Shown here: positions 1-64,000 of the stretch, one piece after another
How positions within the stretch are numbered: position 1 is the stretch's first letter
Layout: each line of letters begins with the position of its first letter
NCBI GenBank assembly: GCA_035627595.1
Contig: DASPLK010000005.1
Span: 69,513-133,512, forward strand
Direction of reading: 5' to 3'
DNA length: 64,000 nucleotides
Source of the DNA: Minisyncoccota bacterium
GTDB lineage: Bacteria > Patescibacteriota > Minisyncoccia > Phycocordibacterales > Phycocordibacteraceae
Translations under genes and position numbers: made by a program
Notes under the pieces: generated by a model
Told to the model about the DNA's origin: nothing
Databases searched by the model: none
Seen by the model: the letters and a program-made list of their open reading frames with translations, nothing else

Positions 1-3
1 GCT

Positions 4-297
4 ATGAAGGAATGGCTCTACATCCGAATACAGGAAGTGCCTGAGCTCGTCTGGAGTGAAAGTAAACCTGCCATGACTAAGGAATGTCCCCCATGTGCGA
101 AGAAACTTCCGCCGCCGCGTGTGATTTGGGTCATGCCGCAGAAACTCAACCGCGGCAGCATCGAACTGGCGCAACAGCTCAAGGAGCGTAGGGCGCTTGG
201 ACATACTCCGTTTAAAGGCATCGGTGTCGAACACGGTGCGGTCAAAATCAAGAAAGTACCTCATTGTGCGGAACTAGCACATCAAATGCCTCCTTAA
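4..297 (+). CDS. hypothetical small protein (weak, at the window edge)
   Basis: 97-aa ORF convergent with the downstream kinase gene; no recognisable motif; may be spurious. Confidence 0.2.
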   Translation: MKEWLYIRIQEVPELVWSESKPAMTKECPPCAKKLPPPRVIWVMPQKLNRGSIELAQQLKERRALGHTPFKGIGVEHGAVKIKKVPHCAELAHQMPP

Positions 298-1144
298 GGA
301 ATTGAATACTGACTTCGGTGCCGACATCTACAGTCTCACCGTCCAGGATAATTGGTATATTTTCACGCGAAGATACGGTAACGCTCCGGGTACGCACTAT
401 GGCGACCTGCTTAGCTTCACGCCACTGCCCGAATGCAGCAGCAGTTGCAAGCGCGAGCACTTCTCCAGCATCGTTCACATCTATGACTGCCGCTTCAAAA
501 ACGTCACGGTCGCTCTCAAGCGAACTTGATACCAATGGACACGTTACCGTAAGTGCCTCAGTGTCGCCCTCGTGCATTTCATTGAACTGGTAGTGGATCT
601 TATCCGCAAACATGTGACTGAGAGCGACCTTCCCGTGCTCAATCATTTCTCCGATATTCCTGGCGCGCAGTGCTTCGCGAACGTGGGTCCAGAGCGCTGG
701 TGCGCCACACACGGCCGCAATGAAGAAGCGATGTCCGGCGACCTCGCCGCCTGAGATCCGCTTTACCGTAGGAGCCATAAGTACAGACCGTAGAATCTCC
801 TGCCACGAGCCTGTCCCGTAGAGCGCTTTTGGGAGGACGTTCATAGTTCCGCCGGGAAGCGGTATGAGAAGCGGTCCCTCTGGGGTACAAAGCTCGGCAG
901 CGCTACGTATGGTGCCGTCTCCGCCTAGGACGATAAGGACATCGAGATCGCGCTTGGCAACTTCTGCGAACGCCAGGTGTAACTCATCAGAAGCGCTGCA
1001 CCAAATACGGACAGGAGTCAGCTCATACTCCTGAAGGATTGCCTCCATTTCAGCTACGGATTCATTACTACAGCTACCGCTTGCGGTATTGAGTACCGCA
1101 CCTATTTTAAGGCTCTTGAGGTCTACCACGCGGAGTTGCTCCAT
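248..1144 (-). CDS. diacylglycerol-kinase-family lipid kinase (DAGK_cat, YegS/BmrU-like)
   Basis: 298 aa; GGDGT motif (LIVLGGDGTIRSAAE) typical of the DAGK catalytic domain; NAD-kinase-like fold layout. Confidence 0.6.
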   Translation of the reverse strand: MEQLRVVDLKSLKIGAVLNTASGSCSNESVAEMEAILQEYELTPVRIWCSASDELHLAFAEVAKRDLDVLIVLGGDGTIRSAAELCTPEGPLLIPLPGGTMNVLPKALYGTGSWQEILRSVLMAPTVKRISGGEVAGHRFFIAAVCGAPALWTHVREALRARNIGEMIEHGKVALSHMFADKIHYQFNEMHEGDTEALTVTCPLVSSSLESDRDVFEAAVIDVNDAGEVLALATAAAFGQWREAKQVAIVRTRSVTVSSRENIPIILDGETVDVGTEVSIQFLKEAFDVLVPHNEVLS

Positions 1145-1193
1145 TAGCTCTACCTTATCAAGCTTGGGTGAACGGGAGGTTAACCTAGTCGAG

Positions 1194-2456
1194 CTATGCG
1201 CTATTCCCCGCTATATATCCGGTGGTCCAGCACAGTTGAAGGGAGTATCCGCCAGATGGTCTGGTGATGTGGAGTAGGTCGCCGATAACAAATAGGTTCG
1301 GGGACCGAAGCGAGCGCATGGTGCGCATATCCATTTCTGTCAGCCGAACGCCGCCGTCTGCAACTACAGCGCGGTCGTACCCCATAAGCCCCGAGATCGT
1401 GACTGGAAGTGCTTTGAACGTATCAACGAGCGCCCGACGCTCTTCCTTGGTTACGCTATGCACCTTCTTTTCAGGATCAACAGGGACAAGTGCGAGCAGT
1501 CCGTCGGTGGTACCCGGAGGGAGAAACTCAGGCGCGACATTTTTAAGAAGCTTGTTCTTGTTCGCATCAAAGTGCTCTCGCAGCTTTGTATCCAGTTCGC
1601 CAATGTTAAATGTGGGGAAGAGGTCTATCGTCGCGGTCACAGGGCCCTCATGGAGCAGATCCGCCACCTTGCCTGCGCTATTGAGTATGGTTGGACCAGA
1701 CAGACCGAAATGGGTGAGGAGAATATTGCCGGTAGCGCTGAATTTCTTCTCCCTCTTTGTATAGAACGTTATCTTCGCTTGCGGAAACGTCTTGCCTACA
1801 AGAGCTTGTATCCAGGCGTCCTTAGCTTTGAGCGGTACGATGGTCGGTGTCGGATCTTCTACGCTATGGCCGAGCTCTCGAAGCCACGCGAAGCCGTCGC
1901 CCGTCGAACCGGTCTCCGGATGCGATACGCCGCCCGTTGCAAATATATATGAGTCAGCAACATACTCTCCCCCGCTTGCTACTATCTTCGCTATCTTTCC
2001 GTCAGCGACAACGACTTTGCGCACCGGCGTACCAAGGCGCACATCAACCTTGCCCCGCTCTACGTATGCGGCAAGCGTACGCACCACATCCTGTGCGTTC
2101 TCGCTTTTGGGAAAAGCGCGCTTACGTGCCTCCACCATGAGCGGCAAGCCGCGAGACTCGAAGAATGTGAATGTATCTTCCATGCCAAATTCTGAGAACG
2201 GCGAATAAAGGAATTGCTCAGCAGATCCGTAGTGCTTAAGGAGCGTTTTAATATCCTCCTCTGCGTTCGTAATATTGCAGCGTCCGCCACCGGTGATGCG
2301 GAGCTTTTTCCCAAGCCTTTCGTTCTTCTCGAACAATAGAACCCGCTTACCACGCTCCGCTGCCCGGCCTGCTGCCATGAGTCCTGCAGCGCCTCCTCCT
2401 ATGACAATAACATCAGGGCGATGGGGGTCGGGGGTCATGTAGCGTTCTTCTTTCAA
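1194..2456 (-). CDS. HI0933/BaiN-family FAD-dependent flavoprotein
   Basis: 420 aa; N-terminal Rossmann motif VIVIGGGAAGLMAA; GGGRCN motif characteristic of HI0933-like flavoproteins. Confidence 0.7.
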   Translation of the reverse strand: MKEERYMTPDPHRPDVIVIGGGAAGLMAAGRAAERGKRVLLFEKNERLGKKLRITGGGRCNITNAEEDIKTLLKHYGSAEQFLYSPFSEFGMEDTFTFFESRGLPLMVEARKRAFPKSENAQDVVRTLAAYVERGKVDVRLGTPVRKVVVADGKIAKIVASGGEYVADSYIFATGGVSHPETGSTGDGFAWLRELGHSVEDPTPTIVPLKAKDAWIQALVGKTFPQAKITFYTKREKKFSATGNILLTHFGLSGPTILNSAGKVADLLHEGPVTATIDLFPTFNIGELDTKLREHFDANKNKLLKNVAPEFLPPGTTDGLLALVPVDPEKKVHSVTKEERRALVDTFKALPVTISGLMGYDRAVVADGGVRLTEMDMRTMRSLRSPNLFVIGDLLHITRPSGGYSLQLCWTTGYIAGNSA

Positions 2457-2464
2457 GCTTACAC

Positions 2465-2785
2465 TTATACGACCTCAATTGGGTATACGTCCGTCGCAGG
2501 CTCTTCGTATGGGTGGACCTCCTTAATAGCCTTAAGCACCGCTTGCAGCGTATCTCCGGTACATACCGTTTCGATGCGGTCCTCGTGCACCTCTTCAAGC
2601 TTCCCAATAGAGCCGATAGTTGGATTTGCGCCCGCTTCAGGCTTGAACCGGCCAATTCCTTTTATTGTAAAAGTGCAGTGCGAGTAATTCCCTATCTTCC
2701 CAGCACCAGCATTGCCTATAGCCTCGCGCAGCTTATCAGCATGGTCTTCGGGAACGTATACCACTAGCTTGTAGCGTTTCTCCAT
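2465..2785 (-). CDS. small PII/CutA-like fold protein (Nif3-insert-domain-like)
   Basis: 106 aa; C-terminal VHPYEEP motif resembles the CutA1 HPYEVPE signature; about 100 aa single domain. Confidence 0.35.
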   Translation of the reverse strand: MEKRYKLVVYVPEDHADKLREAIGNAGAGKIGNYSHCTFTIKGIGRFKPEAGANPTIGSIGKLEEVHEDRIETVCTGDTLQAVLKAIKEVHPYEEPATDVYPIEVV

Positions 2786-2855
2786 TACTCCATTGTATCG
2801 CTATCGCAGGTTTTGCTAAGCGACGCGTCTCATGTGGGATAATTTCGCACGAATT

Positions 2856-2883
2856 AGCTGACCGTCTGGGACGTTATTTGAAC
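2856..2883. repeat. direct repeat copy 1 (agctgaccgtctgggacgttatttgaac)
   Basis: 26/28 identical to 3314-3341; overlaps the stop codon of the nucleotidyltransferase gene. Confidence 0.7.
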
Positions 2884-3287
2884 TTTTTTGAACAATACTC
2901 ATCAATAAGTTGCAGATCTCGAAGATCCTTCTCGCGTTTTAGCTGTAGCTTTGCATCCTTAAGCTGATCAAGACTCATGAAAGGAATCCCTTCTTGGAGG
3001 TAAGCTCCAGGTAGCATTTCTTCAAGGGTAGGATTCTCCTTCATAAAGTCTAGGCTTTGCTTTGCACCTGCTGAGTGATCAGGAGTATCGAGCGTAGTCG
3101 AATACTTTTCATTCCGAATCCACCCGTATTCGCTTTCAAGTCTTGAGAAAAGATCAGGCGATACGAGGAGATCAATATCGCCGGCCTGACGGATTCCGAA
3201 TAGTTCCAGGATCGCACTTCCGCACACCATGTAATGCCCCTCCGGCAAGCCAAGGGCACGGACACGCTCGATATAGGTACTAGCCAT
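2874..3287 (-). CDS. Pol-beta-superfamily minimal nucleotidyltransferase
   Basis: 137 aa; G-S-x11-D-I-D motif (GSAILELFGIRQAGDIDLLV) of minimal NTases; gene bracketed by 28-bp direct repeats. Confidence 0.45.
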   Translation of the reverse strand: MASTYIERVRALGLPEGHYMVCGSAILELFGIRQAGDIDLLVSPDLFSRLESEYGWIRNEKYSTTLDTPDHSAGAKQSLDFMKENPTLEEMLPGAYLQEGIPFMSLDQLKDAKLQLKREKDLRDLQLIDEYCSKKFK

Positions 3288-3313
3288 AAAAAAATTATGG
3301 CACGAGAATGACG

Positions 3314-3341
3314 AGCTGACCGTCTGGGACGATATTCGAAC
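3314..3341. repeat. direct repeat copy 2 (agctgaccgtctgggacgatattcgaac)
   Basis: Same orientation as copy 1; 27 nt upstream of the nucleotidyltransferase start; a weaker third partial copy lies at 3386-3402. Confidence 0.7.
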
Positions 3342-3377
3342 CTCAATATGTAGATAATGCTACCTTTGACGCTTTAC

Positions 3378-4178
3378 CTATACGTGAGCTGACGTCCTGC
3401 TCTTAAACGCTTTTGGTTCCTTGAAGCCATCTAATTGGTCAGGGTGATTAGCTAAGAGATAGCGCCTTATGACTTTTGCCATATATCGATTCTTTAAACG
3501 AAAAGCCCTGACTTCCGCTGGAACGTCACTGAAGGGCTGAGTGGTTTTCGATTTATGACAATCGGGGTCCTTAAAGGTGCCCGAATGTTTGGGACAGAGC
3601 GTCAGATAGTCATGTTGATGCTGATGTATATGATGCGCCTCTCCTGATTTTATGTGCCCCAATATCCTATGGTAATCATCCGACAGTTCACTCAAGACCT
3701 CATCGTCCATTCTCCAAAGGAACACGTATTTGATTAAGTACTCTGATCTCGGAATACTTGGGTCATCTACATACCATACGAACAGCACGTACTTGTTCTT
3801 CTTATACAAAGAAGATTCGCGTATGTCCGCATTCTTGTACTCCGAATTGTAATTAATGATGTTTAGAGATAGCGGCTCCTTTACGCTAAGCTGGCCATTC
3901 TTAAGTAGCTTCAAAGGGCTTGTCTTAAGCTCAACATCCAAGTGCTCTATGTCAGCTGCAGCTGTGTTGTTCTTCCCTATGCCAAAATATCCCTCTTCAA
4001 TCACATAACCGACAAAGGCTTTCGTGCTGACACGAGTAGCCTCATCACTGTCAACTATAGAGGGCATTATCTCCCTCAAGGTCTTACCCTCAAGATCTCG
4101 ACGAGCAATCTCCTCGAGTTCCTGGACGGTCTTTATGCTGCTCAGGTCAATGCGGGCTATATACAGAAAGTGTAACAC
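3378..4178 (-). CDS. MutH/Sau3AI-family (PD-(D/E)xK) endonuclease, putative restriction endonuclease
   Basis: 266 aa, GTG start; LDVELKTSP motif matches the MutH catalytic DxExK region (MutH: LGVELKTIP); preceding G-rich segment GYFGIGKN resembles the MutH N-terminal motif; divergent from the m5C methyltransferase gene. Confidence 0.6.
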   Translation of the reverse strand: MLHFLYIARIDLSSIKTVQELEEIARRDLEGKTLREIMPSIVDSDEATRVSTKAFVGYVIEEGYFGIGKNNTAAADIEHLDVELKTSPLKLLKNGQLSVKEPLSLNIINYNSEYKNADIRESSLYKKNKYVLFVWYVDDPSIPRSEYLIKYVFLWRMDDEVLSELSDDYHRILGHIKSGEAHHIHQHQHDYLTLCPKHSGTFKDPDCHKSKTTQPFSDVPAEVRAFRLKNRYMAKVIRRYLLANHPDQLDGFKEPKAFKSRTSAHV

Positions 4179-4258
4179 CCTGAATATCGCCGCAAGATTA
4201 TTACCGTGTAAATGGCCGACTTGATCAAGTTTTATCCAGCTGATAGAATGGGCAAATC

Positions 4259-5530
4259 ATGAAATCAGGCGGCGATAAGATAAGAGTGGTCGAGCTATTC
4301 GCTGGAGTTGGCGGGTTCAGATTAGGGCTCGAAGGATCAAAGGGTAACCGTAAACCGCATCATTCCCACTTTGAGACCGTATGGTTCAACCAATGGGAAC
4401 CCTCCACCAAACGACAGCACGCACATGAGACCTACGCTAGGAATTTTGGTCATATCGATGAATACACCAATGAGGACATCGCGAAAGTGACTGGTCAGGT
4501 TCCTGACCACGATCTCCTAGTAGGTGGCTTTCCTTGCCAGGACTATTCAGTGGCCAGGAACCTCTCTTCTTCTGCAGGCCTTGAAGGAAAGAAAGGTGTG
4601 CTTTGGTGGTCAATCCACGAGATCTTGAATATAAAGGGTTCCAAGGCACCTAACTATTTGATGCTTGAGAATGTAGACCGTCTACTTGTCTCCCCTGCTA
4701 GTCGTCGAGGCAAGGATTTTGCGATTATCCTTTCTTCGCTTATTAAGCTCGGCTATGTGATCGAGTGGCGTGTTATCAATGCTGCTGAGTACGGATTTCC
4801 ACAAAGAAGGAAGCGGACATTCATACTGGGATACAAAAAAGGTTCACCTATAGAAAAGAGGTTCCGAAAACTTAACGACCCTGAGAAGTGGCTCATAAAG
4901 GATGGCGTCGTACAGCAATCATTCCCTGCTGTCTTAGACGGAGATATCCGAACATTCACGATAGACTCTGATCCCGTCATTGTTTCTAAGGAGTTCAACC
5001 TTGAGAAGCCCCAGACCTCCCCATTCGCTAATACTGGTGTCATGGTCGATGGAAGGGTCTATACCGCCCGAGTAACTCCGAACTATAAGGGAAAATACGC
5101 AACTCTTGGTGATGTACTTCTTCCAGAATCCGAGGTTCCGAAGGAATACTACATTGATAAGGAAGATCTTCCCCGCTGGGTATACCTAAAGGGAGCGAAG
5201 AATGAACCTAGGAAGGGTTCTGATGGGTTCGAGTTCACATACAAAGAGGGCGCGATGTCATTCCCGGATTCCCCAACAAAGGCCTCGAGGACTATCATCA
5301 CCGCTGAAGGCGGTAAGACACCTTCCCGTTTCAAGCACGTCGTTAAGACAAAGAAGGGTTATCGACGTCTAACCCCTATCGAATTGGAACGGCTTTGCAT
5401 GTTCCCTGACAATCACACACAGGGCCACCCTGATGCGAGGCGTGCTTTCTTTATGGGCAATGCTCTTGTCGTTGGTGTAATAGATGGACTAGGCAAAGCC
5501 CTAGTAAAGCTCCACACATCTAAGATTTAA
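4259..5530 (+). CDS. dcm: DNA (cytosine-5)-methyltransferase
   Basis: 423 aa; motif I ELFAGVGGF; motif IV GGFPCQDYS; motif VI ENV; motif VIII QRRKRTFILGY; C-terminal GNALVVGVI. Confidence 0.9.
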   Translation: MKSGGDKIRVVELFAGVGGFRLGLEGSKGNRKPHHSHFETVWFNQWEPSTKRQHAHETYARNFGHIDEYTNEDIAKVTGQVPDHDLLVGGFPCQDYSVARNLSSSAGLEGKKGVLWWSIHEILNIKGSKAPNYLMLENVDRLLVSPASRRGKDFAIILSSLIKLGYVIEWRVINAAEYGFPQRRKRTFILGYKKGSPIEKRFRKLNDPEKWLIKDGVVQQSFPAVLDGDIRTFTIDSDPVIVSKEFNLEKPQTSPFANTGVMVDGRVYTARVTPNYKGKYATLGDVLLPESEVPKEYYIDKEDLPRWVYLKGAKNEPRKGSDGFEFTYKEGAMSFPDSPTKASRTIITAEGGKTPSRFKHVVKTKKGYRRLTPIELERLCMFPDNHTQGHPDARRAFFMGNALVVGVIDGLGKALVKLHTSKI

Positions 5531-5975
5531 TTGCGGACCGCACACGCTTCGCAGCCAAAGAAGGATTCTTCTTGATCTCGCATTCCCATACGACAACGAC
5601 CTTCCATCCATCCTTTCTTAGTCCCGACTCTTTTCGTGAGTCACGCTCTTTATTCCTCTTGAACTTCTCCTTCCAGAATCCCTGATTCGATTTTGGTATA
5701 GGTAGCTTACAGTGAGTGCATCTATGCCAGTAACATCCATGCACGAATACAGCTACCTTCTTACCTTTGAATACCAAATCAGGCCTCCCGTGTTCTGTCT
5801 TGAGATGTAGCCGATAACCCCTGGCCCCTAGACTAAAGAGTGCTTTCCGCAACGCTATCTCAGGCTTTGTATTCGAACCTTTATTCGCACTCATAACATT
5901 AGAGGTCTTCCCTTCTTTCGGAATTGGAGATCTTCCGTCGCGAATATAGGCTCTTCTCGATTCGAGTCTATTCAT
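5520..5975 (-). CDS. vsr: very-short-patch-repair (Vsr) endonuclease
   Basis: RPDLVF...KKVAVFVHGCYWHRC...VVVVWECE matches the Vsr core; a start at the internal Met (5894) is likely; 3' end overlaps dcm convergently. Confidence 0.85.
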   Translation of the reverse strand: MNRLESRRAYIRDGRSPIPKEGKTSNVMSANKGSNTKPEIALRKALFSLGARGYRLHLKTEHGRPDLVFKGKKVAVFVHGCYWHRCTHCKLPIPKSNQGFWKEKFKRNKERDSRKESGLRKDGWKVVVVWECEIKKNPSLAAKRVRSAIKS

Positions 5976-6066
5976 GCATACAGGATAAGCTTGTACGTGT
6001 ATCCTGCCCAGAGTAACTTATAGCAACCCAATTTGCTCTCATTTTCACGTAGGACGTATTAATACA

Positions 6067-6097
6067 GAAGAGCCCCGATTGTGGATCGGGGCTCTTC
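6067..6097 (-). terminator. stem-loop terminator downstream of the GHKL ATPase gene
   Basis: gaagagccccgat tgtg gatcggggctcttc, 13-bp perfect stem. Confidence 0.55.
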
Positions 6098-6111
6098 AAA
6101 TGATGAGTAAT

Positions 6112-7665
6112 TTAGTCCAGAAGGACCTTGAGATTCTTGGACATGGTTTCCAGCACCGCATCAAGAAGTGCGGTAGTCTCCGCCGTGCTGTACTTCAGCT
6201 TCGCTTCCCCAAGAGCGTAGGCTAGGAAGGACACTGCGTTCACGAGCTCCTGCTCGTCACGCTGAGCAAACACAACCTTCTGGAAGAAGGGATGTTCATT
6301 ATTCCAGGTGATGACTGTCATGCCACCTTCTTTCTCTGCTGTGAATATATGTCCATGTGCGCCAAGGGCAGCATTCTCGAAGCGAGCTGTGCCACTAAGA
6401 GTGCCAGCACCACGCTGATGCGCACCGACTTGGTAAGCAGACACCTCCACTACCCCCCTTGGGGACCTGCGTTTTGATGAAGGCGGGTTCGCGGCCTCAA
6501 TAGACGGTGCTCGGTCCAGCAACTTCGTCTTCTGGGCAATTGACCCTTCTGCTTCAGAGAAGTCGAGCTCGGTAGACGCCACAGGAGTCTTCCTTCGAGA
6601 GGAGTACTTTGCGCGCAGCCGGTCAACTTCTGGCATTACTTCCTTGGCAATCTTGTCGAGGAATGCTTGGGACGGGTTCACATTGTGCTTTGTGTAGTTG
6701 ATTCCCATTACCGCATCAAGCCGACCTGACACGAGAATTTCAGCACGCACACGGTTCAGGCTGTTATGGCGCACCCACAACCCGTTAAGGTCGTCCGCTG
6801 AGGCGACCTGACGATAATTGCGCAGCACATAGAAACCTTGCGTATCCTGTCCAACAGTCTTCTTCTTTCCCTTTGCTGGAAGTTCGTCAGGCAAACGAAA
6901 GACCTTCACTGTGAACTGCTCAGAAACTCCGGATCCAAGCTTGATTTCGAATGTCTTATTGAACTCCAGGTCCGAGGAATAACCTGATTCCTCGACATAA
7001 CGACCATCGAGCCACATAGGGTCAATGATTGATGCTTCCTTGCCGTTTACGACAATCTTCTTCCCAGCACGAATGAAGTAGCGGTAGATTTCGCCGAGAT
7101 GGTGGCGCAAACCATTCTCAAATTCCTCAATCTCGACACGTTCAAGCTGGTCGCAGTTCTTAAGAACAACAACGGTCCCGTGCGCCCCCAGTCCGTAACC
7201 TTGTGCGATTTTCTCCTGCTCGGATGTAGCCACACCGCGATGAATATCGAAAGAATTCGATTCTTCCATCACATCCAAATCCATAATTCCGACAAGAACT
7301 GGTGACCCTTCCGTCCGGGTGTAGACCTCAACACGCTTTGCAATTGAGATTGAGCCAGTCACAAGACCCATGCCAAAACGACCGAGATCTGAGTCCACAT
7401 TGCGTTCGGTGAGTGATCCGAGACGAAGGGCCTGTTCCAAGACCTTCTCATCCATTCCCGCACCGTTATCGCACACGACTATGGTCGCCTTCCCCGCCTT
7501 CTGATCCCCAGAAATCAGCACTTCGACGACCGATGCGTCTGCATCGAGTGAATTATCGACGATGTCGGAGATTGCGACCTTATTCTCGTAACCACTGTAC
7601 CGAAGAGAAGCCATTAGCTTCCCTGCGTTTGGCGTATTCGCCTGATTGAACTTTTCGTTCTGCAT
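6112..7665 (-). CDS. MutL/MORC-like GHKL (Bergerat-fold) ATPase
   Basis: Motif I IVDNSLDA; motif II VVCDNGAGMD; motif III GRFGMGLVTGSIS as in the MutL N-terminus. Likely start is Met at 7665 (MQNEKFN) with GAGG 13 nt upstream; the ORF track extends to 7827 through the repeats. Confidence 0.7.
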   Translation of the reverse strand: MQNEKFNQANTPNAGKLMASLRYSGYENKVAISDIVDNSLDADASVVEVLISGDQKAGKATIVVCDNGAGMDEKVLEQALRLGSLTERNVDSDLGRFGMGLVTGSISIAKRVEVYTRTEGSPVLVGIMDLDVMEESNSFDIHRGVATSEQEKIAQGYGLGAHGTVVVLKNCDQLERVEIEEFENGLRHHLGEIYRYFIRAGKKIVVNGKEASIIDPMWLDGRYVEESGYSSDLEFNKTFEIKLGSGVSEQFTVKVFRLPDELPAKGKKKTVGQDTQGFYVLRNYRQVASADDLNGLWVRHNSLNRVRAEILVSGRLDAVMGINYTKHNVNPSQAFLDKIAKEVMPEVDRLRAKYSSRRKTPVASTELDFSEAEGSIAQKTKLLDRAPSIEAANPPSSKRRSPRGVVEVSAYQVGAHQRGAGTLSGTARFENAALGAHGHIFTAEKEGGMTVITWNNEHPFFQKVVFAQRDEQELVNAVSFLAYALGEAKLKYSTAETTALLDAVLETMSKNLKVLLD

Positions 7666-7670
7666 ATTTG

Positions 7671-7706
7671 TTTTATGCCTCGACGACGCGTGAGCGCCAC
7701 AAAGAC
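7671..7706. repeat. 36-bp direct repeat A (ttttatgcctcgacgacgcgtgagcgccacaaagac)
   Basis: 34/36 identical to 7790-7825; sits in the 5' leader/RBS region of the GHKL ATPase gene. Confidence 0.75.
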
Positions 7707-7789
7707 GGTTATGAGCACATTTGTAAAGCACAAAGGCCGAGCCGCAGAAGCGACCGGCAAAGAAGTTAAGTAGAGATATCCATAGGTAA

Positions 7790-7825
7790 TTTTGTGCCTC
7801 GACGACGCGCGAGCGCCACAAAGAC
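7790..7825. repeat. 36-bp direct repeat B (ttttgtgcctcgacgacgcgcgagcgccacaaagac)
   Basis: Direct copy of repeat A, 119 bp away; only two copies, so not a CRISPR array. Confidence 0.75.
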
Positions 7826-7860
7826 AATTACTGATAACAGCCGTAGTATACCGCGCATGA

Positions 7861-8292
7861 ACAACCTCGTCAAAACAGGTAACGCGTCCAGGACGCTCGA
7901 GACTAAGTATCCCTTCCCTTCCGGAGATTGAGTCCCGTCTCACTGACGGCTTCTCTTCCGGCCTAATTCGCAAAGAACTCTGCCAAGAGAAGATGAGAGA
8001 AGTCGCTAACAAACGCGCAGAACTAGAGCAGCAGATTGAAGATACTGAATCAAAGAACGGAGTATCATCTGTGACTTTCGAACAGATACAAAACGTGTTT
8101 ATAGAAGGCAGTAGAGCCGCAGAAAAGTATTTGCTCGCCGATGATACGGAAAAGCGAGAGATGCTCCAAAAACTACTTTCGAACGCTACTATCGAAAACG
8201 GAAAAGTGGCGCAGATACAATACAAAAGTCCGTATCAACTACTTGCACTGACCCCTAAAAACGCTGACTTTTCGACTTTGCTGCGGGACTAG
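7861..8292 (+). pseudogene. gene remnant abutting the tRNA-Gln 3' end (possible recombinase/integrase C-terminal fragment)
   Basis: Frame is open from 7861 with no start; first ATG at 7993 gives a 99-aa charged coiled-coil-like tail ending inside the tRNA 3' end; no catalytic motifs visible. Confidence 0.25.
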
Positions 8293-8351
8293 GACTCGAA
8301 CCTAGATAAACGCCTCCAGAGAGCGCTGTCCTACCATTAGACGATCCCGCA
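8281..8351 (-). tRNA. tRNA-Gln (anticodon CUG)
   Basis: Cloverleaf with U1:A72 and G73 (Gln identity elements); D-arm CGUCUAAUGGUAGGAC; anticodon loop CUCUGGA; T-arm CUAGGUUCGAGUCCUAG; about 71 nt. Confidence 0.6.
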
Positions 8352-8454
8352 ATCAGCAAAGCGGCAGGAGCCGCTCTGCTAGCTAGAAGATACACGAAAA
8401 TAGGCTCGGAGAAAAGCCTGCGGCTCATGCTATAGTTTCGGGACAACTGAATAC

Positions 8455-8551
8455 GTATCAAGAGCGCGGCGAGGCATCTGGGCCTTTGAACCGCCAGCAA
8501 CCATTCCAAACGGAACCGGTGCTTCCAGCCCCAACCCATGGGGAGCGATGC
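8455..8551 (+). promoter_or_regulatory. SAM-I (S-box) riboswitch aptamer upstream of metK
   Basis: GUAUCAAGAGCGCGGCGAGG...UGGGCCUUUGAACCGCCAGCAACC...GGUGCUUCCAGCC...GAUGC matches the SAM-I core (UAUCAAGAG, GGAGG, GGCCC, GAA.CC.GCAACC, GGUGC..UCC, P1-closing GAUG). Confidence 0.55.
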
Positions 8552-8565
8552 AGTAATGTCTCACG

Positions 8566-8596
8566 TCTCCTTGGTCGGGAGATTATTTCATTTAGT
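8566..8596 (+). terminator. candidate riboswitch expression-platform terminator
   Basis: tctcc ttggtcg ggaga followed by ttatttcattt; short stem. Confidence 0.35.
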
Positions 8597-8605
8597 CCTA
8601 GTCTC

Positions 8606-9658
8606 ATGTTCCACCTGCTTACCCACTACACTACCGAAAGCGTTACCAGAGGCCATCCTGATAAGGTGTGCGACCAGATTTCAGACGCCATTCTCGACGC
8701 CTGCCTAGAGCAGGATCCCGCTAGCCGCGTGGCGGTGGAGGCGTTTGGCAGCCACGGAACGCTTATGATCGGAGGCGAGATCACAACTCGCGCATCGGTA
8801 GACTATGCGGACATAGCGCGGAAGGTATACGAGGATATCGGATACACGGAGCCCCTGGACATCCTCTCCCGTGTCGTCACCCAGTCAGGTGATATCGCGC
8901 AGGGTGTCAACACAGGTGGAGCGGGCGACCAAGGCATCATGTACGGCTACGCGACCAACGAGACTGAAGAGTACCTTCCTCAGGGCGTAGTCCTCTCGCA
9001 CGCGCTTGCCAGGAAGATTGAAGACCTGCGTACGAGCGGCACTCTCCCCTACCTAAGACCAGACGGCAAAACGCAGGTGACCATTCGTAACGGAAAACTC
9101 CTCACCGCTCTCACATCGACCCAGCACACAGAGGAAGCGGAGCTTGAGTCCATTCGAAAAGATCTCAAGGAACACCTCTTTGCGCCGGTGCTTGGTGATA
9201 CATCTGAGATAGAGCTCCTCGTTAATCCGACCGGACGCTTCGTCCAGGGAGGCTTTGAGGCGGACGCTGGTCTCACGGGCCGCAAGATCATGGTGGATAC
9301 ATACGGAGGTCTCCTGCCGCATGGCGGCGGCGCATTCAGTGGAAAGGACTCCACAAAGGTGGATCGCTCAGCTGCATACATGTGCCGCTTCGTTGCCAAG
9401 AACCTAGTCGCAAATGGATACGGCACCAAGGTGCTCGTCTCGGTCGCATACGCCATCGGCCGCGTGGAGCCGGTGATGGTAGAAGCGTTCGATGAGTCTG
9501 GAAAGAACCTCTCGGATATTGTGAACAAGCACTTCGACTTCCGCCCCCGCGCAATCGAAGAGCGTCTCTCACTCAGAAAGGCCCAGTTCAGGGACACAGC
9601 TGCGTACGGACACTTCGGCGTGGAAGGAAGACCCTGGGAAGATATAGTTGCGCTCTAA
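8606..9658 (+). CDS. metK: S-adenosylmethionine synthetase
   Basis: TESVTRGHPDKVCDQISDAILDA N-terminal motif; GGGAFSGKD signature; about 350 aa. The ORF-track start at 8486 overlaps the riboswitch and is rejected. Confidence 0.9.
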   Translation: MFHLLTHYTTESVTRGHPDKVCDQISDAILDACLEQDPASRVAVEAFGSHGTLMIGGEITTRASVDYADIARKVYEDIGYTEPLDILSRVVTQSGDIAQGVNTGGAGDQGIMYGYATNETEEYLPQGVVLSHALARKIEDLRTSGTLPYLRPDGKTQVTIRNGKLLTALTSTQHTEEAELESIRKDLKEHLFAPVLGDTSEIELLVNPTGRFVQGGFEADAGLTGRKIMVDTYGGLLPHGGGAFSGKDSTKVDRSAAYMCRFVAKNLVANGYGTKVLVSVAYAIGRVEPVMVEAFDESGKNLSDIVNKHFDFRPRAIEERLSLRKAQFRDTAAYGHFGVEGRPWEDIVAL

Positions 9659-9660
9659 GA

Positions 9661-9690
9661 AAAAGGCCCGGAAGTCCGGGCCTTTTTCTT
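9661..9690. terminator. bidirectional terminator between metK and pyrG
   Basis: aaaaggcccgg aagt ccgggccttttt; convergent genes on both sides. Confidence 0.7.
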
Positions 9691-11326
9691 ATTTCTTTAA
9701 TGATTTCTTGAGGAACGCGGTGAAAAGCGGATGTGGAGAAAGCGGACGCGCCATAAGTTCGGGATGGAACTGGGTGCCGAGCATAAATGGATGCACGTCC
9801 CTAGGGAGCTCTGCAATCTCCATGAGCACGCCATCAGGAGAAGTGCCGGAGAACACGAGGCCGCCCTTCTCTATCTCCTTTACGTATAGGTTGTTGATCT
9901 CGTAGCGGTGGCGATGGCGTTCATCAACCTGCGCTGCGCCATATGCCTCACGCGCGATGGTGCCCTCCTTAAGCGCTGCCGGGTACACGCCAAGACGCAT
10001 GGTGCCGCCATAGTTGCCGCTTGCGATGACGTCCTTTTGGGTATCCATGACATCAACTACTGGATGTGCGGTAGAAGGATTGATCTCCACCGTGTGCGCA
10101 TCCTTAATACCAAGCACGTTGCGCGCATGCTCAATGACCATAAGCTGCATCCCGTAGCAGAGACCGAAGTATGGGATCTTGTTCTCGCGCGCAAACTTAA
10201 TCGCAGCGATCTTGCCCTCAATACCAGTCTCACCAAAGCCGCCTGGCACGAGCACGCCATCGAACTCCCGCAGCATCTCAACCTCCTTCTCTCCCTTCTC
10301 GAAATCCTTTGCGTTAATCCAGGTGATCTTCAGCTTCGCCTCTACCTCAGCAGCAGAGAACTTAAGCGCCTCGATGACAGAAAGATACGCATCAGAAAGT
10401 ACGAAGTCGCCTGTATCAAAGTACTTGCCGACGATACCGATCTTCACCTCCGGACTCTCCACCTTCGTGCGCTTCACGAAATCACGCCATGCGGTGAAAT
10501 CAGCAGGCTTGTCCTTAGAAAGATTGAGCGCATCGAGCAAGCTGTCGCCTAGCTTATCTTCCTCAAAGTTAAGAGGTACGTCATAGATAGAATCGACGTC
10601 AGGCGCAGAGATGATGCGGTCCGCGCGGACGTTGCACCAGATAGCGAGCTTCTCTTTGCGCTTCTCGTCCATAGCCATCGTGCTCCTTGCGACGATGAAG
10701 TCAGGCTGCACGCCGTACGAGTTCAACTCTCTGACCGCCGTCTGCGTCGGCTTAGTCTTCATCTCACCAAGAGTTCCTGGAACCGGGAGGTATGTCACCA
10801 TGACGAACACCACATCCTCTGGGTGCTTGAGCTTCAAGACACGAGCTGCCTCGATAAAGAGTGCGTTCTGGAAATCGCCCACGGTGCCACCGATCTCAAT
10901 AACTGTGATCTTGCTGCCAGAGTGCGCAGCAGAGGCCTCGATGCGACGCAGAATCTCATCACGTACATGCGGGATTGTCTCAACGCAGCGGCCGCCATAC
11001 GCAAGCGCGCGCTCCTGATCGATAACCGACTGGTACACCATGCCGCTGGTCATGTAATCCTCAGGACCGAGGTCGCGGTTAAGGAAACGCTCGTAGTTGC
11101 CCATGTCCTGATCGGTTTCAAGACCTGAATTGAGAACGAACACCTCACCATGCTCGGTCGGGTTCATGGTGCCGGCATCGACGTTCAGATACGGATCGGC
11201 CTTAACGAGGTTCACGGGATATCCGCGCTCTTGAAGAATGAGGCCCATCGACGAGGAGGCGATGCCCTTGCCTACACCGGACATGACTCCGCCCATCACG
11301 AATACGTACTTGTGTCCCTGCGCCAT
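9689..11326 (-). CDS. pyrG: CTP synthase
   Basis: 545 aa; N-terminal KYVFVMGGVMSGVGKG; C-terminal glutamine amidotransferase domain (GLCYGMQ). Confidence 0.95.
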   Translation of the reverse strand: MAQGHKYVFVMGGVMSGVGKGIASSSMGLILQERGYPVNLVKADPYLNVDAGTMNPTEHGEVFVLNSGLETDQDMGNYERFLNRDLGPEDYMTSGMVYQSVIDQERALAYGGRCVETIPHVRDEILRRIEASAAHSGSKITVIEIGGTVGDFQNALFIEAARVLKLKHPEDVVFVMVTYLPVPGTLGEMKTKPTQTAVRELNSYGVQPDFIVARSTMAMDEKRKEKLAIWCNVRADRIISAPDVDSIYDVPLNFEEDKLGDSLLDALNLSKDKPADFTAWRDFVKRTKVESPEVKIGIVGKYFDTGDFVLSDAYLSVIEALKFSAAEVEAKLKITWINAKDFEKGEKEVEMLREFDGVLVPGGFGETGIEGKIAAIKFARENKIPYFGLCYGMQLMVIEHARNVLGIKDAHTVEINPSTAHPVVDVMDTQKDVIASGNYGGTMRLGVYPAALKEGTIAREAYGAAQVDERHRHRYEINNLYVKEIEKGGLVFSGTSPDGVLMEIAELPRDVHPFMLGTQFHPELMARPLSPHPLFTAFLKKSLKK

Positions 11327-11336
11327 ATATTTGTTA

Positions 11337-12242
11337 TTAGATCTTGAGATACCGTCTCACACCGAGGAAACTTGCGAAACCGCCAAGGAACACGCCCGCG
11401 CCGACCAACACTAGGAAGAACATCGGGAAGTTATCCACGTAGTAGGTAAAGACGTTGAAACCGCCAAGCCAGACCGCAGTCGCCTTTCCTACGTACCAAG
11501 CAGCCGGATAGAACAGAAGGAGCGTAATGAGCGCTGCAAACACTCCCGAGAGAGTACCGGCAACGATGAATGGGCCACGGATATACATGTTGCTTGCGCC
11601 CACAAGACGCATGACAGCAATCTCATCGCGCGAGCTGTAGATCGCAAGGCGGATGGTCGCGAGTGCAATGATGGTCGACGCAAGTGCAAAGAGGAAGACG
11701 ATCACGGAACCTGCGCGCGCGGTCGCATTAATGGCGCTCGTAAGTCGTTCAATAACCGTCTTGTTCTGGAAGTAGTTCACACGATCGATAATCATGGGAC
11801 CTCCCTCTTCAAGATAGTTCACAATGCCCTCGTACTGGGATGGATCGGTAGCCTTAACGGAGAGCGACGCGCCAAGCGGGTTCTCACCAAGCTCATCCAG
11901 GGCGCGGAGCGTAAGCTCATCGTCTGCATGACGCTCGCGGAACTCAGCAAGGGCCTGCTCGGCTGAGGTGTAGGTGGCACTTGCGACCTCAGGGAGCTCC
12001 TCGAGTTCAGTCCTAAGATTCATGATGTCCGACTCAGATGCGGTCGTAAGGAAATAGACGTTCACGTCCACTTTGTCGCGGATACCTGAGAGAGTCGTGG
12101 AAAGCACGGCGGATAGGAAGACGAGGAACCCGATGATGGCGAGAGTCACCGTCATGATAAGGACGGTAGCGAACGAGACCGAGCCGCTTCGGATGAAGGA
12201 CTTGGCACCTGCACTGAATATCCTACGTAGCATCATCCACAT
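11337..12242 (-). CDS. ftsX: cell division permease FtsX
   Basis: 301 aa; four TM helices with a large periplasmic loop; immediately downstream of ftsE. Confidence 0.8.
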   Translation of the reverse strand: MWMMLRRIFSAGAKSFIRSGSVSFATVLIMTVTLAIIGFLVFLSAVLSTTLSGIRDKVDVNVYFLTTASESDIMNLRTELEELPEVASATYTSAEQALAEFRERHADDELTLRALDELGENPLGASLSVKATDPSQYEGIVNYLEEGGPMIIDRVNYFQNKTVIERLTSAINATARAGSVIVFLFALASTIIALATIRLAIYSSRDEIAVMRLVGASNMYIRGPFIVAGTLSGVFAALITLLLFYPAAWYVGKATAVWLGGFNVFTYYVDNFPMFFLVLVGAGVFLGGFASFLGVRRYLKI

Positions 12243-12248
12243 ATAGAT

Positions 12249-12950
12249 CTAGAGAATATAGTGGCCTTGCGCATCGTCGCGCACGACGCGGCCACTATCC
12301 ATAGTAATGACGCGCCTGCCCATCGAATCCACCACGCCCTTGTTATGGGTCGTGATAAGAACGGTGGTGCCGAGCTCGTTGATCTTCTTCAAAATCTCAA
12401 TGATCTCAAACGTGTTGACCGGATCAAGGTTGCCAGTCGGCTCGTCGGCAACGATGACATCCGGCTGATTGATGATGGCGCGGCCGATAGCAACGCGCTG
12501 CTGCTCTCCTCCGGAGAGCTGGTGCGGAAAGTGGTGCGCCTTGTTCCCTAAACCAACGAGATCGAGGATGTAGGGCACGTCGGTTGCAATCTCATCGTCC
12601 GGACGGCCAGCGGCCTCCATAGCAAACGCAATGTTCTCGTATGCAGTCTTGTTCGGTATCAAACGATAGTCCTGGAAGATCATGCCAATCTTACGACGAT
12701 AGTGGTGGAGCGAGGACTTCGGGAGCGTGTGGACGTCAACAGACTCAAAAAAGACAGAGCCGCTGCTTGGCTGCTCTTGGGCGAGGAGCATTTTGAGGAG
12801 GGTGGTCTTGCCGGCACCGGAGTGGCCGACGACCGACACGAACTCCTTTGGAGAGATCGAGAGGGTGATGTCTTCAAGTGCTGGTGTACCATCGCGGTAC
12901 AACTTGCTCACCTTGTCGAAATAGATCATGACCGGAGTATTATACCCCAT
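12249..12950 (-). CDS. ftsE: cell division ATP-binding protein FtsE
   Basis: Walker A GHSGAGKTT; ABC signature LSGGEQQR; Walker B VIVADEP; likely start MIYFDKV at 12926. Confidence 0.9.
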   Translation of the reverse strand: MGYNTPVMIYFDKVSKLYRDGTPALEDITLSISPKEFVSVVGHSGAGKTTLLKMLLAQEQPSSGSVFFESVDVHTLPKSSLHHYRRKIGMIFQDYRLIPNKTAYENIAFAMEAAGRPDDEIATDVPYILDLVGLGNKAHHFPHQLSGGEQQRVAIGRAIINQPDVIVADEPTGNLDPVNTFEIIEILKKINELGTTVLITTHNKGVVDSMGRRVITMDSGRVVRDDAQGHYIL

Positions 12951-13812
12951 CCCCTGCTGAAGCGTCTATAAATGCGTCCAAATCTCCTTCAAGTACGCGC
13001 TCAGGATCGTGCGATTCATGTCCCGATTCATGGTCTTTCACTAATTTGTATGGATGCAGTACATAAGAACGTCTCTGGCTGCCCCACTCGTTTGCAGTTG
13101 AGGTTGAAATGGAACGGCCGCGCGCTTCTGCCTCTTCCTTATCTTTGGCAATTTTGAAAAGCTTAGCAGCGACCAACTCCATCGCCTTCTCGCGATTAGC
13201 CTGCTGACTGCGCTCGCTTGATACGTGCACGGATACACCTGAGGGCGTATGCGTGATACGAACCGCGGTCTCGCGCTTGTTCACGTTTTGACCGCCGGCG
13301 CCGCCTGAACGCGCGAATTGTATATCTAGATCATCGCTCTTGAGCTCTTCCTGCTCCGCCTTTCCAACCTTTGGAAGCACCTCCACCATCGCAAACGATG
13401 TCTGCCGCTTTGCATTCGCATTAAAGGGAGAGATGCGGACCAAGCGATGCACGCCGGCTTCGTGCTTCAACCTTCCATATGCGCCCTTTCCGGTTATCTC
13501 AAGAAGCACATTCCTGAGACCGCCGTGATCAGTCTCGTGCACATGGAGCTCGCGTACGCTCCATCCCTTGCTCTCCGCATACCCTTCATACATGCGACGG
13601 AGCATGCGTGCGAAATCTTCCGCGTCATCTCCGCCAGCGCCCGCCAGCACCGCAAGAGTTGCAGGACCTCCATCATGCCCCTCCTCATCTCCGCCCTCCT
13701 TAAGCAGTTGATACTCGCGCACTAGGCGCTGCGCATTGTCCTTATCCGCCCAAAAGTCAGGCGTTGCCATGAGGGCTTCGATCTCTGCTAGGCGCGCGTC
13801 GGTATCACTCAT
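12940..13812 (-). CDS. prfB: peptide chain release factor 2 (short form, continuous frame)
   Basis: SPF tripeptide (VRISPFNANAKRQTSFA) and GGQ (SGGAGGQNVNK); 290 aa with no programmed frameshift site. Confidence 0.85.
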   Translation of the reverse strand: MSDTDARLAEIEALMATPDFWADKDNAQRLVREYQLLKEGGDEEGHDGGPATLAVLAGAGGDDAEDFARMLRRMYEGYAESKGWSVRELHVHETDHGGLRNVLLEITGKGAYGRLKHEAGVHRLVRISPFNANAKRQTSFAMVEVLPKVGKAEQEELKSDDLDIQFARSGGAGGQNVNKRETAVRITHTPSGVSVHVSSERSQQANREKAMELVAAKLFKIAKDKEEAEARGRSISTSTANEWGSQRRSYVLHPYKLVKDHESGHESHDPERVLEGDLDAFIDASAGDGV

Positions 13813-13863
13813 TGAGGCGAGTATAGCAAAAGCGCTCCCCTATGGAGCGCTTTTGCGTTACGG

Positions 13864-13936
13864 AGCCACCGGCCAGGATTGAACTGGCGACCTTCTCGTT
13901 ACGAGTGAGATGCTCTACCAACTGAGCTACGGTGGC
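13864..13936 (-). tRNA. tRNA-Thr (anticodon CGU)
   Basis: GCCACCGUAGCUCAGUUGGUAGAGCA...; anticodon loop CUCGUAA; T-arm GCCAGUUCAAUCCUGGC; acceptor GCCACCG/CGGUGGC. Confidence 0.7.
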
Positions 13937-14016
13937 GGTACGAGCAGGATTCTAGCACATACCTTGTCGGATTCGTAGGGTCAGGGTACTGTGCCGACGG
14001 AGAAAGGAGATGCGCA

Positions 14017-14382
14017 ATGAAAGCGATTATCATCGTGACTGTCGTAGGCATCTTGGGCCTGGGCGCGCTGTGGTTGCATGCGTACCTCTGGTTTCATCAC
14101 CTGCGTAAGGCGGCACATATCTGCGCCAAGCGTCGGGGTGAAAACCTGTGCGTGCGAACCGACGGCCTCTTCCCTAGAGTTGGGAAGATGCCGCCGGCGA
14201 ATGCGATGTGGCGCGTGCGAACCGGCATGTACTGCATCGATGGGTCGCTGGTATTCACTTACCGGTACGATCCAAATAAGCTCGATTCGGCGGATTTGGA
14301 CGACCCAGATGTCGTCAACGCCGAAATGCGCGCACTTGAAGCGCACGGAAGAGAGCTGATGGAACAACAGGCGAACACCTGA
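14017..14382 (+). CDS. hypothetical membrane-anchored protein
   Basis: 121 aa; N-terminal TM helix; strong SD aaaggaga 8 nt upstream of ATG; located between two tRNA-Thr genes. Confidence 0.45.
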   Translation: MKAIIIVTVVGILGLGALWLHAYLWFHHLRKAAHICAKRRGENLCVRTDGLFPRVGKMPPANAMWRVRTGMYCIDGSLVFTYRYDPNKLDSADLDDPDVVNAEMRALEAHGRELMEQQANT

Positions 14383-14397
14383 GAACCATCAGAAAGA

Positions 14398-14434
14398 CCG
14401 AAGGCGGCCCTCAGGGACCGCCTTCTTCTATTTC
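14398..14434 (+). terminator. rho-independent terminator
   Basis: gaaggcgg ccctcagggac cgccttc followed by ttctatttct. Confidence 0.6.
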
Positions 14435-14509
14435 TGGAGCCGATGGGCAGAATTGAACTGCCGACCTACTCCTTACCATGGAGTTGCTCTACCCCTGAGC
14501 TACATCGGC
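14435..14509 (-). tRNA. tRNA-Thr (anticodon GGU), CCA encoded
   Basis: GCCGAUGUAGCUCAGGGGUAGAGCA; anticodon stem ACUCC/GGAGU with loop AUGGUAA; T-arm GGCAGUUCAAUUCUGCC; 3' CCA. Confidence 0.75.
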
Positions 14510-14566
14510 CTAGGACCCCCGAAAGGGTCCTAAGGAGAGTACGGCATTTGTCCAAACTTTTCAAAT

Positions 14567-15532
14567 CTATTCCTCCCCGCCGATGAGATCCAGGCCGAGC
14601 TCCTGCTCTGCCTCTATGAGCGTCTTCAATTCGCCAAGCATAGAGTCAGCAGAACTGTAGAGCTTTAGGGCTTCCTTTGCGCTTCCTTCATCTTTCTCCC
14701 GTGTAGCAGCCTCAAGGATGCCGGTGACCTCAGAGAGAGAGTCGGTAAGCGTTACGTGATCGTCCTGATCAAGCGTAGTGCTTGCACTCTCCATGTCTAT
14801 ACGTAGATCTTCGAGGATCGCGACTACCTCCTCCTGACTTTCTTCCACCGACTCGCGCAATACGCCGCGACTCTCTTGGGAATCAAGTGCCGCTGTAAGC
14901 TCAGGCTCGGCTGCTACTGATGCGGTTGCCGATGCTTCTATCTGCAGACTGATCGCTGCAAGCGTTGGATCCTCTCCTGCCACCTTCTTTAGGATCTTCG
15001 CGTGCGTGGAAAGAACGCCGCGCAGCTCGGAGTTCGCATGGTACGCATCGCCACCCTCACCTTCCCGAACGAGCTCGCTTATCTCTTCCTCTGCTCCCTC
15101 AATGCGATTTTCAAGGGAGGCTGCAATGAGTCGGGTCGTGCCCTCATCAAGGGTCTTTGCTTTTGAGGCGACAGTGAGCTCTTTGAGCCTGCGCTCAGCG
15201 TACTCAACCTCGAGCGCCGCCTTTTCTTTCCTATTAAAGGTAAGCGCAACGAGAGTCGGTTCTGTGACCGTGAGCTTCACGCCGTAGAGCGTATCGCCCG
15301 GCGTCGCGTCCTCGCTCGCAGCGAGTACTCCTCCACCGCTTAGTAGTAGGAGTGCAAGGAATGCGGCACCGTAGCGTACCTGCATAACAGCCATGAATGA
15401 AAGTGGCGATGGCTCGGCCTTACGCTTCGTGAGTGCCATGTGCGCCAAGAGCCGACCGCGTCCCTCGGCCTTCTCGGTATCAGTAAGCGCGACGCGCTTC
15501 TGTATGGAAATAAGTTTGTTTTCTGGATTCAT
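14567..15532 (-). CDS. membrane-anchored anti-sigma-factor-like protein (DUF5667-like)
   Basis: 321 aa; single TM helix after a cytoplasmic N-terminus; acidic coiled-coil extracytoplasmic domain; start overlaps the ECF sigma stop (ATGA). Confidence 0.5.
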   Translation of the reverse strand: MNPENKLISIQKRVALTDTEKAEGRGRLLAHMALTKRKAEPSPLSFMAVMQVRYGAAFLALLLLSGGGVLAASEDATPGDTLYGVKLTVTEPTLVALTFNRKEKAALEVEYAERRLKELTVASKAKTLDEGTTRLIAASLENRIEGAEEEISELVREGEGGDAYHANSELRGVLSTHAKILKKVAGEDPTLAAISLQIEASATASVAAEPELTAALDSQESRGVLRESVEESQEEVVAILEDLRIDMESASTTLDQDDHVTLTDSLSEVTGILEAATREKDEGSAKEALKLYSSADSMLGELKTLIEAEQELGLDLIGGEE

Positions 15533-16029
15533 GGTTGCAACTGGTCGCGTACCTTCTGTAGCGCGCGATGTATACGCACAGAGACCGTATTTGGCGCCTC
15601 TTTAAGTATATGAGCGATTTCCTGTACCGGAAGTCCGTCCACATACCGCATCACGATGACGTCCCGCTCCGCCTCCTCAAGCTTTTCAAGTGCTGCAAGA
15701 ACGAGCTGGTACTCCGCCGCCTCCTCCGGTGTTGCTTCCTTCGTCTCTGCCGGATCAAAGCCTGCCACTTCTTGCATCTCCTCAAGGGAGTACGCCTTGT
15801 GCCGCACAGCTTCGTTCACCGAAAGATTATGTACGGTACGGTACAAGAAAGCTCGGACATTGGTGATCTTCTTACCGGACGCAAGGTATTCCCACGTCTT
15901 TAAAAAGGCCTCCTGCATGATCTCTTTCGCACGTTCCCGGTCGTAGACTCGGAAATATGCGTACCGAAAGAGAGCATCAGCGTAGTCGTCATATGCGGAA
16001 ATGAAGGATTCTTCATCTATCCGCTTCAT
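15529..16029 (-). CDS. ECF-type RNA polymerase sigma-70 factor
   Basis: 166 aa; sigma-70 region 2 (FLKTWEYL...RAFLYRTVHN) and region 4 (VIVMRYVDGLPVQEIAHIL) motifs. Confidence 0.85.
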   Translation of the reverse strand: MKRIDEESFISAYDDYADALFRYAYFRVYDRERAKEIMQEAFLKTWEYLASGKKITNVRAFLYRTVHNLSVNEAVRHKAYSLEEMQEVAGFDPAETKEATPEEAAEYQLVLAALEKLEEAERDVIVMRYVDGLPVQEIAHILKEAPNTVSVRIHRALQKVRDQLQP

Positions 16030-16181
16030 ATGAGACAGCCGGGAACGCCAAATATGACAGGCAGAGCCTCCCGGTAAGATTCTACGTTCACGCTTGTCCT
16101 ATACATATGCCTCATTCTGGATGGCATGCCAGATAGGGGCCTTTGCCCGATAACACATGCCGCTAACTTAGTTAAACAAAT

Positions 16182-18122
16182 ATGTCAGCATTTATCCATT
16201 CTTTCCTAAAGCGCTCAGCAGTTGCAGTGCTTGTGGTCGCATTCGCCTTCACTGGCGTAGCGCCGCATGCTCAGGCACAGACCGCTAACGCAACGACGAT
16301 CGCGGCCCTACAGGCACAGATCGCAGCCCTTATGGCGCAGATCGCTGCCCTTCAGGGTGGTGCGGCCGTATCGGTGCAGTTCACACGCGACCTCACCATC
16401 GGCGCGACAGGTGCTGATGTTACGGCGCTCCAGCAGTGGTTGATCGCGCGCGGCCACACGATTCCGGCTGGCGCAACGGGCTACTTCGGCGCACAGACCC
16501 AGTCTGCGCTTGCCGCATACCAGCGCGCTAACGGCATTACCCCGGCAGCCGGCTACTTCGGTCCGATCACTCGTGCAAAGGTGAACGCGTCCGTAGTAAT
16601 CGTCACCCCACCGACCACACCGGACGATGATGACGATAACGATGGCGAGCTCGAGGGAGGTGCAGGCTCCATCGACAGCTTCGAACTTCTCTCTGGCTTG
16701 AGCGGCGAGGAGGTCGGCGAAGACGAGGAGGACGTTGAAGTCGCAGGTCTTGAAATCGAAGTCGATGACGGCTCTGATGTTGAGCTAACTGCTGTTCGCC
16801 TCACCTTCAATGAGGGTACAGCAGATCAGGACTTCGAGGACTACGCATCTGAGGTCTCCATCTGGTTTGATGGAGAAGAGGTCGCTCGTGTCGACGCAGA
16901 TGAGTTCGACGAGGACAACGACTGGTCTTCCAACATCTCACTTGATGGCGGTGCAATCATCCGCGCAGGTGAGACGGGCGAACTAACGGTCGCTGTATCT
17001 GGCCTTTCGAACCTCGATTCAAATGACGAGGGCGAGACCTGGACGGTAGACTTCGAGCAGGTTCGCTTCCGCGACGCTGATGGCGCGGTAATCTCGGAGA
17101 ACCCGAGCACCGACACCCGCACGTTCTCCTTCGAGGAGTTCGCAGCAGCGGCAGGCATTGGCATCGACATTAGCGAGGGCGATGAGGAAATCAACGACTC
17201 TCAGGTTATCACCGTCGACGACGAGGATGACACCGAGAACGTAGATGTACTCTCCTTCCTAATGGAGATAGAGGGTGATTCAGATATCACGCTTGATTCC
17301 CTTCCAGTCGAGTTCACCGTTGACGGTACTGCAGGCGACCTTGAGGACGCAGTATCTGAGGTGATGCTTTCGGTGGACGGCGATGAGATCGCATCTGAGA
17401 ACACCACCAACGGCGAGAATACGGTTGTCTTTGATGACCTTGACCTCACCCTTGATGCAGGCGAAGAGTACGAGTTTGTAGTCTCCGTAACCATCAATGA
17501 CCTCTCCGGTACGCTCGCTGAGGGCGACACCATTGAGGCAACCATTGGCGAAACCGAGACCGATTCTGCATCCTTCGATGCTGAGGACGAGGCTGGTGAC
17601 GATGTCAGCGACAGCGACATCACCGGTACTGCAACGGGTGGTCCGCACTCGCTCTCCGGCACTGGTATCGAGATAGAGTTCGTCTCTGCTTCTGAAGATG
17701 TCAGCTTCTCCGCTGATGACACGGGCGAGGGCGACCAGGGTGCATTCACCATCACGTTTGACGTGACTGCAGGTGACGATGACATCCGCATCGACCGCTC
17801 GTGTGAGGAGGACAACGACGTGAATGCTGCTGGTCAGGGTGTCGAGTACACCATCACCAACAGCGGCAGCAACGCGACCGTCTGTAACCTCTCAGCAAGC
17901 TCGAATGACAACGAGGACACTGCAAATACCTTCGAGGTAGACAGCGGTGACACCCGTCGCTTCAGCTTGAACGTTGTGGCAACAGCAACTGCTGACCACT
18001 TCGCACAGGTTGAGCTCACCTCAATCAACTGGGGTACGGCAACCGACAACAGCAATGCTAACTACTACACCTTCGACCTGGACGAGTTCCAGACGGGTAA
18101 CGTCTTCCTCAACTTCATCTAG
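16182..18122 (+). CDS. secreted protein with PG_binding_1 domain and long acidic repeat region
   Basis: 646 aa; signal peptide; TIAALQAQIAALMAQIAALQ motif; peptidoglycan-binding repeats (GATGADVTALQQWLIARGH, GYFGAQTQSALAAYQ); D/E/T-rich repeated modules of about 100 aa. Confidence 0.7.
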   Translation: MSAFIHSFLKRSAVAVLVVAFAFTGVAPHAQAQTANATTIAALQAQIAALMAQIAALQGGAAVSVQFTRDLTIGATGADVTALQQWLIARGHTIPAGATGYFGAQTQSALAAYQRANGITPAAGYFGPITRAKVNASVVIVTPPTTPDDDDDNDGELEGGAGSIDSFELLSGLSGEEVGEDEEDVEVAGLEIEVDDGSDVELTAVRLTFNEGTADQDFEDYASEVSIWFDGEEVARVDADEFDEDNDWSSNISLDGGAIIRAGETGELTVAVSGLSNLDSNDEGETWTVDFEQVRFRDADGAVISENPSTDTRTFSFEEFAAAAGIGIDISEGDEEINDSQVITVDDEDDTENVDVLSFLMEIEGDSDITLDSLPVEFTVDGTAGDLEDAVSEVMLSVDGDEIASENTTNGENTVVFDDLDLTLDAGEEYEFVVSVTINDLSGTLAEGDTIEATIGETETDSASFDAEDEAGDDVSDSDITGTATGGPHSLSGTGIEIEFVSASEDVSFSADDTGEGDQGAFTITFDVTAGDDDIRIDRSCEEDNDVNAAGQGVEYTITNSGSNATVCNLSASSNDNEDTANTFEVDSGDTRRFSLNVVATATADHFAQVELTSINWGTATDNSNANYYTFDLDEFQTGNVFLNFI

Positions 18123-18151
18123 GAGCTTGAGAGACGCAGTAGCGTGGTATG

Positions 18152-18186
18152 AAACAGGCCGCCTTCGGGCGGCCTGTTTCTTTATA
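18152..18186 (+). terminator. rho-independent terminator
   Basis: aaacaggccgcc ttcg ggcggcctgttt followed by ctttat. Confidence 0.7.
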
Positions 18187-18187
18187 C

Positions 18188-18445
18188 CTACGGCTTACGC
18201 CTGCGCTCCCGCTGATACATGTTTATGGCCGCAGCAAGTGCGCCTGCGACCGCGACCAAAGGCGGCACCCAGCCTGTCTTGAGTTCCCCATAGATGCTCT
18301 CAAGCGTCCTCGTCTTAAATACGAACACCAGAAGGAAGATCGACAGCAGTGGCACTCCGAGAAAGAGCCATGCGAGCACGGCAGCGAAACCGGGTCCCGA
18401 GAGGACCTCTCGTCCATTCCGCTTTGTCGCATACCACTTCTTCAT
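18188..18445 (-). CDS. small hypothetical membrane protein
   Basis: 85 aa; two predicted TM helices; weak support. Confidence 0.3.
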   Translation of the reverse strand: MKKWYATKRNGREVLSGPGFAAVLAWLFLGVPLLSIFLLVFVFKTRTLESIYGELKTGWVPPLVAVAGALAAAINMYQRERRRKP

Positions 18446-18530
18446 ACGGAAAGTATGGCACGCAAAACCCTGTCCTCGGACATCACGGCACGTGGATAGG
18501 ACCCGAACTGCACTGCTTACAGACTCCCCT

Positions 18531-19103
18531 CTAGCGAAGACCTGCCGAGTACAAGATAGGCAATATGATCAGTGGCGCGAGCATCGAAAGCCCGATAAGG
18601 ATTGCAGGGAAAATCATTGGCCATACGGTCCACTTGAGAGACCGCTTTGCCTGTGACATGTAGATGCAGAAGAGCGTGAACAGGAAGTAGAGCGCTCCAA
18701 ATCCCATGATGGTATACGCACCTGCGTACGCAGAGGGGCCAGGGGCACCTGCCATACCGCCGGCAAAGATTATGGCGAACGTAACCGGGAGGGATAGGAT
18801 AACCGCGAGGATATTCCAACCGATCAGTGACTTCCGCGTCCGCTGTACAGGAGCTACAACCTCACCAGCCGCAGCACTCTCTTGTGCCAGCTTCCGCTTT
18901 TTAGCTTTTCCGGTGAAGAAAATGATGAGGCCAAGTATGAACAGCGGAATAGAGACATAGGAGAGCATCTCAAGGCCCGTACTAATAGCCTGCCCTAGAT
19001 AGAAGCCGAAGAATGAACTCAAGATTCCAGGGATAAAGTGGAGGCCGGCACCAATGATAATCATCCACTTCCCTATAGACAGGTTCTTATCAGTGTTGTT
19101 CAT
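18531..19103 (-). CDS. hypothetical integral membrane protein
   Basis: 190 aa; five to six hydrophobic helices. Confidence 0.5.
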   Translation of the reverse strand: MNNTDKNLSIGKWMIIIGAGLHFIPGILSSFFGFYLGQAISTGLEMLSYVSIPLFILGLIIFFTGKAKKRKLAQESAAAGEVVAPVQRTRKSLIGWNILAVILSLPVTFAIIFAGGMAGAPGPSAYAGAYTIMGFGALYFLFTLFCIYMSQAKRSLKWTVWPMIFPAILIGLSMLAPLIILPILYSAGLR

Positions 19104-19152
19104 GAGCTAAGTGTATCAACACAAAAGACCCCTTTCGGGGCCTCTTGTATCA

Positions 19153-19229
19153 TGGCGCAGCGGACGGGACTTGAACCCGCAACCTCCCGCGTGACAGGCG
19201 GGTGCTCTAACCAGTTGAGCTACCGCTGC
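19153..19229 (-). tRNA. tRNA-Asp (anticodon GUC), CCA encoded
   Basis: GCAGCGGUAGCUCAACUGGUUAGAGCA; anticodon stem CCCGC/GCGGG with loop CUGUCAC; T-arm GCGGGUUCAAGUCCCGU; 3' GCGCCA. Confidence 0.85.
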
Positions 19230-19282
19230 AGGTTGCTCGAACCTCTGGAATATAGCGTTTCCAGGGGCTTTGTACAAGCGTG

Positions 19283-19356
19283 TGCTGGTGGGAGGACTTG
19301 CACCTCCGACCTTAGGTTTATGAGTCCTATGCTCTAACTACCTGAGCTACACCAGC
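19283..19356 (-). tRNA. tRNA-Met elongator type (anticodon CAU; could be a lysidine-modified tRNA-Ile)
   Basis: GCUGGUGUAGCUCAGGUAGUUAGAGCA; anticodon loop CUCAUAA; G1:C72 pair; T-arm GGAGGUGCAAGUCCUCC. Confidence 0.75.
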
Positions 19357-19371
19357 AGTATGGACACCATA

Positions 19372-20067
19372 CTATGCCTGGCCGTTCCCTTCAATATCGC
19401 GGAGCCGTGCCTCGGTACGTGCGATGTCCTCCGGGCGCCCTACGGGAAGCCATAATTCTTGCACGACTACATGGACCGGTGCTTCCTGAGACAGGTGCTG
19501 GAGAGCATCGGGGAGATAGTATTCGCCTGACGAAGAGACAGGCACGTCATAGCCAAAGATGCGCTCATCAAGGACCATAGCGCCCGTAGAGACTAGATTC
19601 GTAGGAGGAGCAGTTGGTTTCTCTACGATCTCCTCCAAGGAACCATTCTCTCCTACTCTTACCACCCCGAAATGCTGCGGCTCAGCATGCGGCGAGACAA
19701 TGAGGGAGAGTGGATACTTAAGCGCTTCTTCAAGCGCTTCTCGACCATGTATATCGTCAGCATTCATAAGAAGGAATCTCCCCGAGAGGTGCGGACGTGC
19801 AAGCGAAAGCGCTTTAAGGGTGCCCTCTGGCCTTTCCTGATAGACGTAAGAGATTGGGCGGCCACTATACGCATTGCCAAACGCGCTTTCGATCATCTCG
19901 CGCTTATACCCGACCACGAGTATGACCTCAGATACCTCTCCTGGGAGCGCATCGAGGATGTACCTGAGAATAGACTTCCCACTCACCTCAATAAGAGGCT
20001 TCGGACGTTCGAGCGTCAGCGGGAGCATGCGCCTCCCCTCTCCTGCTGCAAGTATGACCGCTATCAT
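19372..20067 (-). CDS. sugar-phosphate nucleotidyltransferase (NTP_transferase family)
   Basis: MIAVILAAGEGRRMLPLT...KPLIEV N-terminal motif typical of glucose-1-phosphate nucleotidyltransferases; likely start at 20067, upstream ORF extension rejected. Confidence 0.75.
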   Translation of the reverse strand: MIAVILAAGEGRRMLPLTLERPKPLIEVSGKSILRYILDALPGEVSEVILVVGYKREMIESAFGNAYSGRPISYVYQERPEGTLKALSLARPHLSGRFLLMNADDIHGREALEEALKYPLSLIVSPHAEPQHFGVVRVGENGSLEEIVEKPTAPPTNLVSTGAMVLDERIFGYDVPVSSSGEYYLPDALQHLSQEAPVHVVVQELWLPVGRPEDIARTEARLRDIEGNGQA

Positions 20068-20129
20068 GGCTCTAGTATCCACTACAACCGTCAAAACTCC
20101 GCATAGGTTCCTCATGCTACAGTACGCGT

Positions 20130-20831
20130 ATGAACGAAGATCATCTGGAGCACGAGGCCTTAAACAAGGCACTCGAGGACGACGCAATGCGCGCAGAGTA
20201 TGCCGCGCCTTATAACGATTACAAAGTGGGATTTGTCGCCCGCATGCTCGGCAAGCTTCTCATCGGTTCCGGTGACCTCGTGTATGGGACACATCCCTCC
20301 TATGCTAAATTCAAGGCGATCGAAGTGATCGCTCGTATTCCATACCAGTCATGGGAGGTTGCCAGCTACACGCTCCTCACAGCCCTTTATAGCGATGAGA
20401 AGCGTGCTATCGAACTGGCGAAGACCGGTGCGTTCGCGCGTATGGCTCAGGACAACGAGACTCTCCACGTCGTCGTTATCTCCCAGATCGTCTGTCGGCG
20501 CGGCGAACAGGGCTTCTTCCGCCACATCCTCATCCCGATCGTCTTCTCCCTCTTTTACTTCTGGACCCTTTTCGTGCTCTACATGGTGAACCGCAAGGCA
20601 TCACTCGAGCTTAACTACCTCTTTGAGGCGCATGCATACGAGCAGTATGGCGAGTTCCTCGAGCGCGAGGGTGACCGCTTAAAGCACACGCTGGTAACCT
20701 CAGAGTTCCTTGAATTCTACGGCAGGAATGTTCGCACTGAGTACGAGCTCTTCCGCTCTATTCGTAACGACGAGCTGATTCACCGCAACCGTTCGATTCG
20801 CGAGATTAAGGACTACACCAAGACTACGTAA
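20130..20831 (+). CDS. alternative-oxidase-like di-iron carboxylate protein (AOX/PTOX family-like)
   Basis: 233 aa; four-helix di-iron motifs in AOX order: IEVIARIP (LET-like), NETLHVV (NERMHL-like), EAHAYEQY (LEEEA.H-like), RNDELIHRN (RADE.HH-like); hydrophobic segment in between. Confidence 0.5.
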   Translation: MNEDHLEHEALNKALEDDAMRAEYAAPYNDYKVGFVARMLGKLLIGSGDLVYGTHPSYAKFKAIEVIARIPYQSWEVASYTLLTALYSDEKRAIELAKTGAFARMAQDNETLHVVVISQIVCRRGEQGFFRHILIPIVFSLFYFWTLFVLYMVNRKASLELNYLFEAHAYEQYGEFLEREGDRLKHTLVTSEFLEFYGRNVRTEYELFRSIRNDELIHRNRSIREIKDYTKTT

Positions 20832-21205
20832 CAGAACAGTGCGCCCATGACGCCAGCAAGCGTCGAAAAGAACAAAATGGACTGCGCCTTGGTGCGGTCC
20901 TTTTGTTGTATCTCCTCATCTTCCTTGGTGTGCTTTACCCCCTTCCCCTCGTCATAGAGACCGTGCAAACCATAGGTGACGGAGAAGCGAGATGTCCCCT
21001 CAAGCACGAGCCGTACGCCCATAAATAGCGGTATACCTACTACAAGCATGAACGCCTGCGGGAGATTAAGCACGAACACGGCGACCACGAACACGAGGGC
21101 CGCAAGAAGCGCGCGCTTACCAAGCTTCAAGCGCTCCTTCGCGACTTCCGCTTTCATATTGTGTGCGCCCGAGACGTACGTATCCATACAGTAATTGTAT
21201 AGCAC
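20813..21205 (-). CDS. hypothetical membrane protein
   Basis: 130 aa; three predicted TM helices. Confidence 0.4.
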   Translation of the reverse strand: MLYNYCMDTYVSGAHNMKAEVAKERLKLGKRALLAALVFVVAVFVLNLPQAFMLVVGIPLFMGVRLVLEGTSRFSVTYGLHGLYDEGKGVKHTKEDEEIQQKDRTKAQSILFFSTLAGVMGALFCYVVLV

Positions 21206-21249
21206 AACGCCGCCTACGAGAGACGGCGTAAGTGCGTAAAGGTGGACTT

Positions 21250-22155
21250 CTAGAGGCCGATGGTCCAGGTGGTACCTGCGATTGGGAACGCGCCCTTGCC
21301 GCCCGTGACACCCGTCACCTGATACTGCAAGGTCTTTCCAAGCTGAGCAGACGCTGTTGGTGCAAGTACGGCCTTGATGGTGAACAGTTTCATCTGGCCA
21401 GGAGCGAACACCGAGGTGGTCGGTACAGTCGTCGAGTTTCCGGTCACCGCGACTTGCCCCTGTGATCCGTCTTTATCATCCTTAATGGTGAGCGATGAGA
21501 CGGCGCTTGCAGGCGCGGTACCCTTTTGGGTAAGCGTAACGCCCGTAAGGGTCTGAGATTCCTTGCTTGTGTTGACCACCTTTATGTATGAGATCGCGAC
21601 CGATTGATTAGCACGTGCCGTGCCGCCCATGAGAAGCGGGACCAGAGAAACGGAGAAGGAGCCACTTTCTGCACTTGCAGCGCTTGTGCTTCCTGACCTC
21701 TTGCCGGCCGTAAATGTCTTTGTCGCAAGTACGTCTTCGCTCTTTGAAGTCCCGTATACATTCACGACATATGTGCCGTCAGGAAGATTCTTTGAGACCC
21801 TGGTCTTCCAAGCATCATTGGAGACGCGAACGCTCTTCTTGTACGCCGGCTTATCAGCACCCTCTTTGGTGACAGTGACGTATATCTTCTTAAAATCATC
21901 TGCCGTGCCGGAGATGGTTGGCTTCTTGGAGGTCGTGATCTTCGCTATTTCAACTTCGCTGTCGGCAGTGACGGTTGCATTTGCGACAGAACGCTTAGCA
22001 GCATCAAGCTGTGCCTGGAGAGCAACAAGCTGTGCCTGGAGCGCAGCGATTGTTCCAGCGTTTGCCGCCTGCGCGTGTGCTGAAGGCGCGTAGCCTGTAA
22101 ATGCGATGGCACAGAGAAGCGCGATCGCGATGATGTTGTTCTTACGTAGAGTCAT
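21250..22155 (-). CDS. secreted protein, paralogue family with N-terminal IAALQAQLVALQ motif
   Basis: 301 aa; signal peptide; GTIAALQAQLVALQAQL motif shared with 16182 and 45732; Thr/Ser/Val-rich beta-rich remainder. Confidence 0.65.
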   Translation of the reverse strand: MTLRKNNIIAIALLCAIAFTGYAPSAHAQAANAGTIAALQAQLVALQAQLDAAKRSVANATVTADSEVEIAKITTSKKPTISGTADDFKKIYVTVTKEGADKPAYKKSVRVSNDAWKTRVSKNLPDGTYVVNVYGTSKSEDVLATKTFTAGKRSGSTSAASAESGSFSVSLVPLLMGGTARANQSVAISYIKVVNTSKESQTLTGVTLTQKGTAPASAVSSLTIKDDKDGSQGQVAVTGNSTTVPTTSVFAPGQMKLFTIKAVLAPTASAQLGKTLQYQVTGVTGGKGAFPIAGTTWTIGL

Positions 22156-22372
22156 AAATTTGTGAGATGGGTTAATGCACTAGCAGGAGACGCGGGGTGA
22201 CGATCGTGGGTGGTCATGTGAGCAGTGTGCTCGCGTCGTACAAAAAGTATACGCGTCTTCATGGAGGGGTACAAAAAATCCTTCATGAAGCATGATGCGT
22301 AGCAAAGCAGCGCATCTATAGTAGACGCGCTGCCTGTGTTCTATCTTACTTACCGGTTGCTGCACCAGGTGC

Positions 22373-23242
22373 TTAGTCGACAACCTCTACTTCCTCTACG
22401 TGTATGGTGCCGATGCTCTTCCAAGTTGCGTGCTCGCCTTTAACAAGAGTTCCTGTTATCTCGACCGTTACATCCCCCTCGAGAGTAGTGATCTCATTGT
22501 CGTCGTCTCTCAGTGCGTAGTATGTATCCTTGTCTTCAGTCTTGAGCCCAAATGCGCACATCATGATGACTGGCTTTGAGGTATCCTTGGGCGGCAGACA
22601 GCCGATGGTGCCACGTACGGTGATTGATTCACCAACTACTTTTGGCTCAACTTCTACGTAGTAGTCAGTACTGCCATAAAGCGTGTAGTCAGCGTCTGAC
22701 TCGGTGGTGGTGGTTGCGTATACATGTGCGGTCGCCCCGATCATACTCTCGAGATCACCTATCGACTCGACGCCCTTCAAGCTTCCAACCGGAGGCGGGT
22801 CAATGCGAAGGCCTGCGAGGAGAATAACCTCCTTTCCATCGACCGTTACGCTGCAGATGCCATCTGCAAAGCAGCCGGTATCGACCGCTTCGATCTCTCC
22901 AGAGAAGATTGGTGCATGTATCGATACGGTTGAAACTGCCGCGCGAGTCTTTGAGCCGAAGTATCCCTGAGCCGGAGTTATTTGTCGCGCCGACTGGAAC
23001 TCCGCGAGCGCTGAACGTGTCAATGGACCGAAGTATCCGGTCGCTCCTGCTGCCTTAAGGGAGATTGCTGCTTTGCCGGTACCCATTTCAATAAGAAAAT
23101 GCTGGAGCCATGTCACATCAGCGCCCCGAGCTCCGACATATAGATCGCGGGCTGGAGCTGCATCCTCAGCAGCAAAGGCAGGAACGAAAAGGGCGAACAT
23201 AAGGCCCACAAGTACAGGAAGGATAACGGAGGTTCGTTTCAT
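22373..23242 (-). CDS. secreted PG_binding_1-domain protein
   Basis: 289 aa; signal peptide; peptidoglycan-binding repeats GARGADVTWLQHFL...GYFGPLTRSALAEFQ...GYFGSKTRAAV. Confidence 0.7.
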   Translation of the reverse strand: MKRTSVILPVLVGLMFALFVPAFAAEDAAPARDLYVGARGADVTWLQHFLIEMGTGKAAISLKAAGATGYFGPLTRSALAEFQSARQITPAQGYFGSKTRAAVSTVSIHAPIFSGEIEAVDTGCFADGICSVTVDGKEVILLAGLRIDPPPVGSLKGVESIGDLESMIGATAHVYATTTTESDADYTLYGSTDYYVEVEPKVVGESITVRGTIGCLPPKDTSKPVIMMCAFGLKTEDKDTYYALRDDDNEITTLEGDVTVEITGTLVKGEHATWKSIGTIHVEEVEVVD

Positions 23243-23299
23243 GAATATCGTGTTAGGTATGTACTTATGACGGTTGCGGGTACCCTTATCTTACATAAG

Positions 23300-23326
23300 C
23301 AAACAGCCGCCCGAGGGCGGCTGTAG
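23300..23326 (-). terminator. stem-loop terminator after the ion-channel gene
   Basis: cagccgccc gag ggcggctg. Confidence 0.5.
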
Positions 23327-23329
23327 ACG

Positions 23330-24049
23330 CTAGGATGTATGCTTACGCTCCTCCTCTTCTCGTTCGGCCTTTAGTTCATCACGAACCTCAAGCACTGTAG
23401 AGACGAAGAGCGCGACCACGAGTACGCCGACCACAAGTGCAAGCACGAGGTGGGTGATCATAGCTAGCGGATGGTGTTGGTACATCTCCAGATACCGCGT
23501 CCCCATGTCATCAAAGAAAACGAGGAAGAGCGACGAGAATACCGCAGTATCGAAGCGCGCGAACTCCGCCATGTCGCTCCCGTAGGCGCGATTGGCGATG
23601 AGCGCATTCACCGACACAAGAAAGAGCGCGAGTGCGGCGAGCGGAATGCTGTGCGCGAGTGCGCGCAGCAAAAGCTCGACCGGATGCCGAAAGAACTCGA
23701 AGCGGCCGATGAGCCGCAAGAGCCTCAGCCCCCGGAACGCTTCAAAGCCAGGCAAGAATGCCAGACCCGTTGCGACCACGTCGAACCAGAACCATGCGGA
23801 TCTAAGCTCGTTCTCGCCTTCAATCTTGAAGACAGCGAGCGCACGCCATGAGGCATACACGCCGCGCACCATAACCTCGACGATGAGGATTGTGGCGATC
23901 ACCGTCTCGATGAACATTAGATTTCGGTATACTTCCGAACCATGCGCAACGAACGACTCGGCCGCCAGAACCACGGCATACGCGATGAGCAGGCCGCTGA
24001 CGGCCCACTCGACTAACTGAAAACGTCGGGCCGCCTGTGTGGCGTTCAT
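23330..24049 (-). CDS. voltage-gated-like ion transport protein (Ion_trans family)
   Basis: 239 aa; six hydrophobic segments; S4-like GLRLLRLIGRF arginine repeat. Confidence 0.65.
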   Translation of the reverse strand: MNATQAARRFQLVEWAVSGLLIAYAVVLAAESFVAHGSEVYRNLMFIETVIATILIVEVMVRGVYASWRALAVFKIEGENELRSAWFWFDVVATGLAFLPGFEAFRGLRLLRLIGRFEFFRHPVELLLRALAHSIPLAALALFLVSVNALIANRAYGSDMAEFARFDTAVFSSLFLVFFDDMGTRYLEMYQHHPLAMITHLVLALVVGVLVVALFVSTVLEVRDELKAEREEEERKHTS

Positions 24050-24120
24050 CTGAGCTTCTCCGAATGTGAACTAGTTCCCCGAACGACTATAGCGGAAGTC
24101 TTAATGACCGCAAGGACGAA

Positions 24121-24154
24121 AGAACAAAGACCGCAATACTGCGGTCTTTGTTCT
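24121..24154. terminator. stem-loop terminator downstream of tRNA-Met
   Basis: agaacaaagaccgc aatact gcggtctttgttct, 14-bp stem. Confidence 0.6.
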
Positions 24155-24173
24155 ACTGGAGCACTAAATCGTG

Positions 24174-24244
24174 TTGCGGGGGCCGGAATCGAACCGGCGT
24201 CTGGAGGTTATGAGCCTCCCGAGGTACCTCTCCTCTACCCCGCT
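24174..24244 (-). tRNA. tRNA-Met (anticodon CAU), initiator-like features
   Basis: A1:A72 mismatch; A11:U24 pair; anticodon stem GGAGG/CCUCC with loop CUCAUAA; T-arm GCCGGUUCGAUUCCGGC; short 7-nt D-loop, about 71 nt. Confidence 0.5.
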
Positions 24245-24286
24245 ATTTGCACCATTCTATAGCTTTTTTGCCTAAAAGCAAGCCCG

Positions 24287-24871
24287 CTAATCGATTTGAT
24301 CGAACTCACGGAAGACGTTTTCGTAGTGGCGGATGGTGCGATGCGCGGTGTGCTCGGTAAGCTGGTACTGAGATCCTTGGTGTGCGATGTCGTTTCGTAC
24401 CTTATGAGCTTCCCACGCGCTTTCAAGGGAGCCGAACCTGGCAGGATTCACCTGCTTCAGCTTATCGCCTACCGAATCGCCCACATACCCCTGCTCGGTA
24501 AGAACCTCGTCCAGCATGATGTCCGCCTCGATGATTGCCTGACGCCAGTCGCTCTCATGGCCACTATTAATGAGCTGCTGCACATGCCTCCAACGCGACT
24601 TATCCGTCACGTCATCAAGATGTGCATGGGTAGTCGTTGAATAGAGTGCTGCTTCTGCCGCGCGCACTTGGTAGATGCGGGTTGTGTAGTGCATCAATGC
24701 GCCGATCAGTACGATAGTTAGGAGGTACCCGAGAATGGTGACCACGAGCCAGATATTCGCCGCAAGCATCTGAAGCGACGATAGGTCCGCACCTCCTTGA
24801 AACAGCTCGTAGAGAAGCCTGAAGAAGTACTGGACGTTAAGGAAGTGAATATCGGGTCCGACCGGATCCAT
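24287..24871 (-). CDS. membrane-anchored HEPN-like (Rx4H) domain protein
   Basis: 194 aa; two N-terminal TM helices; C-terminal WEAHKVRNDIAHQG contains an Rx4H HEPN-type motif. Confidence 0.4.
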   Translation of the reverse strand: MDPVGPDIHFLNVQYFFRLLYELFQGGADLSSLQMLAANIWLVVTILGYLLTIVLIGALMHYTTRIYQVRAAEAALYSTTTHAHLDDVTDKSRWRHVQQLINSGHESDWRQAIIEADIMLDEVLTEQGYVGDSVGDKLKQVNPARFGSLESAWEAHKVRNDIAHQGSQYQLTEHTAHRTIRHYENVFREFDQID

Positions 24872-24876
24872 TGCTC

Positions 24877-26316
24877 CTAGTATAACGCTTCGCCGGTGAC
24901 GTCTGCGCTGATTCTAAACAGATGCTCTTCCGCGCCTTTAGGTGCAGTGAAGTGAATACCTGTCGGAAGCGCTACGCCATCGCGCTCAACCATACCCATT
25001 GGGACTGAGATTGCGGGCATGCCGGTGAGATCCGCAGTCACCGTAAAGATATCTTCGAGATACATGGAGACTGGATCTGACTTCTCACCGAACTTAAACG
25101 CGGGCGACGGTGTCGTGGGAAACGCGATGACATCTACGGTTGTAAATGCGTCATCATATTCCTTTGTAAGGAGCGCGCGTGCTGCATCAGCCTTTCTATA
25201 GTACGCATCGATATACCCTGAGGAGAGCACGAATGTGCCGAGAAGAATGCGGCGGGTCGGCTCAGAGCCGAACCCTTCGGTCCGCGAATTGACATAGCTA
25301 CCAAGAAGATCCTCCCCCTCTATGTGCGTGCCGTAGCGCACACCATCGAAGCGCGCGAGATTCGCGGATGCTTCTGCGGGCTGTATCACGTAGTAGACCG
25401 GGAGCGCATACTTACTCGTCGGTAGCGATACATCGACGACGGTGTGCCCTTTGGCTTTAAGCGTCTCGAGTGTCTCCATAAAGCGCGCTTTAAGATCTTC
25501 GTCTATGCCCTCTTCAAGTAGATGGTACGGGACGCCGATGACCATGCGCTCCCCTACTTCACGGAATGGATACGTAAAATCTGCCGGGATACTGGTTGCA
25601 TCCATAGGGTCGTTGCCCGAAAGCGTATCGTGTATCGCCTTTGTATCTGCAACTGATTTTGCAAGCGGACCCACCTGATCAAGTGATGAGCCGAGCGCAA
25701 TAATGCCGTATCGGGAAACCGCGCCATACGTAGGCTTTAGGCCGACCAAGCCCGTATGTGCAGCAGGCTGACGGATAGATCCGCCGGTATCGGTGCCAAG
25801 TCCGATGATCGCCAAGTGCGCGGCAACTGCTGACGCCGAGCCACCAGAAGAGCCGCCTGGTACGCGCGTTGTATCAATTGGATTTTTTGTAGGGCCGTAT
25901 GCAGAGTTCTCAGTGGAGCTTCCCATTGCAAACTCATCCATATTCGTGCGCCCGACAAAGAGCGCGCCAGCAGCCTTAAGCTTCTTTGTTACCGTCGAAT
26001 CGTATACCGCTACATAATTCTGGAGCAGCTTTGAAGCGGCACTCGCTACACTTCCTTCAATAAGGATATTGTCCTTCATCGCAACCGGGATGCCGCAGAG
26101 AAGTGGCGCAGCATCTCCTTCGGTATCAATGCGCGCCTGGGCAGCCTGAATAGCTTCTTCGTCTGTATCAAATAGTTCAAGATATGCGTTTAGTTCCGCA
26201 TTCTTTTCTATAGCAGCGGTACGGGTTGCTTCCCAGAGCTCTCGCACAGAGAACGCTTTTGCGCGGAGACCGTTCGCTGCTTCGGTGAGCGTCAGTTCGT
26301 TTAGTGGCTTATTCAT
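24877..26316 (-). CDS. gatA: Glu/Asp-tRNA amidotransferase subunit A
   Basis: 479 aa; amidase signature GGSSGGSASAVAA; catalytic Ser-cisSer-Lys context. Confidence 0.95.
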   Translation of the reverse strand: MNKPLNELTLTEAANGLRAKAFSVRELWEATRTAAIEKNAELNAYLELFDTDEEAIQAAQARIDTEGDAAPLLCGIPVAMKDNILIEGSVASAASKLLQNYVAVYDSTVTKKLKAAGALFVGRTNMDEFAMGSSTENSAYGPTKNPIDTTRVPGGSSGGSASAVAAHLAIIGLGTDTGGSIRQPAAHTGLVGLKPTYGAVSRYGIIALGSSLDQVGPLAKSVADTKAIHDTLSGNDPMDATSIPADFTYPFREVGERMVIGVPYHLLEEGIDEDLKARFMETLETLKAKGHTVVDVSLPTSKYALPVYYVIQPAEASANLARFDGVRYGTHIEGEDLLGSYVNSRTEGFGSEPTRRILLGTFVLSSGYIDAYYRKADAARALLTKEYDDAFTTVDVIAFPTTPSPAFKFGEKSDPVSMYLEDIFTVTADLTGMPAISVPMGMVERDGVALPTGIHFTAPKGAEEHLFRISADVTGEALY

Positions 26317-26596
26317 GGGAGAGGATTTGCTTCACAGACAAGTAGTCACCTTCCGCGTCCGGGAACTGCTCTACCAGCTTTTTGGTCCACGTACCCTTTG
26401 GGGTAGGCTCACCATCTTTGCGCATAATATTCTCGTACGGCAGAAGCGGTTCGCCCTTCTGGACCGACAGCTCATCAAGCTGTCCGACGTATGCGAGTAT
26501 CTGGTCGAACTCAGTCGCAAACTTGGCGAGGCGTTCTTCCGGTACATCGATGCGTGCAAGCTCTGCGAGCTTTTTGACGTCGTCTGTTGTTGCCAT
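26309..26596 (-). CDS. gatC: Glu/Asp-tRNA amidotransferase subunit C
   Basis: 95 aa; directly upstream of and overlapping gatA; typical GatC size and sequence (VKKLAELARIDVPEE). Confidence 0.85.
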   Translation of the reverse strand: MATTDDVKKLAELARIDVPEERLAKFATEFDQILAYVGQLDELSVQKGEPLLPYENIMRKDGEPTPKGTWTKKLVEQFPDAEGDYLSVKQILSHE

Positions 26597-26608
26597 GTGG
26601 CAACTCTA

Positions 26609-29093
<2,485 letters not shown>

Positions 29094-29097
<4 letters not shown>

Positions 29098-29669
29098 ATC
29101 CAGTTAGTTAGTACGTCTGTTACCGTAACGTTATGCGTACCGCGGTACACCCAAGTAACAGTTGCAGTAATTTTGACTGCATTATTCCCGCTGCCTGCGA
29201 CCGGTTCGATGCGAATGTAGCGCACGTACGGAGTCTTTGTCCCAGTTACGACGTGCGTATAAAAGAGATTTGATGAGCTAAGGTACAGGGGCCGCTCATA
29301 GCACGGCGGCTGCCCGCTTGGCGGGTTTCCGTTACATTGCTGTACCGCTAGGTTTACTTCACTTCCCCGCGTTACATCAACCGAACACGGCGCCGATATG
29401 CAGTTGCGTTCTCCTGTGCCGCCATCAAGACCGTAGAGCCAGCTCGCACCAGTCCTGCCAGCAAGGTAATTGTTGTCGCGCACGCCGCGCACATACTCAA
29501 CCGCCTCCTGCGCAAGCGCTGAAGCAATGAGGTCGTCACGCGCAGAAAAGGTCGCCGTAAGGGAGCGTTGGATTGCGTAGTACGGCAGGATGATTGTCAT
29601 CGTCAGCAAAAGCACTGCAACTAGTGTTTCGACGAGGGTGAAGCCGGATGGTGTAGATGTCATACGCAT
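29094..29669 (-). CDS. prepilin-type pseudopilin (minor pilin)
   Basis: 191 aa; G|FTLVETLVAVLLL prepilin N-methylation motif. Confidence 0.7.
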
Positions 29670-30254
29670 TTATAAAGGTAGCTCCAACAGGCGCTGCGTC
29701 GCCATAGTCTGAATGGTAAACGATACCGGCGGCTGGTCCGGCTCGGGGCGCATAGTGCCCTGGATGCTGATCAGAACCTGCGGCTGCGCGAAATTAACCT
29801 CCGGATCTCCAGCATCTGCGCCTACGCCCTGCACATAGAACTTCAAGTTTTGTATGGTGATGCGCTTATCAGTGAGATCAATCGCTTGAGAGTCACTGCA
29901 TTCCGCGACCGTACACCTTCCGAGCGAGCCATTCTCCTTCAGCAAATACGTGATAAGTCGGCCCTGATCATCCCTAAACGAAAACCGATCAAGCCCGCTA
30001 GGCCAGCAATTTCCCTGCACCAGATCTCCGCCGCACATGTAATCAGTGCCGGTGCGAATGGAGCGGCTCATACTGTCGATGGCGAACGAAAGGTTTGTTG
30101 TCACGTCATTGGTATAGCGTGCAACACGCTCCAGACTCATGAACTTAAGAAATGCACCGGTCGCAAGTAACATCACGAGGCTGAACAGGCCGATGGCGAC
30201 CATCATCTCAAGAAGCGAGTATCCGCGATGTGTCGGTTCGTATCTCATGGACAA
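29670..30254 (-). CDS. prepilin-type pseudopilin (minor pilin)
   Basis: 194 aa; G|YSLLEMMVAIGLFSLV prepilin motif. Confidence 0.7.
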   Translation of the reverse strand: MSMRYEPTHRGYSLLEMMVAIGLFSLVMLLATGAFLKFMSLERVARYTNDVTTNLSFAIDSMSRSIRTGTDYMCGGDLVQGNCWPSGLDRFSFRDDQGRLITYLLKENGSLGRCTVAECSDSQAIDLTDKRITIQNLKFYVQGVGADAGDPEVNFAQPQVLISIQGTMRPEPDQPPVSFTIQTMATQRLLELPL

Positions 30255-30943
30255 GTTGTGAAGCTAGCCGCTGGACAGGTCTGCGGCACGGACACCTGCC
30301 CCACTTGCGATACGACAATACATTTCATATTTGCGACCGTTCCGCTTGGGGGCGCTATCCATATGACTGCACACTTAAGAGGCGCCGCGGCATTAGTCGT
30401 AGTAATCATAGTCATGATCGCCTCGGTATTGGGTCGCAAGAACGTTATGTTCATGGAGGTCCAAGATGAATGAGAACCGCAAACGCGCGAATTGTTTGAG
30501 GTACGGAGCCCGCAAAAGTCATGGATGCGGAATCCTTTGTTGAGGTTAAAGGTAGTGAGAATTTCCGACACACTATCATAAAGACAGTTGCCTGGCTTGG
30601 CTTCAGGCGTATTCACGGTACCGGTCGGACATCCGCTATAGGCAGGCGTTGATTGGATATCAGCGAAGATACGGTACTGGGCAGTGAGCGTATCTTGAAA
30701 ATTAATTCCGTATCCGGCGTTCTGAACACCGCTAAAGTTTCGGCTTGATAGACCGAGTGATTGCGCCTCACGTATAGATAGTGCCACTGTGTATGCAGTG
30801 TTGGTGATGATCAAGGAGCGATTGTAGTTCGTTTGGCTCGTTATCGTAATGGTCGTGATTATGATGATGATCACGAGAACCACGATAAGCTCCACAAGCG
30901 TGAAGCCGCGCGCTACAGCATTAGTATGTCGAGGGGATTCCAT
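30245..30943 (-). CDS. prepilin-type pseudopilin (minor pilin)
   Basis: 232 aa; G|FTLVELIVVLVII prepilin motif. Confidence 0.7.
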   Translation of the reverse strand: MESPRHTNAVARGFTLVELIVVLVIIIIITTITITSQTNYNRSLIITNTAYTVALSIREAQSLGLSSRNFSGVQNAGYGINFQDTLTAQYRIFADIQSTPAYSGCPTGTVNTPEAKPGNCLYDSVSEILTTFNLNKGFRIHDFCGLRTSNNSRVCGSHSSWTSMNITFLRPNTEAIMTMITTTNAAAPLKCAVIWIAPPSGTVANMKCIVVSQVGQVSVPQTCPAASFTTCP

Positions 30944-31671
30944 GAAAAGAAGAAAGCGAGGAGGTAGCCAATGGCGAGAAACGGTACGAACGGCACCTCT
31001 ATACCCATTCTAGGCCCCCCACGGCGCAATACCAATATGAGGATGCCGATAACCGCACCTATCCAAAACGAGAGCAGGAGCCCACCATACGCATAGGGCG
31101 CGCACATAAGCGACAGCGCAAGCGCAATCGGACTGTCTCCAAGACCCATTGCCCGCCCCTTTGAGAGTGCGTAGAGCAGGAAGAATCCGAGTCCGATGAG
31201 TCCTGCGATCATGACCGTTATGCCAAGATCATCAAGGGAATCAGCGCGCAGCACCGCAATCAATGCACCAAGCGCCATCAGGGCATTCGATGCAATGGTG
31301 GGCACGACCGTGTGCCGAAGATCGTACACGACAATGAATGCAAGTACGGCAAGCGCTATGAGGAACACCGGCAACACGATTGTGAGCCCAAGCACGAGAT
31401 ATGCCGCAAAAAATGTTAGCGCGAGCGTACCCTCAAGAAAGAGATACGCTGCTGGCACCCGCGAGCCGCATCCCCTACAGGTGCCGCGCGTAGCTAGGTA
31501 CGAAACAATGGGGACGAGATCAGCAGGCGTAAGGAAGCGCGCACAGGAATTGCAGCGCGAGCGCCCAGTTAAAAATGACTGCCCGGTATATGCACGTTCA
31601 GCAACTACGCCGACAAAGCTGCCGAGTATCGCCCCAAGACATGCGAGCGAGATGGCGATGACGAGCTCCAT
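30913..31671 (-). CDS. pilD: prepilin peptidase (A24 family)
   Basis: 252 aa; N-terminal CxxC...CxxC zinc motif (CNSCARF...CRGCGSR); polytopic membrane protein. Confidence 0.85.
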   Translation of the reverse strand: MELVIAISLACLGAILGSFVGVVAERAYTGQSFLTGRSRCNSCARFLTPADLVPIVSYLATRGTCRGCGSRVPAAYLFLEGTLALTFFAAYLVLGLTIVLPVFLIALAVLAFIVVYDLRHTVVPTIASNALMALGALIAVLRADSLDDLGITVMIAGLIGLGFFLLYALSKGRAMGLGDSPIALALSLMCAPYAYGGLLLSFWIGAVIGILILVLRRGGPRMGIEVPFVPFLAIGYLLAFFFSWNPLDILML

Positions 31672-31676
31672 GAACG

Positions 31677-32168
31677 CTACTGGCAGGACACGTCACTTGC
31701 CGCAAGCTTGTTGAGTGTCGCGGTGACTGTCACACCGTCTGAATCAATACAGAAGTAGTGCGCAGTTCCAGAGGGAGGTGGTGACTTAAGGGGCGCCTGC
31801 ACTGCCCATTTTGCAGACGTTGAATGACAGGTGACCTTGTTCGTTGCGCCCCCATCAGTATAATCCGCGTCGTATACGTAGCCGTGCTTCTGCGCGAGTA
31901 TGATGCCCATGTCATACATGGACTTTGTACCGTTGGCGACCGTATCAAGACAGACGTTCGTATAACTTCCCCCGTTCGCGTCGACATAAAGCTCAACCTG
32001 ACGTCTCATCTGCCCAAGAGAACGTTTGATGTCGGCATCGGCTCCCTTGGTACGGGCAGAATTGAGCGCGACGAGAACCGTTGCGGAGAGTATGCCGATA
32101 ATAGCGATAACAACGAGGAGCTCGATGAGCGTGAAGCCGTAACGGGTATCGCGTTGTGGAGTGTACAT
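31677..32168 (-). CDS. pilA: type IV pilin
   Basis: Leader MYTPQRDTRYG|FTLIELLVVIAIIGILSA; C-terminal Cys pair; ORF track extends to 32234 but the short leader start is preferred. Confidence 0.8.
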   Translation of the reverse strand: MYTPQRDTRYGFTLIELLVVIAIIGILSATVLVALNSARTKGADADIKRSLGQMRRQVELYVDANGGSYTNVCLDTVANGTKSMYDMGIILAQKHGYVYDADYTDGGATNKVTCHSTSAKWAVQAPLKSPPPSGTAHYFCIDSDGVTVTATLNKLAASDVSCQ

Positions 32169-32293
32169 AGATGAAAATGGCCTGAGCCCTATAGAGCTAT
32201 TGTAACAGGTACGCATCGATGCTCCTCCCGTCATTGTTCACAGCAAAACGCGCGGGAGGTCCCGCGCGTTTTGTGAAGTGGAGAGATGTGAGA

Positions 32294-32788
32294 CTAGCTC
32301 GGGCAACCGCCTGTTGTGCCGGAGATTGCAGTCGGAACTGTAGCAGTTGTGGTCGCACGGCCGAAGCTGTCGACACAGTAGTACCGCTGACCGTTAGTCG
32401 TGTCCTTAAGCGGAGCGTAGACCATGAAGGCAGAGTTGGTGCCGGTCGTTACCTGGCAGAACACGGAAGGACCGCCAAGCGTACTCGTTGCGTTCTGGAT
32501 CGCGCTCTTGATCGTCGCATTTGCGAACATGTTGCCCGTCGCCGACAAGTTACAGTTGGTGAGGGTGTGCGCCGTCGTACCGTATGCGTTGTTGTTGTCG
32601 TCGTAGTAGAGCTCAGCCTGCGTCTGGATAGTCGCAAGGTTAGACTTCACTGCCGCATCAACACCCTTCGTGCGCGCCGAGTTAAGGGACGCAAGAACAA
32701 CTGCGGAAAGAATACCGATAATAGCGATAACAACGAGGAGCTCGATGAGCGTGAAGCCTCTATGTCCGCGTGTAGGTGCAAGATTCAT
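32294..32788 (-). CDS. pilA: type IV pilin (second tandem copy)
   Basis: Leader MNLAPTRGHRG|FTLIELLVVIAIIGILSA; C-terminal Cys pair. Confidence 0.85.
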   Translation of the reverse strand: MNLAPTRGHRGFTLIELLVVIAIIGILSAVVLASLNSARTKGVDAAVKSNLATIQTQAELYYDDNNNAYGTTAHTLTNCNLSATGNMFANATIKSAIQNATSTLGGPSVFCQVTTGTNSAFMVYAPLKDTTNGQRYYCVDSFGRATTTATVPTAISGTTGGCPS

Positions 32789-32884
32789 AGTAATGAAGGT
32801 CTGGTTAAGGCGGCTTTTGGGTAATATCCGCTCTACGTATTGTACGAGAGAAACGCTAACGGCCTAATCCCTGTGTGGATAACG

Positions 32885-34093
32885 CTAGCCGATGGCGCCT
32901 GCAAGGTTGTAGATAGGCACCATCACTGACGCAAGAAGAGAGCCCACTCCAAGACCAAGAAGCACGATCATGAGTGGTTCGATGAGATCCACGAGGGTGT
33001 CCACCGCTGTCGTCACCTCGCGCTGATAGAACTTCGCGAGCGTCGAGAGAATGCTGCCTAGCTCTCCCGTCTCCTCACCCACTCTGATCATGGCAATCAT
33101 GATGCCCGGCATTTCAGGATGAAGCGCAAGCGCTTCTGAGATTGAGCTGCCTCCCTTCACTGCCTCGCTCGTCTCCATGAGGATCTTCTCGTACACGGGA
33201 CTTCCCACAACATTTGCGGTGATATCGATCGCCTCGACGACCGCGACGCCTGAGACAAGCATGGTCGAGAAGTTGTCTGCGATGCGCGAGAGATAGAGCT
33301 TCTGGTACAGGTTGCCCATGTACGGGATGTGGAGCCGCAATGTGTCAAAGAAGAGTGCACCGCCCTTGGTTCTGCCATGCCGCCAAGCAAGGAATCCGCC
33401 GATAATAAGCGCGAGCAAGATGAAGAACCCGTATTCAACTAGGAATTGCGAAAGTCCAATGACAATCCTCGTGTAGATCGGAATCTCCTGCCCCGACTCA
33501 AGGAGGATGGCGGAGATCTTTGGAATCACCATCGTGAGCATCATTGCCATGACGACTACGAACACGCTGATGACGAATGCTGGGTAGATGAGTGCGTTCT
33601 TCGCCTTAGAGACGACCTCATACGTGCGGTCGAGGTAGTCAGCTAGATAGCCGAAAGTCTCCGAGAGCTTTCCGGACTCCTCACCCGCCTGCACCATGTT
33701 CACATAGAAAGAGCTGAAGGCTTTCGGGTGTCGCGCGAGCGCTTTAGAGATCGGACTTCCTCCCTGAAGGTCATCGGCGACCTGGGTCATGATCTCGGAA
33801 AGGTACTTATTGTCGACCTCGCTTGCGAGAAGGCGGAAGACGCGAAGTGCCGAAACCTGAGCCTCGAACAAAGTAGCGATCTGTCGAGAGAGGATCACCA
33901 CATCCTTGTTGGATACACGCTTGAATACGCCGAGATCGACCTCGAGAACCGACTTCTTGTTCAAAGGTTCTATTGCCGAGACGATAAGGTTGCGGCGCTG
34001 GAGCGTGGAGACGGCAACGTCCATCGAGAGAGCCTCGATTGTTCCTTGCTTCTCGTGTCCATCCCTATCCAGTGCGCGGTATGAGAAAAGCAT
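32885..34093 (-). CDS. pilC: type IV pilus assembly platform protein PilC (GspF family)
   Basis: 402 aa; duplicated T2SSF domains, three TM helices. Confidence 0.9.
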   Translation of the reverse strand: MLFSYRALDRDGHEKQGTIEALSMDVAVSTLQRRNLIVSAIEPLNKKSVLEVDLGVFKRVSNKDVVILSRQIATLFEAQVSALRVFRLLASEVDNKYLSEIMTQVADDLQGGSPISKALARHPKAFSSFYVNMVQAGEESGKLSETFGYLADYLDRTYEVVSKAKNALIYPAFVISVFVVVMAMMLTMVIPKISAILLESGQEIPIYTRIVIGLSQFLVEYGFFILLALIIGGFLAWRHGRTKGGALFFDTLRLHIPYMGNLYQKLYLSRIADNFSTMLVSGVAVVEAIDITANVVGSPVYEKILMETSEAVKGGSSISEALALHPEMPGIMIAMIRVGEETGELGSILSTLAKFYQREVTTAVDTLVDLIEPLMIVLLGLGVGSLLASVMVPIYNLAGAIG

Positions 34094-34096
34094 AAG

Positions 34097-35158
34097 CTAG
34101 ATGTAGCGTTCGAAGGTCTTTGGATCTGATGCGCGCTCGTACGCATGCTCGATGGTAACCTCGCCGCGCCGGACAAGCTCGGCAAGCGAGCGATCCATAT
34201 CGATCATGCCGTCCTGTGAACTCGTCTGGACCACGGTCGTGATCTCATGCGTGCGCCCTTCGCGGATGAGGTTCGCGATAGCGCTGTTATTTATGAGAAG
34301 TTCGTACGCCGGAATCTGACCGCCTGCGATTCTAGGTACCAGGCGCTGTGAGAAAATGCCGGCAAGCGAGCCCGCCAACTGTACGCGCACCTGATCCTGC
34401 TGGTTCGGTGGGAACATGTCGATGATACGGTCGATGGTCTGCGCTGCATTGTTGGTATGGAGCGTAGAAAGAACCAAGTGGCCAGTCTCAGCCGCAGTCA
34501 CCGCTGACGAGATAGTTTCTTGATCGCGCATCTCGCCGACCATGATGACGTTGACATCCTCGCGGAACGCGGCTTTCAAAGCTTGTGGGAAATCAGGCGC
34601 ATCTATACGAACCTCGCGCTGGTGAATAAGTGATTTCTTCTGCTCGAACAGATACTCCACCGGGTCCTCAATCGTGACGATGTGCTCGGCACGCGTCTCA
34701 TTGATGCGGTCGATAAGAGCCGCAAGCGTAGTTGATTTCCCCTGCCCTACCGGACCCACAACGAGGAAGAACCCCTGTGTCTTTTGAGAAAAGACCTCGA
34801 GGATGGGCGGGAGGTTTAGAGATGCGAAAGTACGAATCTCATGCGGAATGAGGCGCAGGGCGATTGTAATCGTGCCCTGTACCTGGTATCCGTTAACGCG
34901 GAAGCGCGCCTTGTCAGAGTGCGCGAATGAAAAGTCGATCGCACGATTTATGGAGAATGAATCCCAGATCTCCTTTGGGGCCATTTGCTTAAGCATCGCC
35001 TCTGTGTCAGAAGGGGTAAGCACAGGGTGCTGCAGCAACGGGACCAGTGAGCCTGATACGCGAATGATGGGCGGCGACCCGACAGAGATGTGGAGATCGG
35101 ATCCCCCCTCATTCACAACGACGTCCAAGAGCTCAGTAATGGAGGGCGTGGCGCTCAT
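34097..35158 (-). CDS. pilT: twitching motility retraction ATPase PilT
   Basis: 353 aa; Walker A GPVGQGKST; His box; PilT-type AIRNLIRE-like motif (AIANLIREG). Confidence 0.9.
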   Translation of the reverse strand: MSATPSITELLDVVVNEGGSDLHISVGSPPIIRVSGSLVPLLQHPVLTPSDTEAMLKQMAPKEIWDSFSINRAIDFSFAHSDKARFRVNGYQVQGTITIALRLIPHEIRTFASLNLPPILEVFSQKTQGFFLVVGPVGQGKSTTLAALIDRINETRAEHIVTIEDPVEYLFEQKKSLIHQREVRIDAPDFPQALKAAFREDVNVIMVGEMRDQETISSAVTAAETGHLVLSTLHTNNAAQTIDRIIDMFPPNQQDQVRVQLAGSLAGIFSQRLVPRIAGGQIPAYELLINNSAIANLIREGRTHEITTVVQTSSQDGMIDMDRSLAELVRRGEVTIEHAYERASDPKTFERYI

Positions 35159-35538
35159 ACGGGCTTCTCAATTATAGAAATGGTCTCCGAATAGACCTCG
35201 GAGGGGATGGCGGATGCTTTTATTATGTAACCGGCGGCACCGAGCTCCTTTGCGCGCTCTATATCACTCTCCTGCCCCTGGTTGGAGAGAATAATGACTT
35301 TCGTTCCCTGCGCGAGGTTTTCCTTACGCACTTCGGCAAGTATTTCAAAGCCGTCCATCTCTGGCATGACGATATCAAGCAGCATAGCGTCAGGCGCTGG
35401 ATTTTCCTTGAGCGCCGCAAGGAGCTCCTTGCCCTGGGTGAATGCGGTTACTTCGTGTCCTTGTGTGCGGAATTTGACCGCGTACATATCAAGAAGGAAC
35501 CGGTCGTCGTCAATGAGATAGATGCGGTACGTGGCCAT
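35155..35538 (-). CDS. CheY-like response regulator receiver protein (stand-alone)
   Basis: 127 aa; DD...D(MPEMDG)...K receiver signature; embedded between pilB and pilT. Confidence 0.85.
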   Translation of the reverse strand: MATYRIYLIDDDRFLLDMYAVKFRTQGHEVTAFTQGKELLAALKENPAPDAMLLDIVMPEMDGFEILAEVRKENLAQGTKVIILSNQGQESDIERAKELGAAGYIIKASAIPSEVYSETISIIEKPV

Positions 35539-35541
35539 GGT

Positions 35542-37311
35542 CTATGATGCAGTTTCTTCAATAGGCGCGCTTGCTTCCTCGTCTTCGAGGAGCTCGCCAC
35601 CAAGCGTCTGGACCTCTTCAAACGGGATCTCGCCAGCGAGTGCTTTCATGATAGCATCCTCACGCATGGTGAGCATGCCCTGTGCACGCGCAGCTGCATA
35701 CACTTTCTCCTCTACCGGCTCAGTAAGTATGACGTGCTCAAGCTCGTCCGTAATACGCAAGATTTCAAAAACGCCAAGACGTCCGCGTGTGCCGTTTGGA
35801 CAGTCCGGCGTTGAGGATGCGTGATACACCTTCTCAAACTGCGGCAATTTACCCCGGTGCTCTTCCGGAAGATCCGCGAACTCTTTCTCAAGGTATACCC
35901 TAATACTCTCGGAAACTGGCTCAGGGCTACCTGCGCCCGGGCAAAGTTTCCTCACAAGACGCTGGCCGATCGCAGCAATCAAGGTCGGGGCGATCAGGTA
36001 CGGATCGACACCCATATCAACGAGACGCGGAATGACACCGGCTGCGGTGTTGGTATGGATCGTAGAGAACACGAGGTGACCGGTAAGCGCTGCCTGAATA
36101 GCAAGCTGCGCGGTCTCCTTATCGCGAATCTCACCGACCATGATGACGTCCGGGTCCTGACGGAGGATGGAGCGGAGACCGGAGGCGAACGTATATCCAA
36201 TCTCTGGGAAAACCTGACTCTGGGCGACGCCCGGGATCTCGTACTCGACCGGGTCTTCGACTGAGACCACGTTCATGGTCTCACGGTCTACTTCAGAAAG
36301 CATCGAGAACAGTGTCGTCGACTTACCCGAACCGGTTGGTCCTGAGATTAGAATGATGCCGTAGGGCTGACGGATGATCTCACGGATCTGTTCGAGATCT
36401 CGCTCAGCGAGGCCAATGGTTTCCAAAGAGGCAATGGCGCGCGAACGGTCGAGAATACGCATCACAACCTTTTCACCACTATGCGTTGGAAAGGTTGAAA
36501 CGCGGAAGTCGATACGCTTCCCTTCCACGGTCGCCGAGAAGCGTCCGTCTTGTGGCTTTCGCTTTTCATCAAGACGTATCTTCGAGAGGATCTTGATACG
36601 CGCGACGACTGCCTGATGCACTTTAGCCGGCAGCTCCAAGGATGTATGCAAATCGCCGTCCATGCGGAAACGGACCTTGGTCTTCTCAGGTGTCGGCTCG
36701 ATATGAATATCGGATGCGCCGCCCTCGACCGCGTACCGAAGCACGGTCGCAACGATCTTCGTCACCGGCGCATCCGCCTTTATGGTAGTTGCAGAATCCC
36801 CGTCCTCACTTTTCTCTGCCTCTGCTTTCGCGGCAACACCGACCGCTGACTTATCAAGCTCGGAAAGTGCTTCGTCAACGACGCCGGTAAAGCTCTCGTA
36901 TTCATCAAGAACGCGTTTCAAGTCCGCTTGAGAGATGAGGAAGAGCTTGTACGGCATCCCAACCCTCGAGGAAATGAACTGGAGCGCATCTTGAGCCTCG
37001 ATGTTATCAGGGTCAATGACACCAACCTCTAGCGCGCCATCTTTCACCGCAATTGGCACGAACTTGTAGTGCTTTGCAGATTCCTCCGGGATGAACTGTA
37101 TTGCTTCTTTATCAACTGGACTGGTTGCAGGCAGCATTCTGTACGGCATGCGGTAATGCTCGCCAAGAGCCTTCATCATGTCCTCTTCCGTGACGCCGTG
37201 CCGCTCAAGGACCGCCTCAAGCTCGGAACCGCCTTTCACCTCGCCCTCAATAGCAGCAAGGTCTTCGGGCTTTATTATTTCCCGCTCTTTAAGTATGGAG
37301 AGAACGTCCAT
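35542..37311 (-). CDS. pilB: type IV pilus assembly ATPase PilB (GspE family)
   Basis: 589 aa; N-terminal T2SSE_N domain; Walker A GPTGSGKST; tetracysteine-like region. Confidence 0.9.
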   Translation of the reverse strand: MDVLSILKEREIIKPEDLAAIEGEVKGGSELEAVLERHGVTEEDMMKALGEHYRMPYRMLPATSPVDKEAIQFIPEESAKHYKFVPIAVKDGALEVGVIDPDNIEAQDALQFISSRVGMPYKLFLISQADLKRVLDEYESFTGVVDEALSELDKSAVGVAAKAEAEKSEDGDSATTIKADAPVTKIVATVLRYAVEGGASDIHIEPTPEKTKVRFRMDGDLHTSLELPAKVHQAVVARIKILSKIRLDEKRKPQDGRFSATVEGKRIDFRVSTFPTHSGEKVVMRILDRSRAIASLETIGLAERDLEQIREIIRQPYGIILISGPTGSGKSTTLFSMLSEVDRETMNVVSVEDPVEYEIPGVAQSQVFPEIGYTFASGLRSILRQDPDVIMVGEIRDKETAQLAIQAALTGHLVFSTIHTNTAAGVIPRLVDMGVDPYLIAPTLIAAIGQRLVRKLCPGAGSPEPVSESIRVYLEKEFADLPEEHRGKLPQFEKVYHASSTPDCPNGTRGRLGVFEILRITDELEHVILTEPVEEKVYAAARAQGMLTMREDAIMKALAGEIPFEEVQTLGGELLEDEEASAPIEETAS

Positions 37312-37316
37312 GCGGC

Positions 37317-37637
37317 CTACTGGGTCGGGACAATGCCCGAAAGGTTTGCGAACGGATCCTTGCGGCCGACCTGCTCTGGGACGACCACGACGCGGATATC
37401 GACCAAGGTGAGGAACCGCGGATCGCTGAAGAATGCTTCGTCGAACCTGATGGCATCGATTTGAGACGCGAGGTTCATAAAGAGCGCCTCATCGACGTTC
37501 GACATCCCGACCTCTTCGGTGAGTATTTCCTCATCGCTCGGGACGGATGAGGTCGCATTGTAGATGACCACGCCCGAGACCACGGCGACAGCGCCGAGGA
37601 TGAGAAGAAGGATGGTTGTGGTCTTGGTAAGTTTCAT
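37317..37637 (-). CDS. hypothetical membrane-anchored protein (possible PilP-like)
   Basis: 106 aa; signal-anchor; position between pilO and pilB. Confidence 0.3.
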   Translation of the reverse strand: MKLTKTTTILLLILGAVAVVSGVVIYNATSSVPSDEEILTEEVGMSNVDEALFMNLASQIDAIRFDEAFFSDPRFLTLVDIRVVVVPEQVGRKDPFANLSGIVPTQ

Positions 37638-37640
37638 ACG

Positions 37641-38210
37641 CTATTTAAGCCAATAGATACGGAACGTCATGTCATATGAGTACACACCCGTGGTCGCGCT
37701 CTCTACATTAATCGAGACAAGATCAAGTATACGGAGACTCTTCTCCGCCGCTTCGATAAACGCACGGAACGAGGTGTAGCTTCCCTCTGCCGTCACGGTG
37801 ATATCAAGCGACTCGATAGACTCAGTAGATTCAAGCGCGAGGCTGCCGCCCATATCGACATCCCCCTCTTCAGCACCTCCCTCCTCAGTCGATCCAACAT
37901 TAAAATTGGAGAGGCGTACGCCCGATCGGGCTGCAAGCGCGTCGAGATCAAGAATGAGCTGAATATTGTTTACGTTATCAGGAAGGAATGCGACAAGTCG
38001 CGCGAGCCCGTCGGCGGGGAGCGCTTGCTGCTGCTCTTCAAGCTCGCTCTCGCGCGACTCGAACGCCGTAGCGGCTTCAAGCGCACCATTAAGGCTCTGC
38101 ACTTCGGTTCGTGCCGCTGCGACCGCGCCAGTGTAGGTCGGATTCGTGTAGGCGAAGAAGATGCCTACTGCGACGACTATGAGAAGGACGGGAAGGAAGC
38201 GCTGCATCAT
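37641..38210 (-). CDS. pilO: type IV pilus inner-membrane component PilO-like
   Basis: 189 aa; N-terminal TM helix, coiled-coil, then periplasmic domain; gene order pilM-pilN-pilO. Confidence 0.5.
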   Translation of the reverse strand: MMQRFLPVLLIVVAVGIFFAYTNPTYTGAVAAARTEVQSLNGALEAATAFESRESELEEQQQALPADGLARLVAFLPDNVNNIQLILDLDALAARSGVRLSNFNVGSTEEGGAEEGDVDMGGSLALESTESIESLDITVTAEGSYTSFRAFIEAAEKSLRILDLVSINVESATTGVYSYDMTFRIYWLK

Positions 38211-38905
38211 ATGTTTGGTGTGGTAGTTCCTGCCGGGGCTGTGGTGGTAGCCGCAGGTGCAGCAACAGGTTCCTCAACGACTTCAGGAACTTCAGGAACG
38301 ACTGGCGTTGTGGTTGCCAAAGCTCCCTCAACCCTCATTCTCATAAGTCCGGCGTCGAGGTCTGCCGTAAGCGTAAAGCCAACCGTTCCGTTAGTGTTGA
38401 TGCGGATATCAGAGAAGATGGCCCGCTTGAACTCGCGCTTGGTAGCTATCTCGTTTGACTGGGCCGCGAGCGTATTAAAGTTACGTGCTGTACCGGAAAG
38501 CTCGACAGATGCAGTGCGATCGTCAGCGACCGTGAGCGTCAGGTCTTCGAACCTAACGTTCTGCAGGGTGACGGTTTCCAAAAGCGTGAAGAAACGCGAC
38601 GCAGTAACGTGATTATCAAGAAGCCTCTTTCCCGAATCGAAGCGCTGCTGCAAACGTATGAAATTTTCTACCTTCTCGCGATCTATCTGACTTCGTGCCT
38701 GATCGAGCGCTGTGGTCTTTACCTCGATGACGCTTTCGAGGTACTTCTGGTAGCCAAACACTGCGCCTGCGGTTACGACAGAAACACTGAGTATGAGGAT
38801 CGAGACGAGCAGGAAGATATTATCTCCCGGCTGCATCTTACGACGCGGCGCATCCAAGGGCTGCTTGGGAACGAACGAGGTTGGTATGGTTGGAGATACG
38901 GCCAC
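38207..38905 (-). CDS. pilN: type IV pilus inner-membrane component PilN-like
   Basis: 232 aa; cytoplasmic N-terminus, single TM helix, periplasmic coiled coil; Pro/Thr/Ala-rich tail; position after pilM. Confidence 0.5.
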   Translation of the reverse strand: MAVSPTIPTSFVPKQPLDAPRRKMQPGDNIFLLVSILILSVSVVTAGAVFGYQKYLESVIEVKTTALDQARSQIDREKVENFIRLQQRFDSGKRLLDNHVTASRFFTLLETVTLQNVRFEDLTLTVADDRTASVELSGTARNFNTLAAQSNEIATKREFKRAIFSDIRINTNGTVGFTLTADLDAGLMRMRVEGALATTTPVVPEVPEVVEEPVAAPAATTTAPAGTTTPNI

Positions 38906-38956
38906 GGTATCAGTATACGCGCCGCTGAAACGTTGCGCGATGCCTTATACACACAT

Positions 38957-40042
38957 CTACCCGAGTTCCTCGAGCTTCCGGAGCGCGAGCCCAACCGCAA
39001 CCGCAAACTCGGGACCTATCTCCTTAAGGACTGGACGCATGAACTCCGGTGCTTCTACCTTGGAAAACGGGTCGGCTATCTTCACTTCGACGGCAAAGAA
39101 TGATTTCGCGTAGCCGCCGAGCTCCTTTGTCACGCCTCCGCCGCCTGTGAGGACGACGCTGGATACTGTCTTATTGTGCACGCGCTCATACTGATCGAGT
39201 ACGCGCTTCGCTTCCTGGAAGATGCGGGTATAGATGAGCTCTACGGTCTTCTTTTCATATGCGCTCTCCGCACCCACTACGCCGTACGCCTTCTTGAGCG
39301 ACTCGGCCTTCCCTACGGTGTGTCCGTGTGCACTTGCGATAGTACGTGTTACGTCCTGGCCGCCCTGCGGAATGTTATGGCTCTTGGCGACCACGCCACG
39401 CTCAACTACATACACCTTGGTCGCCGATGCGCCAATATCAAGCACCATTACCGGCTTCACTGGCTCGTCCACTACTGAGCGAATAGTGCTGAAGATCTCG
39501 ATCTCATAGAAAGAGGTGCTCAGGGCGGCCGTCGTAACCACGTTCTGCAGTAATGCGATCTGGTCGTTATGCACGGCCACAATAAGCACCTTCACTTTGG
39601 ATGACGGCTCGGCATTCTCTCCCATTGGTTCGGGCACAATAAACCAGTCGAGCTGCACCTCAGTAACAGGCACGGGGATGTACTTTCTCGCCTCAAGCTC
39701 GACGATGGTTTTCTGTTCTTCTGGGTCGTCCCTGCGCGGGAGCTCGACAAGAGTGAGCAAGGAACGGGAAAACGGTATGGAGACGCCTGCCTCAGGCGTC
39801 GTCACGTTCGACTCGCGCATGAGATCCTTCAGGTTCTCTGCGATTTTCGATGCCGGCAGATTCGTCGCCTGCCCTACCTCGCTTCCGGCGTACGGCCCGA
39901 GCGCAAGCTCGCCATACGTCTCAAGTACCGCGGTCTGACCGTGCTTTCTGAGCTGCACGACCTTAAGGGACGAGGACCCGACATCAACGCCGAGTACGCT
40001 CTTGCTCTTCTTTGCCGGGAACAGCTTGGAGAAGAAGCTCAT
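38957..40042 (-). CDS. pilM: type IV pilus assembly protein PilM (actin-like ATPase fold)
   Basis: 361 aa; N-terminal LGVDVGSSSLKVV actin/Hsp70-like phosphate-1 motif. Confidence 0.8.
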   Translation of the reverse strand: MSFFSKLFPAKKSKSVLGVDVGSSSLKVVQLRKHGQTAVLETYGELALGPYAGSEVGQATNLPASKIAENLKDLMRESNVTTPEAGVSIPFSRSLLTLVELPRRDDPEEQKTIVELEARKYIPVPVTEVQLDWFIVPEPMGENAEPSSKVKVLIVAVHNDQIALLQNVVTTAALSTSFYEIEIFSTIRSVVDEPVKPVMVLDIGASATKVYVVERGVVAKSHNIPQGGQDVTRTIASAHGHTVGKAESLKKAYGVVGAESAYEKKTVELIYTRIFQEAKRVLDQYERVHNKTVSSVVLTGGGGVTKELGGYAKSFFAVEVKIADPFSKVEAPEFMRPVLKEIGPEFAVAVGLALRKLEELG

Positions 40043-40679
40043 GGCGCGATTGTATCATGCAGACATGTTTATGATTCAGCAGATACTCGACATCATATTC
40101 CCGCCGAAGCGTGATGCGCTCGTCGTACGCACCCTTTCAGTCGACGATATCCTCGAACACCTGTACCCGACAAACGTAAATGGCGCCATTGCGCTCCTTC
40201 CCTATCGCGTCCGAGCCATAGGCGCATTGGTGCGCGAAGCAAAGTTCAACGGGAGCGTACGTGCGTGGGAACTACTTGCAGTCACGCTTAGTGAGTACCT
40301 TCTTGAGTACCTTGGTGATCAACACGCATATGAAGAGCGCGTCGTGGTATTAGTTCCCATTCCACTTTCAAAGAAGCGATATAGGGAGCGAGGATACAAC
40401 CAGGTAGAAGAAGTGCTGAAACGGGTATCGGTGCCAGACGTGCGCACAATGCCGCGCGCCTTGAAACGCGTACGCCATACGAAGGCCCAGACCTCCCTTA
40501 CTAAGCGATCGCGCATGGAGAATTTGGCGGGTGCCTTCTATGCAGAGGCAGCTGATCCCACATACCTTTATATGGTCATCGACGATGTCACCACGACCGG
40601 CGCCACGCTTCATGACGCGGTCCGAGCGCTTACTGAGACCGGCGCCCTACATGTGCATGCGGTAGCGCTCAGCCATTAG
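40002..40679 (+). CDS. comFC: ComF-family phosphoribosyltransferase-domain protein
   Basis: PRTase motif VIDDVTTTGATL; ComF-like length; true start probably an internal Met. Confidence 0.7.
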   Translation: MLFFAGNSLEKKLMARLYHADMFMIQQILDIIFPPKRDALVVRTLSVDDILEHLYPTNVNGAIALLPYRVRAIGALVREAKFNGSVRAWELLAVTLSEYLLEYLGDQHAYEERVVVLVPIPLSKKRYRERGYNQVEEVLKRVSVPDVRTMPRALKRVRHTKAQTSLTKRSRMENLAGAFYAEAADPTYLYMVIDDVTTTGATLHDAVRALTETGALHVHAVALSH

Positions 40680-40715
40680 AGGAGAACGGCCGAATATGCT
40701 ACCCTAGCGCTATCT

Positions 40716-40803
40716 GGAGACGTGGCTGAGTGGTCGAAAGCACCTCACTGCTAACGAGGCAGGGGATAAAACCCCTCGCGGGTTCGAATCCCGCCGTCTC
40801 CGC
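40716..40803 (+). tRNA. tRNA-Ser (anticodon GCU)
   Basis: GGAGACGUGGCUGAGUGGUCGAAAGCA; anticodon loop CUGCUAA; long variable arm CAGGGGAUAAAACCCCUCG; T-arm GCGGGUUCGAAUCCCGC. Confidence 0.8.
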
Positions 40804-40852
40804 TCGTAGTTTCCTATGCCGCCCATATGTGGCATAGTGCGCGCACCTGCAC

Positions 40853-41431
40853 ATGGCAGGCATGTACCAACGGAGAGAGAACGTGCAAGACAACATCGCA
40901 CAGCTCGAGTTCTTCCACGTTGGTGGCAAGAACGCGAGCTCACTCGACGAGCTTTTCAGAGAGTGCGCCAAGCGATCTAGCGACAATTTGAAGCTTGTGC
41001 TCGCTGGCTCTGATATCGGCACCGGCATCAAGACCACCGTCCGCCTCTACGACTCGGACGGTGTGCTGACCAAGCTTGCGACTGAAGCGCAGGCTAACGA
41101 GAGGCGCTCGCAAGAGCTATGGGATGAGTTCGGAAACGCCCGCGGTTTCCGCCGCTGGCACATCGACAGGCAGAGCAGGAAATGCGCGAGGCTCAGCATC
41201 GATTACCGCCGCCAAGCGCTCATGCTCGCTGGATATGTACTTGCCGACGCGGTCACGTATGGCCGTGAGGTAGCGGTCGAATGTCCTGACCGCACCTTCC
41301 GGCCGCTTCGCGACAACGAAGGTCATGAACTTGTTGAAAGTGCATCCCAGGCCAAGGGGGTTTGGATCTTCGTTTTCAAGCCAAATTTCCTCTACACCGA
41401 CAGGAACACTATGCTGGTACATGTAATGTAA
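40853..41431 (+). CDS. hypothetical protein
   Basis: 192 aa, no recognisable motif; GTG at about 40880 preceded by ggagagag may be the real start; immediately downstream of tRNA-Ser. Confidence 0.4.
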   Translation: MAGMYQRRENVQDNIAQLEFFHVGGKNASSLDELFRECAKRSSDNLKLVLAGSDIGTGIKTTVRLYDSDGVLTKLATEAQANERRSQELWDEFGNARGFRRWHIDRQSRKCARLSIDYRRQALMLAGYVLADAVTYGREVAVECPDRTFRPLRDNEGHELVESASQAKGVWIFVFKPNFLYTDRNTMLVHVM

Positions 41432-41494
41432 GCAGCGGGGCCGCCTAGTAGCATAATGCGAACGGCGGCCCTTTCCTTTACATAACCGTGTCCC

Positions 41495-42193
41495 TTGCCC
41501 GTCCTCATATATATGGACCTTGCCCTCTCCCCCAAGGAAGCAATAGCCCTCCAGAAGGAACTTTGCGAACGGGTACGCCTTACGCAACTTACTAAACCAG
41601 TCTCGCTAATTGGTGGCGCTGACGTATCAATGAATAGATTCGCCAAGGAAGGGTTCGGTGGCTTCGTCACGCTCACCTACCCTGAACTCTCTCTCGTCGA
41701 CGAGAGCGTTACCCATAGCGACATCCCCTTCCCCTACATCCCTGGTCTCCTCTCCTTCCGCGAGATACCCATGCTCCTGTCTGCCTGGGAGAGACTAGCG
41801 ACCAAGCCCGACGTACTTATGGTCGACGGCATCGGCATCGCGCACCCCAGACGGTTTGGGATCGCATCACACCTGGGACTGATCCTCAACTTGCCGACCA
41901 TAGGCTGCGCGAAGAGCGTGCTCGTGGGGACGTACGAGGACCCGCCGAACGAGCGCGGTGCGTACAGCCACCTCACACACAACAACGAGGTTGTAGGAGC
42001 TGCCGTACGCACGAAACCGAACGTGAAGCCGGTGTTCGTGTCCCCGGGACACCTGATAACGCTCGAAGAATCGATCGAGCTCGTCATGAAGACAAACCTC
42101 AGGCACCGGCTTCCCGAGCCCACGCGCCAGGCGCACAATGCCGTAAACCGGCACCGCGTCGCGTTCATAGAGGACACAGGCCTTTTGGCATAG
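41495..42193 (+). CDS. nfi: endonuclease V
   Basis: 232 aa; YIPGLLSFRE and DGIGIAHPRRFGIASHLG motifs. Confidence 0.85.
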   Translation: MPVLIYMDLALSPKEAIALQKELCERVRLTQLTKPVSLIGGADVSMNRFAKEGFGGFVTLTYPELSLVDESVTHSDIPFPYIPGLLSFREIPMLLSAWERLATKPDVLMVDGIGIAHPRRFGIASHLGLILNLPTIGCAKSVLVGTYEDPPNERGAYSHLTHNNEVVGAAVRTKPNVKPVFVSPGHLITLEESIELVMKTNLRHRLPEPTRQAHNAVNRHRVAFIEDTGLLA

Positions 42194-42229
42194 CCTATAA
42201 TCAAATTCATACGCATAACCGATACGTCT

Positions 42230-42709
42230 ATGAATACCCGAACCCTCATCACCATTGTCGTCATCGCGCTCATTGCGATCGGCGGATACTTCTTCCTCTC
42301 GAACCGTGCGGCGGCGCCTACGCCTATTGAGGAGCAGGTAACCGAACCATTAGCAACGGAAGAGGAGCCGGTCGGCGACACCGAGTACGCTGCACTCGTG
42401 ACCTATACGGACGGCGGATTCTCTCCTGCAACGACCCAGGTGCGCGTCGGTGATACCGTGCGCTTCGTCAATAACTCCTCACGCGGCATGTGGGTCGGCG
42501 TCGATGAGCACCCGACGCATACGGAGTACGACGGCACTTCCACCCGCGAGCACTGCGCAGACGGCGCAGCTACCGGTGACGTGTTCGACATGTGCCGCCA
42601 GGGCGTACCGGGCGAGTTCTGGGAGTTCACTTTCACGAAAGCCGGCTCCTTCGATTTCCACAATCATGCGCAGGCATCGCACGGCGGCACCATTGTCGTG
42701 AGCGAGTAG
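42230..42709 (+). CDS. membrane-anchored cupredoxin-like domain protein (tentative)
   Basis: 159 aa; N-terminal TM helix; C-terminal beta-rich region with H...C...H.H spacing reminiscent of type-1 copper sites. Confidence 0.3.
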   Translation: MNTRTLITIVVIALIAIGGYFFLSNRAAAPTPIEEQVTEPLATEEEPVGDTEYAALVTYTDGGFSPATTQVRVGDTVRFVNNSSRGMWVGVDEHPTHTEYDGTSTREHCADGAATGDVFDMCRQGVPGEFWEFTFTKAGSFDFHNHAQASHGGTIVVSE

Positions 42710-42710
42710 T

Positions 42711-43082
42711 ATGAACCCGCTCACGCTCCCCATTCCCGAGCTATTCCTACGCGGCGCGGTCGCCTTCTCGTTCCTGTATCCGCCTATCGACGCATTGTCT
42801 GACCCGGATTCCTGGATCGGGTATTTCCCGGGATTCGTTTTGTCTTCGGGCATCGACCCCATGACACTTCTCCATACGTTCGGTGCGATCGAAGGCGTTA
42901 TCGCGCTCTGGATTCTCTTCGGGAAGAACGTGCTCTGGCCGAGCGTGGCTGCGGCTGTGCTTCTCATAGCCATCGTTCTGGTGAACGGCATCCAGTTCCC
43001 CGTCCTCTTCCGTGACGTGTCTATCGCGCTCGCTGCGCTTGCGCTTGCCTTCATGCACCGGCCCTATGTCGCGCGTCACTAG
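42711..43082 (+). CDS. DoxX-family membrane protein
   Basis: 123 aa; four hydrophobic helices typical of DoxX. Confidence 0.5.
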   Translation: MNPLTLPIPELFLRGAVAFSFLYPPIDALSDPDSWIGYFPGFVLSSGIDPMTLLHTFGAIEGVIALWILFGKNVLWPSVAAAVLLIAIVLVNGIQFPVLFRDVSIALAALALAFMHRPYVARH

Positions 43083-43503
43083 GAGCGCCGGCGGCATCGT
43101 GCTCGGGAACTCAGGCGACATCGCGCTCGTCAGGAACCGCATTGATACGAAATGGTTCTTCCCTAAAGGGCGCCTCGAGGAAGGCGAGGACGATGAGACT
43201 GCGGCTCGCCGTGAGATCGCTGAGGAGACTGGGATCACTGACCTCGAACACATCGCTGACCTCGGTTCCTACGCGCGTCCGCGCATAGGCGCAGACGGCG
43301 AGTACCGAGAGGACGAACTGAAGGACATACACATGTACTTGTTCGCGGCTCCCATGTACGCGGAACTCTCTCCGAGCATGGAAATAGCTGAAGCATGCTG
43401 GGTGCCGTACCGCGAAGTCGCGGAACGCCTAGAGGACGCAAAGGACCGCGCCTGGTACATCAGTGTGTTCGAGCGCGTGCGCGAGGCGGTGCAGCGCGAC
43501 TAG
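43066..43503 (+). CDS. NUDIX hydrolase
   Basis: NUDIX box GRLEEGEDDETAARREIAEETG; ORF track starts at 43012, internal Met at 43066 preferred. Confidence 0.8.
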   Translation: MSRVTRSAGGIVLGNSGDIALVRNRIDTKWFFPKGRLEEGEDDETAARREIAEETGITDLEHIADLGSYARPRIGADGEYREDELKDIHMYLFAAPMYAELSPSMEIAEACWVPYREVAERLEDAKDRAWYISVFERVREAVQRD

Positions 43504-43916
43504 ATAAGGAAGAGGTACATGCCTATGGGCACCACCCACGCGAGCCAGTCGCTCACGCTCTTGGGAAGATGCTGCTGGTAGTAGCGGGGGTGGAAGTAGA
43601 ACTCCTGAACGGTAATAACCATTCCGGCGCTCACAAGGAGGACATACAGGGCAACTTCACTTCCGAACAGTCGGTTCGATATGAATGCCGCCGCGGCTAT
43701 GAACAAGAAAGCTCCAATAACATGGAACACCTGCCGGTACGCAATGAGTGCATAGCTGTAACTTCCCGGGCCGCGTACGTCCTGCACGCGTCTTAACATT
43801 GCCTCATACGCAGCACGCCCGCGTATGCGCTTGCCTTCAACCGATACCGCAAACGGAAAGCACCGGTTCGGGAGGGTCACCCAGAAGGAGTAGAAGCGCA
43901 GGTACGGTCGCAACAT
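43500..43916 (-). CDS. hypothetical membrane protein
   Basis: 138 aa; three to four TM helices. Confidence 0.45.
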   Translation of the reverse strand: MLRPYLRFYSFWVTLPNRCFPFAVSVEGKRIRGRAAYEAMLRRVQDVRGPGSYSYALIAYRQVFHVIGAFLFIAAAAFISNRLFGSEVALYVLLVSAGMVITVQEFYFHPRYYQQHLPKSVSDWLAWVVPIGMYLFLI

Positions 43917-43922
43917 ACGATC

Positions 43923-45056
43923 TTATCGGATTGCTTTGGCTACCGCCGGCACGACCCGCTTGTCGAGTATCTCCGGGATTATCTTGCCCGCGCTCGGCTT
44001 ATCTATAAGGGCTGCAAGCGCCTTTGCTGCGCGGAGCTTCGATGCCTCCGTTATCTGGCCGACACCTTTATCAAGCGCGCCACGAAAGACGCCTGGGAAT
44101 ACGAGCGCGTTGTTTATCTGATTTGGAAAATCGGAGCGTCCGGTCGCGACCACCATCGCGCCGCCCGCTTTTGCCTCTTCTGGCATGATCTCGGGCACGG
44201 GATTCGAGAGCGCGAATACGATCGCGCGGGGCGCCATCGTACGTATGTCGTCTTTCGTGAGGAGGTCAGGGCCGGAAACGCCAATGAATACATCAGCACC
44301 CTGCAGCGCGTCCTCGAGCGTACCGGAGACCCCGCGTGGATTGGTACGTACAGCGATATCGCGCTTGGAGTCGTTGAGGTCCTTCCTTCCTTTCTCGATC
44401 GCACCTGCCCTATCGACAAGCACGATGTCGGCAATGCCCGCGGCAAGAAGAAGCTTCGCGACCGCAATGCCCGCGGCGCCTGCGCCTGCGATCGTCACCT
44501 TCAACTTCTTGATTGGCTTCCCGACCACCTTAGCTGCGTTTATGAGACCCGCAAGGACGATGATGGCGGTACCGTGCTGGTCGTCGTGCATGACGGGAAT
44601 GGAGAGACGCTTGATGAGCTCCTCCTCCACGCAGAAGCAGCCCGGTGCCTTGATGTCCTCGAGGTTGATGCCGCCGAACCCGGGCGCGATAGCAAGGACG
44701 GTCTCCACTATCTTCTCGGGATCCTGCGTATCAAGGACGATCGGCCACGCGTCGATGCCCGCCAGTTCGCGGAATATGAGCGCCTTGCCCTCCATGACCG
44801 GCAGCGCGCCGTACGGACCGATGTTCCCGAGCCCCAAGACCGCAGAGCCGTCAGACACCACGGCAACGCTGTTCTTCTTCAAAGAATATGCACGCGCATC
44901 CTCAGGCTTCCTTGAAAGGTGGAGGGAGACCTGACCGACGCCTGGCGTATAGAACGTCGAGAAGTCTTCCTTCTTCTTAAGTTTCACCTTCCCGCGAGTC
45001 TCTATCTTTCCCCCGACCGCCTTATGCGCAGCGAGCACCTTCTTTGGATCTAGCAT
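43923..45056 (-). CDS. maeA: NAD(P)-dependent malic enzyme (short form)
   Basis: 377 aa; malic enzyme motifs (FNDDQHGTAI-like DDQHGTAII; Rossmann TIAGAGAAG). Confidence 0.9.
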   Translation of the reverse strand: MLDPKKVLAAHKAVGGKIETRGKVKLKKKEDFSTFYTPGVGQVSLHLSRKPEDARAYSLKKNSVAVVSDGSAVLGLGNIGPYGALPVMEGKALIFRELAGIDAWPIVLDTQDPEKIVETVLAIAPGFGGINLEDIKAPGCFCVEEELIKRLSIPVMHDDQHGTAIIVLAGLINAAKVVGKPIKKLKVTIAGAGAAGIAVAKLLLAAGIADIVLVDRAGAIEKGRKDLNDSKRDIAVRTNPRGVSGTLEDALQGADVFIGVSGPDLLTKDDIRTMAPRAIVFALSNPVPEIMPEEAKAGGAMVVATGRSDFPNQINNALVFPGVFRGALDKGVGQITEASKLRAAKALAALIDKPSAGKIIPEILDKRVVPAVAKAIR

Positions 45057-45111
45057 GGATATATGACTAAAGCGCCTTATAGCGCTCTAGTGTACCGCAC
45101 CTCTTCGGTTC

Positions 45112-45654
45112 TTACTCGACCACCTTGACCTCGACAGCACAACTGCCGACGCCTCCAGGACCTACCAAATTCACCGCATAGCCATGCGGGCCTAGATGGT
45201 GCACCGAAATTCGCTCAGAACCATTCAGCGCTACCTTCTTCTGACCAAAGAGCACCGCTGACGTCGCGTTATCGCTGTTCCAGCGGATGCGCAGGAGGTC
45301 GCCCTTATGAAGCGCCTTCTCAGACGCCTTCAGGGTGCAGGTCGGTGCCGGGTACGAGATGGTGAACGTCTCGGAATCGTACTTTGCGCCTTCGCGGTCG
45401 CTTGCGAGGATGGTATACGTACCTGCTTCGAGATTCTTCGGAAGCATCACGCGTTTTACGCCGGTCGCCTTAGGCAGCCTGCTTGAACGCACTACCTCAC
45501 CAGAAGAAGACAGGACGGAGAGCGATGCGCCCTTCATGTCCTCATAGCGGACCATGAGCGTGCGGCCTTCGTGGCTTTTGACGGAGAGGTCCGCAGCGAG
45601 CGCTGACGAGGGCGCAAGAACAAGGAGCAAAATAAGAAGTGCGATGTACGGCAT
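45112..45654 (-). CDS. secreted hypothetical protein
   Basis: 180 aa; signal peptide ending ALAA; beta-rich. Confidence 0.5.
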   Translation of the reverse strand: MPYIALLILLLVLAPSSALAADLSVKSHEGRTLMVRYEDMKGASLSVLSSSGEVVRSSRLPKATGVKRVMLPKNLEAGTYTILASDREGAKYDSETFTISYPAPTCTLKASEKALHKGDLLRIRWNSDNATSAVLFGQKKVALNGSERISVHHLGPHGYAVNLVGPGGVGSCAVEVKVVE

Positions 45655-45686
45655 GGAACGATAGCTATGATATGGGCTTACGATAG

Positions 45687-45720
45687 CACAAAGGCGCTCC
45701 CGTTCGGGAGCGCCTTTGTG
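45687..45720. terminator. stem-loop terminator
   Basis: cacaaaggcgctccc gttc gggagcgcctttgtg, 15-bp stem. Confidence 0.6.
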
Positions 45721-45731
45721 AGAGCGAGCCG

Positions 45732-47609
45732 CTATCCCTTGTAGCCGTACTCGATATCTATCGAGGACGCATTGGTGCCGCCGAAGTAGACGCCGCTGTA
45801 GTAGAGACCGCGGTCAAGGAGCCACTGCTCGAGCTTCACGAGCTCGCCATCCTTCTTCGTCACGACCGGCACCGAGTCGCCTTCGCGCACCGTGTAGTAC
45901 TCGATCGGAGTGCCGGAAGGAACACCGGTCACGCGCTGCTTGTAATGACCGATCGCGATGATCTTCGAGATCTTCGCCCTGTTCGGGTTATTGATGATCC
46001 AGTTGGTCGACTCGTACGAGCTTAGCACCAAAGGCTGCGCCGGATAGGAGCTGTCCGCCTTGATGTTCAGAGTCACCGTTCCTTCAGTGTGCTGCTGGAA
46101 CCCGCGTCCATTGGGGTAGTACCCCTCGTAGATGCCCGCCACGATCGCCATCTTACTTGCGACGTCCTCCTCCTTGAGCCGCACCGTGAGCGTCTCCTTG
46201 GCAAGTTCCACATTGTTCGCGTAGAGCGTGATGGTGTAGGTGCCGGCTCTGAGGTCTTCCTGCACCTTGTGGGACCATTTGCCGTTCTTCTTCACCCTGA
46301 TGTCGCCGCTGCCGTATACCTTGTCGCCGTTACCGATGCTGAAGCCCACCGTCTTCGTGCCCGACGCCGTGCCCTTGATGGTCGGGTTCTCCTTCTTCGC
46401 GGAGAGCGTCTTTATGTTGAAGGCGCCCTTTACTGTGGTGGTTCCCGCGATGAGCGTGAGCGGCTTGGTCGTGAAATCGCGGCCGCCGAGGCTGTACACG
46501 TCGATCTTCCCGTCAGCGGACCCCTTATGGATAAGTCCCTTGAGCTCGAGCTTGTGCGGTCCCGTCTTCTCCGCGACCGCTGATGCGGTGACCGTGAACC
46601 GTTCGGTCTCTTCCTCGTCGACGATGAAGAATCCCCCGCTCTTGGACGCTGTGCTGGTGAGCGTATGCGCTACGTTCTTCGGGATGTGCATACCGGGTCC
46701 AAAAACGCCCCATATGACACCCTCGGTCGCGCTTATGTATGCGTCGCCGCCGAGCGCGGTAACATCGAAGTCGATTTCGAACGTACCGTGTTGCGGAATG
46801 TCCGTATAGGTTACGTCCGCGTCGGTGCTGACCGGCTCAATGATGGTGGAACGTTCGGAACCCGCCTCTCCGAGCAAGCGCAGGGTCTCGGTCGTGGTCT
46901 GCTTACGCTCCCTGCTGTTGAGCAGGTATACCGAGAGCGCCCCGCCCGGCGTATCCGTGTACTGGATGGAACTGAGACGGACGCGGTATTCGCCATCCTC
47001 GTTCGGGTCGAGCCACACGTTAAGCTCGAGGACCTCGGTCTCGCCCTCTTCGATACGCGCGTAGCTGCCGACCTCGACGGCCCGGTACGCACTTACCGCC
47101 GAAGAGACGGTGCCCTTCCACCTAGGCGAACTGAGGATATCGAAGGCGAAGCCAGACCGGGCGTTCGTACCGCCAGAGAGCGGGACGTACACGTCGTTAT
47201 CGTCCGCGGTCACCTCCACAGTTATCGTATAGTCGCCCAAGGTGTTGTCCTGTTCCGTGTTCGCCTCTACCTCGACGACCTCCATGTAGATCACCCCCGC
47301 GTCCGTGGTGGAGACGCCCGGAAGCACTTCCGGCGTGACCTCCGTATTCTTCGTCGTTGTAGGCGCGGGGGTCGTGGTAGGCGTCGTCTGCCCGGTCGTT
47401 GGCGAGGTCGTCTCCATCCCCGGAAGAACGAGCGGCTCGTCCGCGGATGCCGAGACGCCGAGCACCTGTCCCTTCATCTGCGAAAGCTGCGCCTGGATAG
47501 CTTCAAGCTGCGCGATGAGGTCGCTTACGGATGCGGCGCTTGCGGAACTTGGGAGCGAGAGTGCTGTCGCAAGCAGAAGCGCGATGGCGAACGTACGGAT
47601 ATAGGTCAT
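45732..47609 (-). CDS. large secreted protein, paralogue family with N-terminal LIAQLEAIQAQL motif
   Basis: 625 aa; signal peptide; Thr/Pro-rich linker; beta-rich domains. Confidence 0.65.
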   Translation of the reverse strand: MTYIRTFAIALLLATALSLPSSASAASVSDLIAQLEAIQAQLSQMKGQVLGVSASADEPLVLPGMETTSPTTGQTTPTTTPAPTTTKNTEVTPEVLPGVSTTDAGVIYMEVVEVEANTEQDNTLGDYTITVEVTADDNDVYVPLSGGTNARSGFAFDILSSPRWKGTVSSAVSAYRAVEVGSYARIEEGETEVLELNVWLDPNEDGEYRVRLSSIQYTDTPGGALSVYLLNSRERKQTTTETLRLLGEAGSERSTIIEPVSTDADVTYTDIPQHGTFEIDFDVTALGGDAYISATEGVIWGVFGPGMHIPKNVAHTLTSTASKSGGFFIVDEEETERFTVTASAVAEKTGPHKLELKGLIHKGSADGKIDVYSLGGRDFTTKPLTLIAGTTTVKGAFNIKTLSAKKENPTIKGTASGTKTVGFSIGNGDKVYGSGDIRVKKNGKWSHKVQEDLRAGTYTITLYANNVELAKETLTVRLKEEDVASKMAIVAGIYEGYYPNGRGFQQHTEGTVTLNIKADSSYPAQPLVLSSYESTNWIINNPNRAKISKIIAIGHYKQRVTGVPSGTPIEYYTVREGDSVPVVTKKDGELVKLEQWLLDRGLYYSGVYFGGTNASSIDIEYGYKG

Positions 47610-47681
47610 AGTCTAAGGCTACTAGTACGCCTTGTACCATACCATTTATATGCTGTGTTTTGGTCCCTCCATGAGGACACC

Positions 47682-48875
47682 CTATTTCCCGAATCGCGCG
47701 TTCAATGAGGAGCGCGTCCTTGCATCAAGCATCCCCGTTTCCCGTAGCCCCTCCCTCTTCTGGTACGCCTTCAAAGCTACCTGCGTGCACTCGTTCATGA
47801 TGCCCGAGATGGGGCACGATACGAGGTCGCTCTCAGAGGGCGGATATAGCCCGATCGTCCGAAGCGCGACCTGGAGCGCGTACGCGTCGACGCTCGTAGA
47901 GCCGAGCGGCAGCTCCTTCTTCCAGGAGTACGGAAGTATCTTCGTCGAGTCGTCAGTAGGCTTCCTGCTCGTGAGGAAGTCGACGAGACCAAGGTATGTC
48001 TGATGCGCGTAGTCTGTGGCAAGCGGCTTCCTGAGGACCGGTGCGAGCATCTTTGACTCGGTAATGTATCCGTATTCAATAAGCACCGTCGGTACCTCAA
48101 GCGTATTGTTCGAACCGACCGCAATCAGTGTCTGATCCTCGGCAACACCTTTGTTCTCAATCCGAAGTGTAGAGGTCGCAGAAAAATCGTTCAGGCGCTC
48201 AGCGATCGCCTCGGCTACTGGGCGCGATGCCTTTCCGTTTCCGAACTGCGGATCAGGAATGTAAATGGCGTACCCAGAGTTTGCGCCTGGTGTCGTTGGA
48301 CCATGGTCAGGCGCGTCATTTATGTGGAGATTGATAACAAGGTCTATCTTGTTTTCGTTCGCCCATTTGTTTATGCCGTAGAGACGAAGTGCAACATCGG
48401 TCGGCGCCTTCGCATGCTCCACCTGGCTCCCTTCCTGTAAGGGCCGCACCGCACCGGCTGCAAGCTTCTCCTGCATCTCTTTCTTATGATCCTCCACGAA
48501 GCGTTCAATCTTCTTCATGTTCCTGTCGAAATAGCGCTTCAGGTCCTTGTGCCACGCTGTATTGGTGCGCGCAACAATAACCTCGTCTATGTTCCCGTCC
48601 TTCCGAAGCTCGGCTGCAAGCTGATTTGCGATATCAACGACAATTTCGCGTTCATAGACACCCATGAAGACAGCGCCGCCGTACCCGGGCTCATGCCCCG
48701 GCACAATAAGGATGCGGATCTCTTCATCTTCATATGCGTCCCTGAGTTCAGTAGCAGAAGCCGTCACAGGAAACGACTTGCTCTTCTTTGTTGCAGCAAG
48801 CGTATGGGACGGCGCAAGCGCAAAAGTGGCAATTAGGAGAAGCGCACCGACGCGAGTGAAGGTCTGCATGTTCAT
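47682..48875 (-). CDS. N-acetylmuramoyl-L-alanine amidase (Amidase_3) with C-terminal PG_binding_1 domain
   Basis: 397 aa; signal peptide; ILIVPGHEPGYGGA...E catalytic core; C-terminal DAYALQVALRTIGLY...ALKAYQKREGL peptidoglycan-binding domain. Confidence 0.85.
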   Translation of the reverse strand: MNMQTFTRVGALLLIATFALAPSHTLAATKKSKSFPVTASATELRDAYEDEEIRILIVPGHEPGYGGAVFMGVYEREIVVDIANQLAAELRKDGNIDEVIVARTNTAWHKDLKRYFDRNMKKIERFVEDHKKEMQEKLAAGAVRPLQEGSQVEHAKAPTDVALRLYGINKWANENKIDLVINLHINDAPDHGPTTPGANSGYAIYIPDPQFGNGKASRPVAEAIAERLNDFSATSTLRIENKGVAEDQTLIAVGSNNTLEVPTVLIEYGYITESKMLAPVLRKPLATDYAHQTYLGLVDFLTSRKPTDDSTKILPYSWKKELPLGSTSVDAYALQVALRTIGLYPPSESDLVSCPISGIMNECTQVALKAYQKREGLRETGMLDARTRSSLNARFGK

Positions 48876-48944
48876 AGGACAATGATACGACGTAACTATT
48901 ACAAAAAGGTGTGGGAATGCGCGGCCGGAGATATACTCATCCCT

Positions 48945-51116
48945 ATGAAGGAAGACGCGCCGCTCTCGTCATACTTTCCGCGCCTCAGGGCCGATCAGAA
49001 GAAAGCGCTCGAAAAGCTCGGCATACGCACCGTGCGCGACCTTCTCTACCACTTCCCCGCTCGGTATGAAGCGGCAGGTCCGACAGGTACCGTCACCGCA
49101 GTTACCCCAGGCGCAGACGTCACTTTGTTTGGCACCATCCGCAAGCCTGAAACACGCAAAGCCTGGAAGAGCCGCCGACCTATCGCCGAGGCGTGGCTCG
49201 AAGACGCGTCAGGACGCATCAAGCTCATGTGGTTCTCGCAGCCGTATATCGCGAAGATGCTCAATGACGGCATGGTCGTGAAAATAACCGGCCGGGTCGC
49301 AGGAACGGCAGAAAAGCCCTACGTCGCCAATCCTGAGATAGATAAGACACCGATCCGGCCAGACGATGTACACGACACCCTCTTCAAGGAGGCGGAGGAT
49401 CCGCGTGCATTTGAGGAGACGCTGTACGCGATATATCCCGAGAGTAGGGGCATCTCATCACTATGGTTCTTGCATGCGCTCAAGCGCGTATTTGAAGCAA
49501 AAGTACATGAGACGCTTCCGGACCCTATTCCGGAAGAAATACTTGCACGCTACAACCTTCCCCCACTTTCTACTGCGCTCGTCTGGATACACGCACCCAA
49601 GACCAATGAGAACGCACTTGCTGCAAAGAAACGCTTCGCATTCGAGGAGGTATTCGCTATCCAACTTCTCCGACAGAAGGAGCGTGCAGATTCCCTTCGG
49701 GAAAAGTCACTACCAGTATCGACCGACCAAAAATCGCTCAGCGATTTCGTTGCCTCCTTTCCATTTCCACCTACCGAAGCGCAGACCCGGGCTATCAATG
49801 AAATAGTCGAGGACTTCATGCTCCCACATCCTATGCGCCGATTGCTTGAGGGAGATGTCGGTAGCGGCAAGACTGCAGTCGCTGCGGCAACAAGCTACAT
49901 GGTGGCAACTTCCCGTCCTCCGGGACGTTCCGCCGGCACGCTTCAGGTCGCATACATGTGCCCGACAGAAATACTTGCTAAGCAACACTTCTCAACATTC
50001 GTCTCGTATTTTAAGGACCATCCGATACCGATCGGCCTCATTACAGGCAGCGAGTGCAGGAAGTTCCCATCCAAGGTGCGCGGTCAGGAGTCCGCAAAGG
50101 TCTCACGGGCACAGTTTGCTAAATGGGTAGCAAACGGCGAAATACCGATTGTGATCGGTACACACGCGCTCGTATATAAGTCACTTGAGTTCCAAAACCT
50201 CGCATACGCCATCATCGATGAGCAGCACCGCTTCGGAAAGGCGCACCGCCAAAAGCTTACAAAAAAGGGTGGCGTCTCCCCGCACCTCCTTTCCATGACC
50301 GCGACCCCCATCCCACGTACGCTTGCGCTCACCATATACGGTGATCTCGATATCTCGCTCCTTGATCAAATGCCCGCAGGCCGCAAGCCCATCATCACAG
50401 AAGTGCTCGGCCCCGAGAAGCGCGAAGCAGCATACGAGCGCGTACGTGCAGAACTTGCCGCAGGGCGCCAGGCGTATGTCATATGTCCCCGTATCGATGA
50501 ACCCGACCCGACCAAGGAGCTCGCGGTCCAGGCCAAGTCAGTAAAAGCGGAAGCGGAGCGCTTGAAGCGTGATGTATTTCCCGAGGCATCTATAGATATT
50601 CTCCACAGCAAGATGACGCCCGCGGCTAAAGAAGACGTCATGCGTCGCTTCTCGAACGGCGAGGTTGAGATATTGGTCGCCACCTCAGTTGTGGAGGTCG
50701 GCGTGAACGTACCGAATGCGACCGTCATACTCATCGAAGGCGCCGAGCGTTTCGGTCTATCGCAAATGCATCAGCTACGCGGCCGCGTCATACGCTCTAC
50801 CCATCAGGCATATTGCTTCGCGCTCCCTGAATCCTATGGTCCAGCGACCAAGGAGCGCCTGAAAGCGCTCACAACCGCCAAGAACGGCTTTGAACTTGCC
50901 GAGTACGACCTGGCGCTTCGTGGAGCGGGAGAACTTTCTGGAAGTAGGCAGTGGGGCGTGTCGGATATCGCAATGGAGGCCATCAAAAACATCAAGCTTG
51001 TCGAAGCGGCACGCAAGGAGGCACAGGCACTCGTCGCCCGCGATCCGGAACTGGAGTCGCTTCCCTATTTCAGGACGCACCTCAGAGCGCGTGCCGAGGG
51101 CATACATTTCGAGTAG
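48945..51116 (+). CDS. recG: ATP-dependent DNA helicase RecG
   Basis: Wedge domain; Walker A GDVGSGKT; DEQHRFG; helicase C-terminal motifs; likely start MKEDAPL at 48945 (ORF track 48882). Confidence 0.9.
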   Translation: MKEDAPLSSYFPRLRADQKKALEKLGIRTVRDLLYHFPARYEAAGPTGTVTAVTPGADVTLFGTIRKPETRKAWKSRRPIAEAWLEDASGRIKLMWFSQPYIAKMLNDGMVVKITGRVAGTAEKPYVANPEIDKTPIRPDDVHDTLFKEAEDPRAFEETLYAIYPESRGISSLWFLHALKRVFEAKVHETLPDPIPEEILARYNLPPLSTALVWIHAPKTNENALAAKKRFAFEEVFAIQLLRQKERADSLREKSLPVSTDQKSLSDFVASFPFPPTEAQTRAINEIVEDFMLPHPMRRLLEGDVGSGKTAVAAATSYMVATSRPPGRSAGTLQVAYMCPTEILAKQHFSTFVSYFKDHPIPIGLITGSECRKFPSKVRGQESAKVSRAQFAKWVANGEIPIVIGTHALVYKSLEFQNLAYAIIDEQHRFGKAHRQKLTKKGGVSPHLLSMTATPIPRTLALTIYGDLDISLLDQMPAGRKPIITEVLGPEKREAAYERVRAELAAGRQAYVICPRIDEPDPTKELAVQAKSVKAEAERLKRDVFPEASIDILHSKMTPAAKEDVMRRFSNGEVEILVATSVVEVGVNVPNATVILIEGAERFGLSQMHQLRGRVIRSTHQAYCFALPESYGPATKERLKALTTAKNGFELAEYDLALRGAGELSGSRQWGVSDIAMEAIKNIKLVEAARKEAQALVARDPELESLPYFRTHLRARAEGIHFE

Positions 51117-51470
51117 TTAGGTGCCCCCCATCGCTCCTGAGATGAACTCGATATCCTGCTGGATGCTCGGTATGAAGTAGTATGCGGCTGCTGCACTTGC
51201 CACAAAGACGCCAAGTACGGCAACAGTTGCTCCAATACTAGCGAGAATATTGCTCTTAGGCTTTTCAGGCTCGGCGATAGTAACCGGTGGCGGCGGGTTT
51301 GGCGTTGCAGCAGTTGGCGCTGCGAATATGGAAGGGACGGCAGCGAATGCCTCGTCGAGGTTCTCCTGACTCCATCCGCCCTGGCTTGCCAGGAGAGCAC
51401 GTGTCGCCTCCCGGGATACACCCTTGGCATCTTGGCCCTTGATGAAGAGGACAACCTCAGGCGTGATCAT
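51117..51470 (-). CDS. hypothetical membrane-anchored protein
   Basis: 117 aa; Pro-rich linker, C-terminal TM helix. Confidence 0.4.
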   Translation of the reverse strand: MITPEVVLFIKGQDAKGVSREATRALLASQGGWSQENLDEAFAAVPSIFAAPTAATPNPPPPVTIAEPEKPKSNILASIGATVAVLGVFVASAAAAYYFIPSIQQDIEFISGAMGGT

Positions 51471-51567
51471 ATAGGCAGTATACGAATATAAAGCGTAATG
51501 GACTGTATAGGGTGGGGAAATTCATGTTTTTGTTTACACGCCGTATCCGTTCCGGTATCGTACCGGC

Positions 51568-52386
51568 ATGATCAAGAAGCTCTTCACCGTACTCATATAC
51601 GCATTCGCTGCGGTCGGGTTTTTCCTCGTCGCGGGATACTTTGCGGTGAAGTTCGGCCTCACGAACGAACGCGGCGTCATCGACGAGCAGCGCGAATCAT
51701 TCCTTGAGGGTGTCGCTCCCGTGGCAGCTGAGGAGACATATACCGGTCCTTGGCAGAGCTCTGAGGAATGGAAGGTTATGGAAGCGGCTATCCGCCGCGA
51801 CGAAGCAGTCATTAACCGTGCTGCAGCTGACGCGGGCGTTCCAGCGCGCCTTATTGTCGCAAACCTCGTTGCTGAGCAGCTCCGCCTCTTCTTTACGGAG
51901 CGCGAGGCGTACAAGAAGTGGTTCTATCCTTTGAAAATACTCGGCCCGCAATCTCAGTTCTCTTGGGGCGTCATGGGCATGAAAGAGGATACGGCTATAG
52001 AGGTGGAACAGAACCTCGTAAATCCCGCTTCCCCACGCTATCTCGGTGCATCTTATGAGCACAAGCTCAACTTTAGTACCGGCGATGTGAAGCAGGAGCG
52101 CTTCACGCGCATGACCGATCAGTATGATCACTACTGGAGCTACCTCTATGCGGGTCTTTACCTCAAGCAGGTCATGGTCGAGTGGGAGCGCGCAGGCTTC
52201 CCCATTACCGATCGCCCAGAGATCCTCTCAACCCTCTACAACATCGGTTTCAGGCACTCCGTACCAAAAGCAGACCCGAAGGTTGGCGGCGCAGGGCTTA
52301 CCATCGCAGGAAATCAATACAGTTTCGGCGGACTTGCTGCTGAGTTCTATAATAGTGAACTTTTGGTAGACATGTTCCCGCGGTAA
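51568..52386 (+). CDS. membrane-anchored protein, possibly lysozyme-like/lytic-transglycosylase fold (tentative)
   Basis: 272 aa; N-terminal TM helix; E...SWGVMGM...YNIG spacing reminiscent of the SLT E/GLMQ/AYNAG motifs. Confidence 0.3.
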   Translation: MIKKLFTVLIYAFAAVGFFLVAGYFAVKFGLTNERGVIDEQRESFLEGVAPVAAEETYTGPWQSSEEWKVMEAAIRRDEAVINRAAADAGVPARLIVANLVAEQLRLFFTEREAYKKWFYPLKILGPQSQFSWGVMGMKEDTAIEVEQNLVNPASPRYLGASYEHKLNFSTGDVKQERFTRMTDQYDHYWSYLYAGLYLKQVMVEWERAGFPITDRPEILSTLYNIGFRHSVPKADPKVGGAGLTIAGNQYSFGGLAAEFYNSELLVDMFPR

Positions 52387-52424
52387 ATTGAACCGTCACC
52401 TCTTTTGAGATAAGCTCAAGAGAA

Positions 52425-52501
52425 CCATCCTTAGCTCAGTTGGTTAGAGCACGGAGCTTATACCTCCGCGGTCCCTGGTTCGAGTCCAGGAGGATGGACC
52501 A
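52425..52501 (+). tRNA. tRNA-Ile (anticodon UAU), CCA encoded
   Basis: CCAUCCUUAGCUCAGUUGGUUAGAGCA; anticodon stem CGGAG/CUCCG with loop CUUAUAC; T-arm CCUGGUUCGAGUCCAGG; acceptor CCAUCCU/AGGAUGG; ACCA. Confidence 0.7.
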
Positions 52502-52556
52502 AATTGACAGGAGTTCTGCGCGGGCATATACCGTACAGGGAGAAGGAGGTAGACCC

Positions 52557-52868
52557 ATGAAAGCGATCAGTTCGAGCGGGAACTTCGGCGGAAACGTCAG
52601 CATGTTCTTCGATCTATTCTTCACGTTCGGCGCAGCCCCATTTCGGGCAGTGTGGGACGGCCGGCGCGAGCTCAAGCACTGGAGGCCCGGGCAATGGCTC
52701 GCCGGCTTCCTTGTAGCTCTCGCCTGCCTGCTGTCGTACGGCATCTACGCCGCCGTACACGGCAACCCGGCGCTGCTAGTCTGGACTGTCGGTCTTTACG
52801 GCCTGGGTTGCTTCCTGGTCGCGATGTTCGGCGTCATTCTCAGCATGGCAATGGACGCACGCGAGTAA
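52557..52868 (+). CDS. small hypothetical membrane protein
   Basis: 103 aa from ATG at 52557; ORF track 52440 overlaps the tRNA and is trimmed. Confidence 0.4.
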   Translation: MKAISSSGNFGGNVSMFFDLFFTFGAAPFRAVWDGRRELKHWRPGQWLAGFLVALACLLSYGIYAAVHGNPALLVWTVGLYGLGCFLVAMFGVILSMAMDARE

Positions 52869-52886
52869 GCGCTTGTTGCGCTCGTT

Positions 52887-52923
52887 TAGACGGCGGTTCC
52901 GAAAGGGACCGCCGTTTGTCTTA
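52887..52923 (+). terminator. stem-loop terminator
   Basis: agacggcggt tccgaaaggg accgccgtttgtct. Confidence 0.5.
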
Positions 52924-52991
52924 TTAGGGATGTCTTGTAGACTCCGCCTCAGATCCTTTCGATCGTCGAATGGAGTAATCTGGAGGGCTCA

Positions 52992-53156
52992 ATGATTACG
53001 AGTGAACATGCACCGCCACCGCACACGGATCTCAGGCACAGCGGGCACGCCGGGCTCTCGCAGAGCCAGGAGTGCAACCACTCCCGCTACAGCCGGGATC
53101 GGGACGGTCAATTCTGTCCGGACTGCAACGAGGTCATGACGGACTTCAACAGTTGA
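52992..53156 (+). CDS. small hypothetical protein with C-x-H...C-x2-C spacing (possible zinc ribbon)
   Basis: 54 aa, below the ORF-track cutoff; strong SD ggaggg 6 nt upstream of ATG; terminator immediately downstream. Confidence 0.3.
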   Translation: MITSEHAPPPHTDLRHSGHAGLSQSQECNHSRYSRDRDGQFCPDCNEVMTDFNS

Positions 53157-53170
53157 ATCGACACGGACAA

Positions 53171-53210
53171 GGGCGGCGAACCGATAAGGTTCGCCGCCCT
53201 GTCTCTTTAC
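53171..53210. terminator. terminator between the small ORF and ftsH
   Basis: gggcggcgaacc gataa ggttcgccgccc followed by tgtctctttactgtcttt. Confidence 0.65.
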
Positions 53211-53218
53211 TGTCTTTG

Positions 53219-55195
53219 CTATGCTGCCTCTTTCGATTCAGCGACGATCTCAGCAACTAGATCTTCTTCCTCCTTAGCCTTTGGCGTGATGCCGTTAGCA
53301 ATGAGGAGCTTCTCGAACTCCTCGCGCTCTAGGGTTTCTACTTCTACCAAGCGCTCAGCAATCGCATCGAGTGCAGCGCGATGGGTGGTGAGGACCTGTT
53401 CGGCCTTATCGCGCGCCTCTTCGATGATGCGCTTTACCTCGGAGTCCATTTGAGCCGCGACCGCCTGAGAATACGGCGCTTCACCATGTCCGCCGCGATC
53501 TGAGGCAAACGCAACCGGGCCGACTGCATCGCTCATACCCCAACGCGCAACCATGTTGCGTGCAAGATCCGTGACGACCGAAAGATCATTAGAAGGACCT
53601 GTAGTGAGGTCGTCATAGATCATGACCTCAGCGACGTAGCCACCCATCGTTGCAGCAATATCATCCTTGAACTCCTTTCGAGACTGCATCTTGCGATCCT
53701 CGAATGGGAGCTTGAGCGTGTATCCGCCGGCGCGGCCTCTACTGATGATGGATATCTTATGCACCGGATCCGCATTCGGGAGGACCGAAGAGACGAGCGC
53801 GTGACCTGCCTCGTGATACGCGGTAAGGCGCTTCTCCTTCTTGCTCATGAGATGACTTTTCCTCTCGGGACCGAGAATGACTTTCTCGATGGAGCGAACG
53901 AGGTCGTACTGGGTAATCTCGGTGCGATTCTCACGGGCAGCGAGAATGGCTGCTTCGTTCATAAGTGAGTAGAGCTCTGCTCCTGAGAAGCCCGGCGTGC
54001 GCTCTGCGATCACCTCGAGGTTCACATCAGGACCAAACGGCTTCTTGCGCGCGTGGACCGTGAGGATCTCAAGTCGGTCCTTCCTATCAGGAAGATCGAT
54101 CATGACACGCCTGTCAAAGCGGCCCGGACGAAGGAGCGCAGGGTCAAGTACGTCTGGACGATTGGTTGCCGCCATGACGATGACCTTCTCGGTAGGATCG
54201 AAACCGTCCATCTCGACTAGGATCTGGTTTAGGGTCTGCTCGCGTTCGTCGTTTCCGCCGCCAACACCCGTGCCACGCACACGGCCTACGGCGTCGATCT
54301 CGTCCACGAAGATGATAGACGGCGCGGTCTTCTTTGCGAGCTGGAAGAGATCACGTACACGTGATGCGCCTACGCCCACGAACATCTCGACGAACTCGGA
54401 GCCGGAGATGGAGAAGAACGGCACGCCAGCCTCTCCCGCAACTGCACGCGCGAGCAAGGTCTTTCCCGTTCCCGGTGCACCCATGAGGAGGATGCCCTTC
54501 GGGATGCGCGCACCAATATCGAGGAACTTCTTCGGGTTCTTAAGGAAGTCCACGATCTCAACGAGCTCTTCCTTAGCTTCCTTAGCACCTGCAACATCCG
54601 CGAACGTTACGCGCTGAGAGGTGTCGGCCGGATCAATCATGCGCGCCTTGGACTGCCCGAAGGAGAACGCCTGCATGCCTGCACCTTTCACCTGGCGCGC
54701 GAGGAACCAGAAGATAAACACGAGGAAGAATACGGGGATGAGGAGCGGACCGAACGTAAGGAGGTAGTAGCGGAGTCCCGACTCGGTCGCGATTGTTATG
54801 ACGACCGCGGAGATCTGCTCCGGTGTTGCACCGTACGCAGCGAGCGTCTCGGGAAGCGACGTGGTGGGATCCTTCTTTGATTTACGCTCTATGCCATCGG
54901 TATATGTGAGCGTCAGGTCATTGCCTTCGATCTTGATGTCGGTCACAAGCCCTGCTTTCACGTCGTTTGCTACACGGGAGAGCGCCACCTCCTCCTTGCT
55001 TTTCAAGCTTCCCGAAATGAACGAGAAGAGACTCATCAAGAGGAGGAACACGAGGATAGTAGTAAGAAGATTCCCGATGAATCCGGGACCCTTGGGATTT
55101 AGGTAATTAAGCGGTCTCTTTTTTCGCGAGCCCTTCTTTCCTTTTCGTACGGGAGTTTTTTTCATATTCGGCGCCATAGTGAAGTCACTATACAA
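53219..55195 (-). CDS. ftsH: ATP-dependent zinc metalloprotease FtsH
   Basis: 658 aa; two TM helices; AAA Walker A GAPGTGKT and SRH; HEAGHAL zinc motif. Confidence 0.95.
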
Positions 55196-55209
55196 TAGAG
55201 CTTATTGCT

Positions 55210-56049
55210 ATGGAATCGATGAAGGGCGCAACAGCGATCATAACCTCGGGCGGCGGCATGAAGTGCGCGTACAGCGCAGGCGCTTTGGTTGCACTCGCTA
55301 AGGAGCTTGGAATTACCAATCCGGATATCTTCGTTGCTGCGTCCGGAAGCACCGGCAGCATGTTCTATTACCTCACGCATCAGTACGAAGACATCGAGAA
55401 AATATGGACCCGATACCTTCCCTCTCCGCACTTCATTCGCTACGCGCCCATCCCAGCGATGAAGATCAATTACCTCGTGGACACGATCGCGAAGGAGTAT
55501 CTCCCACTTAATCTTGAGAAGCTTGAACAGACGCACACCCGTTACTTCGTGCCGGTGACCGATCAGGATTCAGGCGACACTCGCTTCATCGGCAACGAGC
55601 TCTGGTTCAACCCGTACGAGGTAGTGCGCGCCGCCACCGCTATTCCAATTCTCTATAACGGTCACGTACGACTTGGCAGCCGCAGCTACCTTGATGGCGA
55701 CTTCTCCACAGGCGTTGCGACACTCATCAAGAAGGCAATGGACGCAGGTGCCCGTCGCATTCTTCTTATTACGAACACCGACACTCCTACCCAGATGGGC
55801 AAATGGATATTGCGCTTATACGGCACCCTGTTGCGCCCGGGACTCCGCACCTCGCTCATAGAAGACCTTGAGACCGACCAATCGATTACCTGGCCGGAAG
55901 GACTTGAGGTGGTGCACGTGTCTCCAACCTACCCGCTCCCTACCCTCCTTTATTCCCGTGAGAAACGTAAGGTCGTGGAGTCGTTTAACATGGGCACGGC
56001 CGACCTGCTTGCCAAGAGTGAGGAGATAAAGGCACTATTTGGAAAATGA
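55210..56049 (+). CDS. patatin-like phospholipase
   Basis: GGGMKCAY (GGGxR/K oxyanion motif) and ASGSTG (GxSxG nucleophile) motifs. Confidence 0.8.
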   Translation: MESMKGATAIITSGGGMKCAYSAGALVALAKELGITNPDIFVAASGSTGSMFYYLTHQYEDIEKIWTRYLPSPHFIRYAPIPAMKINYLVDTIAKEYLPLNLEKLEQTHTRYFVPVTDQDSGDTRFIGNELWFNPYEVVRAATAIPILYNGHVRLGSRSYLDGDFSTGVATLIKKAMDAGARRILLITNTDTPTQMGKWILRLYGTLLRPGLRTSLIEDLETDQSITWPEGLEVVHVSPTYPLPTLLYSREKRKVVESFNMGTADLLAKSEEIKALFGK

Positions 56050-56495
56050 CGCTTATCGAAAACAAAAAGGTAGGGCTGAAGTACGAGTTCCTCGAGGAAT
56101 TCTCAGCAGGACTTGAGCTACTGGGGCTTGAGACAAAGTCCTTGCGAGCAAAGAATGGCTCCCTGGAGGGGTCCCGGGTGCTTGTGCGGGGCGGTGAGGC
56201 GTACCTCGTAGGTGCGACTATACCGCCGGCACAGATCCAGAACGCACCGGAAGAGTATGACCCTGCGCGCGTGCGTCGACTACTGCTTTCGAGGAAAGAA
56301 ATACTCGAACTCAGCGAAGCAGAAGCCAAAAAAGGCTTGACAATAGTGCCTATTTCGGTGTATACTAAGGGTCGATTCATCAAGCTCCGACTTGCAATCG
56401 GTCGTGGAAAAATAAAGTCAGACAAGCGTGAGGCGATAAAAGCGCGCGAAGCGAAGATAGAGATCGGACGTGCGCTTCGTGGAAAGGATCGGTAG
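56046..56495 (+). CDS. smpB: SsrA-binding protein
   Basis: 149 aa; typical SmpB sequence; immediately followed by the tmRNA gene. Confidence 0.9.
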   Translation: MTLIENKKVGLKYEFLEEFSAGLELLGLETKSLRAKNGSLEGSRVLVRGGEAYLVGATIPPAQIQNAPEEYDPARVRRLLLSRKEILELSEAEAKKGLTIVPISVYTKGRFIKLRLAIGRGKIKSDKREAIKAREAKIEIGRALRGKDR

Positions 56496-56531
56496 TCGCT
56501 GTGTACGCATCTTCTCGGAAGGTGCCTAGAC

Positions 56532-56944
56532 AGGGGGTGACCGGTTTTGACGGTCTTGATCTTTGAGAGACGTGCGACGTAGTGGAAGCATGCTGACCAC
56601 TTTAATCCCGCAGGCAAAAACAAACGCAAACAACACTGTTGCACGCGGAGTACTCTCACCTATCCAGATGAGCGATCTTACTCCGTTCGCTTTCGCGCGC
56701 GCCTAACGGCCCCCGCATAGCGGCGTTGTATTCGTCCCGGTTCCCATAGCGGACGAATACGGCGGAATCTTCTATGGGACCAGCAAGGAGAGTGCCTCGG
56801 CTCTTGGCTCGGTATTAGAGACTCAGGAGGGAGCGGTTTCGTCCGCGTTCCTACGCCCCTCCTTACAATGAACGTGGGCTACGCGTCGTAGATTCGTCCT
56901 TAAAGAGAGATTCGGACGGGGGTTCGATTCCCCCCACCTCCACA
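56532..56944 (+). ncRNA. ssrA: tmRNA (transfer-messenger RNA)
   Basis: 5' GGGGGUGACCGGUUUUGACGG like the E. coli GGGGCUGA...UUCGACGG; 3' GGACGGGGGUUCGAUUCCCCCCACCUCCAC tRNA-like T-arm/acceptor; internal ORF ending ...PFAFARA-UAA; directly downstream of smpB. Confidence 0.8.
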
Positions 56945-56952
56945 TACAAGCA

Positions 56953-56982
56953 AAAGACCGCCACCATGGCGGTCTTTTGCGT
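56953..56982. terminator. bidirectional terminator after tmRNA
   Basis: aaagaccgcc acca tggcggtctttt. Confidence 0.7.
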
Positions 56983-56998
56983 ACCGTGCGCAGGAACC

Positions 56999-57250
56999 CT
57001 ACGCGCGGCGTACCATCTTCACGATTGCGAGAAGCACAATCGCGCCGAGGATGGCTACGATGAAGCTGTAGAGGTTGAAACCGCTTACGCCCTCCTGGCC
57101 GAACATGTTCATAATCCAGCCGCCGAGGACGGCACCGATGATACCGACGACGATATCAAGGAGAAGTCCCTGCTGGCCGTTCGTTTTCATGATCATAGAT
57201 GCGATCCAGCCGGCAATAGCACCAAACACCACCCAAATGAGTATTTCCAT
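56999..57250 (-). CDS. GlsB/YeaQ/YmgE-family transglycosylase-associated membrane protein
   Basis: 83 aa; Gly-rich TM helices with GAIAGWIASMIM and GIIGAVLGGWI motifs. Confidence 0.75.
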   Translation of the reverse strand: MEILIWVVFGAIAGWIASMIMKTNGQQGLLLDIVVGIIGAVLGGWIMNMFGQEGVSGFNLYSFIVAILGAIVLLAIVKMVRRA

Positions 57251-57307
57251 ATCTTTTCGTTAACTTAGGTACGGCGGCATTCTATGCGGCACCGCATGAA
57301 GCGTTCA

Positions 57308-58249
57308 TTAATTGCCTTCGGCCGCTTCTCTAGCAAGCGCTTTCAGATATCTGTCGAATGCCTGTTGTGGCATGCCCTGTACGACACCTACCTCCGTGTC
57401 ATCCATCTCTGCGAACACCTTCGCTTCCTCAAGCCCGAGTAGATCCTTGATACGCGGGTCGGAATAGTCGATGCCGGTCGTCACCGCACGCCATCGCTCA
57501 TTCTCGTCCATGGCGGAAAGGGTCTTGTCCACTATCTCCGATACACGAATCCTTCGCTCGAGCGGCGGGAGCGATGCCAGAGCATAGAGCGCATTCGGCT
57601 TCAATCGGATGGTAGAGGGGATCATATCTACTTCCTCCCCCTTCCCCGGTGCGCGGACGGCCATGCCGGTTGTGATATGTATGAGCTCCTGCGGGTACCC
57701 GACGGAAAGCAATGACTCAAGCGCCTCGGGCTTGCCCATGCGCTCTGCGGTCTCGATGAGGTCCGCAGTCACCTCGTCCTTCCAGAGCTTTCCTTCTATG
57801 AGATTTGAGAAGTACTTCGTAAGATTCTCTTTTGCCTTTTCCATGGATTCCGGCTTCTGGAGGTACCGCCGCCGCTTCTTCTCGAGGCTCCCGGTCGTCT
57901 CCATAACAACTGTATCGAACGCGCAGACGAGCGCATCGTTAGGCACTCCCTGCGCAATAACATAGTCGACCTTGTTTCGTGCGACCATAGCAGCGACCAT
58001 CTCATGCATATGCATTGTTCGTCCTTCGACTGCTTCGAATACCCGCTCCTCTACCTCCTCAGGCACGGACGTGCTGGTGGCTTGAGGTATTCCGAGCGCG
58101 CGCAGATTCTCGAGCTTCAGCCGAGAGCCGGAGGCCAGGATCACAGGACCTGTCTTCCACGACTCAAGCAGCTTCTCGGTGTTGGTTGGTGGGCGCTCAT
58201 TTACGCCCCCTGGTCGTTCCATATCCAAATGGTACCACTCACATCTCAT
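57308..58249 (-). CDS. Maf-like nucleotide pyrophosphatase family protein (extended)
   Basis: VILASGSRLKLENLRALGI (Maf ILAS.SPRR..LL..G-like), AFDTVV (Maf DTVV), HITTGMAV (Maf H.V.TGV); 313 aa with insertions. Confidence 0.45.
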   Translation of the reverse strand: MRCEWYHLDMERPGGVNERPPTNTEKLLESWKTGPVILASGSRLKLENLRALGIPQATSTSVPEEVEERVFEAVEGRTMHMHEMVAAMVARNKVDYVIAQGVPNDALVCAFDTVVMETTGSLEKKRRRYLQKPESMEKAKENLTKYFSNLIEGKLWKDEVTADLIETAERMGKPEALESLLSVGYPQELIHITTGMAVRAPGKGEEVDMIPSTIRLKPNALYALASLPPLERRIRVSEIVDKTLSAMDENERWRAVTTGIDYSDPRIKDLLGLEEAKVFAEMDDTEVGVVQGMPQQAFDRYLKALAREAAEGN

Positions 58250-58275
58250 GCAACCTTTACCGAGCGTGAGGTGTT

Positions 58276-58821
58276 ATGGAATGCATGGGTCCTATGAAAG
58301 TAACTACTATCGCCGGCATCAGTCTCGCTGCTGCCTTTCCCCTCCTCATTCCACTTATCGCAATGCAATTTACTAATGAGGTTAATTGGACCGCATTCGA
58401 CTTCGTCTTCGCATGGGTACTACTTTCAGGCGCAGGACTAGCGTTTGTATTCATCGCGTCCAGGAGCAAGAACACGATATACCGGGCAGCGACCGGCCTC
58501 ACAGTCCTCACTGCGCTCCTCCTTGTCTGGGCAAACGGCGCCGTAGGACTCATCGGTAACGAGGACAATCCCGCGAACCTCCTCTACGGTGCAGTGCCAG
58601 CCGTTCTTTTTCTAGGTTCCATACTCGTATGGTTTAGGGCGCGCGGCATGTCGTACGTAGTATTCGCTGCCGCACTTACACAGCTTCTTGTCCCCCTTGT
58701 CGCATTCTTTATCTGGCAGCCGTCTATAGACCAGAACCTCATCAAAGTCGTTGCCGTAAGCTCCTTCTTTGCGGTTCTGTGGGCAGGCGCTGCGCTTCTC
58801 TACCGCCGCGCAGAAGCCTGA
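58276..58821 (+). CDS. hypothetical integral membrane protein
   Basis: 181 aa; five to six TM helices. Confidence 0.45.
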   Translation: MECMGPMKVTTIAGISLAAAFPLLIPLIAMQFTNEVNWTAFDFVFAWVLLSGAGLAFVFIASRSKNTIYRAATGLTVLTALLLVWANGAVGLIGNEDNPANLLYGAVPAVLFLGSILVWFRARGMSYVVFAAALTQLLVPLVAFFIWQPSIDQNLIKVVAVSSFFAVLWAGAALLYRRAEA

Positions 58822-58941
58822 GCAGGGCCATAAGGCGTGACAATCTGAAGAGGCAGACGCAAACATGCGCATCTTCTTCATGAACGCATCAGAATCCTCG
58901 CGGTATGGTGCTACCGTAACCAACTAACAGAGATTCAGACT

Positions 58942-59373
58942 ATGGATAGGACTATGACCATTTGGGTAGTGATCGGCATTGTCGTCATTGCACTCCTCGC
59001 ATTCTTCGCACTTCAGCGACCTGCGACAACCGAGAACATGGTAGAGAACGCAGAAACCTCTACCGAAGAGACTGCCGATGCTGCGGCAGTCCGCACTGAA
59101 GCGGCTGCAGATCTCAATGCGCTTCGCGTACGCGCCGAGGCCGGCGAAACATACGAAGAGCTTCAGGACGAGTTCGCACAGGTGCGCGCACGCCTTGCTG
59201 CCGCATATGAGAATGCTGAGGGCGCGACTGCTGACGAGTGGCAGGAGCTCGAAGCTGGCTTTGACGAGTTCGAAGCGTCCGCGCGCGCGGGGACGAGCAA
59301 CTTCCTCGACTCAATAAGTAGCCTCATGGCACGGTTCTCAGCAGACGTTCGCACTGATACCGAAGTAGAGTAG
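58942..59373 (+). CDS. hypothetical membrane-anchored acidic protein
   Basis: 143 aa; N-terminal TM helix; Ala/Glu-rich coiled-coil-like remainder. Confidence 0.45.
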   Translation: MDRTMTIWVVIGIVVIALLAFFALQRPATTENMVENAETSTEETADAAAVRTEAAADLNALRVRAEAGETYEELQDEFAQVRARLAAAYENAEGATADEWQELEAGFDEFEASARAGTSNFLDSISSLMARFSADVRTDTEVE

Positions 59374-59382
59374 GTCTCCTAG

Positions 59383-59420
59383 CAAGAAGCGCGGCTCCGA
59401 GATGGAGCCGCGCTTCTTGC
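59383..59420 (+). terminator. strong stem-loop terminator
   Basis: gcaagaagcgcggctcc gaga tggagccgcgcttcttgc, 17-bp perfect stem. Confidence 0.65.
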
Positions 59421-59432
59421 TATCATTCCTGC

Positions 59433-60275
59433 ATGCGACATGCCCTCTGTTACTTAGCGGTTATTATCGTCCTTTTAGCCCTTATTGAGTTTCTGTACAT
59501 CTTTACCAAGAAGCCCGAAGCGGATCGCGCTTGGCTTCCCGAGCAGTCACAGACTGCGTACGCGCTTGATACCGGGAGCTTAATCACGATCTTTAATGTA
59601 CGCGACTGGACCTACGGCACCTCCACTCCTCGTTCCACTACCTGGAGTACCGCGACCATTAATCCCAAGGAGATTGTACGTGTCTGGTTCCTTATAGAGC
59701 CGTTCTCTGACTGGGAAGCGGTCGGGCACACCTTTCTCTCCTTCGAGCTTGCTGATGGCAGAGTGTACTCGTTCTCTGTAGAGGCGAGACGGGAAACACA
59801 TGAGACTTATTCCGCTATCAAGGGCGCCTTTAGAGAGTACGAACTCTCATACCAGTGGGGCACGGAGCGCGACTTCATTACGCGCAGGCTCCTCTTCCTT
59901 GATCACCCGCTGCGTCTCTACCCGCTTGATCTTGATCCTGCAGCTTCGCAGACGCTCTTCCGCTCGCTCATAGCCGAGACGAACAAGCTCGCGGAGGAGC
60001 CTCGCTTCTACAACACCCTGTCCGCAAACTGTACGAACGTGCTCGCAAAGATCGTAAACAGGTACTACCCAGGTACCCTGCCGCTCCATCACGCCTGGTA
60101 CCTCACCGGCTACGCTGACCAGTACCTCATGGAGGTGGGCCTCATCCCTACCAAGGGATCCGTGGAGGACACGATGGCCGCGCACGATATTACCAAACAC
60201 AAAGCGGAGCTTGAGGCGCTTGCAACGTCTCCAGCGCAGGACTTCAGCGCGTATCTCCGAACACTGGTTCCCTAG
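59433..60275 (+). CDS. membrane-anchored hypothetical protein (DUF4105-like, tentative)
   Basis: 280 aa; N-terminal TM helix; no catalytic motif recognised. Confidence 0.4.
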   Translation: MRHALCYLAVIIVLLALIEFLYIFTKKPEADRAWLPEQSQTAYALDTGSLITIFNVRDWTYGTSTPRSTTWSTATINPKEIVRVWFLIEPFSDWEAVGHTFLSFELADGRVYSFSVEARRETHETYSAIKGAFREYELSYQWGTERDFITRRLLFLDHPLRLYPLDLDPAASQTLFRSLIAETNKLAEEPRFYNTLSANCTNVLAKIVNRYYPGTLPLHHAWYLTGYADQYLMEVGLIPTKGSVEDTMAAHDITKHKAELEALATSPAQDFSAYLRTLVP

Positions 60276-60283
60276 CTCTAGAC

Positions 60284-60330
60284 AAAAACACCGCGGCACA
60301 CACCGCGGTGTTTTTGTTTTAGTTTTTTCT
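60284..60330. terminator. bidirectional rho-independent terminator
   Basis: aaaaacaccgcgg cacaca ccgcggtgttttt followed by gttttagtttttt. Confidence 0.75.
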
Positions 60331-60331
60331 C

Positions 60332-62089
60332 CTAAAACTCTTCGAATTCAGGAATAACGTTAACGATCACTGAATCAGTGGCTGCGCCGTTGTCACAAGA
60401 GATCACGAACTCGCTCTGGGAGTTGACTGTGCGGACCGCTGTACCATTGGGTACGGTACAAGAATTAGCAGAAACCGTCTGTGAGTATCCAGGACCCGTG
60501 ATTGTACAGCCTGTGTTGATCGCATCTGCGCTCCAGGTAAGGGTTGTGGTTTGGCCCGACCTGACGCGCAGTGGATCTGCAGAGATCTCTACGTCCCTAG
60601 TGCCAGGACATACCGGTGGCGGTGCTGTTGCGACGGTTACGACCGGACAGTTGGCCGCATCCACCGCACCTGTCGCGGAGACCTGCATACCGTAGGAACC
60701 GGCTGAAGCTAGGGTCCTTGTGACAGTTTTGCCGGTACCAAAGCCGGTTGCACCGTCTGCGGCAAGCCAAGAGTACGGCGCGCGTGCACCGTCTGAAGGC
60801 GTCGCGGTGTAGGTGACCGACTCACCCGGAAGAATGGTGGTATCAGAGACTGCGCAGGATACCGAACCGCCATCCACATCAAGTCCAACCCGCATCTCAG
60901 ACCACGGACCGCAGTTGTCTGCCTCTTGGTCCTCAGCGACCCTATTGAGAGAGTCGGCACATGCGCGGAGATAGTAGACGCCTGGACTCGTAAAGGTGTG
61001 TGAGAACTCGATTTGTGAGCTGTTGTACGCACCACCGAAACTCGGTGTCACATCCGTACCCACTGGATTATTAGTGGCGTTTTTACGCTCGAATGAGTGC
61101 GTGACGCCTGCCGGGACCTGATACCCACCCTGGGTCACGATAAGTGACTGAAAGACCGTCGCGACGTTAAGCGGAATACTGAATCCCAATGTGGTGAAAT
61201 CCAAGACCCCGTTTAGCGGCGTCACCATCATTGCAGTCAGGTTCATGTTCTGCGTCGGGAGCGTCCACACTGAGACTCGGGTAGATGCAGTCGCTGTTCC
61301 TTCAGGGCCGGTACAGGTAAGCGTATAGGTCGTGTCCGCAGTCGGCGTCACCGTACGCGCGCCTTGCATCTGGCTGATTGAACCTATGCTGTCTCCCGCA
61401 GCTGTGATTTTTGCGCTTGTTGATTTGGTGCACTTGTACTGGAGCGAGCTGGATTGACCGAACTGGACCGCAGACGGAACCGCGACAATCTGCGCAGTCG
61501 GTCCGCTAATCTGACCTGGCTGACATACCGAGTATCCATTACCGCCAAACTTATACTCCTCGATGCCGGGTCCGTCTCCGCCTGGTATGCCGATGATTAC
61601 CGGAGAATTCGGATGCCGGATCGCGCTCTTTGAGTACCCGTCCGCCATCTTGAGAGCCGTACACGCGTGCATCGGACTTGGGTTAGATGCAGGAGACCAG
61701 AACCCGCGCCAAAGGCAGAAATCGGCCTGCGTTGTTTCGCAGTACGTATTGCAGCCGCCCATGGTTATCTCGCCCGTATCTTCGTTGTAGCTGGAATCCC
61801 GGAATCCGGTACCAAGGATTTCGAATGGGATTGCGTACTCCGCAGCGAGAGACTCACTGCCATACCACTTCGATGGAGGATAGAAGAATGGGTTGCCCGG
61901 ATCGTAGGCCCCGTAGCCCCAAGAGAGACTTTCGGTCGAGAACTTAGTTTGTGTTGTTGAAAGGCCCTTGTCATACGTCACCGGTCCGCAGACTGAAGCC
62001 TTCTGAGCAGACGCTGCTCCTGGTGTCCCAAGCGCAACGAGCGGTAGGACAAGAAGGAGCGCGCGAACGGTAGTGCTAATGCGTGTCAT
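60332..62089 (-). CDS. large Cys-rich secreted protein
   Basis: Signal peptide MTRISTTVRALLLVLPLVALG...ASA from Met at 62089 (ORF-track start 62203 rejected, it overlaps the upstream gene); about 20 Cys; Thr/Ser/Gly-rich beta domains. Confidence 0.6.
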   Translation of the reverse strand: MTRISTTVRALLLVLPLVALGTPGAASAQKASVCGPVTYDKGLSTTQTKFSTESLSWGYGAYDPGNPFFYPPSKWYGSESLAAEYAIPFEILGTGFRDSSYNEDTGEITMGGCNTYCETTQADFCLWRGFWSPASNPSPMHACTALKMADGYSKSAIRHPNSPVIIGIPGGDGPGIEEYKFGGNGYSVCQPGQISGPTAQIVAVPSAVQFGQSSSLQYKCTKSTSAKITAAGDSIGSISQMQGARTVTPTADTTYTLTCTGPEGTATASTRVSVWTLPTQNMNLTAMMVTPLNGVLDFTTLGFSIPLNVATVFQSLIVTQGGYQVPAGVTHSFERKNATNNPVGTDVTPSFGGAYNSSQIEFSHTFTSPGVYYLRACADSLNRVAEDQEADNCGPWSEMRVGLDVDGGSVSCAVSDTTILPGESVTYTATPSDGARAPYSWLAADGATGFGTGKTVTRTLASAGSYGMQVSATGAVDAANCPVVTVATAPPPVCPGTRDVEISADPLRVRSGQTTTLTWSADAINTGCTITGPGYSQTVSANSCTVPNGTAVRTVNSQSEFVISCDNGAATDSVIVNVIPEFEEF

Positions 62090-62093
62090 AGGT

Positions 62094-63083
62094 CTAATTG
62101 GTCTCAAATCCGATAAACGACATACCTGCCGGGAACGACGCAAGCTTCTCGAGGCGCTCCGCACCGCTTGCGATATCATGCGCAACCACCTCGTATCCGC
62201 CATTCTTTGTCATGCGGATTGCATACATGGTGTCACCCGTGAATGCGATCTGCGCATACCCCGCACCGAGCTCGCGCATCGGACGGATCGCAAATGGGTC
62301 GGTGCTGTAGATCTCATAGAGTCCATAGGTCTCTAGCAGCGAGCTATAGAGCGCAAGATACCGTCCGTCATCAGATAGCACGTATGCAGTACCCTCCGAG
62401 CCAACTGGAATATTAGTCGGATTCTGGACTCCGGTAGCAAGGTCTAGAAGGATGAGGCCGCTCTGACCAGCGAAGAGAACCGTGCTCTGATTCTCTGCAC
62501 TCAGGAAGGACGGCGCTGCACCAGTTGCGAGCTCGCGCTCCTGTCCGGTCGCAAGATCAAGGAGCATTACCTTCCACATAGACAAATCAGGCGTGTAGAC
62601 CACATCCCCATCGACATAACTATTAGGCAGTCGCGCGTAGAGTGCGTGCATTCCATCTGCGGATACCGAAAGTCCCGACTTAAGGTCGGTGTCGCTTACA
62701 TGCGTACTACCGCTCTCTCCAAGCGTTACCACCTCGACTAGGCTGCCCTTACGGACAATCGCAATCTCCACGCCGCCAACCTTCTCGTAATCCATGACGC
62801 GCGTTTCTCCCATGTCTTCGCGCTCGAAGTCAGTACCACCAACGCGTACGAGCGTACCGCCAATGTGCCGTGACTGGCCTTCGATAAGAGTGAAGGAGCG
62901 CACTTCTTCCGGAACACTCATTGCGAACCACCACGCGGAGATGCGCTCGCGCACTCCTGGGATAAGTAGCAGTACGCCTAGAAGCACAGCGATTCCTGCC
63001 ACGCTGCCTATTGCGATTAGGGTCTTCCGCGAGAGCTGCAGGCGCAGCCTCTCGTGCTTGGTCGGGGTGGTAATGGTATCCAT
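62094..63083 (-). CDS. membrane-anchored beta-propeller-like periplasmic protein (TolB/WD40-like, tentative)
   Basis: 329 aa; N-terminal TM helix; repeated beta-rich segments; stop abuts the start of the downstream secreted-protein gene. Confidence 0.5.
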   Translation of the reverse strand: MDTITTPTKHERLRLQLSRKTLIAIGSVAGIAVLLGVLLLIPGVRERISAWWFAMSVPEEVRSFTLIEGQSRHIGGTLVRVGGTDFEREDMGETRVMDYEKVGGVEIAIVRKGSLVEVVTLGESGSTHVSDTDLKSGLSVSADGMHALYARLPNSYVDGDVVYTPDLSMWKVMLLDLATGQERELATGAAPSFLSAENQSTVLFAGQSGLILLDLATGVQNPTNIPVGSEGTAYVLSDDGRYLALYSSLLETYGLYEIYSTDPFAIRPMRELGAGYAQIAFTGDTMYAIRMTKNGGYEVVAHDIASGAERLEKLASFPAGMSFIGFETN

Positions 63084-63163
63084 AGTAAATAGTTAAAATC
63101 CGCTGGTAACTGGGATACCTAATATGGTACCTGTATACCGGCATATTGGGGACACTTATACCC

Positions 63164-63197
63164 AAACACACGCCCCTCGCTGAGGGGCGTGTGTTTT
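63164..63197. terminator. bidirectional rho-independent terminator
   Basis: aaacacacgcccctc gctga ggggcgtgtgtttt. Confidence 0.7.
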
Positions 63198-63215
63198 GCC
63201 TTTCTAAGCAATTAC

Positions 63216-63500
63216 TTACTCCGTCGCATCTGTATCGTCGGTACTTGTGCCGAGATTTATAGTCGACGTACTGTTTATGGTGGTGTTATTGACTGTTGGA
63301 GGTGGAATAACGACACTACCTGTGTCCGTATCGGTGTTCTCCACCTGCGTCTCCGTGCCGGCTGTGTCTGTCTCCCGACCAAAGAGGTTCGGGAAGAACA
63401 GGAGTGCCAGCAGGATAAGAAGCACAATGCCGAGGATAGCGGCGATTAGACCGCCGATACCGCCACGGTTATCGCCCGGATTGTTTATGATATCTGCCAT
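63216..63500 (-). CDS. small hypothetical membrane protein
   Basis: 94 aa; Gly-rich N-terminus, one TM helix, Thr/Asp-rich tail. Confidence 0.35.
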   Translation of the reverse strand: MADIINNPGDNRGGIGGLIAAILGIVLLILLALLFFPNLFGRETDTAGTETQVENTDTDTGSVVIPPPTVNNTTINSTSTINLGTSTDDTDATE

Positions 63501-63640
63501 GAATCGTTACGGTAAGGAGTAACCTTAAAATGGTAGGACGCGGGCCGTGAGGATAAGATTAACGGTCAGAAGTGCCCTTCCTTGCCGTCTACACGCATAC
63601 ACGGTAAGGTTCATACCGCTTACACGCTACATCCGTATAG

Positions 63641-63946
63641 TTGAAACCTATGATACAAAATAAGCTTCCCTGGATCATTTCGGCCGTGCTCGCCGGACTC
63701 CTTATCATCGTCACTTTCCTCTGGATTGACGCAGTGTCCCGCCTTGATAGCGGCAACCTGTCCGCACAGAAGGACGTCATTCGTGAGGCCTGCGCCGCAA
63801 CCGATGACGAGAGCCGTGCGCGCTGTCAGGCAGAGCTCGCTGACCTTGAGGTCATGCTCGAGGACTTTGCCGAAGGTCTTAATGAGGCACCTCAGGCAGA
63901 GGTTGAACTTGTCGCAACCACAACCGCGACCAGCACCCGTCGCTAA
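63641..63946 (+). CDS. small hypothetical membrane-anchored protein
   Basis: 101 aa; TM helix, then acidic coiled-coil region. Confidence 0.4.
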   Translation: MKPMIQNKLPWIISAVLAGLLIIVTFLWIDAVSRLDSGNLSAQKDVIREACAATDDESRARCQAELADLEVMLEDFAEGLNEAPQAEVELVATTTATSTRR

Positions 63947-63958
63947 AGACGATACGCT

Positions 63959-63991
63959 TAAAACGCCCCGTAGGTACCTGCGGGGCGTTTT
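63959..63991 (+). terminator. rho-independent terminator
   Basis: aaaacgccccg taggtacct gcggggcgtttt. Confidence 0.7.
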
Positions 63992-64000
63992 GCCGTTCAG

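What the first reader, a model, noticed from the sequence alone, without database searches (positions are those of the whole stretch)
20130..20831. Alternative-oxidase-like di-iron protein in a genome with few respiratory signatures
The 233-aa protein has four E/ExxH-type motifs in AOX order (IEVIARIP, NETLHVV, EAHAYEQY, RNDELIHRN) with an intervening hydrophobic stretch, like membrane-associated di-iron quinol oxidases (AOX/PTOX).

No other respiratory complex genes appear in this window, and the lineage pattern suggests a reduced, largely fermentative organism. In that setting a stand-alone quinol/O2-scavenging oxidase would be notable. It could also be a different di-iron enzyme, for example a Coq7-like hydroxylase or a rubrerythrin-like protein.
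Basis: partly seen in the sequence, partly recalled or inferred. Interest (0 to 1): 0.5.

Follow-up and report, generated by a model that had tools for sequence, protein, structure and literature searches.

The report
Divergent alternative-oxidase-like enzyme in Patescibacteria
The gene encodes a real but very divergent relative of the alternative/plastid terminal oxidases (membrane di-iron enzymes that pass electrons from quinols to oxygen), from a clade confined to ultra-small Patescibacteria, which have no known respiratory chain and are absent from published surveys of these oxidases.

Summary
Window 20130-20831 (+) is an intact 233-aa ORF, and the four quoted motifs are there in that order.

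A bridging profile aligns all six metal ligands and the catalytic tyrosine with the TAO crystal structure: E65=E123, E110/H113=E162/H165, E166=E213, Y173=Y220, E215/H218=E266/H269. These residues are invariant across the family.

The family is large: at least 787 clusters at 90% identity and 152 species genomes, almost all Patescibacteria. In a rough tree it forms its own branch, separate from canonical AOX, from PTOX-like proteins and from other short bacterial homologues.

None of the 50 annotated window ORFs is a respiratory or quinone-biosynthesis gene. In 32 of 80 related loci, but not in this window, an FAD-linked D-2-hydroxyacid-dehydrogenase-type gene is tightly linked.

The most likely function is a non-energy-conserving quinol:O2 oxidoreductase used for O2 removal and redox balance. 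The substrate and the source of quinone are inferred, not shown. Databases already name relatives "alternative oxidase", but I found no paper describing the clade.

The parts
20130..20831 (+). CDS of the 233-aa AOX/PTOX-superfamily di-iron oxidase-like protein (stop codon included)
   Evidence: ORF listed. Pfam PF01786 above its gathering score. The N-terminus is conserved from M1 across the family, which supports this start codon. AF2 model pLDDT 85.3, pTM 0.84. Best structural match is TAO.
20232..20285 (+). Amphipathic helix (residues 35-52, FVARMLGKLLIGSGDLVY), in the position of AOX membrane-binding helix alpha1
   Evidence: Helix H35-52 in the model; sequence confirmed. The equivalence to TAO alpha1 is inferred from helix order only.
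20319..20342 (+). Motif 1, IEVIARIP: ligand E65 (= TAO E123). K60 upstream aligns with TAO R118 and A68 with TAO A126.
   Evidence: Register from the A2 profile alignment to 3vv9/9m2a. E65, R69 and Y72 are invariant in A2.
20454..20474 (+). Motif 2, NETLHVV: ExxH ligands E110 and H113 (= TAO E162 and H165)
   Evidence: N109, E110 and H113 are invariant.
20523..20588 (+). Hydrophobic helix (residues 132-153), aligned with the TAO alpha4 region; putative membrane anchor
   Evidence: Highest Kyte-Doolittle window, 2.19. Lies within model helix H129-153. Aligns with TAO 'PLRVSIIITQAIMYLFLLVAYVISP'.
20625..20648 (+). Motif 3, EAHAYEQY: ligand E166 (= TAO E213), H168 (where TAO has E215), A169 (= A216), Q172 (where TAO has T219), catalytic-type Y173 (= TAO Y220)
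   Evidence: for the register. E166, H168, A169 and Y173 are invariant in A2.
20763..20789 (+). Motif 4, RNDELIHRN: D214, and ExxH ligands E215 and H218 (= TAO D265, E266, H269)
20068..20129 (.). 62-bp divergent intergenic region between the NTP-transferase gene (true start most likely ATG at 20067, minus strand) and the oxidase gene; presumed promoter region
   Evidence: Relatives call the NTP-transferase at 218-233 aa, and MIAVILAAGE starts at 20067. No sigma-70 consensus was found, so promoter function is inferred only.
20879..20900 (+). Terminator-like GC-rich hairpin followed by a T-run, 48 nt after the stop codon (weak evidence)
   Evidence: Consensus scan: 3 sites found against 0.9 expected in shuffles. 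It lies inside the convergent ORF 20813-21205(-).

Best explanation
The gene encodes a functional, membrane-associated di-iron carboxylate oxidase of the AOX/PTOX superfamily. It belongs to a divergent, short (about 230 aa) clade that is essentially confined to Patescibacteria (CPR), mainly Paceibacteria-type lineages.

Most likely mechanism, as in AOX and PTOX:
- The protein sits on the cytoplasmic face of the membrane through an amphipathic helix and a very hydrophobic helix.
- It takes two electrons at a time from a lipophilic quinol at a site next to the di-iron centre.
- It reduces O2 to water without pumping protons.

In an organism without a respiratory chain this would serve as an oxygen sink and as a way to reoxidise flavoprotein dehydrogenases, not as a means of energy conservation.

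In about half of the related genomes the likely electron-input enzyme is encoded immediately upstream. It is an FAD-linked D-2-hydroxyacid (D-lactate, glycolate or D-2-hydroxyglutarate) dehydrogenase-type flavoprotein. That would give a two-enzyme chain comparable to the glycerol-3-phosphate dehydrogenase, ubiquinone and AOX chain of bloodstream trypanosomes.

Shown here: the fold, the ligand set, family membership, strong conservation, the taxonomic distribution and the gene linkage.

Inferred: quinol as the substrate, the physiological role, and that the quinone is taken from a host or the environment, because no biosynthesis genes were seen.
For: - Pfam AOX is the only hit and is above its cut-off. 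Of 24 sequences spanning the family and its relatives, 23 hit AOX.
- The bridging profile A2 hits TAO at E=2.4e-9 and puts all six ligands and Y220 in register. The basic residue at R118 (K60) and the pocket residues A126 and A216 (A68, A169) are also kept.
- Ligands are invariant in A1 and A2. Family members are 65-92% identical over hundreds of clusters, which indicates strong purifying selection.
- The hydrophobic helix 132-153 lies where TAO has its membrane helix.
- 152 species genomes carry the family, almost all Patescibacteria.
- The FAD-oxidase is linked on the same strand in 32 of 80 loci. In 19 it lies upstream with a gap of 100 bp or less, and in one the gene order is reversed. It is the only recurrent redox neighbour.
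- Its closest solved and curated relatives are glycolate oxidase, LctD, mitochondrial D-LDH, D2HGDH and the YdiJ flavoprotein half, which by established knowledge do not use NAD as acceptor.
- There is a precedent for dehydrogenase plus quinone plus AOX as a redox valve in reduced parasites (PMC2820529).
Against: - No quinone-biosynthesis or quinone-reducing respiratory gene is in the window, and none was seen in the flanks of relatives that came with Pfam annotation. By general knowledge CPR bacteria lack such pathways, so the presumed substrate has no demonstrated source.
- The FAD-oxidase partner is absent from this window (tblastn) and from the window's own synteny class.
- Two TAO quinol-pocket residues differ: E215 is H168 and T219 is Q172.
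- Similarity to characterised enzymes is low, 16% identity to the TAO core. The family-only profile finds no solved AOX.
- The FADox linkage could partly reflect inherited synteny rather than function.
Confidence: 0.62

Rival explanations
1. The protein has the AOX fold and di-iron site but does different chemistry. It would act on a non-quinol lipophilic substrate, for example as an O2-dependent hydroxylase, desaturase or oxidase that modifies scavenged lipids or isoprenoids, in the way COQ7 and other membrane di-iron proteins differ from AOX.
For: No quinone source is evident. The clade is a separate branch, only 16-27% identical to any other group. Pocket residues differ from TAO: H168 for E215 and Q172 for T219. 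Four of the 24 sequences in alignment A2 also give weak COQ7 hits.
Against: The catalytic-type Tyr, all six ligands, the basic residue at the R118 position and A126/A216 are kept. H168 is shared with the PTOX-like sequences; I identified those as PTOX from remembered motifs, and PTOX is a quinol oxidase. No reductase or hydroxylase partner such as COQ9 or a ferredoxin is linked. The nearest non-CPR relatives are in quinone-containing aerobes such as Nitrospira.
Confidence: 0.2
2. The protein is a quinone-independent terminal partner of the linked FAD enzyme. The flavoprotein would dock on the di-iron protein and pass electrons to it directly, so the pair would act as a D-2-hydroxyacid oxidase that makes water rather than H2O2.
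For: Tight same-strand linkage, with gaps of about 23-73 bp in 19 loci and one locus in reversed order. No quinone source is evident. The FAD enzyme has a conserved, moderately hydrophobic insertion at residues 305-350 that could be an interface.
Against: There is no precedent in the AOX/PTOX superfamily. More than half of the assessable loci, including this window, lack the FAD enzyme nearby. The hydrophobic, quinol-type pocket residues are conserved.
Confidence: 0.1
3. The protein is a soluble ferritin-like protein (rubrerythrin, Dps, bacterioferritin or COQ7-type) rather than an AOX-type oxidase. These were the first reader's fallback options.
Confidence: 0.03
4. The gene is a decaying or non-functional horizontally acquired relic.
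For: Its distribution among Patescibacteria is patchy: 152 species genomes matched, a pattern-limited lower bound. It is a stand-alone gene in variable contexts.
Against: The ORF is intact. Members are 65-92% identical across hundreds of clusters and every catalytic residue is invariant. GC content is the same as the surrounding DNA. Synteny is conserved with relatives.
Confidence: 0.02

Closest known systems
Trypanosome/mitochondrial and proteobacterial alternative oxidase (AOX; e.g. T. brucei TAO, PDB 3VV9)
   Different: Only about 16% identity to the TAO core. A profile of the CPR family alone does not find TAO. The motif is 'FEAHA' instead of the AOX 'LEEEA', so H168 replaces E215, and Q172 replaces T219. 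The protein is much shorter, 233 aa against 329 aa for TAO. The host has no respiratory chain in view.
Plastid/plastoquinol terminal oxidase (PTOX, IMMUTANS type) of plastids and cyanobacteria
   Same: It shares the VE-x-HA-xx-Y motif, with His at the position of TAO E215, and the ARxPY, NExxH and DExxH motifs. The CPR profile reaches PTOX-like sequences at E of 1e-14 to 1e-9, whereas it does not reach TAO.
   Different: About 23% identity. It lacks the insertion before the last helix and the N-terminal extension. In the NJ tree it falls on a separate branch, and the PTOX-like sequences group with TAO at 99.5%. The host is not photosynthetic. I identified the P0188-P0262 set as PTOX from remembered motifs, not from a named reference sequence.
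Short (about 230 aa) bacterial AOX-like proteins of Hydrogenedentes, Spirochaetota, Acidobacteriota, Omnitrophota, Elusimicrobia and Nitrospira, which NCBI names 'alternative oxidase'
   Same: Same length and architecture. 27-34% identity, for example 34% over 223 residues to the Ca. Nitrospira neomarina protein. Same invariant residues. They are also stand-alone genes.
   Different: They form a separate clade, with 97% bootstrap against 99% for the CPR clade. At least some hosts are ordinary aerobes with large genomes. As far as I could find, these proteins are also biochemically uncharacterised.
Minimal 'dehydrogenase, quinone, AOX' redox valve of bloodstream T. brucei and microsporidia
   Same: A non-energy-conserving oxidase retained by a reduced, host-dependent organism that lives by substrate-level phosphorylation. 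A flavoprotein dehydrogenase is the proposed electron input (PMC2820529; FADox linkage).
   Different: The input enzyme here would be a D-2-hydroxyacid-dehydrogenase-type flavoprotein, not G3PDH. It is absent from this window. The presence of quinone is unproven.

Membership tests
AOX/PTOX superfamily (Pfam PF01786, membrane-bound di-iron carboxylate quinol oxidases) | Profile match above the curated threshold | tested here: met
   PF01786: E=5.5e-6, 26.6 bits against a cut-off of 22.7, protein residues 57-220 matching profile positions 52-209 of 216. The margin is small. Several close relatives carry no precomputed Pfam hit.
AOX/PTOX superfamily (Pfam PF01786, membrane-bound di-iron carboxylate quinol oxidases) | Six metal ligands on four helices: E, ExxH, E, ExxH | tested here: met
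   E65, E110/H113, E166 and E215/H218 align with TAO E123, E162/H165, E213 and E266/H269. They are invariant in A1 and A2.
AOX/PTOX superfamily (Pfam PF01786, membrane-bound di-iron carboxylate quinol oxidases) | Conserved catalytic tyrosine seven residues after the third-helix Glu (TAO Y220) | tested here: met
   Y173 aligns with TAO Y220 and is invariant.
AOX/PTOX superfamily (Pfam PF01786, membrane-bound di-iron carboxylate quinol oxidases) | AOX-type fold: a four-helix bundle plus two further long helices | tested here: met
AOX/PTOX superfamily (Pfam PF01786, membrane-bound di-iron carboxylate quinol oxidases) | The ligands converge on a single binuclear site in three dimensions | not testable with these tools
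   Model coordinates are not exposed, so distances could not be measured. Support is indirect only: the 2.6 A superposition on TAO and the residue register.
AOX/PTOX superfamily (Pfam PF01786, membrane-bound di-iron carboxylate quinol oxidases) | Interfacial (monotopic) membrane binding through hydrophobic helices | tested here: inconclusive
   There is a very hydrophobic helix at 132-153 (KD 2.19) and an amphipathic helix at 35-52. Sequence alone cannot separate monotopic from transmembrane insertion.
AOX/PTOX superfamily (Pfam PF01786, membrane-bound di-iron carboxylate quinol oxidases) | Quinol:O2 oxidoreductase activity (cyanide-insensitive, inhibited by SHAM or gallates) | not testable with these tools
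   This needs biochemistry. No characterised member of this clade was found in the literature.
Canonical AOX clade (mitochondrial and proteobacterial) | Close sequence kinship, including the LEEEA and NERMHL motifs | tested here: not met
   The motifs here are FEAHA and NETLHV. The family profile gives no TAO hit at E<=10. Identity to the TAO core is 16%, and the tree places it on a separate branch.
PTOX clade | PTOX-specific insertion before the last helix; N-terminal extension; photosynthetic host | tested here: not met
   The insertion and the extension are absent in alignment A2. The CPR clade is separated from the PTOX-like sequences in the NJ tree. The host is a Patescibacteria lineage.
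COQ7 / Clk-1 demethoxyubiquinone hydroxylase | Profile match to PF03232 and a COQ7-like fold as the best match | tested here: not met
Rubrerythrin / ferritin / Dps | Profile match, a soluble four-helix bundle only, and (for rubrerythrin) a rubredoxin domain | tested here: not met

The most novel reading that the evidence does not exclude
Many Paceibacteria-type CPR bacteria, usually described as strictly fermentative and lacking electron transport, run a minimal oxygen-reducing chain. An FAD-linked D-2-hydroxyacid dehydrogenase (or another flavoprotein) reduces a quinone that the cell does not make but takes from its host's membrane. This distinct third branch of the AOX/PTOX superfamily then reoxidises the quinol with O2 to give water. 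That would be a bacterial counterpart of the trypanosome and microsporidian AOX redox valve. It would also extend AOX/PTOX-type oxygen reductases well beyond the Proteobacteria and Cyanobacteria to which surveys currently confine them.
Probability: 0.3. Interest if true: 0.7.

Novelty: new variant of a known kind. Interest (0 to 1): 0.52.

Why it matters
Recent surveys restrict prokaryotic AOX to Alpha-, Beta- and Gammaproteobacteria and PTOX to Cyanobacteria (PMC7618691). One passing report mentions a single proteobacterial-type AOX in a CPR genome and treats it as horizontal transfer (PMC9540462). A 2025 study of oxygen adaptation in CPR lists many O2-using genes but not this one (PMC12577380).

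Here a separate, strongly conserved branch of the superfamily turns up in at least 152 Patescibacteria species, with related short forms in several other non-photosynthetic phyla.

If it is active it would:
- give these host-dependent bacteria a way to remove O2 and dispose of reducing equivalents without a respiratory chain;
- imply that they hold quinones they cannot make;
- change the inferred taxonomic distribution and history of the di-iron oxygen reductases.

It is a small, expressible protein, so the question can be tested directly.

Tried and rejected
- Direct sequence search of the protein and of the CPR-only profile against PDB sequences found no AOX. The one weak hit, a kinesin-like protein at E=0.14, was dismissed as chance. 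A bridging alignment (A2) was needed to reach TAO.
- NCBIfam has no model for this protein or for its relatives.
- tblastn for the FAD-oxidase partner in the window found nothing better than E=1.4.
- I tested whether the other immediate neighbours in other clades are redox enzymes. They are housekeeping genes: ArgRS, SerRS, a UvrC-like protein, Ddl, MurB, a PAP2 phosphatase, MltG and a cupin. So no second partner emerged.
- Contexts of non-CPR relatives (Nitrospira and a 5.1-Mb genome) were uninformative.
- The listing of cluster members returned no organism names for the intermediate sequences. A second homologue search supplied them.
- Literature searches pairing alternative oxidase, PTOX or quinol oxidase with Patescibacteria, Parcubacteria, CPR or Paceibacteria found no description of the clade. 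The search for Patescibacteria plus quinone biosynthesis returned only irrelevant microbiome papers.
- The AFDB fold library was unavailable.
- The promoter scan found no sigma-70 consensus upstream.
- My earlier working count of 34 FADox-linked loci was corrected to 32 by an exact recount.
Full report
**1. The observation**

Window 20130-20831 (+) is an intact ATG-to-stop ORF of 233 aa.

| Motif | Sequence | Coordinates |
|---|---|---|
| 1 | IEVIARIP | 20319-20342 |
| 2 | NETLHVV | 20454-20474 |
| 3 | EAHAYEQY | 20625-20648 |
| 4 | RNDELIHRN | 20763-20789 |

Between motifs 2 and 3 lies the most hydrophobic stretch of the protein, HILIPIVFSLFYFWTLFVLYMV (residues 132-153, Kyte-Doolittle 2.19 over 19 residues).

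The start codon is supported by conservation of the N-terminus from M1 across relatives.

The overlap with the minus-strand ORF 19372-20187 is an artefact of the longest-ORF rule. Relatives call that NTP-transferase at 218-233 aa, and MIAVILAAGE begins at 20067. That leaves a 62-bp divergent intergenic region.

**2. The organism and the window**

The closest homologues come from MAGs labelled Patescibacteria, Parcubacteria, Paceibacterota, Kaiserbacteria, Nomurabacteria, Wolfebacteria, Moraniibacteria and Yonathbacteria.

I scanned 50 window ORFs against Pfam. They encode typical CPR housekeeping functions:
- a type IV pilus cluster, several peptidoglycan-binding proteins and FtsEX;
- LigA, GatA, RecG, FtsH, PrfB, PyrG, MetK and endonuclease V;
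- a restriction/methylase islet.

The only redox-related proteins are an HI0933-like flavoprotein (1194-2456) and a malic enzyme (43923-45056). There is no NADH dehydrogenase, cytochrome oxidase, bc complex, ATP-synthase subunit or quinone-biosynthesis gene in these 64 kb. The rest of the genome could not be examined.

**3. What the protein is**

*Profile searches.* Pfam gives a single hit, AOX (PF01786): E=5.5e-6, 26.6 bits against a gathering score of 22.7, covering residues 57-220. NCBIfam has nothing.

*Structure.* An AlphaFold2 model built on a 25-sequence family alignment is confident (pLDDT 85.3, pTM 0.84). It consists of long helices at 35-52, 58-87, 109-124, 129-153, 155-185 and 204-232.
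- Foldseek against the PDB puts Trypanosoma brucei alternative oxidase at ranks 1-13 (probability about 1.0, query TM-score (TMq) 0.5-0.6). COQ7, ferritins and R2lox have probability 0.4 or less.

*Ligand register.* The CPR-only profile does not reach TAO by sequence. A bridging alignment that adds more distant relatives (A2) hits TAO at E=2.4e-9. The printed alignment gives this register:

| Window protein | TAO | Note |
|---|---|---|
| K60 | R118 | basic residue kept |
| E65 | E123 | ligand |
| E110 / H113 | E162 / H165 | ligands |
| E166 | E213 | ligand |
| H168 | E215 | differs |
| A169 | A216 | kept |
| Q172 | T219 | differs |
| Y173 | Y220 | catalytic-type Tyr |
| D214 / E215 / H218 | D265 / E266 / H269 | E215 and H218 are ligands |

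E65, R69, Y72, N109, E110, H113, E166, H168, A169, Y173, D214, E215 and H218 are invariant across all 24 sequences of A2. The hydrophobic helix aligns with the TAO segment PLRVSIIITQAIMYLFLLVAYVISP.

The Coq7-like and rubrerythrin-like alternatives are rejected. The one thing I could not do is measure ligand-to-ligand distances, because model coordinates are not exposed.

**4. The family and its place in the superfamily**

*Size.*
- The word-indexed search found 787 clusters at 90% identity with E<=1e-3. The top 120 are all about 230 aa and 65-92% identical.
- The exhaustive search of 50%-identity representatives found 406 clusters at E<=1e-3, of which 15 are at E<=1e-30.
- A pattern-seeded scan of one genome per GTDB species found 152 genomes with a relative, almost all Patescibacteria. 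One is a complete 579-kb genome, CP174360.1. Because the scan depends on peptide patterns, this count is a lower bound.

*More distant relatives* fall into two sets.
- Short bacterial proteins of about 230-290 aa from Hydrogenedentes, Spirochaetota, Terriglobia, Omnitrophica, Elusimicrobia and Ca. Nitrospira neomarina, some named "alternative oxidase" by NCBI. The window protein is 34% identical to the Nitrospira protein over 223 residues.
- Longer eukaryote-type proteins with N-terminal extensions and an insertion before the last helix. Their motifs (ALETIARVPYF, HFAESWNE[LM]HHLLIME, VExHAxxTY) match my recollection of PTOX. That identification rests on memory of the motifs, not on a named reference.

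*Tree.* A rough neighbour-joining analysis used 223 columns, 200 bootstraps, and the TAO core taken as the only canonical AOX. It gives three well-separated groups: the CPR clade (99%), the other short bacterial forms (97%) and PTOX-like plus TAO (99.5%). Mean identities of the CPR clade to the three are 27%, 23% and 16%.

The window protein is therefore a member of the AOX/PTOX superfamily. It belongs neither to the canonical AOX clade nor to the PTOX clade.

**5. Genomic context**

In the window and its closest relatives the gene is monocistronic. It is divergent from a sugar-nucleotide NTP-transferase and convergent with a small conserved membrane ORF (20813-21205) that overlaps its 3' end by 19 nt.

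Across the 80 related loci, neighbour clustering shows several synteny classes. The one recurrent redox neighbour is a 551-553-aa protein with FAD_binding_4 and FAD-oxidase_C domains. It is on the same strand within about 1.4 kb in 32 of 80 loci:

| Arrangement | Loci |
|---|---|
| Upstream, gap 100 bp or less | 19 |
| Upstream, gap 101-300 bp | 2 |
| Upstream, one small gene inserted between | 10 |
| Immediately downstream (L077) | 1 |
| Enough upstream sequence, no FAD-oxidase | 34 |
| Too little upstream sequence to judge | 14 |

The gene upstream of the pair varies (TerC, GtrA, an ABC transporter, others). In a rough AOX tree the linked loci are not confined to one tight subclade: 21 fall in one clade and 11 elsewhere. 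This argues for more than passive synteny, but it does not prove it.

The flavoprotein's closest solved or curated relatives are glycolate oxidase, LctD, mitochondrial D-lactate dehydrogenase, D-2-hydroxyglutarate dehydrogenase and the flavoprotein half of YdiJ. By established knowledge these enzymes hand electrons to ETF, cytochrome c or quinone rather than to NAD. It has no transmembrane segment. It does have a conserved, moderately hydrophobic insertion at residues 305-350.

This gene is not in the window. All other immediate neighbours in other clades are housekeeping genes, and non-CPR relatives are also stand-alone.

**6. Most likely mechanism**

*Shown:* an AOX-type fold, a complete and invariant di-iron ligand set with the catalytic tyrosine, a hydrophobic helix where AOX binds the membrane, strong purifying selection, and recurrent linkage to a flavoprotein dehydrogenase.

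*Inferred:* the protein binds the inner face of the membrane, oxidises a quinol and reduces O2 to water without proton translocation. It would act as an oxygen sink and as a vent for reducing equivalents in a cell that lives by substrate-level phosphorylation.

The nearest functional precedent is the glycerol-3-phosphate dehydrogenase, ubiquinone and AOX chain of bloodstream trypanosomes, which has also been proposed for microsporidia (PMC2820529).

The weak point is the quinone. No biosynthetic gene was seen in the window or in the annotated flanks of relatives. The quinone would have to be scavenged, which is plausible for organisms thought to take lipids from hosts, but this is my inference.

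The rivals are:
- different chemistry on another lipophilic substrate;
- direct electron transfer from the flavoprotein;
- a soluble ferritin-like role;
- a relic gene.

The first two remain open. The last two are contradicted by the data.

**7. Comparison with what is known, and novelty**

Public annotation already labels some relatives "alternative oxidase" or "ubiquinol oxidase". The family assignment is therefore not new at database level.

In the literature I could search:
- no paper pairs alternative oxidase, PTOX or quinol oxidase with Patescibacteria, Parcubacteria, CPR or Paceibacteria in a relevant way;
- one phylogeny notes a single CPR sequence nested among proteobacterial AOX and treats it as transfer (PMC9540462), which is a different thing from this clade;
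- a 2025 survey of oxygen reductases finds AOX only in Pseudomonadota and PTOX only in Cyanobacteriota, with MAG-only lineages outside its dataset (PMC7618691);
- a 2025 study of oxic adaptations in CPR does not list the gene (PMC12577380).

I therefore rate it a new variant of a known kind: the same predicted chemistry and fold, on a distinct and undescribed branch, in an unexpected physiological setting, with a candidate partner that is not the classical one.

**8. Verdict**

Interest is moderate, 0.52.
- A specialist in AOX/PTOX or in CPR physiology would find the distribution and the missing quinone surprising.
- The question is directly testable with a small recombinant protein.
- Against that, the family assignment is already implicit in databases, and the function remains inferred.

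Noticed in passing
L014 8322-9974, L017 8307-9941, L026 7610-9241 and 29 further loci; absent from the window: A 551-553-aa FAD_binding_4/FAD-oxidase_C flavoprotein (D-2-hydroxyacid dehydrogenase type; best curated match is the N-terminal half of YdiJ) is linked on the same strand to the oxidase gene in 32 of 80 related loci. The gap is often about 23-27 bp, and in L077 the gene order is reversed.
   Followed up: partly
window 52425-52501 (+): A tRNA-Ile with anticodon TAT (UAU). Most bacteria read AUA with a lysidine-modified CAU tRNA, so this suggests an unusual AUA-decoding strategy in this genome.
   Followed up: no
window 56533-56945 (+): A tmRNA (Rfam 108 bits) with an unusually long predicted 26-residue tag peptide, ANNTVARGVLSPIQMSDLTPFAFARA.
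   Followed up: no
window 8452-8555 (+) and 8486-9658 (+): A SAM-I riboswitch lies directly in front of the S-adenosylmethionine synthetase (MetK) gene. The mechanical ORF start overlaps the aptamer, so the true start must be further downstream.
   Followed up: no
window 2000-8000: A low-GC block (0.47-0.48 against about 0.54-0.55 elsewhere) holds a MutH-like endonuclease (3378-4178, -), a C-5 cytosine methylase (4259-5530, +) and an HATPase_c_3 protein (6112-7827, -). This is probably an acquired restriction-modification or defence islet. The relative L008 carries a methylase/Vsr/SNF2 set upstream of its oxidase gene instead.
   Followed up: no
window 42000-48000, ORF 45732-47609 (-): A GC-rich stretch (0.58-0.60) contains a 625-aa ORF with no credible Pfam match (only a sub-threshold phage P2 GpU hit). 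It sits next to an N-acetylmuramoyl-L-alanine amidase with a peptidoglycan-binding domain.
   Followed up: no
window 20813-21205 (-): A small (130 aa) predicted membrane protein with no Pfam family is convergent with the oxidase gene and overlaps its 3' end by 19 nt. It is conserved at the same position in close relatives (L003, L008, L009), so it could be functionally linked or simply syntenic.
   Followed up: partly
window 29094-40042 (-): A complete-looking type IV pilus cluster: several N-methyl pilins, prepilin peptidase, PilC (T2SSF), two T2SSE ATPases, and PilO- and PilM-like proteins. This is typical of episymbiotic CPR bacteria.
   Followed up: no
P0141, P0296, P0346, P0369, P0382, P0398, P0404 (not in the window); L090 and L091: A wider set of short (about 230 aa) AOX-like proteins occurs in Hydrogenedentes, Spirochaetota, Terriglobia, Omnitrophica, Elusimicrobia and Ca. 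Nitrospira neomarina. These phyla are outside the published AOX/PTOX distribution. The genes are stand-alone with uninformative neighbours.
   Followed up: partly
window 1194-2456 (-): An HI0933-like FAD flavoprotein (420 aa) of unknown physiological role. It is the only flavin oxidoreductase in the window, and no link to the oxidase is evident.
   Followed up: no
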